Positions 1 to 64,000 of a stretch of DNA of 64,000 nt are shown piece after piece. Numbering within the stretch: the stretch's first letter is position 1; every line of letters begins with the position of its first letter. Where the stretch lies: assembly GCF_011745625.1 (NCBI RefSeq), contig NW_027191456.1:1054001-1118000 (forward strand), in the 5' to 3' direction. The stretch is from Cladosporium halotolerans (Eukaryota). The position numbers and the translations under genes were made by a program. The notes beneath the pieces are model-generated. The model worked only from the letters and a program-made list of their open reading frames with translations. It had not been told where the DNA came from and ran no database searches.

Positions 1-292
1 CCAGCTCGTTGCGGAGATGCGGCTGTACTGCGGTAAGCAGCTTGAGATTCGCATCGCGGGCATGTCGGAGTATGTCCGTACGAGGATGTGGCGCGCGGGG
101 TTTGAGGTTGTCGACGAGGAGGCTGTGATTAGGGGGGATGTGGAAGCGAGCGGTGCGCCCATGCATTTTGCGAGTTTGGCGAGGGCACTCACGGCGCCGA
201 GGGGTAGTGCGGAGGGGAGTTTGAAGGAGCGGTTTGATGAGAAGAAGGGGGATGCAGTGGAGAGGGTGGAGGACGTTGAGGAGAAGGTTTGA
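1..292 (+). CDS. 3' end of a SulP/SLC26 sulfate/anion transporter (STAS-domain C-terminus), truncated by the window edge
   Basis: Frame is open from the window start: QLVAEMRLYCGKQLEIRIAGMSEYVRTRMWRAGF resembles the end of the STAS domain of fungal sulfate permeases; stop TGA at 290-292. Confidence 0.6.
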   Translation, partial: QLVAEMRLYCGKQLEIRIAGMSEYVRTRMWRAGFEVVDEEAVIRGDVEASGAPMHFASLARALTAPRGSAEGSLKERFDEKKGDAVERVEDVEEKV

Positions 293-1058
293 GTCGACTG
301 TAGGGTGTGATTTGGGGCTTCCATTGCAATGGCCTTGTCTCTTTTTTGGAGTTTTATTCGATGGTAGCTACGTTCATGGCTTATGTTTGCATTGAGAAAA
401 ATATGACGGCAGATTTGAAGTTGAATGTCGTCCTGATGTGTTCTCAACTCATCTCATCTGAGTCCCCTAAGATACTCACATTGTTCTCAGGCATTACTGA
501 ACGCATTAACATAGACATCCACGATTTTCCGACTTCTGCACCAATGTTGTCCTCGATCATTAGCAGGCTACAACGCAATCTCTGAATGATTGATGCCAGT
601 GACACTTCGATTTAGCCGAGGTCAGCTCAAAAGCAATTGATACTGCACGCGTGCAAGGTGTCGTCGGTATCGATGCAGCTGAAACCTTCTGTAGGGCAAT
701 ATTCCCCGCCCGCCACGCGATATGAAACGTGCATTAGCAGTGCATAACCACGGATTGGCGATCTGCAATCGGCAAGTGCGGCACGCTTTTACGGTTTGAG
801 GGGAGGAGGAGCAGCCTCGGTTCCCTCGATAGCCGCAATCCCCGTCATATCCGTTCAGCTGGATCAATGGCTCCTCTACTCGATTTCACGATCTTCGAAG
901 GAGCGATATGAGGGGTTAGATTGAGGGGCACAGGTTTGTCAGGCCGTCTCGCTTCAATTCACCGCATCAACCGCACTCGCCGGACTAGCCGTGCAAGTTC
1001 CTGGATTCACAACCACTTGCCTGCGTCCGTCTCGCAATCAGGGCGAAGAACCATTACC

Positions 1059-1952
1059 ATGTCGTCGCAGAACGGTTACAACACCCTCGCGCAAAATGGC
1101 TATGCTCCGAACGATGTAGACGCCGAAGGTGCGGCTCTACTTAGAAAACCTTCTGATCGAAATGGTGGCGAGACATCGCTGACTACTCGCCTGACCACCC
1201 ATTTCACCAACAACGTCAGCAAATCATGGGCAGACATTGCTCTGCTCGGTTGCTACATCATCACCGGGCTGCTAGATAGCAGCAGCGTGTTCATCTGGGG
1301 AAGTTTCGTGAGCATGCAAACTGGTAAGACCACCATCGTCCACATCCAAAACCGCCTCTAATGACAACCAGGCAACACCGTCTACCTGGGCCTAGGCATT
1401 GTAGCACCCCACGACAACGACCGCTGGATCCGTTCTGGCATCTCTATCGCGTTCTTCTGTCTCGGCAGCCTCTTCTTCAGCTTCTACCACCGCGCACTCT
1501 CACCTCGCAAGCGCTGGGTCCTCGTCTCGTCACATCTCATCCAACTGGCCCTAGTCATCGCCGCCGCGCTCATGGTCACGTTTGGCCCGCATACGAGCAA
1601 GGAAACGCCTTTCAATATCTTCATCGGCGCACCCATCGCTCTGATCGCTTTCCAGGCTGCCGGACAGGCTGTCACATCTCGCGTGCTGCAATTTAATGGA
1701 CTCACGAGCGTAGTCTTGACTTCGATCTACTGCGATCTGTTCTCTGATCCGGGACTCGTGGCGGGTTTTCAGGCGAATCCGGAGCGAAACCGGAGGGCTG
1801 CGGCGCCGGTGCTGTTGCTTTTGGGCGCGGTCTTGGGAGGCTTGTGGGCGCATAGTAGTGTTGGGTTGGCCGGGGCGCTTTGGACGGCGGTGGTTCTGAA
1901 GGCGGGTGTTGTCGGGGCTTGGGTGCTTTGGGCGGCTGAGGAGAAGTCGTGA
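1059..1952 (+). CDS. DUF1275 (YoaK-like) multi-pass membrane protein
   Basis: Exons 1059-1323 and 1372-1952; intron 1324-1371 (GTAAGA..CTAAT..CAG). Splicing restores the family motif FVSMQTGNTVYLG; second motif LTSVVLTSIYCDL; several hydrophobic helices. Confidence 0.85.
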
Positions 1953-3331
1953 GGCTAGTCGTTGATCTGTCTCGTGTCCAGACCACGGTTCTGGACGATT
2001 GAGAGATAGGCGAGAGTCGAATAAACCTGGGATCATCTGGGTTCAGAGCGTGACGAAGCACAAACTGTCAAAAATCACTCTCCCTAATTACACCGATCAC
2101 TACGAAGACTCAGACGAGAACTCCTTCCATCTAGATATCTTTTTCCAGTCTGGTATTCATAAGTGCTCTCGAAAGTATGACGGTTTTCGCACGACTTGCT
2201 CTCAGCATAGTGCTCTGCCAGATCGTTGTCAAGCTAGAGATGGCCGTCATGCGGTTTGATTTGCCACAGCGCAAGCCCGCAACTTCGTTAGTAATGCATG
2301 ATCCTATTTATTATTTAAATAATAGACATTGACTCGAGATCGGGAGGAATGCAAGCAGCCGCTAGCGTCAACCTTCCCGCGCCCAATCAAGTCTTCGGCG
2401 CGCCTGCGTGTAAGTGAATGACGGGATGCGATGTCTTTGAATCGCTCATGCTTGCCTCAGCAGCACATTAAGCTGCTTTGTTTCTATCGTTGTTGATGGC
2501 GACACGAGTACTGAGAGGGTATGGCCAGTGGATATATCGAATGAAAGAATCAATCGATGGGGAGATGTCAGTGGGAGTGGTCGAAGCAGAAGCAGCCTTG
2601 GATCACCAAGCAAAACTTCCGGTCTCGTGAACAGTTGAGCAGTACAGATCACGCATGGTAATGAAATTTTGAATCCCTTTACGCCCTTCGATGTGACGGC
2701 GTGCGCGTGTAGTGTCGGACCTATGGAGCGTCCAATGGTAGATACTCATGCTATCTGTCTTCGGAGTAGGGATGGGCCCAGGACAGCGCTTTAGGAAACA
2801 CCTCAAACGTGCTTTACTACTGATTAGCAGCAGCTCAGAAGCTTCGAATCGACGGTTTAACGCGCTCCAATAATACCTTAAAATCCAAAATTGTTTTCTA
2901 ATGACTAGCGTTCAGGTGAAAAGAATACTCAGCCAAAGCTGGAGCACGACGATTGGGCGAGACGTCAACTCGAGACGTCATACCATAACTCAGCTCGTGA
3001 GCCATGAGATCGACTCCGAGCGAAGCATTGTGGACGAACGACATCGAATTCTGCGATCTTCGCACCTTCTGTTAATAATAAGAGGTATGCAATTTCTGTT
3101 GCCATACGTTTGAGTTCTAAATCCCACTTTCGCGTTCCCCTCCGTTCCTTATGATGTCAAGATGATCGATGATCGATGCCCCTCCACCCCACACGCGCCG
3201 TCACTCGCGTGCTCCTACCCATGAATAAAATGAGAACAGTCGTTGCTTCTGTTTTCTGACCTACATTCTCTCTTCAACAAATACTACACCACTCAAAACC
3301 CTCACAACCCAACCTCTACACCTCACCAAAC

Positions 3332-3682
3332 ATGCCTCGCAACGGAGACGGTTCCGCCGACAACGTCGTCGACACTGGCGCTGGTAGCCAGGCCCACGGT
3401 GTCGCTGCCAACGTACGTTTTGAGTCACCTTTAGGAAGCAAATCTGCAAGCAATACTAATAAGTCGTACAGGACCCCGCCTCCTCTGGCGTCGACCGCAG
3501 CAACAAGGCTGCTGCTCCTCCCGCTCCTGAGAAGGGCGGGGCCATCGAGGGCATGAACGCTTCTGGCGGCGGCAACACCGCATCTGGTACGACTTCCTTC
3601 TTGAGAGAAATAGTTCGGAGCCACGTTAACCAAATCTCTCGTAGGCAGCGGAAAGGTCACCCACATCGAGCCCAAGAACTAA
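3332..3682 (+). CDS. Small (77 aa) Gly/Ala/Ser-rich hydrophilic protein, 3 exons, function unknown
   Basis: Exons 3332-3412, 3472-3586, 3645-3682; introns GTACGT..CTAAT..CAG and GTACGA..TTAAC..TAG join in frame to MPRNGDGSADNVVDTGAGSQAHGVAAN-DPASSGVDRSNKAAAPPAPEKGGAIEGMNASGGGNTASGSGKVTHIEPKN*; C/A-rich leader and AAACATG context. Confidence 0.75.
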
Positions 3683-3808
3683 GGCTATCACGATACCCCA
3701 GTCATGATGATATGAAGAGTTGAATAAAAGAATTGTAAAACGGCTTCTCAAACCCGGACGAAGTCTATGTATTTTATGTAGGACCTTTGAATCCAGCGGT
3801 GTCATTGT

Positions 3809-5262
3809 TCAGGCAACTTTCAGCTGGAATCCACCGCCTTTCTCCTCTTCCTCGCGGCCCTTGAAGATGGAGCTGTAGTCAATGTCGCCCAAGCCAGGTG
3901 CAGCACCGCGCACAGGCGCACTCGGACTAGCATGTCGTCTCTTTTTCTCCTGGCCGGCTTTGGATGGGAATGTCGGGAACACGGATGTCGGCTTTGGTCG
4001 GGGATCCTCTTTGAAATATTTGTGGCTCAGCATTTCGCTGGCAGAAGGACGCCGCGAAGGATCGAGTGAAAGCAGGCTGTCGAGTAAAGACGCGCCAGCG
4101 TTGGTCAAAGTCGGGAATTTAGATCGGATGACGCTGCCCAGCGCGCCTTTTTGGTTGCTTGGTAGTCGTAGAGAGCGTGCGTTGGGTAGGCGCTTGAAGC
4201 CGGGCCAGGTCTCTTCTGTTGGTATACCACATAGTTCGAAGATCTGTATGTTCGTCAATTACAAAACATGGATAGCGTATCGATTCTCTCCAGCCCTCAG
4301 ATGCTGGATGCGTGACTCACCTTGCTCAGTTGGTCGACTTCATTCTTCCCCTGTAGCAGCGGGGTCCTCGTGAGCAACTCGCCAAAAATACAGCCTAAGC
4401 TCCAAATGTCGATTGAAGAGTCGTATGTTGTTGCGCCGAGGAGGAGTTCAGGAGATCTATACCAAAGCGTGACAACCAACTGCGTGAGGTTCTGCGGAGG
4501 CGGGTCGCCGCAGAAGCGAGCCATTCCGAAGTCTGCGAGCTTGATCTCTCCACGGTTATTCATGAGAATGTTGCTCGTCTTGAGGTCGCGATGCAAAATC
4601 CAATGGTCGTGCAGAAACTCCACAGCGCTACCCAGCTGCAACATGAGCGTCTTGACTTCCGAAGGCAAGAATGGCTCGGCCATGTCTTCCTGTAGCGTCT
4701 TCAAATCGTGCTCGAGGAACTCCATAACAATGTATACATCTCCTCTCGCAGTGCCTTCACCTGTGACAATTTCTCGCAGCTCTACGACATGCCGGTGTTT
4801 CGCTGCGGTCAAGCATTGTATCTCCCGAAGCGCCGTCACCGGGAAACCTGCGTCTCTCGCAGTATCGAGTTTCAGTTTTTTGATAGCCACTATCTCTCCT
4901 GTAGCCTCTTCTTTGGCCCGCGACACGTATCCATAGCTTCCTTCCTCGATATGGTTGAGGCGGTCAAACCGCTCCACTGAGCGGCACGGCTGCCAAACAG
5001 GTGCCTCAAAGCGTAGCAATGGTCGTTCGGCCGCAGCACCGTCGCTCGTATCTGAGGCTCGTTCTCCAGAAAGACGTCGCCTCTTCGGAGGCCTCTCTGC
5101 GTTCTCTTGCTCTTCCTTCTCTTTTGCGACTGCGGCTCGCTCGGCCTCTTCCTCAGCTTTACGTAGCTTCTCTACCTTCAGTCGCTTCTTTTCCTCCTTC
5201 TCAGCTTTTCTCCTTGCATCCTCGGCGGCGTCCTCGGCTGAATCTGCCCATCGCGACGACAT
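3809..5262 (-). CDS. cdk11: CDK11/PITSLRE-family cyclin-dependent Ser/Thr kinase (S. pombe Ppk23/Cdk11-like)
   Basis: IEEGSYGYV, GFPVTALRE (PITSLRE-like), HRDLKTSN, DFG, VVTLWYRSPE and the C-terminal FPTFPSKAGQEK..SPSAP; charged N-terminus; intron 4244-4320 (GTGAGT..CAG). Confidence 0.9.
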
Positions 5263-5451
5263 TGTTCACTTGCTCAGTGCCAGATATTGCGCGTTCGTGC
5301 AGCGCGCCGGAGATGAGTTGCGGAGTGTCGGCTTTCGAAGTTCGAAGTGACGTCTTGACTTTCGTGTTTGGGACGTCGAGATAATCTTTTGCGCGACAAG
5401 TGAATTGCTCATTTTCCCTCCCACACGTTTGAATTTCTTCGGTGCGCTATC
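5263..5451. promoter_or_regulatory. Compact bidirectional promoter between cdk11 and NDUFAF7
   Basis: Only 189 bp separate the two divergent ATGs (5262 minus, 5452 plus). Confidence 0.6.
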
Positions 5452-7124
5452 ATGAGAAGCAGCTTGTCGCGTACGGCAAGGCAGCTCTCTCGCAATGTCA
5501 ACAGGCTGAGCGTGCAGCCGTGCCGAGTCTCCGGCGCAAGATGGAGCTCCACAGAAGGAGGCCATAAGTGGTCTACGCCGCTGGCTAAACAGCTGGCGGA
5601 AGTTATTACGGTAAATAATGCCTTCTATGAGTGGTAGGGTATTATATGAACGTATGCTAATCTTGTGAGTAGACTACCGGCCCTCTGCCTGTGGCTTCGT
5701 TCATGCGCCAATGCCTTACCTCTGACCTCGGCGGCTACTACACCTCTTCGTCTACAGAGAAGGACCAGTTCGGCGCGAAAGGCGACTTTGTTACTTCACC
5801 AGAAATCAGCCAAGTGTTTGGAGAGTTGATTGGAATATGGGTGGTGGCAGAATGGATAGCTCAGGGCAAGAAGAGCGACGGTGTATATCTCATGGAAATT
5901 GGCCCCGGCAGAGGCACCCTCATGGACGACATGCTGCGCACACTAAGATACTTTCCCGACATGGCAAAAGCTACAGAGGCAATATACATGGTAGAAGCAA
6001 GCTCCAATCTCAGAGAGGCCCAGCACAAGCTGCTATGCGGCGACAACAAGCTCGAAGAGACGAAGATGGGATGGCAGAGCGTCAGCAAGTACTCGCCGGA
6101 CCTCAAAATCGTTTGGACAGAAGATATTCGATTCGTACCCAAGGAAGCCAGCAAGACACCCTTCATTGTTGCCCACGAATTCTTCGACGCCTTGCCCATC
6201 CACATCTTCCAATCTGTGCCGCCTGCACCGCAGAATGAACAGACTGATAACACGATTCAAACGCCGACTGGGCCTATTCAAGCGCCTCGCAGACTACCAC
6301 AGGCCGCTCAGGAGCATCAATGGCGCGAACTTATGGTTTCTCCCAAAGCCCCTCACCGGCTTACGGAAGGCGAACCGGAGTTCGAGATGAGCATGGCCAA
6401 AGCCGCGACACCACACTCGATGTACCTACCTGAGACATCCAACAGGTACAAGGCCCTTAAAGACACCACAGACGCCACCATTGAAATCAGCCCTGAAAGT
6501 CAGGCTTATGCCCGAGACTTCGCAGAACGCCTTGGTGGCTCCAACCCCGTCCAGCCCGGCAGCCAGAGACCTCAGCCCACGCAAGTCCCTGGACGCCCCG
6601 TCTCCTCCGCTCCAGCACAAGAACCCTTCACCAAGCACGAGCCCTCCGGCGCCGCCCTCATCATCGACTACGGCCCGGCGTCCCAGATCCCGGCGAACTC
6701 GCTCCGTGGCATCCGCGCGCACAAGCTGACCTCGCCCTTCGATTCGGCCGGCATCACGGACCTGAGCGCGGACGTCGACTTTCTCGCACTCGCGGAGGCC
6801 GCTATCAACGGCTCGCCGGGTGTCGAGGTGCATGGACCAGTTGACCAGGCTCGCTTCTTGGGCGCCATGGGCATCCAAGAGCGGGTCGCGCAGCTCGTTA
6901 AGCAAGCAGTCGACAAGGAACGTGGTGGCAGCACGGGACAGGACAAAAGCGAGCTCACAGAGACAGTCAAGAGGATCGAGGGTGGTTGGAAGCGGTTGGT
7001 TGATACCAGTCCTGAGGGCATGGGAAAGCTGTATCAGGTGATGGCGATCTTGCCTTACAAGCCTGTGAAGCAGGGCGTGGCTAGGAGGAAGCCTGTGGGC
7101 TTTGGTGGTGATGTAAGATTCTAG
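5452..7124 (+). CDS. NDUFAF7: Mitochondrial SAM-dependent arginine methyltransferase NDUFAF7/MidA (complex I assembly)
   Basis: Arg/Ser-rich presequence; intron 5611-5672 gives ITTTGPLPVASFMRQCLT..GGYY; GDFVTSPEISQVFGELIG, EIGPGRGTLM, HEFFDALP, LIIDYG, DLSADVDF. Confidence 0.92.
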
Positions 7125-7497
7125 AAGGTAACATTTGTATTATATATGAGTATGAGAATCATGGCTGCTAGACAGAAGGCTTACTTCATTTTGGAGCGTC
7201 TGGTAACAGTGCCGATAGCCACAAGAATTCCTGATAGACATTCGACAGTTGTATTGCCTTAACGCTGCCATTTCACAAATGTCTTGAGCAAAGCAGCTGC
7301 CCATCAACATTCTTTTTCTTGTATGATTTCGTGCTGTTCCGTGAGGCGATTCAACTTAGAGAATAGGTACTGTATATTGTAGGTCGGTTGGTGCAACAGA
7401 ATGTCGCCAGCCAATCACAGCCAGCCATGGAAAGCGCGCGCCAGCGTCAAAGCGAACTTCAGCACGCCTCCCGCGGCTGCATCTGCATTCGCTATCC

Positions 7498-8970
7498 ATG
7501 GATGCGACTCAAAATAATGCGGCGCCTTCTCAAGCCTTGAGCCAGGGCAAGGGCGGCAAGGAAGATGCCATCCGTCAACTGGCTGAAGCCTCAGCGAGCG
7601 GCGATGGGTCAATATTCTCAACCCTGACCAGTAATCCGCTCTTCACTGCAGGCTTCGGCCTCGCAGCGATGGGTGCTACGCTGAGATATGGATCCCAAGG
7701 ACTCAGACGAGGAGCAGAACTTGCGCGACGGCGGTTACTGGTGGATTTGGAAGTCACAAGGCACGATCCTTCTTACCCCTGGGTTCTAAATTGGATGACC
7801 ACTCAGTTCCAAAACCAACTGAAACCGACTGGACCTCGCAAGGATCTGGGCACTATGGAGTATCTTATTCAGAGATTCACGCCCGGACTGCATCATTTAC
7901 AAATCGATACGACTCGTATCAAAACCGCAGGCGGCTCCGAGCAGACGATGTTCTCTCTCGTCCCGGGTCACGGAAAGCACATTCTCCGCTACAAGAACGC
8001 CTTCATAGCCGTCAGCCGCGAAAGGATTGGCAAAAGTTTTGACGATAAAGGCCGACCTTTTGAAACCATCACCATGACGACTCTCTACCATCAGCGGAAG
8101 ATCTTCGAAGACATCTTCCAAGAAGCGCACCTGGCAGCGAACGAGCACAATGAAGGCAAGACCGTCGTCTACACGTCGCGCAACCAGGGATGGGATGCGT
8201 CCGTAGAGCCCAAAAGACGGCGTCCGTTCGACTCGGTGATCCTAGAGGAGGGTCTCGCCGATAAGATTCGCGACGACGTACAGGAATTCATCAACACTCG
8301 CGAATGGTACCTGGACCGCGGCATTCCATACCGACGTGGGTATCTGCTCTACGGACCCCCAGGCACAGGCAAAACATCTTTCGTTCAGGCATTGGCCGGC
8401 GCTCTGGATTTCAACATCGCTATGCTAAGCCTCAGCAAGCGCGGCCTGACCGATGACCTCCTTAACAAACTCTTGGAACAAGTCCCACCACAAACTATCG
8501 TCCTCCTGGAAGACGCCGACGCGGCTTTCAGCAACAGACGCCAGCGCGACGCCGACGCCTACAGCGGCTCGACCGTGACCTTCTCCGGCCTGCTGAACGC
8601 CCTAGACGGCGTCGCCAGCGCCGAAGAGCGCATCCTGTTCATGACGACCAACCACATCGACCAGCTCGACGACGCTCTCATCCGCCCTGGCAGAGTCGAC
8701 ATGACCGTGCACCTGGGAAATGCGACCGAGTGGCAGATCGGCAAGCTGTGGGACCGCTTCTATGCCCCGTATGACCCTGAAGGCGAGGGCAAGCGGCAGT
8801 TCGTCCAGCGGGCCAAGGATATGGGGCTCGTGGACAATGTCAGTACGGCGCAGTTGCAGGGCGTGTTCTTGTACAACAAGGATGATCCAGAGGGCGCTAT
8901 TGAGATGGTGGGACAGTTGGCGTCGATCGTGCATGCGCAGCAGCAGAAGAAGCAGGAAAATGTATCATAG
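7498..8970 (+). CDS. BCS1: Mitochondrial AAA chaperone BCS1 (Rieske protein insertion)
   Basis: NPLFTAGFGL transmembrane segment, BCS1_N region, GIPYRRGYLLYGPPGTGKTS (Walker A), LLEDAD (Walker B), VTFSGLLNALDG, LIRPGRVD; single exon. Confidence 0.93.
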   Translation: MDATQNNAAPSQALSQGKGGKEDAIRQLAEASASGDGSIFSTLTSNPLFTAGFGLAAMGATLRYGSQGLRRGAELARRRLLVDLEVTRHDPSYPWVLNWMTTQFQNQLKPTGPRKDLGTMEYLIQRFTPGLHHLQIDTTRIKTAGGSEQTMFSLVPGHGKHILRYKNAFIAVSRERIGKSFDDKGRPFETITMTTLYHQRKIFEDIFQEAHLAANEHNEGKTVVYTSRNQGWDASVEPKRRRPFDSVILEEGLADKIRDDVQEFINTREWYLDRGIPYRRGYLLYGPPGTGKTSFVQALAGALDFNIAMLSLSKRGLTDDLLNKLLEQVPPQTIVLLEDADAAFSNRRQRDADAYSGSTVTFSGLLNALDGVASAEERILFMTTNHIDQLDDALIRPGRVDMTVHLGNATEWQIGKLWDRFYAPYDPEGEGKRQFVQRAKDMGLVDNVSTAQLQGVFLYNKDDPEGAIEMVGQLASIVHAQQQKKQENVS

Positions 8971-9717
8971 TGGCGATCTAGTGTATGATGTACATGTATT
9001 ATTACAACTCATGTTGGTACTTATTTCCGTTTGCAATGAGAAACAGCGGGTCCGTAAGTCTCATAAGACCCCAACCAACAGATTGAATCTGATCGATTTG
9101 ACGCTGGCATGCGAAAAGGGACATGTATTACCATCGAAGAAGGGAAGGCAACAAGCCTTTGATCTGACTGCAACACTGGAACAGCTCGATGATTTTCTGT
9201 GATCTCCATTCATTGTTTCTGTCTCAGCATTCCCATGTGCAAAGGCCCCATATGTAAGTGCCCAGCCCTCAGAACTGGTCTTCTCCCTATCCACATCCAT
9301 CTGCCAGACCTGATCTGAACGAAACACACACCATTCCATTCCGTTTCCCGCAATGCCTCCCTCTGTGATACCCCTGGCTGTGACACTCCGACTGCCTGCT
9401 TTGTTCCCAGCCAAATCACCGCACCTCCGTGTTTGTGTGCAAAAGACCAAAACCAAAAAAAGGGAACAGTTTCAGGCGACCGCAATGTCCGCCGACGACA
9501 GCCGAAGCAGAAAATCAAGAAAGCAAAAACGCAAAAAAACTCCTCGCTATGCCCGCTTGGATGGGGAGTTGCTTACCATTGGTGTCTCGTTCTTTGGAAA
9601 TACTCGTCGTCGAGCGCTGTCTGTGGTGTGTAGACGTTCTTGTTTTTAGAATTCAGGCGATCCGATGGTTCTCCGCGAAGCATGTGACCCATCTTCCCTT
9701 TCATTCGCTCTACAGAT

Positions 9718-11321
9718 CTATTGCGGCACCTCCTTCGACTCCGCCTTGATAGAAGGGCTCCCGAGGCGCGACGGATCGGGCGTGTTGGCGTGCTCGGCCT
9801 TGCTGCCCTTCTCACGCCAGGTGCTGACGGCGGGCACGTCGGCGTAGATGCGCTCTTCCTCGGTCTTGTAGGCGCGCGGCGTGAGCTTGATGAGGCAGTG
9901 CAGCGGGACCTCCATCCAGGGGCTCTTGTCCTGCGCAGAGCCCATGAAGTACGCGTAGATGCAGCGCAGCACGGCCTGGTGCGTGACGATCAGGATGTTC
10001 TCGCTGCGCTCGAGCTCCATGATAATCGGCTCGAGGCGGATCACTACGTCGCGGTAGGACTCGCCGCCCGTGTAGCGGTAGTTGTACTTGTCTTCGTCGC
10101 GGGCTTTGAAGTCGTGCGGGTACTGCTGTTCGATGTCCGCGTAGGTCAGGCCGTCGCAGACGCCGGAATCGAGCTCATCCAGAGCTTTCCAGGAAAGCTT
10201 CTCGTAGGGGAGGTGGTGGGCTGTTTGGGCAGTGCGCTTCAAGGTGGAGGTCCAGACTGTGAGGGGCCGGTCGCCAGCGGATTGCTTGACAAGATCAGGG
10301 AGGACTTGGGCGTAGCGCTGGCCGCGCTCGGAGAGGTTCGCATCGCCGCCGATTTGACCGGAGAGATTGTACATGGACTCGCCGTGCTGGGACGTGTGGT
10401 CAGTCTAGACAAGTGTGAATAGAAAATGACAAAAACTTACCCGACTGATCCAGATGCTCCTGGGCTTGATGTGCAGGTTCATGAGGTAATATACCACGCG
10501 CGACTGCAGGTAGTCCTGTATCCTGTTGATAATGACTTGACTTCCAACATCAATAATCTTGCAGTAAGTCATATCAGACTCGTCCTCGTCCAGTGTCTCG
10601 TATACCCGCTCGTACATTGTGATGCGCTGTCTGAAATCAAGCGCCGCCTGCTCAGGATCTTGGCCTTCGTAGTCCGGGCTGGTCAATTTGACCTCGCGGA
10701 TGTTCGACATGATGACATCCTCATCCTCGCACTTGCTCTCGACGAACAGTGTCTCCACTCCCTCAGCATCGCAGCGGTCCTTGATCCACCGGCGTCTCGA
10801 TTTTGTAGAGTTGGTGGCGTCTAGAATGGCAATGAGGTTGTTGGGCGACTTGAACCACCTCATCATATCAGCGACAGCCGCCTCTGCGGCAGCCATACGA
10901 AGACGCTCGCCTTCCTTGTTGCTCGTATCGAAGAAGTCGGCGGTCGGGTGCGGGGTGTCGTTGCGGCGATACGAACCGACGTTGAAGCACCTCGCGGTGA
11001 TCGAGAGCCAGCCCAGATATCTGACAACTGCGAAACAAGGGTAAGTACGTTGCCTCAGCGGTGTGCGACTCTCATCCAACTTCCAAGCATACCTTTTTGT
11101 GCAATCAAGCTCTTGCCCCTCGCGGGCAGCCCGACCATCACGACGCATATCCTGGTGTCCTCCACTTGTACACCGACTCCATTGGTCTTTGAGTTGGGCC
11201 TCGTTCTCGAGGACGGAAGCATGAACTCGCCCTGGGGAGACCAAGCAGTGCTGGTGCGACGCTGGTCCGCAATGGCCGTGTTGGCGACAGCTTTATTGGG
11301 CGGAGGCATGGCGGATGGCAT
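9718..11321 (-). CDS. FBP26: 6-phosphofructo-2-kinase/fructose-2,6-bisphosphatase (Fbp26-type)
   Basis: VMVGLPARGKS P-loop, FNVGSYRR, ILDATNST, SR|HGES phosphatase motif, LDELDSG, THQAVLR; introns 11028-11092 and 10387-10440. The start could be 11321 or the downstream ATG at 11222. Confidence 0.9.
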
Positions 11322-12681
11322 TGTGGTGAGCGAGCGGGATTTGTGTGTTGCTGGGTTGAAGCGGTGGGGTCAGGGTGCACTCTGTTCAGTGCGAGCGAGA
11401 GGGAGCGTCCAATGCAGGCGCTGAATGCTTTCGGGCTTGCCGCGTGTAGTCTGCGCTTGCCTCTAGCAATTTCATGTGAAGGCCGAGGGCCGGTCGGGTG
11501 CGAGGGAAGAGTGCGGGTGGGTTGGCGGAGGGGCGAGACCGACTTTGGAGGGTTTCAGTGAGATGACGTCCGACACGTGCAGTGAGTTGCACAGGAAGGT
11601 GGACGTGAAGTGAGGCTTCCCTGAGGAGTGACGGCGGCGGTCCGAGGAGGCTGCTCCGAGTGTTTCTGAAGCGACGACGACGACGACTACTACGACGTTC
11701 AACGGTGTGAGAGTGCGGGGCGGCTGCGGCGAGCTGGGAGGGCATCGTCCACCGTCGTCTCGACTGCGAGGCTACTGCGCCTGGGTCTGCTGCTGCTGAG
11801 CCTACGCTTGCCGGAGCCCCACGCTGAGCATGACGCTCGCCGCCCTCACAGGCTCACACCAATGAGTGCCGTCATCGTCTTGGGCCTTCCGCGGTGGCTT
11901 GCGGTCGGCGGAAGTCGGAGCGGATCTGCGTACATACGAGGTCTCGTGGCCACCCTGCGACCGTTTGTCCGCTACGACGCCGTTCAGTCGACTCCCGGGT
12001 GAGACGTGATACAACATATCATGCACGTGACCGTTGACAGACATTCTGTCCTACCGATAACTCATCTCCCTGTGCCATATTGCTCTTCGACGCCGTGACC
12101 CGGCATCCGCAACCGGGAAAGCCGGCGGGTCCGGGGCCGCAAACAAGGTGCCGTAGCCTGATCTTCGATGGATCCATTCACGGCTTGTGAATCCAAAAAC
12201 AGCCTAAGGCAATCCAAGCGTAATGATGATGGTGACCGCCTTTTGGGTGACAGGAAGAGATTTTTATCGATGTTCTGGCCACGGACACGTGCTGGCTTGC
12301 GACCTGGTCGGTCCACGGATCTGTAACACTACTGGCAGAGAAAGTGGATTATGATGATCCAATTTTAGCACTGGTCGAGAGTTCCTCGTACTCTCGCTAT
12401 AATAGAAGTGTGACACTCAGGGACAATGTACAGAAATGACAAAGCTCGTCAATTGTTTTTATGCCGTTGCAGCAGGCTTCTGGCGATGATGGATAAAATT
12501 GAATACCCTACCCCTAGTTTTAATAAGTTGAAGGCGTACTCTTGATGCTCAACCCGACGCAGAACGGCGGTAGAGCTATATCAACAAACGTTTCAGAGAC
12601 ACAAGCATCCATCAAGCTTGATCCTTCTACGGGGCAGGCCTCATTACCACGTGAGTCCTGTCTGCTGTGCATCTTCTGTAC

Positions 12682-13689
12682 TCATGCCGTATCCTCGTAA
12701 ACGCGAAAGCCTGCAGCCGGTATTCCATCGTCCAGCAGCTTCTTCCTATGAGCGATCAAGCGCTTAATCTCCACCTCGACAAGATTCAAATGTCGAGCCC
12801 CCTCCGCCGTCCCATATAGCCTATACAGTACCAGCACCTCGATCGTACAACGCCGGTCAAAATCCACGCTCACCGTTCCATCATCGTGTCTAGCAACAAT
12901 CATCCCATCTGCATCATCCCGCAGCAGCTCCGAGCTCTCAACGCCCCAGTCGACTCCGAGAATGATCAGCGCGGCGTACACGTCCAGCTTGTCCACCCGA
13001 ACAACATTTCCGTCGCCTTCCCGTGGAAGCGGTGGGCCGGCCTCATTGTCAATGAACTGATTGATGGCGAGCAGCTTATGCTCTATGGCCAGCGTCAGAG
13101 GTCCAGCATTCTCCCAGACGCCTTCATGGTGTTCTTCGGCTTCCGGGGACTCGACGACGATTGCTTTCGACTTCTTGGGCAGAGATTTCTTGCGCTTCCT
13201 GACAGGCGACGAGTTTTCTTCCGCTTCGGCGGTCTTGCGCTTGCGTGACGCTTTCGGCTCGGGCGCTGCGATAGTTCCTTGCTTCGCGTGCGCTCGCTTG
13301 GCGCGAGTGGTGCTTCGGGTTTTGGGCAGTGGTGATAGCGGAGCAGCTTCCTCTTCTGTTTTTCCATTTGATGATGCTAAAGGTGCGCTCGTCTTGCGTT
13401 GCCTCTTTTTCGGAGGGAGCGGAGAGCTATCGAAGGCGATCACGACGCCTTGTGCGAGCAGCGATTCGCGCTGTTCGAGCAGCTGGGCGCTACTGGGTGT
13501 TGCTGGTGTGGACGGGCCGGGCGACGAAGTACCAGTCTGATGCTGAGCAGGCTTCTCGGGGGTAGCAAACTCGGTCACTATCCCATTGTCAATGAGGGAC
13601 TGGCGTTCTGCAATGAGCTGTGCGTTGGTAGGTGTGGTTGGCGTGGACGAGGCGAGCGAGCGCGCGGAGGCTTTGCGCTTTGGTGGCAT
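12682..13689 (-). CDS. Hypothetical 335-aa protein, basic S/T-P-rich disordered N-terminus with NLS-like motifs
   Basis: ATG-initiated ORF with PPKRK, PPKKRQRK and RKRKK basic clusters, an internal 27-aa duplication and a more globular C-terminal ~140 aa; no recognised domain. Confidence 0.65.
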   Translation of the reverse strand: MPPKRKASARSLASSTPTTPTNAQLIAERQSLIDNGIVTEFATPEKPAQHQTGTSSPGPSTPATPSSAQLLEQRESLLAQGVVIAFDSSPLPPKKRQRKTSAPLASSNGKTEEEAAPLSPLPKTRSTTRAKRAHAKQGTIAAPEPKASRKRKTAEAEENSSPVRKRKKSLPKKSKAIVVESPEAEEHHEGVWENAGPLTLAIEHKLLAINQFIDNEAGPPLPREGDGNVVRVDKLDVYAALIILGVDWGVESSELLRDDADGMIVARHDDGTVSVDFDRRCTIEVLVLYRLYGTAEGARHLNLVEVEIKRLIAHRKKLLDDGIPAAGFRVYEDTA

Positions 13690-14391
13690 TGTCTTGAGCT
13701 TTGATGGACTAATTTGTAGAGATCACCCAGATTTAGCACAAGCTGCCAAGTGGGGAAATGATGCAGGTGGTATTCTCGCTGTATTGTATGATCGACGAAT
13801 GCGGAAGTCGTGGACGTATTCCCGGACAAAGGCTTTGTCTGGCGTGGAGCGCTGTAATATCAGGTAGGCTTATACGCAGAAATCTGTTGTATGGCGTATA
13901 ATGAGTACGCAGGTTACTGGCGATTTCGAGAGTCGTCCGACAACTTTTCCCAAACGGAAGGTTGTGGCTCGGCTTTCGCGCATGCTCACGTGAAGCATAA
14001 GCCGCGGTCGCTTGGCGCGCCGCGCTCGTAAGTGAAGTCGGCAGTGGAAGTCATGACCTCGATGCCCTTATCACATCGCGATATACCCTCAGTTTTTCGA
14101 GCTCGATCTTTCTCCATGGCGCTGTCATGTGCGGGATGGGTGTCCTCACGTTAGAGTCTGTCTGACCATCGCCGTTTCGTTGGCGCGTTTGAGTACTTGA
14201 GGCTGTCTTCATGTCCTCACCTGTCAAAGTCAATTACATCGGCTGTTCGCATAGTACTTAGGCAGGACCATTGCAACATGTTTGCTCGAATGTTTCAGTC
14301 GTGTACCATCACATCAGCTCTCGAAAGTGACAGCATAACTGATAGCATCTCAACCCAATCTAAGCACCAATCAATTAAACAAACAAACAAA

Positions 14392-14864
14392 ATGGCAATG
14401 TCTGCTTCTCAATCAGTTGCAACGTGAGTAACTCCAAAGGATTGCCTCACGATTCTCAAGCTAATGCCCGCGTCAGCGCCGACTCCTGGGCCGAGCTTGA
14501 TGCCGCAGACATCTTGCTCAAGCACTTCAGCGCGCCGTACTACGAACCCGCGAAGGAGTTTGTCCGCAGGCTTGACGAGGCCAAAATCTGGCGCGCAGGA
14601 AAGAAGCGCAGTCGCAAAGAGAAAAAGGCCGGCAGTGACGCCGGTATCGCAAAGAAGCGCAAGCGTAGCAACGCTTCTTCCGCTACTACCTGTCCGCCTC
14701 CAGTTCCAAAGTGGACTAAGCAGCAGAGAGAGGAGGCTGCCGAGAAGAAGAAGCAAGAGGCGGCCGATGCTGCTGCCAAAGGCGTCCGAAGGTCGGGGAG
14801 GGCCACCGTGCCCAGTGAGAGGCTCCTCAACGCCGATGTCACCTGGGTGCAGTTAAGCGCATGA
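14392..14864 (+). CDS. Hypothetical small Lys/Arg-rich protein, 2 exons
   Basis: A-rich leader (AAACAAACAAAATG); exon 14392-14423, intron 14424-14476 (GTGAGT..GCTAAT..CAG), exon 14477-14864 in frame: MAMSASQSVATADSWAELDAADILLKHF...KKRSRKEKK...RRSGRA. Confidence 0.6.
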
Positions 14865-15729
14865 GCGCCCACGGCGGCCGGCTGCACTTGAATGTGGCCT
14901 TCATAGTTTGCTTCACCAAGAATGATAAATTGTGATTGTTTTACTGCTCTCACTTAAATCTATCATCAATTAGGACAATTTTGAAATTAGACTGTGACTT
15001 TCCTTGCCAGTGATGACGATAGCCCTGGTAGGTCAACCGTGCCCCAATATTTGGTCGCATCGCCAGCGAGATGACCTCCAATCTGCGCTTACTCAATCAT
15101 ACGATCGTCCACGGACAAACATGTGAAAAGTGCATGTGATGCTGTAGAGCTGCAAATAAACAGGCAGACCGATGAACAAATCTTTGTCAAGTGAAGTCGC
15201 CTGTGAAACGTTCAGACGGCCTTAGGACGTTGCACGTGATCTGACCTCCGCGGTCAAACGTCATTCGCGCGAGAAGGTGCCACCCGCAAGCCGAGCGATC
15301 TTGGAGTCTGAAGGAAGCAACCGTGCACGAGCTCCAAACGTCCTATGAGTGAAGCAAACTCATATTCTATTGCAACAACCGCACCGCCCTCTTCATCAAA
15401 CCCCCGCGTGCGACTGCTGGAGTCCGGCTCTGTCTGCGAAGCGCACTACCCTACATCTTATTCGACAAACACCCAACCGGAAGAGCTCTACTCGCAGCGC
15501 CTGCACCGCTGCGTTTCAGACATTCTACCACTTCGGCTTTCATCTTACCTCACGACCACGGTTGCACAACCCTCGAAAAGCTGGGTTTGACTGGAGACGA
15601 AATCACGCAAACCCTCCCAAAAAGCCACGCATACACATGATAATCACCTGCATTTGATTACTTCACGCACCAGGCGCGGTAGCCTGATCTTATACAGCGC
15701 AGTCGCGCAACCCTCCGACTGCCGCCATC

Positions 15730-18700
15730 ATGGGCAGGATCAAGAAGACGCCGTCGGAGCGTCATACTGCCACAATCTCTCCCGCCATCACAGAGTTCGT
15801 TGAGACAGCATCACGGACGCCGCTTCATGAATTGCCTTCAAAGCTCACCAGCTTCCCGCGCTTATGGCCACTGCCTCGCGGAGACCTATACCACTGGATT
15901 CCTCTGCTAGACCGCTTCGATCACATTCTCGAACTTTTCAACAAGGAGTACGGTCTCAGCGATGGTCCCCAGACACAGCCTTTCGAGCGTAGATTGCTGG
16001 AAAAGGGCGATGCAGAGGATGGAATGCCATACCCTGCCGGTGGTGCTCAGAAACAAGAGCTAGATGCGTCAGGTTATTCAGCAGAGGGCGACAAGGAGCT
16101 TGTGGAAGCTATCGTGTACTTCACTCGCCTGCTTCTGGAACACTGCGGTAACCGTAGCTTGTACGCAAGCAGCGGGCACATCAACGACCTCCTGCACACT
16201 ACGTCGTTGAGCCTGCTGAAGGCGGCATTGAAGCTTGGTCTGCGCCTTGCACAGCGCTACCAAGTTGCTCGGTATAAGAACAACTCGGCGCAGATTCAGC
16301 CAACGCTGCTAGCAAACCACTATAACTTCAATCTTGACAACTTGCACAAGGTCGCATTGCCCTTCCCCAAGCCGCCGAGCACTCTCTCGAACGTGGCTAC
16401 AACGACACCAGGTAAGGGTAAGGACAAGGCTGTCCCTACATCTTCCTTCAACCCTTCCGACCTCGCTGCACTTGTAAAGGAGCCGCTCTCCGGGACTCTG
16501 AAGCGCGAGCTGTCAAATGTTCACGTTACCTTCTACGATCAGCCATCAACGTTTGAAAAGCCTCATGCCATGCACACATCTCAAGCTGAGGCTGCGCCGG
16601 ATTCTCCGACTCCTGTGCGTAGAACATCGGCCCTCGGCCCTTCGAGAGATCGGCCGCCTGTTGGTGACCGCAGTCAAAGTACAAACGACGTGGGCGACAC
16701 TCCGGTAAAGTCGCGCGAGACTGATACGTCTAATGCTCCCAAGACCTTCCAACTGCCAGCCTCTCGGGTGGCAGAGGTCCCTTCTTGGCAACTGATGCGT
16801 GAGGCAATGGCTAGCGTTCCAAAAGAATCCCATTACGACCTTCTCAACCGTGTTCGCATCGCACAGGCCTTTGCTTCTCCGCAACCGCCCATACAGCTCC
16901 TGTTGGAAACTCGGCTGCTCGCAATCGCCAACCTTGCTTACGCCGTGGGAGAGTCAAAGTTCCAGGAGAAGATTGGCCAGGCTGATGGCGAAGAGCCTCG
17001 CAGGTTTCATTTGGCACAGCAGTTGTGCGATCTCCTGCAACCGGTGTCCAACGGCCAGAGTGTGCTCGCTCTCGACCTTGAGACAACTGTACTGCAAACA
17101 CTCGAAGCACTGGTCCGGCTCAAGCACAAGTGGTCGGAAGTCGTGGAAGCGCTGGCCATCACGGTGAACCATGGCATCCTGTACTACGAGCTTCGCAAAG
17201 CAGTTGCAACCTTACATTCCGAAGATCACGCGGACACCGAACTCGAACTGAAGGAAACCGACTGGCGGACAGCCACATTGACACTTGTCGACACGGTGTC
17301 CCAGGCCAACCCGCAAGCCAAGTACGCCGAAAGGATGCTCGCCGCAGGTGTCATGGACATCGAGATTGAAGTCCTCTCTCTGCGCACCAAGCGTGCTGAA
17401 CGACACCAGGAGAAGGTCATTGGTTTCCTCGATGCTTACATTCACAACATCGCCGCCTCCTTCCAGACCTTGACCTCCCTCAAGGGCCTCGACATCGTCA
17501 GCGACCTTGCTAAGTACGAGGTCGACACGTCATTGGCGAGCCTGGAACGCGGCGAAGAGATGCCCGCGAGTTACAAGTCCAAGGTCATCGACTACGATAT
17601 TCCTTACTACCAACAAGCGACCCTGCGCTCACTTTTCAAGTTCATCGTCCATCTCTTCGACCACAACTCTGGTGTTCACGATCGCGAGTTGCGGAATCTC
17701 CTGGACTCACCTCAAATGCTTGGAGCGCTCCGAACAGTCATCGAGCGCGCCGGCGTCTTCGGTTCGAACGTTTGGTCTGGTGCCGTCAACACTGTTAGCA
17801 ACTTTATCCACAACGAGCCGACTAGCTTCCAGGTCATCGCTGAGGCTGGCCTCGCGAAGGCAATTCTGGAAACTATTACAAAATCCAATCTGTCAGACGA
17901 GATCCCTGCAGACTTTGAGCCTAATGTCAGTTTTGAGCCAGAGCCTGTGGAAGTTGTCGACGGTGAGGTCAAACACCCAGTCGTCGGCGGCATCCTGCCT
18001 GTTGGTGAAACCATCTGCGACATCCCGACCGCGTTTGGCGCGATTTGCTTGAATGAGAATGGCATGAAGCTCTTCCAATCATCAAACGCTCTCGACAAGT
18101 TCTTCGACATCTTCGTCTCACCACCTCACGTCCGCGCTCTTGAAGACGAGGGCATGACAGCTGCAACTGTCGGCAACGCTTTCGACGAGCTTTCCCGCCA
18201 TCATCCTCAGCTGAAAGAGCAAATTCTTGCTGCTGTCGTCAAGATGGTGAAGAAGGTGCGTTCCGTGACTCAAATCCTTGCCGAGCAGTCGGCAGTAGGC
18301 GCTAAGCTCTGGACATTGCCTTCTGGCGAGGAAGAGTCTGAGGTCTCTGGCGGCGTGCGTGCTGTCGCTGGTCACGGGGTTTTTGAGGCCAGTGGCAAGA
18401 TCACTGCGAGTGAGATTGGAGAAGACGCCCCCGAGCGCGCGAGGGCAACGCCCTACATCAGCGCTTGTATCAAGTTCTTGGACGGCTTCTTCCATAACTC
18501 CACCATGTGTCAGAACTTTTGCGTGAACGGTGGCGGCGAGGTCGTGATCGATCTTGCAACTTCGCCTAGCAATCCGCCAGATCTTGTTGCTTATAATGTG
18601 TTCAGCAAGATGGCAACGGTTGTCAAGCGCATGTGCGAAGAGAAGCCCCATCTCATCCTACCGAGTCTGCTCGCCAGGACCCAGGCTGCACTCAAGCACC

Positions 18701-21700
18701 TGAAGCCTCTGATCGATTCCAAAGAGCCTGGCAGCTACTTCAAGCAGTACACTGATCCAAGTGTCGCGAAAGAAACGCCGGCGGGCCCAGAGGGAACCAC
18801 TGTCATCAAAGCTCTCACATCCGCTCATGTGTTATCGCACATGCTTGGTAGGGCGCTTGTGCCTAGCAGCTCAAGCCCGCGTCACCCGAGTTCCAACCAG
18901 ATGTTCACCATGCTCAACTTCACGGATGTCTACGTCGAGCTTATCGACTCTTTCAGCAAGCTGCATACGGCTTGTCTATGGGAGAACCTCGAGCTCCGTG
19001 ATCGCCTTTCAGACAACGAGAAGTGGAAGAATGGCACTGACCCTAGGCCATTCTCTCCTCGACGCGTTAACGCGGAAGGCTTTGTCGAACTGCCTCAAGC
19101 CAGCAACGGTGACGGTAAAGCGGAAGGCAATGCTAAAGGGCCTTCGGCATCTGACATTGGAGAGACGAAGGCAGAGCTTTTCGCCTTTAAGAATACAAGA
19201 GCAATTCGCTACCTCATCAGCCAGACCCCTACAGGCATCGAATCATTTTTCCAGAATCTGGGTCAAGTTTTGATCCCAAAGAGGACTACAGACCTCAACA
19301 CCAAGCAGCACGCCGCACTTGTTGCTGACCACCTCGCGAAGTCAGCGCTTCGGGAGCTCGATGCTCGCAAGCTCGGCAAAGTCAACGAGGATGCTGAGCT
19401 CAAGTACGTGGGCCATGTGCTGCACTGCACGACCCGTATGCTGCTTCGTAGCACTCATTCCATGGACACGTATGGCAGTAAGGAGGCCGTCACCCTCGTT
19501 CTGCTCAAATTCTATCACGCCGACGGATTCGACAAACTCAAAGAGAAGCTGAAGTTGTTCGGTGATGTGCTTGCTCGCCCTGGTGACAAGCCTGAAGCGG
19601 TTGAGAATGCTGCTCGAGAGGGTCTCTCGACGATCCTCAGCTTCTACAGTCAGATTGTTCGACCGAAGTGCATCAACGATGCTGCACAATCCAACATTCT
19701 TTCTGTCCGCGGAGCCGACAACGCAGACTATTTCGCTCCAGGCCAATTCCTTGTTGAACTCCGCAAGGTAGTTCTCGACACTGTTACCGAGGTCTGGCAC
19801 TCTGATGCTATCGTGCAAATAGGAGATCACAACGTCAAAGCTGTCATCGAGATCCTCAAGTTTGTTCTCAAGGCAGAGGGTGAGGAGCGTGGTCTTACGC
19901 GTAGCGAGAAGGCGACGCGCCGTGTCACTACTGCTGCACCTGATTTCACGCTGAAGAACTTCAGCAACGTGGACAACGTTAAAAACGCTGGCTTTGAAGG
20001 CGATCTTGCCCGCGAGGCAATTTACCGATGCAACAACCACGAGCTGTTCGCCAAAGAATACGCAGATCTTCGTAAAGCACACAACGCCCCTCGCTTTGCT
20101 ATTCCTGGCGGTGACAAGGAGCCCGAGCCGGTTCCTTCAAACGATAACACCCGATCTGTTGAGATGCGTGACGCTGGTGCTGAAGAAGCGCAGCCCACTA
20201 GCAGCTCGCAGGAGGTGCCGTCTTCTGACCAAGACATGTCAGAAGATGACAATTTTGGTTCGCTTGGTGCTCTTCCAGTCGACCTGGCCAACTCCGATCT
20301 GCTAGCCATGACCGACCGGAGTCAAGCGTTGCACCGCATGCTCGGGTTCGCGACTGCCGAAGCACCTTCAGCTGAACCTCCCGCCGAGGACACCAAGAGG
20401 CCTTTCATTACCGTCGAAGACCTGAGCGAGGCCAGAGATGAGCTGCGCGCAGACATCATCGACAGATGCTTAGAGGTTTTAAGTGGACAGCCGAACATAA
20501 CATTCGAGCTAGCGGACCTCATTCAAGCTGCCGTTGCTAAGTCCGGCGAAGGCGCCAACCCCAGGGCTGAGATTGGCAACACCCTCGTGTCTTCTCTCCT
20601 CTCATTGCAAGGCGAGGAAGGCTCTGAGTCGGGCGCCAAGATTTCGTCTTATGCACACCTGGTGGCTCTTATTATGCAGGAGCGGGACTTCTTTGATTCC
20701 ACATTGGACGAGCTTAAGGATAACTTCGAGTCTTTCATCAATTGGATTCAACTTCGTCCGGACCAGAAGGCAGAGGATGCCCCATGGATCGAAATGCTCC
20801 TGCTGATCATGGAGCGCGTGCTTGCAGAGGACGAACAGCCCATTGAGGTCGAATGGACCGCGCCGTCCACTGACGAGCCCACGAAACCTCTACCAGAGCC
20901 CAAGATCCCCGAGCCTGTTGTGCCTCAGGAAACTCGCGCGCAGCTCTTCGGCACAATCGTGGATCTCCTGCCAAAGGTTGGCAAGAACTCTTCACTTGCG
21001 TTGTCAATCACGCGTGTGCTCGTGATCCTGACCCGCCGCCATGATCTGGCATCTCGTTTGAGCGAGAAGATGTGCATGTCTCGCCTCTTTCTCATGATCA
21101 GGCAGCTTTCGGGCGCCGTTGGAGAGAAGCTCCAGACTTCGTTCTTGCTGGTCCTCCGCCATCTGATCGAAGACGAGCAGACCATCAGACAAATCATGAA
21201 GACTGAGATCAAGAATGCGTTCGAAGGCCAGCGCACCATGCGAGCCATTGACACGACCTCCTACGTTCGCAACCTGTATCATCTCGTGCTCCGCGACCCC
21301 CAGATTTTCGTGGAGGTCACGCAGGAGATGCTTGAGATCCCTCGCTTCGATGGTCACCCCAACCGTGCACAGACTCTCGCATTGAAGCCTGTTCCGAAGC
21401 CTGAGGAGAAGCCTGAAGATGCATCTGCCACCAAGACCGAAGGCGAGTCTAGTGCTGCCGCGCAAGCGAAGCCGACTGAGACGAAGACTCCCGATGTAAA
21501 CTCTACGGACGGCATCGTGCCTTTCTTGCTCCGCGAGCTTTCAAGCTACAGGGAGGTCGAAGACAAGCCAGCTCCCAAGAAGCCTGAAATCAAAGCCCCT
21601 GCTCCAGAGGGCAATGCGGCGAATGCGGGCGACGTGGACATGCCGGACGCAGCTTCAGGCGAGAAGTCCGGAGAAGACAAGAAGGAGGAGAAGCCTGTGT

Positions 21701-24700
21701 TCAAGGCTGAGGAGCACACCATTTACATCTACCGATGCTTCCTCCTTCAATGTCTGTCAGAGCTCCTGGCTTGCTACTCGCGCACGAAGCTCGAGTTCAT
21801 CAACTTCTCTAGGAAGTCGGAGTCTCAGCCTGCCACGCCGTCGAAGCCTCGCTCTGGCACGCTCATGTATTTGCTGAATGTCCTTCTGCCTACTGGCTCT
21901 CTGGAGCACAAGGATGAGATTGTCCACCGCAAGAGACAGGTGACTTCTAACTGGGCTACCACAGTTCTTGTCGCGCTGTGCTCGCAGACGCAGGAGAACT
22001 ACAATCCGCGCCAAGTCAACAGTCAAAAACAACCGGAGGAAGATCCCGACCTCCTGTTCGTCCGCCGCTTTGTTCTGGATCATGCTATCAAGGTTTACAA
22101 AGACGCGACCACTTCCCCCGAGCCCTTGGACCAGCGCTACTCGAAGCTTCTTGCGATTGCAGATCTTTTTGATCGCATGCTGAATGCCAAACCCGACAGG
22201 CAGAGCCCCATTAATGCCGCCGGCTTCGACAAGTCGCGTCAGCAGCTCGGTCGTCTGATGTACGAGAAGAACCTGATCGCAGCTTTGACTTCTTCTGTTG
22301 CCGAGCTTGATCTGAATTTCCCGAACGCTAAGCGCGCTGTTAAGCACATCCTTGTCCCGCTCAAGACTCTCACAGATCTCGCCGTAGAGCTCAGTCAGCG
22401 TGCTGAGCTGTCTTCTACGCCAGGCACTAGCACTGAAGAAGAGGAAATTGCGTCCGACACGTCCGCTTCCGAAGGAGATTCTGAGGAAGAGCGCGAGCAG
22501 ACTCCTGATCTCTATCGTAACTCAGCCCTTGGCATCTACAATGCCGAAGAGGATGACGACGAGGACGAAGATGACGATGAAGATGACGACGAAATGGAAG
22601 ACTACGAGGGCTACGACGAGGAAATGGAGTTCGACGAGGAAGATGGGGCTGCTCCTGGCGACGTCGTCAGCGACGATGACGAAGACGAGATGGAGGGCAT
22701 GGAAGGCATGGAGGAGATGGGTCCGATTGAAGGTCTCCACGGTGACCGCATGGAAGTTGAAGTCATCGACGGATCCGACGACGATGAGGATGACGAGTCC
22801 GGAGACGAAGTTGACGATGATGACGAGGACGAAGATGGCTACGACCATGATCTCGAAGAGATTACTGGCGATGAAGAGAATGCCAGCATGGCTGACGATG
22901 TCGAAGAGGCCGACTGGGAAGACGAGGTCGACGACTATGACGACGAAGAAGAGGCTCGTCACGGCGGCCCGCTTGACCATATTGCCCACGTTCTCGGCGA
23001 GCCTGCCGACGGCGTCGACCCCGATGATGGTCTTCAGGTTGATATGGGCGCTGATGGCGAAGACGAGTTCTTCGAGGACGAAATGCCGCCCGGCGAGGAC
23101 GAAGATGACGAGGAGGACGAAATCGACTTCGATGGAGACGTCGTCTACGAGCCCGAGCACGAGGACGAGGAAATGGACGAGATGGGCTGGGAATGGGACG
23201 TGCCACCACCGGCCATGGGCCGCGGTCATCACCATCACCATCGTCAGGGCGGCGCCGGCCTCGGCGAATTCCTCGATTTCATGAACGCCGATCCTTTGCG
23301 TCCGGCGCCTCCTCGCTACCACCGTGGCATCGGAAACGGACGTGGCGAAGAGGAAGGCACCAACCCTCTTCTCCAGCGCAACTTTGGCCCGGCCATTGGT
23401 GGTGACCGTGCTGGAGGTGCCACCCCGCCTTTCATGTCGCGTGGCTCGCGCATGGGTGGCGGGCAGAACATCATTGGTGACCTTGTCGCTGCCATGAACC
23501 GCGGTGGCCCTGGCAATGGTGAATTCGAGCGCATCAGCCTGAACGTCGACCCTCGCCAATTTATGGGAGGCCGCGGCTTACACCCTGTTTTCGCAATCAG
23601 CCCTCGTGGAGGTGCCCAATTCATTGACATTGACCCTCGTCGCCCCTGGCGTGAGCAAGTCCCTGGCTTCACCAACTCCCGCGGGACTTCCCCCACTGAT
23701 GAAGGCCAAGCTGTTGAGTTCCGCCCTATGGTCACGTCTGTGCGATGGCAAGAGGAAGCCCGCATGCTCTTCGGTGGCAAGCACCACGAGAAGGCCACCC
23801 GCATCATCCACAGCCTGCTTAGGCTTCTCCTTCCTCCTGCCATGGAGGCCAAGAAGATCCGCGACAAGGAAGAAGCCGAGCGCAGAGCTGCTGAAGAAAA
23901 GGCTCGCGAAGAAGAGCGGCAGAAGGCTGAGGCTGAGCGCAAGGAACGTGAAGAGCGCGAGAAGAAGGAGCGCGAAGAGAGAGAAGCCAAAGAGGCTGAA
24001 GAGGCCGCCGCCAAGGCTGCTGCTGAAGCTCCTGAAGGCAGCCAGCCCGCACCGACCGACGAGGCTGCTCAAGGTTCCTCTGCTGCTGCTGGCGAAGCTG
24101 CTGCCGAATCCGCACCACGCGAGCGCATCACTATCACTATCCGGGGTCGCGAACTCGACATCACCGAACTTGGCATTGATCGTGAATACATCGAAGCACT
24201 CCCAGAAGAATTCAGGGAAGATGTTATTATGGGCCAATTTGCTGAACGCCGCCGTGCTGCACAGGAGACCGAGGTCACCCAGAGTGGAGAAGCACCAAGC
24301 GAGATTAGTCGCGAGTTCCTGGACGCCTTGCCCGCAGAGCTACAAGCCGAGCTGCTTGCCTCTGAGGCTAGAGATCGACGTCGCCGCGAGCAGCAAGAGG
24401 CTAGACGCCAACAGCGCGCTCAAGGCGGAGGACAGGCGGCCCAGGCTCAAGACATGGACCAAAGCGACTTCCTTGCCACACTCGACCCCGGCCTTCGTCA
24501 GACTGTTCTCATGGAGCAGGACCCGGAAATGATCAACTTGCTCCCGGAAGAGCTGCAGCGCGAAGCGCGCGAGCTCATTGGCGACAGGCCCAGACACCGC
24601 CCTGGGAGAGATGTGCGCGGTCCTCGTGTCATCAACGTGCCTGCGGGTGGTCTCCCGCAAGCCGGCGAGGAAACCGAGGAGCGTCAGCGCTTCAGGCCAG

Positions 24701-27414
24701 TGGTGCAAATGCTTGACAAGCCTGGCGTTGCCACGCTTCTGCGTCTCATGTTCGTCTCGCTTCACCACCGCGCTAAGAGCTCTTTGCACTGCATCCTTTC
24801 TGATGTCTGCAAGAACACGCAGAACCGTGCAGAGGTCATCAGCATCCTCCTCTCGATCCTCCAAGACGGAACCGCAGACGTGGGAGCTGTAGAGCGCAGC
24901 TTTGCTCAGCTCTCTCTTCGTGCGAAGCAACTCGCTGGCGCGAAGACCCCTCAACCGCTCAAGCGTACCCTCACCGGCCAAATGGTTACGCCAGCCACCG
25001 AGCTTTCGCCACTCAACATTGTTCAGCAGTGCCTTGGCACCTTGAATGCTCTTTCGAACGACAACCCGAAGGTGCAGACCTTTTTCCTCTCCGAGCATGA
25101 GACCATCAGCAGCCAGAAGGCGAAGTCTGCCAAGAAGAACAAGGGCAAGGAGAGCAGGGCTGCTAAATACCCACTCAACGCCCTCCTGATGTTGCTGGAT
25201 CGCAAGTTAATCACGGAGAACACTGGCGTCATGGAAACCCTTGCTGGTCTTCTCAGTCGTGTCACTCATCCGCTGCATCTCTTGACGAAGAAGAAGGAAG
25301 CCGAGGCGAAGAAGGAGCAAGAGACTGCTGAGGCTGCTGAAAAGACAGAAGACGAGGCGGCTCCCTCGGCCGAATCTTCCGGCGATGTTCCTATGCCAGA
25401 GGCCACCGCTGAGCCTGCTGGCGCAGCATCTGCTGATCAACAGCCTGCTTCCAACGAGAAGCCTTCCTCCGACGACCAGAAGGAGGCCAAACCTGAGACA
25501 AAGAAGAAGCGGGAGCTCGAGCCGCCTGAAGTGCCTGACGAAAACATTCGCCTAGTTATTAACATTCTTGCTTGCCGCGAATGCCCTAGCAAGACCTTCA
25601 GTGACACCCTCGACATCATCAAGCACCTGACTGCCATTCCGGGCGCTAAGGAGACATTCGGCAAAGAGCTCATCCGTCAAGCCCAGGAGCTCGGACAAAA
25701 CATCGTAGCTGATCTCGAGGATCTTGCCGGCCAGATAGGAACTGCGAAGACCGGCATCGATCTTCAAGGAATGGCCCTCGCCAAGTTTTCTTCTTCGGGC
25801 TCTCAGCAACGCCGACTTCTCCAGGTTCTGATTGCGCTTGATCACCTCTTTGACCCCAAGCGCATGATGGGTCTCCAGAGCGTATCTAAGGAATCCGTTG
25901 ACCCCAAGCTGAAGGAAGACATTCTCACCACGCTCTCCGAGAGCGCCACCTTCGAGAAGCTTTGGAAGAACCTGAGTCTCTGCCTTGGTGCAATCCGCCA
26001 GAGAGGCAACATGGTCAACGTGGCGACCATTCTCTTACCTCTCATCGAGGCTCTCTTCGTTGTCTGCCGCAACAGCGCTCTCAAGGAGTCTACACCTGGT
26101 ACTGCTGAGGTGGCTCCGGGCACGCCACTGCCGGAGACGAGGATGGAGGGTCTGTTCTTCAGCTTCACTGAGGAGCACCGCAAGATCCTGAACGAGCTGA
26201 TCCGCAACAACCCGAAGCTCATGAACGGCAATCTGTCCATCTTGGCCAAGAACTCCAAGGTCCTTGAGTTCGACAACAAGCGCAACTACTTCAACCGCAA
26301 GCTCCACACTCGTACTGATCGGTCTGGCACCGGCTCTCTGCAGCTGCAGGTGTCCCGCGATCGCGTCTTCCTTGACTCTTATAAGTCCCTCTACTACAAG
26401 AGCGGTGAAGAGATCAAGAACGGAAAGCTGAACATCCGCTTCATCGGCGAAGAGGGTATCGATGCAGGCGGTGTCTCTCGTGAGTGGTTCGCGGTCATGG
26501 CCCGCCAGATGTTCAACCCGGATTATGCTCTCTTCAACCCTGTGGCTTCGGACCGCACCACATTCCATCCCAACAAACTCAGTGGCATCAACGAAGAGCA
26601 CTTGTCTTTCTTCAAGTTCATCGGTCGCATCATTGGCAAGGCGCTCTACGAGGGACGTCTGCTCGATGCTCACTTCAGCAGAGCGGTTTATAGGCGCATG
26701 CTTGGCAAGTCGGTGTCTCTTAAGGACATGGAAACGCTTGACCTTGACTACTACCGGTCTCTTGTTTGGATCCTCGAAAATGATATTACGGATGTCACTT
26801 TCGAGACGTTCTCCGCTGAGGCTGACACTTTCGGCGTTACTGAGACGATTGACCTTATCCCCGATGGTCGCAACATCCCTGTCACCGAAGAAAACAAGCA
26901 GGAGTACGTCCGTTTGGTCGTCGAACACAAGCTCGTCAAGTCTGTCGAAGACCAACTCAACCACTTCCTCAGCGGCTTCCACGACATCGTCCCCGCTGAG
27001 CTGGTCTCCATCTTCAACGAGCAAGAACTCGAGCTGCTCATTTCCGGTCTGCCTGACATCGACGTTGACGACTGGAAGAATACCACTGAGTATCACAACT
27101 ACACGGCTACGTCGCCGCAGATCCAGTGGTTCTGGCGCGCGGTCAAGAGCTTCGACGAGGAGGAGCGCGCTAAGCTGCTGCAGTTCGTCACGGGCACGAG
27201 CAAGGTCCCGCTCAACGGCTTTAAGGAGCTCGAGGGCATGAATGGCTTTGCCAAATTCAACATCCACCGCGACTACTCTAGCAAGGACAAGTTGCCCACA
27301 AGCCACACTTGCTTCAACCAGCTCGACCTCCCCGAGTACGAGAGCTACGAGCAACTCCGCCAGCAGCTCTACACGGCTGTCACGGCGGGCAACGAGTACT
27401 TCGGCTTCGCTTAG
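15730..27414 (+). CDS. TOM1: HECT E3 ubiquitin ligase TOM1/HUWE1 (3894 aa)
   Basis: N-terminal PRGDLYHWIPLLDRFD (DUF908/913 region), long acidic tract at about 22.5-23.2 kb, UBM-like GIDREYIEALPEEFR and EFLDALPAELQ repeats, C-terminal HECT domain (GEEGIDAGG, LLQFVTGTSKVP, LPTSHTCFNQLDLP, YFGFA). Confidence 0.97.
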   Translation: MGRIKKTPSERHTATISPAITEFVETASRTPLHELPSKLTSFPRLWPLPRGDLYHWIPLLDRFDHILELFNKEYGLSDGPQTQPFERRLLEKGDAEDGMPYPAGGAQKQELDASGYSAEGDKELVEAIVYFTRLLLEHCGNRSLYASSGHINDLLHTTSLSLLKAALKLGLRLAQRYQVARYKNNSAQIQPTLLANHYNFNLDNLHKVALPFPKPPSTLSNVATTTPGKGKDKAVPTSSFNPSDLAALVKEPLSGTLKRELSNVHVTFYDQPSTFEKPHAMHTSQAEAAPDSPTPVRRTSALGPSRDRPPVGDRSQSTNDVGDTPVKSRETDTSNAPKTFQLPASRVAEVPSWQLMREAMASVPKESHYDLLNRVRIAQAFASPQPPIQLLLETRLLAIANLAYAVGESKFQEKIGQADGEEPRRFHLAQQLCDLLQPVSNGQSVLALDLETTVLQTLEALVRLKHKWSEVVEALAITVNHGILYYELRKAVATLHSEDHADTELELKETDWRTATLTLVDTVSQANPQAKYAERMLAAGVMDIEIEVLSLRTKRAERHQEKVIGFLDAYIHNIAASFQTLTSLKGLDIVSDLAKYEVDTSLASLERGEEMPASYKSKVIDYDIPYYQQATLRSLFKFIVHLFDHNSGVHDRELRNLLDSPQMLGALRTVIERAGVFGSNVWSGAVNTVSNFIHNEPTSFQVIAEAGLAKAILETITKSNLSDEIPADFEPNVSFEPEPVEVVDGEVKHPVVGGILPVGETICDIPTAFGAICLNENGMKLFQSSNALDKFFDIFVSPPHVRALEDEGMTAATVGNAFDELSRHHPQLKEQILAAVVKMVKKVRSVTQILAEQSAVGAKLWTLPSGEEESEVSGGVRAVAGHGVFEASGKITASEIGEDAPERARATPYISACIKFLDGFFHNSTMCQNFCVNGGGEVVIDLATSPSNPPDLVAYNVFSKMATVVKRMCEEKPHLILPSLLARTQAALKHLKPLIDSKEPGSYFKQYTDPSVAKETPAGPEGTTVIKALTSAHVLSHMLGRALVPSSSSPRHPSSNQMFTMLNFTDVYVELIDSFSKLHTACLWENLELRDRLSDNEKWKNGTDPRPFSPRRVNAEGFVELPQASNGDGKAEGNAKGPSASDIGETKAELFAFKNTRAIRYLISQTPTGIESFFQNLGQVLIPKRTTDLNTKQHAALVADHLAKSALRELDARKLGKVNEDAELKYVGHVLHCTTRMLLRSTHSMDTYGSKEAVTLVLLKFYHADGFDKLKEKLKLFGDVLARPGDKPEAVENAAREGLSTILSFYSQIVRPKCINDAAQSNILSVRGADNADYFAPGQFLVELRKVVLDTVTEVWHSDAIVQIGDHNVKAVIEILKFVLKAEGEERGLTRSEKATRRVTTAAPDFTLKNFSNVDNVKNAGFEGDLAREAIYRCNNHELFAKEYADLRKAHNAPRFAIPGGDKEPEPVPSNDNTRSVEMRDAGAEEAQPTSSSQEVPSSDQDMSEDDNFGSLGALPVDLANSDLLAMTDRSQALHRMLGFATAEAPSAEPPAEDTKRPFITVEDLSEARDELRADIIDRCLEVLSGQPNITFELADLIQAAVAKSGEGANPRAEIGNTLVSSLLSLQGEEGSESGAKISSYAHLVALIMQERDFFDSTLDELKDNFESFINWIQLRPDQKAEDAPWIEMLLLIMERVLAEDEQPIEVEWTAPSTDEPTKPLPEPKIPEPVVPQETRAQLFGTIVDLLPKVGKNSSLALSITRVLVILTRRHDLASRLSEKMCMSRLFLMIRQLSGAVGEKLQTSFLLVLRHLIEDEQTIRQIMKTEIKNAFEGQRTMRAIDTTSYVRNLYHLVLRDPQIFVEVTQEMLEIPRFDGHPNRAQTLALKPVPKPEEKPEDASATKTEGESSAAAQAKPTETKTPDVNSTDGIVPFLLRELSSYREVEDKPAPKKPEIKAPAPEGNAANAGDVDMPDAASGEKSGEDKKEEKPVFKAEEHTIYIYRCFLLQCLSELLACYSRTKLEFINFSRKSESQPATPSKPRSGTLMYLLNVLLPTGSLEHKDEIVHRKRQVTSNWATTVLVALCSQTQENYNPRQVNSQKQPEEDPDLLFVRRFVLDHAIKVYKDATTSPEPLDQRYSKLLAIADLFDRMLNAKPDRQSPINAAGFDKSRQQLGRLMYEKNLIAALTSSVAELDLNFPNAKRAVKHILVPLKTLTDLAVELSQRAELSSTPGTSTEEEEIASDTSASEGDSEEEREQTPDLYRNSALGIYNAEEDDDEDEDDDEDDDEMEDYEGYDEEMEFDEEDGAAPGDVVSDDDEDEMEGMEGMEEMGPIEGLHGDRMEVEVIDGSDDDEDDESGDEVDDDDEDEDGYDHDLEEITGDEENASMADDVEEADWEDEVDDYDDEEEARHGGPLDHIAHVLGEPADGVDPDDGLQVDMGADGEDEFFEDEMPPGEDEDDEEDEIDFDGDVVYEPEHEDEEMDEMGWEWDVPPPAMGRGHHHHHRQGGAGLGEFLDFMNADPLRPAPPRYHRGIGNGRGEEEGTNPLLQRNFGPAIGGDRAGGATPPFMSRGSRMGGGQNIIGDLVAAMNRGGPGNGEFERISLNVDPRQFMGGRGLHPVFAISPRGGAQFIDIDPRRPWREQVPGFTNSRGTSPTDEGQAVEFRPMVTSVRWQEEARMLFGGKHHEKATRIIHSLLRLLLPPAMEAKKIRDKEEAERRAAEEKAREEERQKAEAERKEREEREKKEREEREAKEAEEAAAKAAAEAPEGSQPAPTDEAAQGSSAAAGEAAAESAPRERITITIRGRELDITELGIDREYIEALPEEFREDVIMGQFAERRRAAQETEVTQSGEAPSEISREFLDALPAELQAELLASEARDRRRREQQEARRQQRAQGGGQAAQAQDMDQSDFLATLDPGLRQTVLMEQDPEMINLLPEELQREARELIGDRPRHRPGRDVRGPRVINVPAGGLPQAGEETEERQRFRPVVQMLDKPGVATLLRLMFVSLHHRAKSSLHCILSDVCKNTQNRAEVISILLSILQDGTADVGAVERSFAQLSLRAKQLAGAKTPQPLKRTLTGQMVTPATELSPLNIVQQCLGTLNALSNDNPKVQTFFLSEHETISSQKAKSAKKNKGKESRAAKYPLNALLMLLDRKLITENTGVMETLAGLLSRVTHPLHLLTKKKEAEAKKEQETAEAAEKTEDEAAPSAESSGDVPMPEATAEPAGAASADQQPASNEKPSSDDQKEAKPETKKKRELEPPEVPDENIRLVINILACRECPSKTFSDTLDIIKHLTAIPGAKETFGKELIRQAQELGQNIVADLEDLAGQIGTAKTGIDLQGMALAKFSSSGSQQRRLLQVLIALDHLFDPKRMMGLQSVSKESVDPKLKEDILTTLSESATFEKLWKNLSLCLGAIRQRGNMVNVATILLPLIEALFVVCRNSALKESTPGTAEVAPGTPLPETRMEGLFFSFTEEHRKILNELIRNNPKLMNGNLSILAKNSKVLEFDNKRNYFNRKLHTRTDRSGTGSLQLQVSRDRVFLDSYKSLYYKSGEEIKNGKLNIRFIGEEGIDAGGVSREWFAVMARQMFNPDYALFNPVASDRTTFHPNKLSGINEEHLSFFKFIGRIIGKALYEGRLLDAHFSRAVYRRMLGKSVSLKDMETLDLDYYRSLVWILENDITDVTFETFSAEADTFGVTETIDLIPDGRNIPVTEENKQEYVRLVVEHKLVKSVEDQLNHFLSGFHDIVPAELVSIFNEQELELLISGLPDIDVDDWKNTTEYHNYTATSPQIQWFWRAVKSFDEEERAKLLQFVTGTSKVPLNGFKELEGMNGFAKFNIHRDYSSKDKLPTSHTCFNQLDLPEYESYEQLRQQLYTAVTAGNEYFGFA

Positions 27415-28273
27415 GCGCTCTCTCGCTCTCTGTCTCTCGAGCGCGTCAACAATTTTGTACATGCATAGCGCAATAAGCTACTGAGCGCGGCGTTTTGGAG
27501 CGGGGGATTTCTGCTTTTCGGTTTCTTTCTTTCTGTCTATCGGAGATGTGTTCTTTTTCAGCGGTTTGCTGAAGATTGTGTGCTTCTCTCGCGGTCCATT
27601 CGGCTTGGGTCATCGGCTGCAGGCGGGGACGGAGTGCAGGCCTGAGCTGTCTTGCGCCGGTGTCGCTAGTCGGAGTGGGCTCGATGAAGCAGGAGTGGAG
27701 TACTCAAGGTAGATAGATGTAGTAATATTGTTTCTCAAGTTAGCTTTCATGGTGTTACTATGAGAGATCGCATGGATGCTTCGCATCAAGACCCGATATA
27801 CGTCCAAGTGCATTCATTGACGTCTTATAGCATACTACCGATGCGAAGAAACACAGAACGAAGGACGATTGCGAATACACGATACATCTCATTATCCAGA
27901 TATGAAGACTGTGCATCTCGAAATGTACAAGTCTTCCTATGCATTGATCATGAGCGACAAAATGAATGAACGAAACGGAGATCTCAAGCCATGAAGTCAT
28001 TGTTTATGATGCCGTAATGCTAGCCTATCTACCTACGTGCTGTATGGCCCAAGATAAGAAGGTCTTTTCTGTAGAATCGAAAGAACAAAAGGCAAAAAAC
28101 GTCCCTGCTAAAGGTTACGCAGCCCAGAAGAAGCGAAGTCGGCGAGAAGCCGTTCAGCCCGGTCGATCTGCTGAGGGAGTAGTGAAGGCTTCAAGGACGA
28201 GTTGCAGCACACCGACCCGCGGCGTGCTGTTGTCTCCCTCTCCTGAACCAATCACTCTCTCGCAACCCGCTGT

Positions 28274-29893
28274 CTACTCAAGCTTCAGCGCACGCGCGTG
28301 GCTCCTCTTCGAGTACCCCTTCGGCCCCTCGCCTTTCCCGTGGCCGTGGAAGGTCTTCTTGAGAATGTACGCGATCCAGTCCAGGAGGTCCTTGAGCGTC
28401 ATGCCCTTGGACGGCGCCTCGTCGGAACCCTCGGGCGCGGGCGCGTCGGGGGCATCGGTCGGCGAGGGCGGCGCGGCCGTCGCGTAGCCGCTGGGGAGTG
28501 CCGTCGGTGCGGCTTCGGTCGGCAGCGCTTCGGTTGGCAGGATCGAGGTCAGGTTCGCGATGTAGGAGCTGATGATCGGGTTGACGGACGCGGAGGGCAC
28601 GATGCTAGTCAGGGCGGAGGTGGGAAGGGTGGAGGTCAGATTCTGGAGGGCGGAGGAGAGGACTGGCTCCAGGGACACGGAGGGTGCTGGAGGCGCGGAG
28701 GTTGGGACGGGGGCGACCAGAGTGCTGTTTGCTGGGCCGTAGGGAGCTGGCGCGGTAGGTGCGGCCGTCGAGGCGGTCTCGGTCACGGTGATGGTGCTGC
28801 CTAGGCCGCTTGAGGCGCCGGTGGGCGCGACGAGGGTGCTGTTTGCCTCTGGATATGGGAATGGTGTCTCGGAGGGGGTGCCGGAGGTTGTGTCTACCGG
28901 GTTGACGATGGAGCTCGAGGGAACAGTCGGACCAGCCGTTGGCGCCACGACAGTGCTGTTCGGCGATGGGTAGGGGTATGGCAAGCCGGTGCCAGCGCTG
29001 GGGACGACGAAAGAGCTCTCGGCCGGCTCTACTGGGATTTCGGAGCTTGACTGCTCAGGGCTTGCAATTGAGCTGGAAGGTGCAGTTGGGCCAGCAGTGG
29101 GCGCCACGACGGTACCGTTTGGCGAAGGGTAGGGGTAGGGCAGGCCAGTTCCAACGCTCGGCACAGCGGAAGAAGTGTCAGCGGGAGCAACAAGAGTCGA
29201 GGACTCGGCCGTTGGCAGGACGATCGTGGTGTTCACGCCAGGGTAAGGGTATGGCGCGCCAGTGCCCGCAGGTGGGACAGCAGGGCCAGTTCCTGTGGGG
29301 AAGGGTGCTACAAGAGAGCTGGAAGGAGCCGAGGCAGTAGGTGCAATTATCGAACTGTTGCCCGCAGGGTAAGGTGCAGGGACATCGGTCGGGACAGTCG
29401 GAGCACTGCTGGCCGGGCCAGAAGCAGCAGTCGAGGAGGCACGCTCGGTTGTGACAGTGACAGTGGAAGTGATAGTGCGAGTGATCTCACGGGTAATCGT
29501 AGAGGTAGCCGCAGGAGCTGGGGCGGAGCCACCGCTTGGGTAGACGGTCAGAGTGGCAGTAGCAGTGACATCTTTCGTGATAGTCTGCGTGTTCGTGATC
29601 GTGGCCGTCTCCGTGATGGTTGAGACGATGGGGGCGCTGCTGTCGTCCGGTGAGACCAGGGTGTTGCTGGGCGCCGGTGCGGTCTCCGTGACTGTGACTG
29701 TCTGGCCCTCGACTGCAGACCCCGAAGGATAGACCGTGGCAGTCTGGGTCAACGTCGAAACGCTGGTGACGGTGGAAGTCGTGGTTGGCTCGCAAGAGGA
29801 GTAGTCTTCCTGAGGGAAGGCTTCCCGCTTAGCAGCAGTGGCCAGGGTGGCCAGGGATGCCAAAACGGCAATCGTAGAGGATGTGAACTTCAT
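28274..29893 (-). CDS. Secreted Ser/Thr/Pro-rich (mucin-like) glycoprotein with PYP-NxT repeats
   Basis: Signal peptide MKFTSSTIAVLASLATLATA followed by a Kex2-type KR; T/V-rich segments; repeated PYP(YP)..N-x-S/T..VAPT units; no hydrophobic GPI tail. Confidence 0.8.
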   Translation of the reverse strand: MKFTSSTIAVLASLATLATAAKREAFPQEDYSSCEPTTTSTVTSVSTLTQTATVYPSGSAVEGQTVTVTETAPAPSNTLVSPDDSSAPIVSTITETATITNTQTITKDVTATATLTVYPSGGSAPAPAATSTITREITRTITSTVTVTTERASSTAASGPASSAPTVPTDVPAPYPAGNSSIIAPTASAPSSSLVAPFPTGTGPAVPPAGTGAPYPYPGVNTTIVLPTAESSTLVAPADTSSAVPSVGTGLPYPYPSPNGTVVAPTAGPTAPSSSIASPEQSSSEIPVEPAESSFVVPSAGTGLPYPYPSPNSTVVAPTAGPTVPSSSIVNPVDTTSGTPSETPFPYPEANSTLVAPTGASSGLGSTITVTETASTAAPTAPAPYGPANSTLVAPVPTSAPPAPSVSLEPVLSSALQNLTSTLPTSALTSIVPSASVNPIISSYIANLTSILPTEALPTEAAPTALPSGYATAAPPSPTDAPDAPAPEGSDEAPSKGMTLKDLLDWIAYILKKTFHGHGKGEGPKGYSKRSHARALKLE

Positions 29894-30822
29894 GTTCGAG
29901 GTTGAGGCTTGCTTGAAAGAACGACTGGGGTCTGTTTTTGCTTTGCCTCTTGAAACCCGCGAGCACCAGTGCTCGATGAGGAACGAATGAATGTGATGTA
30001 ACGAATGAAACCGCTCACAGAGCGTTTGGAAAAGACCGTGGTCACCGGGAACGATGGGCGTGCGTGTGTGAAGAAAGCAAAGGAGAGATGCTACGGATGG
30101 GCTGGGGACCTCATATACTTACCAATACTCGCGCCTTGCGGTCGTTGTCATACCTTCTGCCCAGACATGCTCGGTTTCACGATAGAGACGTATCGAGAGT
30201 GCGAAGACTACGCAAGTCAGGGCCTCCCGCCATTCGTGAGCTTGCGGCAAGCCACCTGCAATCACCAGCGTGATGAGGGCTCCTCGGCGTGTGGGCGTAC
30301 GAATGGGAGACGAGGATTAGATGGAGGTCCCGCTGCCAATAGCACATCAGCCGAAGAGGCGCACGGTAGCGGTACCCTTCGTCATTTCCGCATCGGCGGG
30401 CGTGGGGAGAGAGTTGCGATCTCTGACGATGCGCGTTTCGGGTTGAAGATTAGTCGTTTAGCCAGTCGGGAGGAGTGACTTCAAGCCGGTCTAGGCCACT
30501 TCGAGCCCCTGCATTCCCGCCTGGATTTGCGTGGAAGGATTGGATCGACGACCAGGTGGCAGCCTTGGGGAGGCTCTAACATGGGTCGGACGGTGATATG
30601 CCAGAAATACACCATCTCTGCCGTGTGCACAGTAGTTTGTCTCGAACGCAACAAGGCCAGCGTCCCTGTCCTGGCTCACGACTCCTGATCGCTGCCAAGA
30701 AGCCGAAATGCAGGGCGAACTGGTTCGACTCCCAGGAACGTCGCGCCCAATCTGCATCTGTATAAAAGACAGGCATGGCCGGCTAAAATGAGGAAGTCAT
30801 GGAGGGGGTAGACGTGGAGAGG

Positions 30823-30847
30823 AAAAAAAAAGAAGAAAGAAAAAAAA
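30823..30847 (-). terminator. RNA polymerase III oligo-T terminator of the tRNA gene
   Basis: A T8 run begins 5 nt after the discriminator base on the minus strand (A-run 30840-30847 on plus), followed by a second T9 run. Confidence 0.8.
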
Positions 30848-30852
30848 TCTCA

Positions 30853-30980
30853 TAGCTGAGAATGGTTTCGATCCATTGCCCTCCGGGTTATGAGCCCGGC
30901 GCCTATGTGAATGTTAGGTACGATTCATGGGTACAGATTTCTCGAAGTGAGAACTTACGCTTCCGCTGCGCCACTCAGCT
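30853..30980 (-). tRNA. tRNAi-Met: Initiator tRNA-Met (anticodon CAT) interrupted by a 56-nt GT-AG intron in the D-stem
   Basis: Exon 1 30980-30959 plus exon 2 30902-30853 give 72 nt: AGCTGAGTGGCGCAGCGGAAGC|GCGCCGGGCTCATAACCCGGAGGGCAATGGATCGAAACCATTCTCAGCTA. Acceptor stem AGCTGAG/CTCAGCT with A1-U72, D-stem GCGC/GCGC, anticodon stem CCGGG/CCCGG with three G-C pairs, CAT at 30892-30890, T-loop ATCGAAA (A54/A60). These are the eukaryotic initiator hallmarks. Confidence 0.92.
30903..30958 (-). other. Spliceosomal-type (U2, GT-AG) intron within the tRNAi-Met gene
   Basis: Minus strand reads GTAAGTTCTCACTTCGAGAAATCTGTACCCATGAATCGTACCTAACATTCACATAG: 5' site GTAAGT, branch CTAAC (30917-30913), 3' TAG. 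Exact GT..AG removal restores the cloverleaf. Confidence 0.85.
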
Positions 30981-31281
30981 TGTGGATGAAGGCTTGGCTT
31001 CTGCAAAATAATATGTACTATTGTTATTTGCAGAGCTGACGGCAAGCCTACAACCTCATTCAAGGGAATCAACGCTACCAATACATCCTGAACACCTCAG
31101 CTGCGCGAAAACCTGATTTCGCATTTGCGCATGCTAGAATATCCTTTCTCTTAATGACCCTAGGACCTCCAAACACTGCCCCGGGTCACAATTGACACAA
31201 TCCGTGTTCTCCTATCGGTTTCACACTGGCACCAATCTTTTAGGCTGTTCTGCAGCCGCTTGAAACCATACCCAAGCCACC

Positions 31282-32232
31282 ATGGCACCGATTACCGGAC
31301 CATCTCATCTGGTCAACTCGCTAGCGAGCCCGGCACATCTCGAAACATCCGCCTCCCAACTCGACGGCGTTCCCAAGGATTTGGAAGACTCGATCCGCTT
31401 TGAAACAAGCAGGCTTCTCCAAGCGACCGGCATCTTGCTGCGGTTACCTCAGGAAATAATAGCGCAGTCCATCGTGGTCCTATCGAGGTTCTGGTCTGGT
31501 GCTGATGGAATGAGTCTGTTGGAGTGCGACGCCGTGGTGAGCATTCCCCTCACAACAGCAACCAGATGATCTACAACTGACACCCACCAGGACGCAGCAG
31601 CCGCCGCGCTCTACCTAACCGCCAAACCCTCCGCCACCCCTCTCTCCCCCAGATCCCTCCTCACCGTCCTCGAATACACCAGCACCGTCTCCCCCCATTA
31701 CTCCCAAGCTAGCACAGGCGCCTCCGAACCCCAGTGGTCCCTCTCCGAAGGCTCCTACGAAACCGCCCGCGACCGCCTCTACGCCACCGAAGCACAGCTG
31801 CTCCGCACCCTAGGCTTCCAGACCCACGTCGCGCTCCCGCACGCCCTCTGCATCAACTACCTGCAGACCCTGCAGGTTTTCAAGGCGCCTTCCTCGGACG
31901 GCTCCGCGCTCGCGAAGCGCGCCATCAAGCTGCTCAACACCGCGCTCCTCAGCCCGCAGCAGTTGTTCCTCACACACCAGCCGCCTGCTCTCGCTACGGC
32001 GGCGATTTACCTCGCGGTGCGCGAGGAGGGGGTCAATTTGCCGGATGTGGAGTGGTGGGAGGTCTTTGATGTTGATAGGGAGGAGTTGGGGTTTTTGGTC
32101 GTGGCCCTGACGAGTGTGGAGGGGTTTGCGGAGAGGGAGAGGGAGGTTTGGGGCGACAGGAAGGTGCCGTTGACGGTTGGGGAGGTGAGGGCGGAGATTG
32201 AGCGGAGGACGATGCTGGAGGAGGGGGAGTAG
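31282..32232 (+). CDS. Cyclin L-like protein (Lcp1/CCNL family)
   Basis: ETSASQLDGVPKDLEDSIRF..LLQATGILLRLPQ; intron 31537-31590 then AAALYLTAK, EAQLLRTLGFQTHVALPH, LFLTHQPPALATAAIYLA, WWEVFDVDREELGFL. Confidence 0.8.
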
Positions 32233-32524
32233 ATGGTGTGGTTATCGTTATGTCCATGTGCGTTTGTGTTTTGGGCTAGCTGGTTTGATGATGCGCGATT
32301 CGCCCCGTGTAATAGTCTGCTTCGATGCCCACTCGAGCCGGGGCTCATCTCGTTCTGCTGTACGTGGACAGCTTCTTCCTCGATAGCTCAAGGCTTTCGG
32401 GCCTGCCACTTGCCATGCTCACCAGTCTCTTGGATGCAATAAATATACCCAGTGCATATCCCCGGAGCGGGGTCTTCCACTCTCAGCTTCAACACCAGCA
32501 CTTTATTCATAATGTTGAATTCAT

Positions 32525-33535
32525 CTACAGCTTCGCATCCTTCGTGTGGCGATAATCATAATGCCAATCTTCCCGTGCCAAATCAGATCGCACTTGATAA
32601 TTCTCTTCCGCATCCTCCACAATTTGCATATCCACGTCCGCCACCGCCATGCCCTCTGCACAACTCCCCAACCGAACAAGCGGCCCAGCGTACGGCACGC
32701 AAATCTGCGAAAGACCCGCGTAGCCCCTCCCTGGTGGGCCGCCAGCGTTCGCGAATACGACGGCTGGAACTATATGTCAGCTTGACATCCTCGAAAGTAG
32801 CAAAAAAGAGTAAGAAAGATACGCACCGCACGTATTCTCAAAACACCTCGCCGTCAACAAACTATCCAAGAACAACCCCTCCGCGACCGGGTTCACCGCC
32901 AGCCCTTTCTCCGAACAGTCCTTCAGCGTCCAGAAGGTCGGCACGATGACCAGCTTCGCCCCCTGCGCGATCAGCTCCCGCCACGCCTCCGGAAACGCCA
33001 GGTCCCAGCAGATCAGCAGCCCGACGCGGCCCAGCGGCGTGTCGAAGACCGGGTGCGCGTCGTGCGCAGACGACGTCAGGTGGTCGCGCTCGATCGCGCC
33101 CCACAGGTTCTTCTTCACGTACCGGCCTGCGATGGCGCCGCTGGCGTCGATGAAGTAGGCGACGTTGAGGAGCTGCTCCGAGGGTGTGTCGGCGTCGTGG
33201 AGCTCGAGGATCGTCCCCGGGACGATGTTGATGTGCAGGTCGCGGGCGAGGGCGCGGTAGTTGTTGAGGTAGGTCTGCCACTGGCTGCAAGCGGACTTGA
33301 AGTTGGGGTCTTGCGGGACCCAGTTTAGGAGGTGGTATTCGGGGAGCACGGCGAGGGCGGCGCCTTGCGCGGCGGCGGCGCGGATTTGCGTGGCGGCTTT
33401 GGCGTAGTTGGATTCGAGTTGCATGGGCTGGGGAGGGGTGTTAGTGGTGATTGGTCTGATTTGGGGATATTGGGGTCGTCTAGTCATTACTTTGGGGTGC
33501 ATTTGGATCACTGCTATCTTGTGTGTGGGCGCCAT
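32525..33535 (-). CDS. Nitrilase/carbon-nitrogen hydrolase family protein with C-terminal PTS1 (AKL)
   Basis: KIAVIQ, catalytic triad motifs LPEY / YVKKNLW / LLICWDLAFPE; introns 33428-33490 and 32764-32826; last exon AVVFANAGGP..YAGLSQI..HTKDAKL*. Confidence 0.88.
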
Positions 33536-35475
33536 GGTAAGTAGCAATGCGGGTGAAAGAATGAAGTCCTGGGTATTGATAAAGAATGATATACTGTAGA
33601 CAGATATTGAGGAGCAGTGTCTATATCTACTAGAGATTGGTTTATCTTATGTGAGTGTTCGTGGGCTATGTTCGATTAGGAATGGGCATCCGAGTCCCGA
33701 GCGATGATAAATGTTGCTATCGACCCCGCCCTGTGCCCCGCCACGCTTGTCGGAAGGACCATGGTGGGCATGTTGGGAAGATGATGTCCTTCAGTTTCAA
33801 TAGAAATTCTCCAGTTGACGTTACCTACGCTTTTCCTCGCCAGTGCCGATGTCCACGTTCAGGAGAGAAGCTCAGGTCTGCTGGTTGTAGTGAATGCCAC
33901 TTTCGATTGAGCGGGATGCTCATTGGATCAGGTGGAAGAACCTCTCTCGCATGATGGCATCTCGCCAAAGCGACTCACAACGGCATGAGTAATTATGGCA
34001 ACAAAAGAACTCACTTTGTCCTCTCATTATAGTTGATCCCAATTGGAGGCTGCCTTGAGACGAGGCCACATTTTCTTGTTGGAGGGAGAAGACGATAGGG
34101 TTAGGGTTGGGGTAGCAGAGCTCAGCGGAGATATAGTGACATCTTCTGTGCAACTCACGATGTGATCCAAGGATGTTGCGAATGCGGACACGAAACGTTT
34201 CGGTGATCATTTTGCAACCTCGAGTAGGGCTACCACCTCATGGGTGGTGCACAGCTGTTCGAGAGGCTGCCTCGACTCCTAAGGCTCGTAATTCCCACGT
34301 GACCAATGCCCACGAATGATAGACACTACACCAAGGTAAGCGTACGCAGGTACGCGCGCAAGACACCCTGAGGCGTTATGCAAGTGAGACCATTGGGCAG
34401 TGGTTTTGTAGTCACGACCACAAACCTCTCGAGGCGTTCGCCATACAGCTGCAGCGCACAAGCATGAACGCAGCATTGCGAGATGACAGGTGTTTCACGC
34501 CAGCAGCCAAGCGAAGACTCCCCGGAACACGCCGTTTCGAATGTTCTATCGCCGCGTGTCCGACAGCCAGTGAGAGCTGGCGGAGCAATTTCTCCCGCAC
34601 AAGCATTTTGAGTCTCGTATAAGATGTCGGTTGGGTGAAACGGCAGCAGTGGCAGCTCGCTACCAACCGGCCTGTCTCCCCTGTAGCGACGATGAGGTCC
34701 GCATACACCCATACCGCGCCCTCATAAAGACTGGCTGCACCCCAACGACCGCGCGATCGGTGCGCCTCCTCCACGCCACCCGCATCCCGCGCATATCCTC
34801 CGATCCTCACGCACAAGGGCACAAGGGCACACGCACCCTTGGCGCACCCTCACACCCTCCGCAGCGCCAAACATCGGTCCGCCCTGGCGCTAACGAGCAA
34901 CGGCCGCCACGGCTAAACCCCAAAACGCCATTCCAACGGTTTTGACAGCCGCCCGCCGGTCTGGGCCTCGACCAGACGCGTGTGCCTCGCTATTTTTGCC
35001 TGCGCCCCCCCAAGAGTGTCATCATCGGGCGGCTCTCTCGATCCTCTGCCTTCGCCGATACGGGCGCCGGCACCCGCCATTGCGTCTGTGAGGGCTGCGA
35101 ACGCCTGTGCGTCGAGCATTTTCAACCCACTCCGCGGTCACTACGTACCTGTGTCTGGACCGAGGGCGTGTGCTGCATGTGACGGGGAAGAAGCTTGTTG
35201 GGATCTGCTTGCTCTGCTGCCACGCATCTGCCTTTGCGGGCATCGTTTCCTTGTCCTCGGTTCTGCGCAGTGCAAACCATTCTATACACCCTGCATCACC
35301 TGCTTTCTTGCATTCGAGCCCCAGGCATTATTATTCACTGTCATTACATCACTGTCGCTACCTCCATCAGCACCATTGCTGGGTTTGGGCACTGGTCTTG
35401 ATCGCAGACTGGTGATCCTTGCCCACCAACGCACCGACAACCACTCGTTTACAGCACGCGACACACAGCTTCGCC

Positions 35476-38400
35476 ATGGCAGACACATTGGCACACACCC
35501 TCTTCTCCAGGCAGGACAACGGCGGCGGCGATGCTCCAAAATCGAGCTCAGAGCAGCTCGTGGACCTCTTGGAGCAGGGTTTCTCTGGTCAGGTACGGCA
35601 TACCACGGTTTTCCCAAACCTTAAGTCAAGACTGACACTCTTCACAGCTCTCCGATAGCGCTTTCTATTCCTCCCTTGGTACATCGCTGGGCCTCACACT
35701 TCTCGCCGCGCTTCTCTTCTGTGTTCTCCGACCATACAACAGCGTAGTCTACGCTCCACGTGCGAAGCACGCCGACAGCAAACATGCGCCGCCGCAACTC
35801 AGTAAGGGCATCTTCGACTGGATCGCTCCGATCGCCAAGACGAAAGAGCAGGACTTCGTGGACAAGGTCGGACTGGACGCTGCCGTGTTCATGCGTGTAG
35901 CTCGCATGCTGCGCAACATCTTTATCATCTTGGCGGTCGTGGGCTGCGGCGTGCTCATCCCAACATACCTTCTGTCCCCTGTCGTCACTGGAAACAGCAA
36001 GATGAAGAGGCAGGACTCTCAGTACTATGCTTATGGCAAGGGCACTGGTTTCTTTATGAAGATTACACCGAGATTCATGGTCTACAGCCCGGGTGTCTGG
36101 GCCGTGGTGGTTTGCGTTTACGCATTCGACATCATTGTGTGCTACTTCCTCTGGCGCAACTACAAGGCCGTCACCCGGCTGAGGCGAGCCTACTTTGACA
36201 GCTCTGAGTATCAGCGCAGCCTGCACTCCAGAACCCTCCTGCTTACGGATATCCCGAAAGAATACCGCTCGGATGATGGCATTCTCAAAATCACCGACGA
36301 AGTGAAGGGCACCGACAATGTTCCGAGAGCGGCCATCGCAAGAAACGTGAAGGACCTGCCCGATCTTGTGGAAGAGCACGAAGAGACGGTCCGCAAACTC
36401 GAGGGTTACCTGGCGAAGTACTTCAAGAATCCGGACAAGCTGCCCCCTACAAGACCTACGTGCAAGCCTTCTAAGAACGACAAGTCGTACAGCAAAGGCC
36501 AAAAGGTCGATGCTTTCGAGTATCTTTCCGCCCGCATCAGGGAGCTCGAGCACCAAATCAAGGAGGTACGAGAGTCTGTAGACAAGCGCAACGCGCTTCC
36601 CTTTGGCTTTGCAAGCTTCGAGAAGATCTCCGACGCTCACAGTGTTGCCTACATTGCGCGAAAGAGGGGCCCCCACAACACTGACATCCGCCTCGCTCCG
36701 CGACCGCACGACTTGGTATGGAAAAACCTGAAGTTGCTTAGGAAAGATCGCAAGTGGAACAACTTCATCAACAATCTCTGGATCGCCCTGTTGACCTTCC
36801 TCTGGGTCGGACCTAACATCTTCATTGCCATCTTCCTCGCAGATCTGACCAACCTGGCTGCCCTGTGGCCTTCATTCGCGACATCTTTCAGGGAGCACGC
36901 TCAGTGGTGGGGTATTGTCCAGGGTGTTGCTGCTCCAGCAATCACGACCCTGTTCTACTACTTCCTGCCTGCAATCTTCCGTAAACTGTGCATCAACGCT
37001 GGCGACGTCAGCAAGACAGGCAGAGAGAAGCACGTGACGCACAAGCTCTACACTTTCTTCGTCTTTAACAACCTCGTCCTGTTCTCGCTCTTTGCGACCA
37101 TCTTCGGCTTCATTATCAACATTGTTAGGGCGGGCGAGGAGTCCGGATCAAACGTCTGGGATGAGATCGAGAAGCAAAAGTACATCGATGACATTCTCAA
37201 CACTCTTATCAGCATCTCTCCTTACTGGATCTCATGGCTTCTGCAGCGCAACCTCGGTGCGGCCATCGACATCAGCCAGCTGGTCAACCTGGCGTGGCGA
37301 TCATTCTCCAAGAGATTCCTCGCTCCCACTCCTCGTGAGCTGATCGAGCTCTCTGCGCCGCAGCCTTTCGACTATGCCGGCTACTACAACTATTTCCTCT
37401 TCTACTCCACTGTCGCCCTCTGCTTTGGCTTCATCCAGCCATTGGTCCTCCCCGTGGCGGCTTTCTACTTCTGGCTCGACTCGTACCTCAAGAAGTACCT
37501 GCTTCTGTACGTCTTCGTCACCAAGTACGAATCCGGCGGCATGTTTTGGCGGACCGTCTACAACCGCATGATGTTCGCGCTGGTCCTCAGCAACATCATT
37601 GTTGCACTCATCGTTGGCGTCAAGGGCCAACTCGGCAGCAACTGGGGAATGCTCGCATCTCTTGCTCCCCTGCCATTCCTCCTTGCAGGCTTCAAGTGGT
37701 ACTGCGCCAGGACCTTCGACGAGCAAATTCACTGGTTCACCAAGGGCAAGGCCATGACCGACGCCGAATTGGCCGACGGTGAGCGCAAGAGCCGCCGCAG
37801 CACCAAGACCGTCGGGACCCGCTTCGGCCACCCCGTGCTCTATCAGCCTCTCATGACCCCCATGGTCAGCAAGAAAGCCCAGCACCTGCTCAAGCAGGTC
37901 TACGCCGGCCGCACCTCCCTCGACAACGACCGCTACGCTGCCGGCTACTCCGACGTCTACATGGACTCCATGGACGCCAACAAGCCCGGCAAGCCCGACT
38001 CCGCCCTCGCCGGCTTCGAGGTCGTCGACGAGAACAACATGGACTTCGAGCACTATAAGAACCGCCCGGAGTTCCGCGAGCAGGCCGGCGGCGACGGCGA
38101 ACTCTACGGCCACCCCGCAGACCTCATGCGCCCCGGCACCCCCGGCAGCATGATGACCGGCGTCACCCGCGCCGACACCTTCAACACCACCGACTCCCGC
38201 AGCCGCTCGCAGTCCCGCAACCGCCACTTCCGCGACGACAGCAACGACTCGGACTTCACGCACGTCGACGACGCCGAGGGCGGAGCAGAGACCTCCTACC
38301 CGCAGGGCTACCACAAGACCCCTGTCCTCGGCCGCGACGCCAGCCCCTCCGGCAGCGAGCGCTCCGTCGACCGCGCCTATCTCGTCCACGGCGCCGCGCG

Positions 38401-38566
38401 CATGGCTCGAAGCCCGTCGCCGGGCCCGCCTAGGCTGCCTATGCCTCCTGCCCCTACGCCTGGCGGTTATGGGCCGATTGGCGGCATGGAGGGCGGGTTG
38501 GGCACCCCGGGCAGCCAGGATGAGGACACGAGTTACGATTACTTCCGGAGGGGGAGGGGGATGTAA
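35476..38566 (+). CDS. CSC1/OSCA/TMEM63 (DUF221) calcium-permeable stress-gated channel
   Basis: Exon 35476-35592, intron 35593-35647, then LRPYNSVVYAPR, VGLDAAVFMR, SRTLLLTDIP, LAPRPHDLVWKNL, KYLLLYVFVTKYESGG; many transmembrane segments and a disordered tail. Confidence 0.92.
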
Positions 38567-39086
38567 GGGCCGAGAATGAGTTCGGCTGTCTGATTTCATA
38601 GATTTACAGAAAACTTTCGACCACGAGCGGACGCTGGGAACCTTGCTTGCCGTGGGCATGAAAAGTTTGTACGAATTATGTTTTTCCTTCTGGACTGGGC
38701 GGTGGGATGGGATAGAGATACATGGCGTTACTACTAGACTATCTAGATTATCGGGTTTTCTACAGCAGTACGGTAGAAGCTTTGAAAGCATTTTGGTTCT
38801 GTTCATTAACCACGTCCTATATTCTCCTCTTTCTGGCCCCATTGCGCCTGATCAATCTTGCAGGTGATGTGCGAATTGGCCGGCATTTTGCCTGCCACTT
38901 GAGCACGTTCGGACGATGTCTCGACGACGACTGCCTATAGTGCAATACAACACGAGACTAATGTGGACACAAAACGGTAATGGAACAATATCATGCCATG
39001 AAAACGTCTTTTGGATAATTGATCGTTATACCCTAAATTCTCTTTCCGACTTCTACTGTGCACATGCGTCCAATATCTCAAAAACC

Positions 39087-40211
39087 CTACTGCAGCGCCC
39101 TGACAACCTTCAGCAAATCACCCGACACACCCATAGCAGTGACGTCCGCTCCCGCGCCCGCGCCCTGGATGATCAGCGGGTTGCCGCCGTACCGCTCCGT
39201 GTAGAAGTTGATGATGTTGTCGCTGCCCTTCAGCGCCGCGATCGGGTGGCTCGCGTCGAACTTCTCCAGCCCAACCTTGACCGCTTTCGCGCCGACGTCG
39301 ATGCTCCCCACGAACCGCACCACTTTGCCCTCCTTCGCCGCGGACTCTTTCAGCTCCTCCATTCTGCTGTCGAACTCCGGCAGCCGCGTCAGGAACTCGT
39401 CGCCGCTGCTGCAGCTCTCGAGCTCCGAGGGGATCAGGCTCTGCACGGGGAACGACGTCGGCGACTCGACTGGCAGACCCGCCAGGCGCGCGAGGATCGT
39501 CAGCTTGCGCGCGACGTCCAAGCCGTTCAGGTCGTCGCGCGGGTCCGGCTCGGTGTAGCCCAGGTTCTTGGCTTTGGTGACTTCGGCCGCGAAGGAGCCG
39601 CCGCCGCCGCCCACCGGCATGAACGAGTTGAACAGGAAGCTCATCGTGCCGGAGAAGACGCCCTCGATCTTTGTGACGCGGTCGCCGGTGTCGACGAGCT
39701 CTTTCAGCGTGCTCAGCACGGGCAGCCCGGCGCCCACGGTGCTTTCGTGGTAGACGTGGCCGGCGGTCGCGGGGCCGGTGCCGTTGGCGGCTGCCTGCTG
39801 GATGGCTTGCCAGAGCGCGTGGGAGTGCGAGAAGGCTTTCTTGTTGGGCGTCACGATGCTGAGGCCGGCGGAGAGGATGGACGGGTAGGTTTCCGCGAGG
39901 GCCTGGTCGGAGGTGTTGTCAACGAGGATCACGCGGCCGGGGGCGCGAGCGAGCGCCGCCAGCGTGTCGGGGAAGGGTTGCTGGGGCTCAGAGACGGCGT
40001 CGAGCTTGGAGAGCGCGGAGGGGATGTCGAGGGGTGCGAAGTCGCGGCTGAAGAGCTGCTTGGTGCTGCGGCGGACGAGGACGAGGGAGAGGGCGACGGG
40101 CACGGGGGCGGAGGAGAGGCGCTGGCGGATGTGGTCGAGCTGGTTGAGGAAGGCTTTGCCTACGCCGCCGACGCCGACGACGGCGACGAAGATCTGCTTG
40201 GGGGCGGACAT
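39087..40211 (-). CDS. HOM6: Homoserine dehydrogenase
   Basis: Start MSAPKQIFVAVVGVGGVG (Rossmann), VDNTS, VTPNKK, YHESTVGAGLP, GVFSGTMS, GYTEPDPRDDLNGLDVARK, GAGAGADVTA. Confidence 0.95.
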   Translation of the reverse strand: MSAPKQIFVAVVGVGGVGKAFLNQLDHIRQRLSSAPVPVALSLVLVRRSTKQLFSRDFAPLDIPSALSKLDAVSEPQQPFPDTLAALARAPGRVILVDNTSDQALAETYPSILSAGLSIVTPNKKAFSHSHALWQAIQQAAANGTGPATAGHVYHESTVGAGLPVLSTLKELVDTGDRVTKIEGVFSGTMSFLFNSFMPVGGGGGSFAAEVTKAKNLGYTEPDPRDDLNGLDVARKLTILARLAGLPVESPTSFPVQSLIPSELESCSSGDEFLTRLPEFDSRMEELKESAAKEGKVVRFVGSIDVGAKAVKVGLEKFDASHPIAALKGSDNIINFYTERYGGNPLIIQGAGAGADVTAMGVSGDLLKVVRALQ

Positions 40212-40889
40212 TGTGGTGCGGAAGGTGGTTGTCGTGTTTGACGTGTGGTGTTGTCCAGGCGTTTGCTGTTGACTCCATTGGTGACTTATTTTTGAGATGG
40301 CGCGGGGTGGAGGAGGGGTCCAATTCGTCCGACATCGCTGATCCCTCAAATTGCGTCACCGCAATGGGTGGTCTTTGAATCAAATGAAGACATTGTGCCA
40401 AAATGAATGCATTTTGTTGTCTCTCAATAGCATCCTTCTTTTTCAGACTAGATCAAACCCTCTTGGATTGTGTATTGACTTGATCGGGTGAATCAAATGC
40501 CCATTTTCTGTGCATGTTCTCGAGTCGTCAATCGCAGCTTGAATCCAAAGCTTCTAGGGACTCGAGCGATGAGTGTTGCTTGGGCAAACACGGACTATCC
40601 AGTCCACACAATGCAACTGAACCACTCTGCTGGCGGTACTAAGAGTGTTTCACCATGTTAGAAGATGTTTTCTGAACCAAGAAGTGCCAGGGCTCGCCGA
40701 GAAGCGTGCTGTAGAACGCCCGAACATCGCATGCACGGCTAATGGTTCTTCCACTTCCAAGACTCCAATGTCACTCACATACATGGGCCATCTTCAGACA
40801 TATCTCTCATCTTAACAATCAACGACATCCAAAACTTCGATTAGACTCGCACACTTCTTTCAAGTCCATTCGAGCACGAAAACACAAAA

Positions 40890-41348
40890 ATGCCCAAACA
40901 AATTCTACTCATCAATGGCCCCAACCTCAACCTCCTCGGCACCCGTGAGCCCCAAGTCTACGGCAGCACCACCCTCTCCGACGTCGTGACCTCTGCCAAA
41001 GCTCAAGGCGAGGGCCTCGGAATCGAAATACAGGACTTCCAGTCAAACCACGAAGGTGCCATCATCGACCGCATCCATGAGGCTCGCCAGACCGCCCAGT
41101 TCATCATCATCAACCCTGGCGGCCTCACTCACACGAGTGTGGCGCTGCGCGATGCTCTTGCGGGTGTGGCTATTCCTTTCCTTGAGGTACATATCAGCAA
41201 CGTACATGCGAGAGAGGAGTTCAGGCATCGCAGCTTCCTGAGCGACAAGGCTGTTGGGGTGATCTGTGGGTTGGGCGTGTTCGGTTACACTGCTGCCATT
41301 AATTTTGTGGCACAAAAGTTGGAGGCGGATGGCAACTCCAAGCTTTGA
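40890..41348 (+). CDS. qutE: Catabolic type II 3-dehydroquinate dehydratase
   Basis: [61 protein letters not shown]; ends NSKL. Confidence 0.96.
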
Positions 41349-41759
41349 GAAGGGGAGGTGGGAGACGTTGCTGTGGAATAGATGAAATATGATCAATGTT
41401 GGAGAAAAAATGGCGTTTCTTTTTTTTGTTCAACATATGTTGCACCTTCCCAGAATGTCATACCATCTTCAAGAGATGTGGCAGTTTGTGGGCTAATTAT
41501 CTTTCATTTACACCCGGCAATCAGTGCACTCCAAGAGCCGCTGACTGCCAGAAGCCGATCAGAAGCTCCGGCCATTCAATGCGGGGCAGGGTCCGGTTGT
41601 TTTCTCTATGTCATTATTGTCATCCTACCCACTTCGTTCTTGCTATTTCCTTTGGTCTTCTTCTACATCTATACTTCCTTTCAAGAAACCAGAAGAGACC
41701 ATCTTGCTAAGAGTTGAGGCTTGAACATAACATTGCGTGAAGTCCCGTCACCATCGATC

Positions 41760-42876
41760 ATGGACCCCTCCCAGGTGGATGTGCCACCTCTTAAAGATCT
41801 GACCATCGACAACATCACCGACAATGTCAAATTGATCAACTCCGGATGCCCTGACCCAAGATTAAAATACCTGTTGGAGAGACTAGTCCAGCACATGCAC
41901 GACTTCGCCCGAGAAACCCGACTAAGCCACAACGAATGGATGACCGCCATCCAATTCCTGACTTCCGTAGGGCAAATCTGCACCGACGTCAGACAAGTAT
42001 GTCTTCCCAAAACAGGACTGCGTCTAAGCTTCCTTCATAAACATTAGCTAATACAAAGTCACAAAGGAATTCATCCTCCTCTCCGACATCCTCGGCCTCT
42101 CCCTCCTCGTCGACAGCATCGACCATCCCAAACCCGCCTCCAGCACCGAAGGAACAGTGCTTGGTCCATTTCACACGCACGACGCTCCGCCCGAGCCTAA
42201 TGGGACCCAAATCGCCCACGACCCCGCCGGCGAGCCCTGCCTCGTCCTCTGCACTGTCAAAGACACGGAGGGCAAGCCCATCGAGGGCGTCAAAATCGAT
42301 ATCTGGGAGACGGACAGCAGCGGCAAGTACGATGTGCAGTATGAGGGACGCGAGGCGCCGGATCAGAGGGCTGTCATGACGAGTGATGCTGAGGGCATTT
42401 TCTGGTTCAAGGCCATTGTCCCTGTGCCGTATCCGATCCCGAACGATGGACCGGTCGGGAAGCTCCTGACGCTGCTGAAGAGGCACTGTTATCGCCCAAG
42501 CCATATGCATTTCATGATGGAGAAGGAGGGGTTCGATCATCTGATTACGTGAGTCTGCTTTGAGACTTGTTCCTGCGAGTGTTACATTGCTGACGATTTC
42601 TGCAGAGCACTTTACCTCCGCGGAGACCCTTATGAGACGTCCGATGCGGTTTTCGGTGTCAAGGAGTCACTGCTTATAGATCTCGGCAAAGTTAGTGCCG
42701 GGCAGGCGAAGACTTATGGGGTGAAGGAGGGCGGGAAGCTCATGAGCTACGACTTTGTTCTAGTCTCAGAGAAGGAGTCGAGGGAGCTGCGCGAGAAGAA
42801 CGCAATGTATGCGATGAAGGATTTGGGCTTGCGGATGAAGCTGTATAATGGCTTGCCTATTCCTGAGGTAGATTGA
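41760..42876 (+). CDS. Intradiol ring-cleavage dioxygenase (probably protocatechuate 3,4-dioxygenase, PrcA-like)
   Basis: Exons 41760-41996, 42067-42548, 42606-42876; RQ|EFILLSDILGLS, TEGTVLGPF, Fe ligand motifs GKYDVQY, PYPIPNDGPVG, RPSHMHF, DAVFGVK. The substrate is inferred from cluster context. Confidence 0.88.
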
Positions 42877-43257
42877 GTTCAGTGCATTGCACATCGAATT
42901 GGGATCCGGACCTAGTGTAGCTGTGCTTTTTCTTGTTCGCTCTTGAAATTTGTTTGTGTTAGCGCTGGAGGTGGCGTTGGAGTATCCATGCTGTGTCGAA
43001 ATGTGTAGGGTGATACGCCACAACACGCGAGGTGCATTCAATCCATTCGTGTCTAAGATGAAATGGAAGCTTCATGACACTGTATTCAGCCAATTTGTTG
43101 TCAAACAGACGCACAACCAGATCTTCGCCTGCCACTCTTATCGGCGAAAGCGGTGGATGAGACTTTCCCCGGACCGAATCGAACAACTCCAGCGAAGACT
43201 GTCCCAACTTCATTCAACGCCGGCCACGCACAGCCTATACACCTCTGCATATTAGTC

Positions 43258-44560
43258 ATGATTTCCGATGCAGAAATTGAACAAGTCTATCAATTCGCGC
43301 TCGAGCTCGGCAAAAATGCAGGGAAACTGCTGCTGGAGGCCGCGCAGAAGCGGATGAGCGGCGATGTCCAGCTTGACGAAGTGGAGAAGTTGAACTCGGT
43401 TGATATCGTTACCAAGACGGATGAGGGTGAGTAGATCCAAGTCCCATGGTGTTGCAAGACACTGGGCTTTTGTGTTATTCAGTAGTTCGATGTTAGAACG
43501 TATCGCTGACTCTTTCCTGCTAGAGGTTGAAGCTTTCATTCGCACATCCATCTTGGAGAAATACCCGGACCACAAGTATGTCTTGCCATACGAATTATGG
43601 ATACCTGCAGTGCCATTGCAGCACTGATTCGACCGTCCCACTGACAACAATAGATTCGTCGGCGAAGAATCTTACAGCAAAGGCTCCTCCAAAGAATACC
43701 TCATAGATGACTCACCAACCTGGTGTAAGTCCAGCCTATATTACCTTGCCTCACCACAGCAGTAATCACCTCGCCCCTCGACTGACACTCTCTTGTAAGG
43801 TATCGACCCCCTCGACGGCACCGTCAACTTCGCCCACCTGTCCCCCTTCTACTGCGTCTCCATCGGCTTCCTCGTGCAATCCCAGCCCGTAATCGGCATC
43901 GTCTGCGCCCCATTCTTACAGCAAACCTTCTCCGCCCGCCGCGACCACGGCGCCTGGCTCAACGAGACCGTTCGCCTGCCTCTGCAGCGTAACCCAGTTC
44001 CCCCATTGCCTCCCACCGCGCCGAAGGGCTGCATTTTCTCCTGCGAATGGGGCAAGGATCGCCGCGATATTCCCGATGGGAATCTTGCGAGGAAGGTAGA
44101 GAGTTTCGTCAACATGGCGACGGAGTTGGGAGGGAAGGGCGGGAAGGGGGGCATGGTGCATGGCGTGAGGAGTTTGGGGAGTGCCACGCTGGATTTGTGC
44201 TATGTTGCTATGGGCGGGTTCGATATTTGGTGGGAAGGGGTGAGTTTTCTTTCCTTTTGCTGTTTCAGTCTTTTAATACCTTGTTGCTGACTTGATCGTT
44301 CCCAGGGCTGCTGGGAATGGGACGTGTGCGCAGGCATCTGCCTGCTGCAGGAGGCTGGCGGGCTGGTGACGACGGCTAATCCGCCCGAGGATGTAGATCA
44401 TGCCCCTGTGCCTCCGGCGAAGCTGGGAGGGCGACTTTATCTTGCCATTAGAGCTGCGGGAGATGGGGAGGGTGAGAGTGGACGGGAGGCGCAGGAGAGA
44501 GTTGTGAGGGAGGTTTGGATGAGGGTGAGAAAGTTGGATTATGAAAGGCCCGGGGCGTGA
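43258..44560 (+). CDS. qutG: Inositol-monophosphatase-family protein QutG/Qa-x
   Basis: Introns 43427-43523, 43576-43653, 43725-43799, 44240-44305; DIVTKTD, FVGEE, TWCIDPLDGTVNF, RSLGSATLD, EGGCWEWDVCAG. Confidence 0.9.
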
Positions 44561-44789
44561 GATGGATTTTAAGGGGTTCTGGGAATGGAATTCTCCTTGA
44601 AACGGTTAGATCTGGCGAAGGTTCGGGATGATGCATGGACATGTAAATGGCAGATAGACGGTGAAGTGTGAAATGAATGCATGCAATGCAAGCTTGGTAT
44701 ATACATATTCGCAACAATAACGGCATCGAACGATGCTGACTTTCGTAAATGCTTCGTTTCCGAACAAAATCTCGACTCCATTATCCCAT

Positions 44790-46709
44790 TCAGGCACTGT
44801 CCGACCTGACCGTCTCAGCATGTACGTGCTTCTCCTTCGCGACATCAACGCCAACCATATCAGCATCGTGCCTGAAATCCTCTTCTCTTGCGCGGTCTTC
44901 GGCGAGAATGGTTTGGTTGGCCCTCCAGACGGGCTTGCACTCGAACAAGCGGTCCATGCTCTCAAGTGGAATACTCTTGGTCTCAGGGACGAGGAAAAAG
45001 ACGAAGATGATGGAGAGGATCATCATGGAAGCGAAGAAGAAGTAGACACCGCTGCCGGAGGGGCCCATGTTGTCGAACATCTGAGGCGTGAAACGGGAGA
45101 TGATGAAATTCTGGACAAGGTTGTTAGTTTTTGAAGTGCGAGGATGAGGTCTGATATCATAACTTACCCAGAACCAGTTGCTTGCCGCAGCCGAAGCCTG
45201 GCCCAAGGCGCGAGTGTTGTTGTCGAACATCTCGCTGTTGATGACCCAGGGAGTACCGTTCCATGAAGGCGTGTAAAAGACCGTCCACAGATAGAAGAAG
45301 AAGATGGCGGCAATGCCTCCAGAAGAGAGGCTGGTGTTCTCAGAGCTTGAGGTGACGCCGGCATTCAGGATGTAGCCACCAATGATCCACATGCAGACCG
45401 AGCCGCCGGCGGCACCAATCATGAGGAGCTTTCTGCGTCCAAGATGGTCAATCAAGACGAGAATCCAGACGATAGTGAAGACAGTCTTGACAACGCCGAA
45501 GATACCGGTGGTCAGGAAAGACGTGCTGGTTCCACGGATACCAATCGAGGCGAAGACACGCGGCGAATAATAGTTGATAGCGTTGATGCCAGAACCGTTC
45601 TGCCACATGAACAGCATGCATCCAAGGAAAAGACGCCATTGGACCTTGCGGTTCTTTCCAGCGGCCTGGAAAGGCTTCCAGAAACCCTCACCAATGGCTG
45701 CAGCCTGCTCCTCAAGAGCGAGATCTAGTGAAGCGATCTCTTCGACAATGTAGAGGTCATCGGCGTTAAGTTTACGGATCCAGCACAGGTTGGCGATGGC
45801 TGCTTCGCGGCGATGCTTGGACATGAGCCAACGAGGACTTTCCTTGATCCAGAAGGCTCCGACGAGAAGCAAGCCAGCGGGAATGAGCTGGACGGCAAAG
45901 GGAATGATCCATTGGGTGTGGTTGGCAGGCAGGGTCTGCTCGATGCCGTAGTTGATCCACTGAAAATACAGAATTAGCAAGGAAAGCCGCAACAATGTCG
46001 ATAGATCAACTTACAAAGCCGACCAGTCCGCCAACCTGCCAGCCCAGTTCATAGATACCGACCAGACGACCTCTGACGGCTGGAGGAGAGATCTCGGAGA
46101 TGTAGATCGGTGTAATCATCGAGCAGGCGCCGACGCCAATGCCTGCCAGGACACGACCACCAAGGATCAGACCGAGGCCGCGTTCGCCGGTCGCACCGAG
46201 CATGATGCCGGCACCGACGATGAAAACGCAAGAGAAGAGTACCAGGCTGTACTTGCGGCCCAGGAAGTAGGCCGCAACGTAGGCGAAGAAACTGCCGAAG
46301 AACGCGCCGGCCTGGTAGAGCGACACGATGTTGCCTTTGACCAGACTGAGTGCTCCGGTTGACATTTCCTCGAACTTGAACTCTTCCTCGAAGCTGGGCA
46401 AAGCAAGGGTTGCTTGGACATGTTAGCATGAGTGTTCATCTTGGGCGATACATTCGCGATGCACAAGTACTCCCAAACAAGGTTCGCAAGTCTGAGGAAG
46501 TGTGCAGCATCAATCATGATCACTTACTTCCAATGAAGGCACTACTCCACGTTAGTGAATGCTGTGAAAAGATGAATTGTAGATCAAACTCACCTGTCAT
46601 AACCAATCATGCAACTGGCGAACGACGCGACAGCGGCGCAAGCCCATACTCGCCAGTTGTAGACGGCCTTAGGCGTAGGCCTGTCTTCGACGACTGTGAG
46701 GAGACCCAT
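44790..46709 (-). CDS. qutD: Quinate permease (MFS sugar-porter family) QutD/Qa-y
   Basis: MGLLTVVEDRPTPKAVYNWRV, MIGYDSAFIGTT, PIYISEISPPAVRG, KESPRWL, WQNGSGINAINYY, WNGTPWVINSEMF, PETK; introns 46542-46593, 46413-46527, 45960-46014, 45111-45167. Confidence 0.95.
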
Positions 46710-47892
46710 GGTGTCGACTTCGCTCCCGGGTAAGTCGGCTGGAGGTGTGGAGGAAGAGAAGAGTGATGGAACGATTCGCTGCGGACGAGATGCGGATCCC
46801 TCCACGCTATTTGAACGATCGTACACCGTAATGAAACCCCACGGGGTAACGAGGGAGGTTTCTCTGCAAGCCACACAGAGCAGGCGAGTTTGTCACGGAT
46901 GCGAATCGACAGAGTGCCCAGAAGTCCGGCAAAGAGTTTTCCAAAGAGTCCGCGGATGCCAATACCCCGACCAATCTGTGGGACTCCACTCGATCTCCAC
47001 GTGCGGGCGTGCGGAGAAGGTACCGGGGGAGGTGCCAGCCCGTGCCAGCGATGTCGCAGACCTGCGGTGGAGGTGTCTGATCACTTCCCGGAGGAGACTC
47101 GATCAGGTGGCGCAGAGGGCGGGTCTGTCTTCATCCCCCTTGGCGCGCGCGGATGAGAGCAGCTTATGTACCTGGTGAGGCCTGCCTTGGCAGCCTTTGC
47201 GGCTGAAGGCCGTTTTTGCTTGGGAGCGAAAAGCCTCCTCTCCCATGCTCGCAGATGGCAGCGTGGGAGCATGGTTGGGGCACACAGACACCATAGGCAA
47301 TAGTCCTCGCCCAGGATAGATATCCGTATCCGGTCGAGACGCTAGGCTCGGCAGCGTGGAGACCGGCCTTGTTGCGGCGGTGTCTGATAGAGAGAGGAGT
47401 CGCTCACGGCGTTTTCCACAGAGTGAAGCCGAAGATTTTGCGGTGTCGGGGCCACGCTCGATTCAGGGCAGAGCCATCACCCGTGGGAGCCAGCCTCAGG
47501 CTGCAATGTGGATGTCGCCCGTGGGACCGGACGACATCAGTAGATGGGAGATTGCGGGATGGCAAAGAGTTGTAGCGTGCTGGCGAACTGGCATGTGTGA
47601 CGGCAAGGTCGAATCAGCAAAACATACTCTTTGCTTACTCTTGCGGCCATTGGCTTTTCAAACTTCTGTGCACTATACTTGCAAGCGCTCAGCACAAACA
47701 CCATCAATACCAGCAGGCTTTGCATGACACATTGGGCCACGCTCTGTATTTCTGTCAAACCAAAAAAGAAGACAACTTGAAATACTCTGGAACACTGGTC
47801 AAAGAGCAAGCAAACAGCAGCACATCCTCATTGAAAACTGCAGGAAAACTGAAAACCTCTAACCTCCAACGCCTCGCCACCAACCCTCAAAA

Positions 47893-48897
47893 ATGGCCAT
47901 CGAACAACAAATCATCACCTGCCCTGCACCTGCAGTCGACCACCTCGACCGCTTTGGCTTCCTCTTCGGCTACCCAATTGCACACTCTCTTAGCCCGCTC
48001 CTCCACCAAACAATCTACCACAACCTCGGCCTGAACTGGGACTATTTCCCCTTGCCCTCGACCGACGTCAAATCTTTCCTCGAGCTCGTCCGCGACCCCA
48101 GATGCTATGGTGCGTATTCAGCCCCATCTCACCAACCATCCTTCCCCCCTCTCAAAGCTTGCTGACAAGGAAACACAGGCTCCAGCGTGACAATGCCGCA
48201 CAAAGTCGCCATCATCCCGCACCTGGACGACATCACGCCCGAAGGCCGCGCCGTCGGCGCCTGCAACACGATCTTCAAGCGCGACGGCCGGCTCGTGGGA
48301 ACCAACACAGACACCATCGGCATCCGCGAGAGCTTCATCCAGAACGTCGCCGACGCGCAGAAGACTTACGCCGGCCGTCCCGGGCTCGTTGTCGGCGGCG
48401 GTGGCGCGGCGAGGTCGGCGGTCTATGCTCTGCATGCTTTCTTGGGGTGCGAGACGATTTACCTTGTCAATCGCGATGCGGGCGAGGTCGAGGCTGTGAT
48501 GGGCTGGTGTAAGTCGCAGGGGTATGGGGGTGGGCTTGTGCATGTCGCCACGGCGGCGCAGGCGGAGGAGCTAGAGGGTGCGGGCGCGGTGGTTGCGTGC
48601 GTGCCGAATTTCCCTCCTGTCACGCCGGAGGAGATCGAGGCGAGGAAGGTCGTGGAGGTGTTTTTGGGCAAGCAGCATAAGGGTGTGCTGTTGGAGATGT
48701 GCTATCATCCGACGCCGTACACTGAGATCGGGGCTTTGGCGGAGAAGGCTGGCTGGCAGGTTATTTTGGGGACGGAGGCGATGCTTTATCAGGGGTTTGA
48801 GCAGGATCGCTTTTGGACGGGCCGGGGGTTAGAGGAGTTGCCGGTCAAGGTTACGAAGGATGTCATTGCTGCTGAGTTGGCGAAGGCAACGCATTAG
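47893..48897 (+). CDS. qutB: Quinate/shikimate dehydrogenase QutB/Qa-3
   Basis: [20 protein letters not shown] (after intron 48110-48178), [30 protein letters not shown]. Confidence 0.94.
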
Positions 48898-49013
48898 GAA
48901 AAGGTACCTAGGAAGTATGGTTGGATGTATTGCATGTCATTTAATGTCGTCTAAATTCATAATCAGTGGCTGATACATCTGAGACGTGAATCGATGCTCT
49001 TTTCTACGAACAA

Positions 49014-50102
49014 TCACAACTTCGCCTCCTTCCTATCCCCGTCAACCTCCACCGGTACTCCCTCCCTCATAGCCCTCAACACCGCCTCCGCTACTCTAAC
49101 AGCCCTCACGCCATCCTCCACACTACACCGAGGCTCCTCCTCCCCCCTCACAACCCTCACAAAATGCCTCACCTGCTCATCAAACGGCACTTCGCTCCCA
49201 ACCTGCACCCTCTCCTCCACAACCACTTCCTCCCACCCTCTGCTCCCACCCCCCGCATACCTCTCAACCCTCATATCACCCACGCTCAACGTCCCCTCAG
49301 TCCCCAAAATCCTATAAAAATCCCTCCCCGCCCGCGGAATCAGCGGATTCTCCCCCGTCCCCGCTTCGAAACTGTGCGCGCTCGGCGCAGCATCGCTCAG
49401 CAGGAACGTCCCCACCGCCCCCGACGCGAACCGCAGCGTCACCGCCGCGCCTTCCTCGACGGCGTGTCCACGCGTGGACGGCGTTTGCTCCGCGTACACG
49501 CGCGTGATGGGCCCGAGCAGGTAGGAGAGGACGTCGAGCTCGTGCACGAGGTTGATGAGGATGGGGCCGCCGCCGGAGGCGCGCGAGGCGCGCCAGGCGG
49601 TCGGGGGCGCGAAGTAGCTGGGGGGTTTGCGCAGGGCCCAGAGGCCGGAGATGGCGAGGGGGTTGCCGATGAGGTTGGTTTGGAGGGCGTGCTTGGTCGC
49701 TGTTATGTAGGGGTTGAAGCGTCTATGGTGGCCTGCTAGGGCTTTGGTGGGAGAGCAGAGGGCGGCGTGGGTGAGGAGGGAGGTGGCGGAGGGAAGGGAG
49801 ATGGCGACGGGCTTTTCTATTAGGACGTGGACGGAGGCTGAGAGGAGCTGCTTTGCGAGGGCGACGTGGGTGTTGTTTGGCGAGCAGATTATTGCTGCTG
49901 CAGGTCTGTCTCTCGATGCCAGCAGGGCTTCGATGGAGGGATACAATGGTACGCCGAAGGAGTGTGCCACGGCCTGCGCCTGGGGACTTGGGTCTACGAA
50001 GGCTGCGAGCGAGGCTTCAGAGCATTTGACGACGCTCGCAGCGTGGCGAGGGCCGATGAGCCCGGCGCCCACGATGGCGATGGTGACCTTCTCGCGTGCC
50101 AT
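49014..50102 (-). CDS. qutH: Gfo/Idh/MocA-family oxidoreductase QutH
   Basis: IVGAGLIGPRH, SPNNTH, HVLIEKP, GHHRRFNP, GGPILINLVHELD, FEAGTGENP; located inside the qut cluster; ends EAKL. Confidence 0.85.
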   Translation of the reverse strand: MAREKVTIAIVGAGLIGPRHAASVVKCSEASLAAFVDPSPQAQAVAHSFGVPLYPSIEALLASRDRPAAAIICSPNNTHVALAKQLLSASVHVLIEKPVAISLPSATSLLTHAALCSPTKALAGHHRRFNPYITATKHALQTNLIGNPLAISGLWALRKPPSYFAPPTAWRASRASGGGPILINLVHELDVLSYLLGPITRVYAEQTPSTRGHAVEEGAAVTLRFASGAVGTFLLSDAAPSAHSFEAGTGENPLIPRAGRDFYRILGTEGTLSVGDMRVERYAGGGSRGWEEVVVEERVQVGSEVPFDEQVRHFVRVVRGEEEPRCSVEDGVRAVRVAEAVLRAMREGVPVEVDGDRKEAKL

Positions 50103-51369
50103 CTCCGTGTCGACGAAAGCTGCAATGGTATCTTATCGCCATCTTGACAGGGCACGTGCCTGATAAGGCAGACAAGGCAGAGCAGACGTCTCAACGGCCA
50201 TGCGAGAGCTCATCCAGCTCATCCAGCTCATCCCACGCCAGCCCGCACCGGCGGACAAAGTCACACCCAGCGTGCCAAGCCGCTCTCGGTGGTCGGTGGT
50301 CGATCCGCCGGGTAGAGGTCATTTCCGGGCATGCGGAAGAAGCGACACCCGGCCGCGCGACTCGCGACAAGCGCACCCAAAATAGACGGCGCGCCTCGCT
50401 TAAACTCTCTCACCGCGCAATCTCGCGGAAGCGCGCGCCGGCAAGCGTTGAGCCTCCAGCGGCCAACCCGGCGCGCGCGCGCAGGGGGAAAAGGGGAGAC
50501 TCTTCTTCCATCGCGCCCGCCGGCGGGAGAGAGCACTAGCGACTTCTCGTGTCGCGCGCACACGCCAATCTCACCACTCTCACCACTGTACGGCCGAGAG
50601 TCTGTGTCGCGCCGCCGGGCTGGGCAGACGTGTACGACTTCGCCTGCGCGCTGCCCTGCTATGAGATACTCCGAAACGGGGGCGCCTCGACACCAGCTGC
50701 TGGCTCGGGCCATTACGATGCCCGTGGGTGGAGACCCTTTTGTCGACGACTGCTCGAGGGAGGCATCCGTGACGGAGGGCGTGCTGGCGGGAGGTGCTAA
50801 AGATATCATCAGACTTCTTCCTTTCGGGGGACGTGAGCCGCGTCGCGATACGGTAGGATCGGGTCGGGCGTGGTGTTTTAGAGTTATCTTAATATTTACT
50901 TGGGAGGCCAACCTTACTCTGCCTGCCTTATCTTGCCTGCTTCCACTCGCTCTCTCCTTGTTTTATTGACTTGGATCGATCTCTTGGGAACCCGTTTTCT
51001 GTCTCGCAGTTGCACCCGTCTTTTGCTTGGATCTGGGATATTGCATTGCGCCTTTCCGAGCTCTCGTCCACGGACATCAACAACAAAAACAGTCTCTTCC
51101 GTGATCCTCATCCTGTCTCTTCCGGCCCCACTTCAGCTAAAAGGATCACCCATCCTCCAACACCTCGCCCTACTTCACCCATAGGAACACCGATTCGAAT
51201 GTACTCCACCCTCTCCGCCATCCACTGCTACTTCCCTCCGCCCCTCCTCGCAACCTTCCAACTCCTCTGGCGCCGCATCCTCAACTGGTCCTCGGTGCTC
51301 AAACCCTACCAACACCACCAACACCAAAACCAACTCCCATCTCCAACCCCCAACACCACCGACGCAACC

Positions 51370-52431
51370 ATGCTCCCCCGCGCCTCCATCTCCTCCCACT
51401 CCCTCGGCCGCGCCTGGGTCCACGGCCTCGAGGCCAAACTCGACGCCGCCGCCGCCCACGCAATGGACATCGAGCTCTTCTACGAAGACCTGCTGTACGT
51501 CGCCAAGGCCCTCCCGGGCGGCGCCACCGACGCAAACCACCTGCAGGCCGCCTCCGCCATCCGCGCCATGTGCGACGCCCGCGACCTCAGCGTCATCTGC
51601 CTGCAGCCCTTCATGCACTACGAGGGCCTGCGGGACCGCGCCTGGCACGCAGAGAGAGTTGCGGAGATGAAGCTCTGGATCCAGATGGCGCACCTGCTCG
51701 GCACGAACATCATTGCCATCCCGTCGACGTTTTTGCCCGAGGAGGTCGCGAGCGGCGACATGGAGCTGATCGTTTCCGATCTGAGGGAGGTGGCCGACCT
51801 CGGCGCGGCCGAGGGGATCCAGTTCGCGTACGAGAATCTGGCCTGGGGCACGTACGTCGACACGTGGGAGGCGGCGTACGAGGTCGTGCGGCGCGTCGAC
51901 CGCGCGAACTTCGGCATCTGCCTCGACACGTTCAACATCGCTGCGCGCATCTACGCGGATCCCGAGGCGGCTGACCGGCGGACGAAGGACGCGGAGGCGG
52001 TCTTCGCGGCGTCCATGGAGAGGCTGGTGGCGACCGTCGACCCGAAGAAGATCGTCTTCGTGCAGGTCGTCGACGGCGAGTTTCTGGCCGACGGCCCGCT
52101 GGTCGAGGGCCACAGGTTCTACAACGCCGCGCAGCCGGCGCGCATGAGCTGGTCGCGCAACTGCCGCTTGTTCTACGGGGAGAGCGAGCGCGGCGCGTAT
52201 TTGCCCGTCAGGCAGGTGCTGGAGGCGATTCTCGTCGGACTGGGCTGGAGGGGCCGCATTTCGGCGGAGTTGTTCAGCGCCAGCTTGGTGGAGGAGGGCG
52301 CGCATGTGCCCGAAGAGCACGCGACCAGGGCCGCGGAGTCCTGGCAGAAGCTGCTGCGTGACCTTGGCATGAGCGCGGCGTCCAAGAGGCGGGCGAGCCT
52401 CATGCAGCCGGAGCAGGTCGCCAGGCTCTGA
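51370..52431 (+). CDS. qutC: 3-dehydroshikimate dehydratase QutC/Qa-4 (produces protocatechuate)
   Basis: SISSHSLGRAWVH, IELFYEDL, CLQPF, FAYENLAWGT, ICLDTFN, VQVVDG, RMSWSRNCRLF, SAELF; ends VARL. An in-frame upstream ATG exists at 51199. Confidence 0.93.
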   Translation: MLPRASISSHSLGRAWVHGLEAKLDAAAAHAMDIELFYEDLLYVAKALPGGATDANHLQAASAIRAMCDARDLSVICLQPFMHYEGLRDRAWHAERVAEMKLWIQMAHLLGTNIIAIPSTFLPEEVASGDMELIVSDLREVADLGAAEGIQFAYENLAWGTYVDTWEAAYEVVRRVDRANFGICLDTFNIAARIYADPEAADRRTKDAEAVFAASMERLVATVDPKKIVFVQVVDGEFLADGPLVEGHRFYNAAQPARMSWSRNCRLFYGESERGAYLPVRQVLEAILVGLGWRGRISAELFSASLVEEGAHVPEEHATRAAESWQKLLRDLGMSAASKRRASLMQPEQVARL

Positions 52432-53049
52432 GTGGCGAGTGTGGTGGTGTCTTGAAGCGTCTTCGCGATTTCCTTTTTTGCTTCCGGCGTTTCGGTTTTG
52501 GACAAGCTGTCCATCGGATATTGTATGATACCCACGACGTACCTAGAATATTTAATTCGTACATAAATTTACAATGAAGCGCTAGAGCTGCTTCTCCTCA
52601 TTTGCCTTCCTTGGTCGTTCAAGTGGTTGCGAATTTCCCTCCGTGATCAACTCGTTCATTGTACGCTCTGTACATATAGGTACTGTCCTGAATCCTCGTT
52701 CTTCCTAGATTCCCGTGGTATATTCTTTCAAAAATGTGTGCTGCGTCGCAGATGCTCTGAAAAGAGTTCGAGCCTAATGGCATCCATGTCTCCGTGGCCC
52801 AGATCGCATAGTGTTCCTCAACTTTGCGGTCATAGATGGTATGCCTAGAGTTGTGTGCTCCTGCACGTGGACTGATGGCTGTAGTTGGGCTTTTGCCGTC
52901 TGACTGAGCGTCTGACTGGCTAGATTGTGTAATTCAATCTTGCTGGAGGATTCGTTTCTGTCGGCCAGTGACACACGTAGTCGTCGGCAGTGGTCCCACG
53001 AACGTCAGGGCCAGATGATTGAGGGTATCAAATTCTTACGCTTCAAGTC

Positions 53050-55104
53050 TCACCCAAGACCACCCCCGGGTTTATTGCCTCCTTGAGGCGGCTGCATGTA
53101 TGCCAGAAGTGGATTCGAAGGCTGATAGTCCGGTCCAAAAAACTCCGCCAGATCAAGATCCGGCCCGAAACCCAGGTTTTGCATGAACTGTGGATGCTCC
53201 CCGACGGGCTCCACAGAGTCCAACATGGCCAGCTCTTCGAAGATGTCGCCTCCGCCTTGACCGTCCATTTGCCCGCCAAAGCCTGGCCAGCCTGCATTGC
53301 TGAGTAGGCGCGGATTTTCTGCGTTGTTTGAGGAGTTGGAGTAGTTGAAGTCGCCGGGTCCAGTGGGAATGGTGAGGAAGTCGGCGGGTGATGCACCTGG
53401 CAATCGCGGTAGATCTTGGTTCGTGAGCGCAGGTTGATCCAGGTGGCCCTGTGAAGCCGAAGGGAGTGTGTTGGCTATGCCGGCCAGATCCTGATGGTGG
53501 AAGCCCTGCAATGGTGCTGCATGACTGGTTTCAGGAGATCGCAAGTTCGCTGCCAGCTTTGAAGGCTGCGTTCTGTGGTCTTTCTTGCACGCGTTGTCTA
53601 GCAATGCAATGACTGTGCGCGGGAGATTCTTGGCGTTAGTTCCTGGAGTCTGGAATTCATCGGCTACGCGAAGCTCGTGCACCAGCGCATTGAATGTGCT
53701 GAATGCCTTGGATGGAGCTTTTGCAGAGCCGTTCAGTGGGGAAGTTGGATCAGTCCAAGGTGCCCATTCTTCCAAGCCATCCTCATCCAGTGTGTTGAAT
53801 CCCTGTATACTTTCGCTTCGCATGTGGGGCAGTAAGTCGAGCTGGTGTGCAACGGTGTGCTCGATGACAAAGGCCGCAAGCTGCAGGATAGGTTTGTCCG
53901 CCCTGTCTCCAGTGTTGCGATCGGCTTGAGCAAGCCTGTATAGTGTGAGTCGTACCGCCAGGCCAACCTCGAGCCACGCAGACTGCCAAGCGTGACTTGA
54001 AATGCTGAGCAATGTGAGAACGAGTAATGCCCGGATGTGTCCTCTTTCATAAGAGTCGGCGGGTTTCGATTGAACAGCGCCCTTGTTGATGGTATGCTCG
54101 GCCGGGATGAGGTCTCTCGCGGTGTTTCGTAATGAAATGAAATCGTTGTTTGTGGGGTTTGCTCGTGAAAGCTGGAATGCTGCCAACGCCATGAGGCTCC
54201 AGAGTTCCGCATGCTCTCCAGATGCCAGGCCCTCCTCATAGCTGAGACCCTCCGTAGGGTAGGCGTACATCGTCTTCAGGATGCCATGCTTCTCAGTCAT
54301 AGGAAGCCATGACTGCGTGAATGCGAAGTAGTATTCCAACAGGTTCCAGGCATTCTGGGGGAGCACGAGTTTCCGAGTACGACCCTGGCTGGCCAAGTTT
54401 GCTGAAAGATCTGGAATCTCAAAACTCGGTACGGAAGTTGAAAGAGAATGACCGCGCCTGATGTCGGTAGGAGTGACTTGATCGGCACTTTGCTGACGAT
54501 GCAACGGCTGGCCTGTTGCTAACGGTGCCTGTGGAATTGGTTGGGCTGTTGATACATCAGAATCCATGAGAAGACTTGACAGCCGAGGGTCAATTGATTC
54601 GACGCTGCCTCTTTCAACCACAGAACCAGAAAGCATTTGGTCAATCTGCTTGCAGACCAGACTGCTACGCCACGATTGGTGAAGGGTTTCTGCCCCGGTG
54701 GTGTCTTTGCTGCCGATCAATCTCTGCGCAGCACCATTGACCACGGGCAAGCTCCTCGATAAAGCTGTCTGGGTCTCTGGTACTGTCTGGAATAGCCATG
54801 CGAGGGTGAGTTCCAGGGTGCGAATGTAGTTCGGCTGGATGCCGCGCTTCTTGGGCGGCTCATCGTAGGTGCACGCCCGTTTCTGCGAATCGCAGGTGTG
54901 GCAAATCGGTTTTTGGCCGTCGCATTTCTCGCGACTGGCGCGACATTGGTCGCATGCACGCGACACGCGTGAGCGCTTTGCCGGCGTGGACTGTGACTCC
55001 GTCCCGTTTGCGGGCGAAGCAGCTCTGCCTCGCTTGGAAGGGCGTGGATTGGGCGGTTCCTGGCCGTTGACCTCAGCCGGCACCGACCTGCTGCCGTCGA
55101 CCAT
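53050..55104 (-). CDS. qutA: Zn(II)2Cys6 quinate-pathway activator QutA/Qa-1F
   Basis: KRSRVSRACDQCRASREKCDGQKPICHTC..C, PKKRGIQPNYIRTLE, LLEYYFAFTQSWLP, EDGLEEWAPW, C-terminal PQFMQNLGF; divergent from the repressor. The frame is also open to an upstream ATG at 55323. Confidence 0.9.
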   Translation of the reverse strand: MVDGSRSVPAEVNGQEPPNPRPSKRGRAASPANGTESQSTPAKRSRVSRACDQCRASREKCDGQKPICHTCDSQKRACTYDEPPKKRGIQPNYIRTLELTLAWLFQTVPETQTALSRSLPVVNGAAQRLIGSKDTTGAETLHQSWRSSLVCKQIDQMLSGSVVERGSVESIDPRLSSLLMDSDVSTAQPIPQAPLATGQPLHRQQSADQVTPTDIRRGHSLSTSVPSFEIPDLSANLASQGRTRKLVLPQNAWNLLEYYFAFTQSWLPMTEKHGILKTMYAYPTEGLSYEEGLASGEHAELWSLMALAAFQLSRANPTNNDFISLRNTARDLIPAEHTINKGAVQSKPADSYERGHIRALLVLTLLSISSHAWQSAWLEVGLAVRLTLYRLAQADRNTGDRADKPILQLAAFVIEHTVAHQLDLLPHMRSESIQGFNTLDEDGLEEWAPWTDPTSPLNGSAKAPSKAFSTFNALVHELRVADEFQTPGTNAKNLPRTVIALLDNACKKDHRTQPSKLAANLRSPETSHAAPLQGFHHQDLAGIANTLPSASQGHLDQPALTNQDLPRLPGASPADFLTIPTGPGDFNYSNSSNNAENPRLLSNAGWPGFGGQMDGQGGGDIFEELAMLDSVEPVGEHPQFMQNLGFGPDLDLAEFFGPDYQPSNPLLAYMQPPQGGNKPGGGLG

Positions 55105-55655
55105 CTTGCTCAGGCGAGTCTCGCATGGCCTGGTGCAATCGAGTCCATTTGCGCGCGTTAGAGGAGATCTCAGCACCGCGCCAAACCCATGTCGTCTGGA
55201 TGGAGACCGAGACCGCGCGCGCGGAGAAGCTGTGGAAGCAGACGACGCACGCAACGCCAGCCGAGCGGCAGCCACGGACGGCAAAGCGGAGACGCCCGCC
55301 GGGAAGGCCCGTGCCCAAGGCATGGCAGACGGAGGCCTGTACGGGACGGTGTGGAGTCCATTCGCTCTTCTGGTCTGTCCAACACACGCTACTACGACCT
55401 ATCTGCAACATCCTGAGTGCACACGTGACTGGCGATCATTTGTATTTGGCCTGCTGCCTTCGTTTCATCCTCGCGGGCTCGCAAACACCGCGTCTGGGCT
55501 GCCCAATTGCAAGCGGCGAGCGGGCTGAAGTCAACTCCCGGCGCAAAGGATTCATCCGGAGCAAGGCCAGCCTCGACCGCGTCTCCACGGCCTCCCGGTG
55601 ATCACCGCCACCAGGCTCGACGACAACATCACTTGCCTGGAAACGGATCGTGAAC

Positions 55656-58389
55656 ATGGCCACAACTCACGCGGGCGTAAAACGCTCGTTTCAACAGATG
55701 CACAACATCGAAGGCTCGCCTGGCCGCGTCGTCTCGGCATCAAATTCGCGCGAGACTTCACCGCGCTCACGGACTCCTGTGGGCAGTCGCCAACCCGAAG
55801 GTATAGAGAGCCTTGGCAACTTCACCCAGACAACGCCGACTGTGTTGCCGCGCCAGTCTTCTTTCGAACCGGATGCGTCGGTTGTGCTTGTGGGTGTGAA
55901 AGGCGTGGGCAAGAGCTCCCTCGGCGTCCTCGCCGCCAGCGCATATCGCCGACGCCTCATAGAATCAGAAAGGGTCTTCTTCGACGTTACTGGTCACACA
56001 GCGGCGGCATATCGCAAACTCAAAGGTTCCGCGGAATACCACAGACGACATCATGAGGTCCTCGCCCAGCTCCTGGAACAGCACACGAAAAACGCCATCA
56101 TCATCCTCAACTTTGCCGATCTGGAAAACAGCGGCGCAGATATCCTGCGATCATTCGCGCAAAAGCACCCCGTCATCCATGTGATTCGAGACGCGAAAAG
56201 CGTCAGCGCATATCTCAATCTCTGGGCCGAAGACCGGGTAAAGCAGCTTCTTCGTCTTAGTGGACCCTTGCTACGATCTTGCGCCAACTTCGACTTCTTC
56301 AATCTTTCTGCGGACGAAGACAGTGAAGAAGGAGCTCAGCTGAGGAGGTCCGACGAACAGGCCTGGTCCGAAGCGCGGACTGCTAACGGGCCTTTCCTAA
56401 CTTTGAAGCGAGCGGAGCGCGACTTCCTCAAGCTACTTCGAAACATCATCGGAGACCATGACCGAGGGCCCTCGCACCAGTCGGCTTATCCCTTGTCACA
56501 AATACCGGTGGAGCGGCGAACGTACACCTATGGCGTCGTCATCGATATGAACCGAGTTCTTCGCGGTGAGGTTGAGCTCGAAGACGCGCAGATCGGAGCC
56601 GACGCCATCGAAGTAATTGTTCCAGTGACAGGTATCGAGGGGGCTTCATCTCCGTCCGAGCCTGTGGGGGATCCCAATTTGATCGCTAAAGCTTTTTCGA
56701 TGGTTCGACGAGCAAGTATCCTACCCATCATCCTTACCGTCGCCAGAGCAGAAAATGAAAGCGAAGCCGACCGTGCACGAAGACTCGAGCTCGGACAGAT
56801 TTTCCTACGACTTGGGCCTGAGTACTGCACCGTTGATATGCACCTAGGAGATGCTACCATCGAGAAGATCGCATCTGGCAAAGGACGTACCAAGGTCATT
56901 GGATACAAACATTTTCCGGAAAGGCTCCTCAACGGATGGAATGACTCCGAATTGGTTTTCACCTATCACAACATGCATCGCCTCGGTTGCAACATCGTCA
57001 AGATCTCAATGGTCACCAACCGAGAAATGGACAACTTCGAGGTCAAGCAATTCAAGCGCCGCATTCGTGAGAACAGCACAATGCCCAGGCTCATTTGCTA
57101 CAACACCGGCTTGATCGGACGGACCTCACTGTGCTTCAATTATGTGCTGTCGCCGGTACGGGCTCGCAAAGACGAAGTCTCATGTCCACGTACAGGCGGA
57201 GCCACACCGTTAGTAACGGCGAAAGAGCTCACACACGCCTTGTTCGCCATATTCAAGCACGAGCCTATGAATTATCACATTTATGGGCGTGATGTGAGCT
57301 GGTCATTATCACCAGCGATGCACAATGCCGCTTACGCCGCTTGCGGCATGTCACATCAGTTTACTACCTTCTCTGCGCCCTCGCTGGACGAGCTGCAAGG
57401 GCTAATCCATGAGCACAACTTTGGCGGATCGGCGGTCGTGCAGCCCTACAAGACAAGCGTAGTACCTTTGATGACGGTCCTCAGTGCGCACGCGAAGGCC
57501 ATTGGCGCCGTTAATTCTATCATTCCTATCAGAGAGCTTCTAGACGACGGCACTGTTCCTGATGAGCTGAGAATCATGTCGTCGAGGAATAGAAGCGGGC
57601 CCGTGAAGGCGCTCTGGGGTGACAACACTGGTGAGTCAACTGTTAATACCTTTCAGACGAGTACATTAACACAGCTGACACCCACAGATTGGATCGGTCT
57701 CCGCGCATGCGTGCGACGCGGTCTTTCTCCAGCGAATACAATCCGGCCCAACAGCACAGGCATCGTCTGCGGTGCAGGTGGTCAAGCTCGTTCCGCCGTC
57801 TACGCTATGCTCTCGATGGGCGTGCGCAACATTTTCGTGTGCAACCGCACGGTGGCAACGGCGCACGCCCTCGCAGACCACTACAACCGCCTCATCGACG
57901 ACGACGTGATCAAAGACGCGAAAGAAAGCGACGGCACGCCCGCGCGTGTGCGCGTGATCGAGAGCTTCACCGATCCCTGGCCGCAAGACTTCAGCTACCC
58001 GACCATGGTCGTCTGCACCATCCCCGCCCAGATCAAAGATGGCTCGGCGCCCACGAGCTTCACCGTGCCCGACAGCTGGCTCCGGAGCCCGACGGGCGGT
58101 GTCGCGGTTGAGGTAAGATTGACCATAACATGCTTGTCCAAACGTTCAATTACTAACCGGAGCGTAGCTCTCGTACAACCCCATGGTCACTTCTTTCGTG
58201 CTGCAGATGAGACCACAGGCCAAGCGCGGCTGGATCCTGATGGACGGCTTCGACCATCTGCCGGAGCAGGCTTTTGCGCAGTTCGAGCTTTTCACAGGTC
58301 GCAGGGCGCCGAGGAAGCTGATGAGGGATGTTGTGTTGCATCATTACCGAGATCAGCAGAATAAGATTGCATCTGCTGGGAAGGCGTAA
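55656..58389 (+). CDS. qutR: Quinate-pathway repressor QutR/Qa-1S (shikimate-kinase-like, type I DHQase-like and shikimate-DH-like domains)
   Basis: SVVLVGVKGVGKSSLG, GADAIE, SLSPAMHNAAY, IGAVNSI, DNT|DWIG, GAGGQAR, LPEQAFAQFELFTGRRAP; introns 57631-57687 and 58113-58167. Confidence 0.92.
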
Positions 58390-59071
58390 TTGCTGGAGGG
58401 TCAAGATGGAGTTTCCGTATGAAAGGTTGCGGCACTGCTACTAGCTGTGGCATGGTTGTGTTCATCTAGGATCTCAAGCGGTTCTGATTGGTGAAAGGGA
58501 TCTTTTAGGAATCACGGCGTTCATGTGTGGCACATTATTAAGACCTGCGATGTTTCAGGTGGTTTCGGTGTTGACAATGGGAAAAAGGGCCAGCGTGTGT
58601 ATTTTAGCGAATGTGTTGCTTTCCACTGCTAGATTTCGCCATACTTCGTCAAACACGATGCAACCGAATAGATTTATCTAATGCAACCTTTATGCAAGAT
58701 CTACGATAGGTAGAAGACCCGGGAGACAAGCTTCTTCACAGCACGTGCAGCAACGTCATTCCACACGGCTGGACCGGAGAGTCGCATGACCGAGGCGCGG
58801 AGCGCGTCTCAGGGCCAGAATCCTGGGCCCGGATCGTCTTCACATCCACCACCGAGATTCTCCCTTGAGCACCCGTCATGCCTAGCGCAACACCCACCCA
58901 GAGCTGACAAAGGCCGCTTTTGCCTCTCCCATGCTCCTCACGCCTCACTCCTACTCCCTATCGCAAATCCCCGACTCCAACGAACAAACCCCTGGGACCA
59001 GGGAGTTCCCGTTCTTCCAGCAAACCCGGCGGTTCGATGCCGAGCGCGCTTCCGCACGCCAGGCGCGCAGC

Positions 59072-62000
59072 ATGTTGCTCGTTCACCAGGCCGGCACCGT
59101 CAAGATCGGCGAGGTCGTCCGCTACACCCTGACTTACACGCCCAGCCACGACCGCATCCTCCCCACGCCTTCCCACTTGCACCTCAAGGTCAAGAACACC
59201 TCGGCCATTCCCCTGCGCGCCGCCTGGATCCACGGCCCGTACGCCCTGCATGTCTCGCAGTACCCGGCGTCTTTCAACCCCCACTGCAAGGTCGAGGAGC
59301 CCAAGCGCTATGGCGTGCCGGAGTACGAGCCCATGTTGAAGGCTGCGGGGAGCTGGCAGTCGAAACTTACGGTCCCTGAGGATATTCGCGAGACTGGTGC
59401 GGATCTGGGAAAGAGAAGGCAGAGTGTCAATTCGCAGGGAGAGAGACATGATGGAGACAACCAGCCCGGCTCGGTGACTTGGATTATTGAGATTGCTTCG
59501 CAGATTCTGTTCTCGAGTTCGGCTGGTGTTGATTTCGAGATTCTGGTTGGTCGCGACGAACGTAGTCTGGACCTTGGAATCACGTCTACTTCGGTTGCTG
59601 GGCAAGGACATGGTGGGCCTGGACAGATCAAGGATGTCGAGAAACATCGACAGAGGAATCGCGGCGACCACTCGCAGCATCATCATCACCAGACGGCTGG
59701 TGTATATTCTAGAGCCGTTAGACTGATCGTTGAGGATACCGAGGCTCTGTGGAATAAACCTGGCATGCCGACATGGGACGACAAGCATAACGATAAGAGT
59801 ACAAGCAAGCATTCGACTACTGCTTCTGACCCCAAGGATCAAGACGATCAAGGGAAGAAGCGCCAGAAACGAAAGAAGCTGCATCTGGTGATCGTCACGC
59901 ATGGCTTGCATAGTAACGTGGGAGCGGACATGCTTTTCATGAAAGAAAGCATCGATGCTACGGTCAAACAAGCACGCCTTGACGCAAGGGAGAGAAAACG
60001 GAAATACCGCGCTCAAGAAAAAGAAAAGGCACGCGAGGATGAATCAGGCTCGCCTTCTAAGGCAGAAGGTGAAGGAGGAAACGCTCAAGACGATGTCGCC
60101 GCCACCGCGCCTCTATCTGGAGGCCAGGAAGAAATCCACGGTGAAGACGACGACGATGATGAAGAGGAGACCATTGTGCGAGGGTTCAGTGGGAACGCTG
60201 CACGTACTGAAAACGGTATTCAGTATTTGGGCAAGCGCTTGGCGAAGTACATTCTGAAGCTCACCTACCCGGACCAACCTTTCCTACCGGTCAAGAAGCC
60301 CTTGTCGCGAACGTTCACCGACAGCTTCAAGAGTCAAGCCACCAAGGCACAAAGAGACGGCGCACCGGCTCATCAAGGCAGCAGTGTGCACCACTCAAAA
60401 GAACAGAAACAACAGGCCGAACAATTGCCGTACACATTCTCGAGCATCAGCTTCATCGGCCACAGTCTGGGCGGCCTCATTCAGACCTACGCTGTCGCCT
60501 ACATCCAGAAGCATTCCCCGACATTCTTTGAAAATATTGAACCGGTGAACTTCATTTGTATGGCGTCTCCCATGCTTGGTTTGAGCAATGAGAATCCACT
60601 CTATGTCAAGTTTGCTCTGGACTTCGGCCTCGTCGGACGAACGGGACAGGATCTCGGTCTTACTTGGAAGCCTCCAGGCCTTGCCACTGCGAAAGGAGGA
60701 TGGAATGCTATGCTCGGTGGTCTGGGCGGATCGACGCAGAAGGACGACCATCAAGCAGATCCAGGCTCGAAGCCCTTGCTAAGAATCCTGCCGACAGGAC
60801 CGGCACACCAGGTTTTGCGCAAGTTCCGCAATAGAACCCTCTACTCGAACGTCGTCAATGACGGTATTGTGCCTTTACGAACCAGCTGTCTGCTGTTCCT
60901 CGATTGGCGTGGACTGGGTAAGGTGGACAAGGCGAGAAGAGAAAACGGCCTTGTCGGTACAGCGGCCGGGTGGGCCTGGGCAGAACTGACTGGTGCAAAT
61001 TCGTCAAGCGTACCGCCCAACGTGCTTGCCGAACAGAATCCGGAGAGCGACAGCGACACGGATCTGGCGCGGCGCGCGGGAGGAGATACTGTGCCTCAAC
61101 CGGCTGAGGACGAGACAGCAGAGGACAGCCGCAAAGTCACGGGTCGTATGAGCATCGACAGTGACAGCACAGCCCAGAGCAAACCACAGTCAGGGAAGGA
61201 GCCTCAGCAGCAGAAGGGTGTGCTGGACAGCTTCTTTGACTTCTTCCGTCCAGCGCAAAGTCCAACTCCTCCGCGAGGCAAATCACCGCAACCACCGACC
61301 TCTCAGCCGCAGCTGTCGAAGAAAACGTCAAAGACTTTGAGTCGAGCTCAGACGGTCCGCGCTGGCCATGATCAACTCCCGGACGACGTCGCAAAGGGAA
61401 TGGAAGGCACGACGGCAAACCCAACCATGCGACCTCAGGCGAACGATAAGTCTGCCAAGCGGCCAGTCGCAACCAAAGGTGACAGCTTCCTCAACAGCGA
61501 GACTGGTGAACTGCAAGCCCCTCCGAAAACTTCCATCTTCGAGTCTGCAGGTGACATCCTCCATCCACCTTTGCCCAGCAAGCAATGGATCACAGACCCC
61601 AGCAGCCGCGCTCGCACAATCTTCCATGATCGCGTGTACCACCCGGAGGATATCCCTCCTCCGCCTCTCAAGCGGCCTGGGAGCAGGCTTGGGCGCACGT
61701 TCAGCAGTGATAATATGAGCAAGTCTGGCGCGAGCGACCGGAATAGCATGCACAGTGTGGAAAGCGTCGCTAGCATCGACAGCAGCAACATGAAAGTCGA
61801 AGAGAAGATCGCACGCGCTTACCACAAAGACTTGAGCTGGCGCAAGGTGCTCGTGCGCCTCGAACCGGATGCTCACAATAACATGATTGTGCGGAGGCAG
61901 TTCGCAAACGCTTACGGCTGGCCTGTCATTAAGCACCTGTGCGACACCCACTTCGCGGACACCTACAGTGCCCGCACTCGCGATGAGGCGGAACCTGCGA

Positions 62001-62686
62001 AGGAGAGAGCTCCTCCACGGAAAGAGCCGATCGATTCTCAGCGCGGCGAAGAGGTCTACGACCAGTCGAGACAGGCACCTCCTCCTCGGACCAACAGCGA
62101 GACGCGAGAGGCCCAGGACGAGCTGACCGCGCTGAGCGCTTCTCATCAGAGCAGCACAAGCGTGAAACGACTCAGCAATACTGGCAGCGGAGTCTGGGAT
62201 GATGCTGTTTTCGAAGGACCGGACGACGACGACAGTGAGATCGATGAGCGAGGGCTAATCCAAAGGCTCGTCAGCCCAGGTGCGCTCAAGAAGCCCGAGC
62301 AAAGCTATCAGCCGTCTTCGCGAAGCAATGGCGCGCCCCGCTCGCCGTCTATACAATATGTTGACGGCCACCGTGGCCTTGCCCCTGTCTCGCCGACATC
62401 ATCTAAGCCGAAAGCGACTCAGGGTGCGGAAAGTGGCTCCCTTAGAAGCAGAGCCAGCCTGAAGACTAACGTTGAGCCCGAGGATCTCGAGCCGCCCGTT
62501 GTATCGGGCAGCTTGGTCGAGGAGCCTGAGCAGATGGAGCAATCTACGACTGATGTTGGCCTGGGCAAGACCGTTCACGAACAGGTGGGCAGCAGCCCTA
62601 AAAAGGCAAAAACCAAGGAAAGCGCAAGGAAAGTTAGCGTTGCTGAAGATGTGGCGAGAGCGAGCAGCAATGCGCCGCAGGAGTGA
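59072..62686 (+). CDS. ROG1-like putative lipase/serine esterase (DUF676)
   Basis: MLLVHQAGTVKIGEVVRYTLTY, KNTSAIPLRAAWIHGPY, HLVIVTHGLHSN, SFIGHSLGG nucleophile elbow, LYSNVVNDGIVPLRTS, PDAHNNMIVRR. The frame is open to an upstream ATG at 58931. Confidence 0.88.
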   Translation: MLLVHQAGTVKIGEVVRYTLTYTPSHDRILPTPSHLHLKVKNTSAIPLRAAWIHGPYALHVSQYPASFNPHCKVEEPKRYGVPEYEPMLKAAGSWQSKLTVPEDIRETGADLGKRRQSVNSQGERHDGDNQPGSVTWIIEIASQILFSSSAGVDFEILVGRDERSLDLGITSTSVAGQGHGGPGQIKDVEKHRQRNRGDHSQHHHHQTAGVYSRAVRLIVEDTEALWNKPGMPTWDDKHNDKSTSKHSTTASDPKDQDDQGKKRQKRKKLHLVIVTHGLHSNVGADMLFMKESIDATVKQARLDARERKRKYRAQEKEKAREDESGSPSKAEGEGGNAQDDVAATAPLSGGQEEIHGEDDDDDEEETIVRGFSGNAARTENGIQYLGKRLAKYILKLTYPDQPFLPVKKPLSRTFTDSFKSQATKAQRDGAPAHQGSSVHHSKEQKQQAEQLPYTFSSISFIGHSLGGLIQTYAVAYIQKHSPTFFENIEPVNFICMASPMLGLSNENPLYVKFALDFGLVGRTGQDLGLTWKPPGLATAKGGWNAMLGGLGGSTQKDDHQADPGSKPLLRILPTGPAHQVLRKFRNRTLYSNVVNDGIVPLRTSCLLFLDWRGLGKVDKARRENGLVGTAAGWAWAELTGANSSSVPPNVLAEQNPESDSDTDLARRAGGDTVPQPAEDETAEDSRKVTGRMSIDSDSTAQSKPQSGKEPQQQKGVLDSFFDFFRPAQSPTPPRGKSPQPPTSQPQLSKKTSKTLSRAQTVRAGHDQLPDDVAKGMEGTTANPTMRPQANDKSAKRPVATKGDSFLNSETGELQAPPKTSIFESAGDILHPPLPSKQWITDPSSRARTIFHDRVYHPEDIPPPPLKRPGSRLGRTFSSDNMSKSGASDRNSMHSVESVASIDSSNMKVEEKIARAYHKDLSWRKVLVRLEPDAHNNMIVRRQFANAYGWPVIKHLCDTHFADTYSARTRDEAEPAKERAPPRKEPIDSQRGEEVYDQSRQAPPPRTNSETREAQDELTALSASHQSSTSVKRLSNTGSGVWDDAVFEGPDDDDSEIDERGLIQRLVSPGALKKPEQSYQPSSRSNGAPRSPSIQYVDGHRGLAPVSPTSSKPKATQGAESGSLRSRASLKTNVEPEDLEPPVVSGSLVEEPEQMEQSTTDVGLGKTVHEQVGSSPKKAKTKESARKVSVAEDVARASSNAPQE

Positions 62687-62884
62687 AAGACCAGATGCGA
62701 TTCCCCCGAACCGATTGAATAAACAAATACACGTATACCACCTTATAATTGTTTCAGACTTCGACACTTTATCGCCAGCCGACCTAGAAAACCCGCCACG
62801 CATTACGAGATCCGTCATTATACAAAAATCTATTCAACACCACTATCAGCTTTCTCTTTAAGTACATTACGTCAAGACATAATC

Positions 62885-63529
62885 ATGTCCGCGCCTCCTC
62901 GCAGCTCAAAACAGCGCAGATGGAGCTTCGCGAAGTTCCAGTTTCCCAGCAGCAAATACGCGAACACCAAGCAAGGCGACTCCGACCTGCCGCCCGGCTT
63001 GCACAAGAACAAGACCATGCATGAGCAGCAGGCCTCATCCAAGCTAGAATCACCCTCCGAGCCCGGGCCCTCGACAACCACGCGCCTTTCGACTACGTCC
63101 CTCGATCCTATGGACCGCTCTGCAACTGACGACGCTCCTCCGTCCACAGACACCACCAGCAATACCCTCCCAGCCGCTTATGAGCACCTCCAGTACCTCC
63201 CCAACGCGCAACCTGAATCTGACACCCTCCCTTCCCTCCCACTCGACCGCAAACTCACCCGCTCTGAAACGAAAGCCGCCCGCCGCGAGAGCAGACTAGC
63301 TTCTCAGGCCGCACGTCGCGCTTCCAAAGCGCAGGAGAAGCAGGCTCGCAGGGCATCAGAGCTCGCGGAACACGAGGCGGATCGTGCGAGGGGCGACGTC
63401 TTGGATTGGGAATGGCACAATCGCAAGTGTGGGTGTGAGAAGTTTGAGCCGAGGACTGGAGGGAGTTGTGCGTATGCGAGGGGGAAGTTGGATAGGCATC
63501 AGAGTGCGGTTGCTCCTTTGATTTTGTGA
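62885..63529 (+). CDS. Hypothetical 214-aa protein (S/T/P-rich middle, charged helix, Cys-containing C-terminus)
   Basis: ATG ORF with ATCATG context after an AT-rich spacer; shows the C-rich 5' / G-rich 3' pattern of neighbouring genes; no recognised domain. Confidence 0.55.
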   Translation: MSAPPRSSKQRRWSFAKFQFPSSKYANTKQGDSDLPPGLHKNKTMHEQQASSKLESPSEPGPSTTTRLSTTSLDPMDRSATDDAPPSTDTTSNTLPAAYEHLQYLPNAQPESDTLPSLPLDRKLTRSETKAARRESRLASQAARRASKAQEKQARRASELAEHEADRARGDVLDWEWHNRKCGCEKFEPRTGGSCAYARGKLDRHQSAVAPLIL

Positions 63530-63901
63530 CGGGAACGAGCGGGTGCGTTGTGAGTTGTGAGGTTTGGTTGAATTGACTGGATTGGAGTGAAATGTGCTAG
63601 ACCTACGTCACTGAGTATAAATGAGCTTCAAGATTTCACGCGAAAGAGGGTCGCCTGACTCTTGTTCGTCGTGAGAAACAGATTTATCGGCTCTTTTCAG
63701 CTGGAAAATCATCGCTGTCGGAGAATGGCCTTGTACGTGTAGTGGCCTCGCACGCCTCATCAGATGTGCCAGCAACAGCCCAAGCGGAGTCGGCGATCGA
63801 CTTGGGGCTTTGCCCCTCCAAACAGCCGTCCACCTACATTACTTTCCATCCTCCACCACACCTACTCATGATGTTATGATACCACGACCAAAGTATCCAC
63901 A

Positions 63902-63970
63902 ATGATCAACGCAGTTCTTGTCTTCAACAACAATGGCCAGCCGCGCCTGACCAAATTCTACACGCAACTG
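63902..63970 (+). CDS. APS3: First exon of AP-3 adaptor complex sigma subunit (continues beyond the window)
   Basis: MINAVLVFNNNGQPRLTKFYTQL followed by a GTGCGC donor at 63971; typical N-terminus of fungal AP-3 sigma. Confidence 0.85.
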
Positions 63971-64000
63971 GTGCGCGGCGCCCCAAACACGCACATGCCC

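Follow-up and report, generated by a model that had tools for sequence, protein, structure and literature searches.

A spliceosomal-type intron in the D stem of an initiator tRNA-Met gene of Cladosporium halotolerans and in related fungal loci

How could an initiator tRNA-Met (tRNAi-Met) be made from a gene whose D stem is interrupted by 56 nt with the look of an mRNA intron? This question is raised by a locus of Cladosporium halotolerans that lies in the 64,000-nt (64-kb) stretch of DNA analyzed here, referred to below as the window. Eukaryotic tRNA introns are placed between nucleotides 37 and 38 in a 2023 review, which contrasts their removal with spliceosomal splicing (PMC10275265), and a 2025 paper sees no relation among three intron types and assigns spliceosomal introns to Pol II transcripts (PMC12530127). 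Likewise, in three sources nuclear tRNA introns form a single class that is located at 37/38 and removed by a protein endonuclease, and they stand apart from spliceosomal and XBP1 introns as one of three unrelated kinds (PMC10275265, PMC12530127, PMC10485636). A preliminary description of the locus had suggested that its precursor may be matured by the spliceosome, a reading that is supported by the analysis reported here, with catalysis by the spliceosome deduced from the signals of the intron. We put at roughly 0.8 the probability that the locus is a working nuclear gene for cytoplasmic tRNAi-Met, of Pol III type, whose intron is removed by the spliceosome; both the polymerase and the dependence on the spliceosome are read from sequence features and from the junction found in RNA.

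The gene lies on the minus strand of the window, where the sequence and a script agree with the preliminary description in finding a 72-nt tRNAi-Met split between nucleotides 23 and 24 by a 56-nt insert of the form GTAAGT..CTAAC..TAG. Its features, with the basis of each assignment, are as follows.

31005-31014, minus strand: AT-rich, TATA-like stretch at -25 to -34 from the tRNA 5' end, with no exact TATA[AT]A; candidate upstream promoter element (sequence)
30959-30980, minus strand: exon 1 of the initiator tRNA-Met gene, tRNA positions 1-23, 22 nt (sequence and ARAGORN cloverleaf after intron removal)
30963-30973, minus strand: A-box-like TGGCGCAGCGG in exon 1 (sequence)
30903-30958, minus strand: spliceosomal-type intron of 56 nt that separates positions 23 and 24 on the 3' side of the D stem (sequence)
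30953-30958, minus strand: 5' splice site GTAAGT (sequence; the commonest hexamer in relatives)
30913-30917, minus strand: branch-site motif CTAAC, with the branch A at 30914, 11 nt before the last intron base (sequence)
30903-30905, minus strand: 3' splice site TAG (sequence; YAG in 44 of 45 distinct introns of relatives)
30853-30902, minus strand: exon 2, tRNA positions 24-73, 50 nt (sequence, ARAGORN, and a partial Rfam tRNA match at 30861-30905)
30890-30892, minus strand: anticodon CAT in exon 2 (sequence and ARAGORN)
30864-30874, minus strand: B-box-like GGATCGAAACC in exon 2 (sequence)
30840-30847, minus strand: oligo-T (T8), Pol III terminator-like, 5 nt past the discriminator base (sequence)

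Once precisely 56 nt are taken out, ARAGORN calls a 72-nt tRNA-Met(CAT) whose four stems are fully paired, in line with the earlier statement that exact GT..AG excision restores all four. The cut at this locus can slide by 1 nt, and GT-AG borders are present in one register only. The intact locus is invisible to the same tools, as had been suspected: ARAGORN reports no tRNA in the 64-kb window and none in the unspliced 128-nt locus, and Rfam at gathering thresholds gives no match anywhere in the window. With the threshold relaxed to E ≤ 10, the tRNA model of Rfam matches 30861-30905 only, at 22 bits against a cut-off of 29. The specificity of this reconstruction is indicated by a control in which intron-like segments (GT..CTRAY(8-15 nt)..AG, 40-90 nt, both strands of the 64-kb window) were removed in silico. 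Two of the 503 removals yielded a tRNA across the junction, and both are at this locus, one being the 56-nt GTAAGT form and the other a 52-nt form that overlaps it and after whose removal 4 additional bases remain.

The reconstructed tRNA carries A1/T72, GGG/CCC adjoining the anticodon loop, and the T loop ATCGAAA, all of which are invariant in the 19 mature variants described below. Eukaryotic initiator tRNAs are marked by an A1:U72 pair, by an anticodon stem that ends in three successive G:C pairs next to the loop, and by A54 together with A60 in the T loop (AUCGAAA in place of TPsiCRA). The trinucleotide A54U55C56 is also named as an initiator mark in PMC3978253. By the ARAGORN call and these marks, the product of the locus is a eukaryotic cytoplasmic initiator tRNA-Met.

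The insert has the attributes of a U2-type GT-AG intron, namely GTAAGT at its start, CTAAC followed by 10 nt to the intron end, a terminal TAG, and a length of 56 nt. It had been likened in the preliminary description to the mRNA introns of neighboring genes in general, and the likeness stands for the sole intron compared, a 54-nt intron at 31537-31590 (GTGAGC..CTGAC..10 nt..CAG) that is spliced in the RNA run X2.

Copy number and expression were approached through the public sequencing runs X19, X2, X7, and X10, which were compared with positions 29800-32400 of the window as contigs or unitigs; some parts of this interval are uncovered in X2, X7, and X10. X19 contains 0.98 of the window words at an even depth of 33 over 2.6 kb, genes and spacers alike, and is therefore taken to be genomic DNA of the same species. 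In this run, exon 2 is found on a 52-nt unitig (30853-30904) with a depth of 139.8, about 4.2 times that of a single copy. Because this unitig extends unbranched 2 nt into the intron, AG stands before this 3' half in all of its approximately four copies, at a place where an intronless copy would show C. A further 32-nt unitig of depth 100 reaches 30906, and a 3953-nt contig is identical to the window over 30953-30982 (exon 1 plus GTAAGT) and divergent beyond, so that there is at least one further locus with the same intron start. A search for intronless copies returned none in the X19 contigs, and joined exons are found in 0 contigs of this DNA, although contigs show presence better than absence. 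The genome thus holds about four copies of the gene, every detected one with an intron of the same kind, and the window locus is not a lone broken copy; this number is an estimate from X19 unitig depth alone, which would miss any intronless copy whose 3' half is different.

The joined form is found in RNA. Run X2, from an organism about 97% like the window (organism A), is RNA by content, since the intron of the neighboring gene is joined there in a 954-nt contig of depth 25.6 and the intergenic depth is 0-4.6. A 309-nt contig of the same run, with a depth of 17.7, joins 30901 to 30958 and skips 56 nt, which read GT..AG on the minus strand once the cut is moved by 1. The same joint is present in an 88-nt contig of X10, a plant metatranscriptome recorded as RNA and belonging to a separate study, which also contains an unjoined contig of a copy with its intron at 25/26. 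The junction that had been predicted, GGAAGC/GCGCC, is therefore present in two RNA data sets from two studies, with one contig each in X2 and X10 and none in the X19 DNA. The flanks of these contigs differ from the window, over 233 nt downstream in X2 and 33 nt upstream in X10, and the contigs therefore come from paralogous loci or from related organisms; their shorter side measures 24-25 nt, which is weak in mixed samples. The joined tRNA thus exists as RNA, from paralogous or related loci, and is unseen as DNA in one genome.

Relatives of the gene were sought in metagenome contigs by scanning for the two exon cores with 42-72 free bases between them, without requiring GT, AG, or a branch motif. 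As the sequences of the D and anticodon stems were preset in the scan, along with an insert window that limited the first insert to 23-30, the clustering of introns at 23-30 and the invariance of these stems are partly by design. Forty-nine loci were recovered, and in 49/49 of them two to three registers restore the mature core, exactly one of which is GT-AG. The intron is located at 25/26 in 19 loci, at 26/27 in 12, at 23/24 in 11, at 24/25 in five, and at 29/30 in two. The 45 distinct introns are 48-60 nt long, and their 5' sites, all of fungal type, are GTAAGT (17), GTAAGA (9), GTATGT (5), GTTAGT (4), GTTCGT (3), GTGAGT (3), GTACGT (2), and GTAAGC (2). A CTRAY motif stands 9-13 nt from the intron end, counted after the branch A, in 45/45, and the terminus is YAG in 44 and AAG in one.

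After a single removal, ARAGORN calls tRNA-Met(CAT) in 41/49 loci. Two of the remaining eight are cut by contig ends, and six (five distinct) require the removal of a second intron of 49-56 nt, likewise of the form GT..CTAAC..AG, which follows nucleotide 8, 44, or 55 of the 72-nt sequence. The loci with two introns are L001, L019/L034, L008, L049, and L024. With a second intron after nucleotide 8 (L001, L019/L034), the A box and the 5' end are about 50 nt apart, nucleotide 44 belongs to the variable loop, and the second intron of L024, after nucleotide 55, lies inside the B box (GGATC/GAAACC). These two-intron arrangements sit oddly with internal Pol III promoters. Across all loci, inserts occupy eight different places, and an intron-bearing tRNAi is a trait of a gene family throughout a lineage of related fungi, beyond the one locus of the window.

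In a variant contig of X7, seven of the seven differences listed at the locus fall in the intron and none in GTAAGT, CTAAC, or AG, and the 4 bases just upstream of CTAAC all differ with CTAAC itself unchanged. In X7 (at 30897) and X10 (at 30900), intron-like sequence (…CTAAC…CAG and …CTGAC…TAG, respectively) adjoins exon 2 a few bases further in. The loose end at 30900 in X10 fits the 25/26 type of the metagenome loci, and that at 30897 in X7 would be a 28/29 type, which is absent among the 49 metagenome loci.

The reconstructed genes give 19 distinct mature tRNAs, in which standard pairs are formed by 399/399 stem cells and compensatory changes are seen at eight acceptor or T-stem pairs. Nineteen loci share the mature sequence of the window (the window itself, L005, L006, L009-L011, L016, L020, L022, L030-L032, L035, L036, L038, L039, and L044-L046), with exons identical at 72/72 nucleotides and introns that have a mean pairwise identity of 0.51. 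Conservation of at least 90% is confined within these introns to the 5' GT.AG, the branch CT.A.A, and the final AG. The expectation that splice signals would be kept as the interior diverges is thus confirmed by the single GT-AG register in all 49 metagenome loci, the CTRAY motif in all distinct introns, and the low identity of the remainder. The same 72-nt tRNA has its intron at 23/24 in three loci and at 25/26 in 16, and intron identity is 0.47 between these two classes vs. 0.53 within each. The 23/24 and 25/26 introns may represent one old intron shifted by 2 nt within a GCGC repeat, for which these values are not decisive.

Several other explanations of the insert can be weighed against this body of evidence. 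A lone interrupted tRNA gene that standard finders reject is usually read as a dead or idle copy, here an insertion-hit pseudogene whose function is covered by undetected intronless genes, and the inventory of copies is admittedly indirect. This explanation is nevertheless very improbable, as approximately four copies of the 3' half in X19 are all preceded by AG with no joined DNA form, exons are identical in 19 loci with introns at about 51% identity, stems remain paired through compensatory changes, terminators are kept in 41/41 loci, and the joined form is present in RNA; the earlier argument against a decayed pseudogene is upheld by the same findings. A second alternative holds that the tRNA splicing endonuclease and a ligase, or another protein-only pathway, remove the insert and that its GT-AG appearance is a coincidence. 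Non-canonical tRNA introns with a bulge-helix-bulge do exist in archaea, Cyanidioschyzon merolae, and nucleomorphs (PMC3978253), but the central 4-bp helix of that motif is possible in 1/46 of the loci vs. 75/920 shuffled controls, and the four-subunit enzyme of the fungal type is described in the available text of PMC10485636 as confined to 37/38, a site that it locates by measuring the body of the folded tRNA; an insert in the D stem disrupts that body. Moreover, the GT-AG registers and the branch motifs at fixed spacing have no role in such a pathway, and the inserts are found at eight different places. We regard this alternative as having only a slight chance of being correct. An endonuclease-type intron was rejected as a candidate class for the locus, the insert of the window lying at 23/24, those of relatives at seven other positions, and no bulge-helix-bulge being present.

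The insert might instead be a young mobile element of the introner type or a self-splicing group I or group II intron, and the several insert positions could indeed mean repeated insertion. Yet no second copy of the intron occurs in the 64-kb window, where the best other blastn-short match is 11 nt long with an E of 0.56, and the introner-like origin raised in the preliminary description is without support within that window. The introns of relatives are, in addition, old and diverged in place of being near-identical copies. A ribozyme core takes up hundreds of nucleotides and could not fit into 56 nt, and a search of 30700-31150 with Rfam at E ≤ 10 gives no group I or group II family. Both forms of this explanation are the least credible of those considered, and removal of the insert as a spliceosomal intron is retained as the preferred reading.

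The window gene is most likely transcribed by Pol III, to which its intact boxes and oligo-T point: it has the A-box-like and B-box-like elements in its exons and a T8 tract 5 nt downstream. Among relatives, an oligo-T tract (T≥4) is found within 40 nt downstream, mostly at 2-14 nt, in 41/41 evaluable loci, the window included, and most loci retain intact A and B boxes. T runs are not significantly avoided within the introns: five runs of T≥4 were seen vs. 9.2 expected (P 0.069), and one of T≥5 vs. 2.5 (P 0.24). Motifs were sought in the 60 nt that precede the tRNA at the window locus (30981-31040, minus strand) and at 42 further distinct loci. At -33 to -58, TATA[AT]A occurs in 16/43 distinct upstream regions vs. 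3.7 in shuffles, and CATC[GA]A occurs at about -8 to -52 in 15/43 vs. 1.7 in shuffles, including 11/18 regions of the tRNA type of the window. Together, these motifs may mark a promoter or start-site element plus a long 5' leader.

An alternative source of the precursor would be Pol II, which could make a long, TATA-driven, and perhaps capped transcript that is spliced co-transcriptionally by the spliceosome and from which RNase P and RNase Z excise the tRNA. The enriched upstream motifs are consistent with such a model, as are the joined RNA contigs from ordinary RNA libraries, whose flanks of 33 nt on the 5' side (X10) and 233 nt on the 3' side (X2) are long for a Pol III tRNA transcript, and internal Pol III promoters are hard to reconcile with introns that follow nucleotide 8 or split the B box. 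However, the oligo-T tracts are a Pol III terminator feature that has no role for Pol II, the boxes are intact in most loci, and contigs can chain overlapping transcripts, such that flank lengths are weak evidence. In some fungi and plants, Pol III genes have upstream TATA elements too, which also counts against Pol II. On balance, Pol II transcription appears unlikely, although the long RNA flanks, the upstream motifs, and the displaced A box or split B box leave room for Pol II or a hybrid promoter.

Under the preferred reading of a Pol III-type gene with a spliceosomal intron, the precursor would be transcribed by Pol III from the internal A and B boxes, perhaps with help from the TATA-like stretch, and transcription would stop at T8. 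The U2-type GT-AG intron would then be recognized through pairing of U1 with GUAAGU and of U2 with CUAAC, and the spliceosome would join C23 to G24. The D stem and the L-shape would form only after splicing, to be followed by RNase P and RNase Z processing, CCA addition, and modification. By extension to the metagenome loci, we consider it probable that all tRNAi in a large group of filamentous fungi derives from Pol III-type genes with one or two spliceosomal introns, in which case the spliceosome would be obligatory for its production.

Full-text literature searches, whose scope stopped at subscription-only journals, returned no paper on tRNA genes with a spliceosomal intron. [quoted passage not shown] Spliceosomal introns have also been described in fungal U3 snoRNA, in the U1, U2, and U5 snRNA genes of Rhodotorula hasegawae, and in ascomycete rDNA (PMC5832005, PMC5855946), and U1, U2, U5, U6, and rRNA are listed as hosts in PMC5855946. 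These are likewise spliceosomal introns in non-coding RNA, and none of the cases given in the available portions of these sources is in a tRNA. With respect to the literature as searched, what is new here is the tRNA as a host class for a spliceosomal intron in a structured non-coding RNA gene. The main text of a report on the tRNA set of Aspergillus niger, to the extent available, is silent on initiator genes (PMC6108506).

The parallel with U6 is close in several respects. Both are small, structured, and essential non-coding RNA genes with Pol III features that carry a short GT..branch..AG intron, and in both, unrelated introns occur at several positions depending on lineage, up to several per gene, with the splice signals alone conserved. 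Unlike U6, tRNAs have a splicing pathway of their own that is made up of proteins only, and they do not belong to the spliceosome, for which reason the argument made for U6, that introns arose by reverse splicing at the catalytic center, does not obviously apply. Dependence on prp genes has been shown for U6 according to the excerpted accounts, whereas dependence of the tRNAi intron on the spliceosome is deduced from its signals and junction.

Comparison with tRNA introns leads to a similar mixture of likeness and difference. Like the 37/38 introns cut by Sen/TSEN, the insert is an intervening sequence of a nuclear tRNA that needs to be removed before the molecule can function (PMC10275265, PMC10485636). 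It differs from them in its position in the D stem, and elsewhere in relatives, in its GT, CTRAY, and YAG signals, and in the lack of both anticodon-intron pairing and a bulge-helix-bulge. To our knowledge, initiator tRNA genes are not among the families that usually bear introns. In their location in the D arm and elsewhere, and in occurring several per gene, the fungal inserts resemble the non-canonical introns of C. merolae, nucleomorphs, and archaea (PMC3978253). The latter, however, have a bulge-helix-bulge and are cut by the endonuclease according to the available text of that source, whereas the introns of fungal tRNAi are without this motif and have spliceosomal signals. The genes concerned, including permuted tRNA genes, were missed by standard finders as well and were discovered since essential tRNAs seemed to be absent (PMC3978253).

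A spliceosomal intron in a tRNAi gene crosses a textbook border, and does so in an essential RNA, in all detected copies of one genome, and in many fungi. If the spliceosomal reading is correct, it would signify a second, unrelated action of the spliceosome on a Pol III-type transcript and provide a test of the reverse-splicing explanation of U6 introns. It would also make intron gain and sliding testable in a 72-nt gene in which every position is constrained. The supply of initiator tRNA would depend on splicing activity, wiring the capacity for translation initiation to the capacity for splicing. These introns would add a new class of nuclear tRNA introns to the endonuclease type, gained or shifted repeatedly (eight positions) and invisible to the tRNA finders used for annotation, and fungal annotations may consequently lack initiator tRNA genes, as ARAGORN and Rfam do at the window locus.

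The surroundings of the locus contain several protein-coding frames, and gene content together with the build of the introns suggests a filamentous ascomycete as the source. The gene with the 54-nt intron compared above occupies 31264-32232 on the plus strand, divergent from the tRNA; it is cyclin-like by eye only, and Pfam gives no family for 31570-32232, its second exon. On the same strand as the tRNA, a Ser/Thr/Pro-rich repetitive frame with a signal-peptide-like start (MKFTSS…) is located at 28274-30118 (minus strand), with its start codon about 900 nt downstream of the tRNA; this frame is expressed in X2 and X10, and Pfam gives no family for 28274-29950. A single uninterrupted frame of 3908 codons at 15688-27414 (plus strand) has UBM and HECT domains at its end (Pfam on 24400-27414) and presumably encodes a giant ubiquitin ligase of the TOM1/HUWE1 type. 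Finally, a carbon-nitrogen hydrolase of the nitrilase superfamily (PF00795, E 9.6e-28) is encoded at 32777-33646 on the minus strand.
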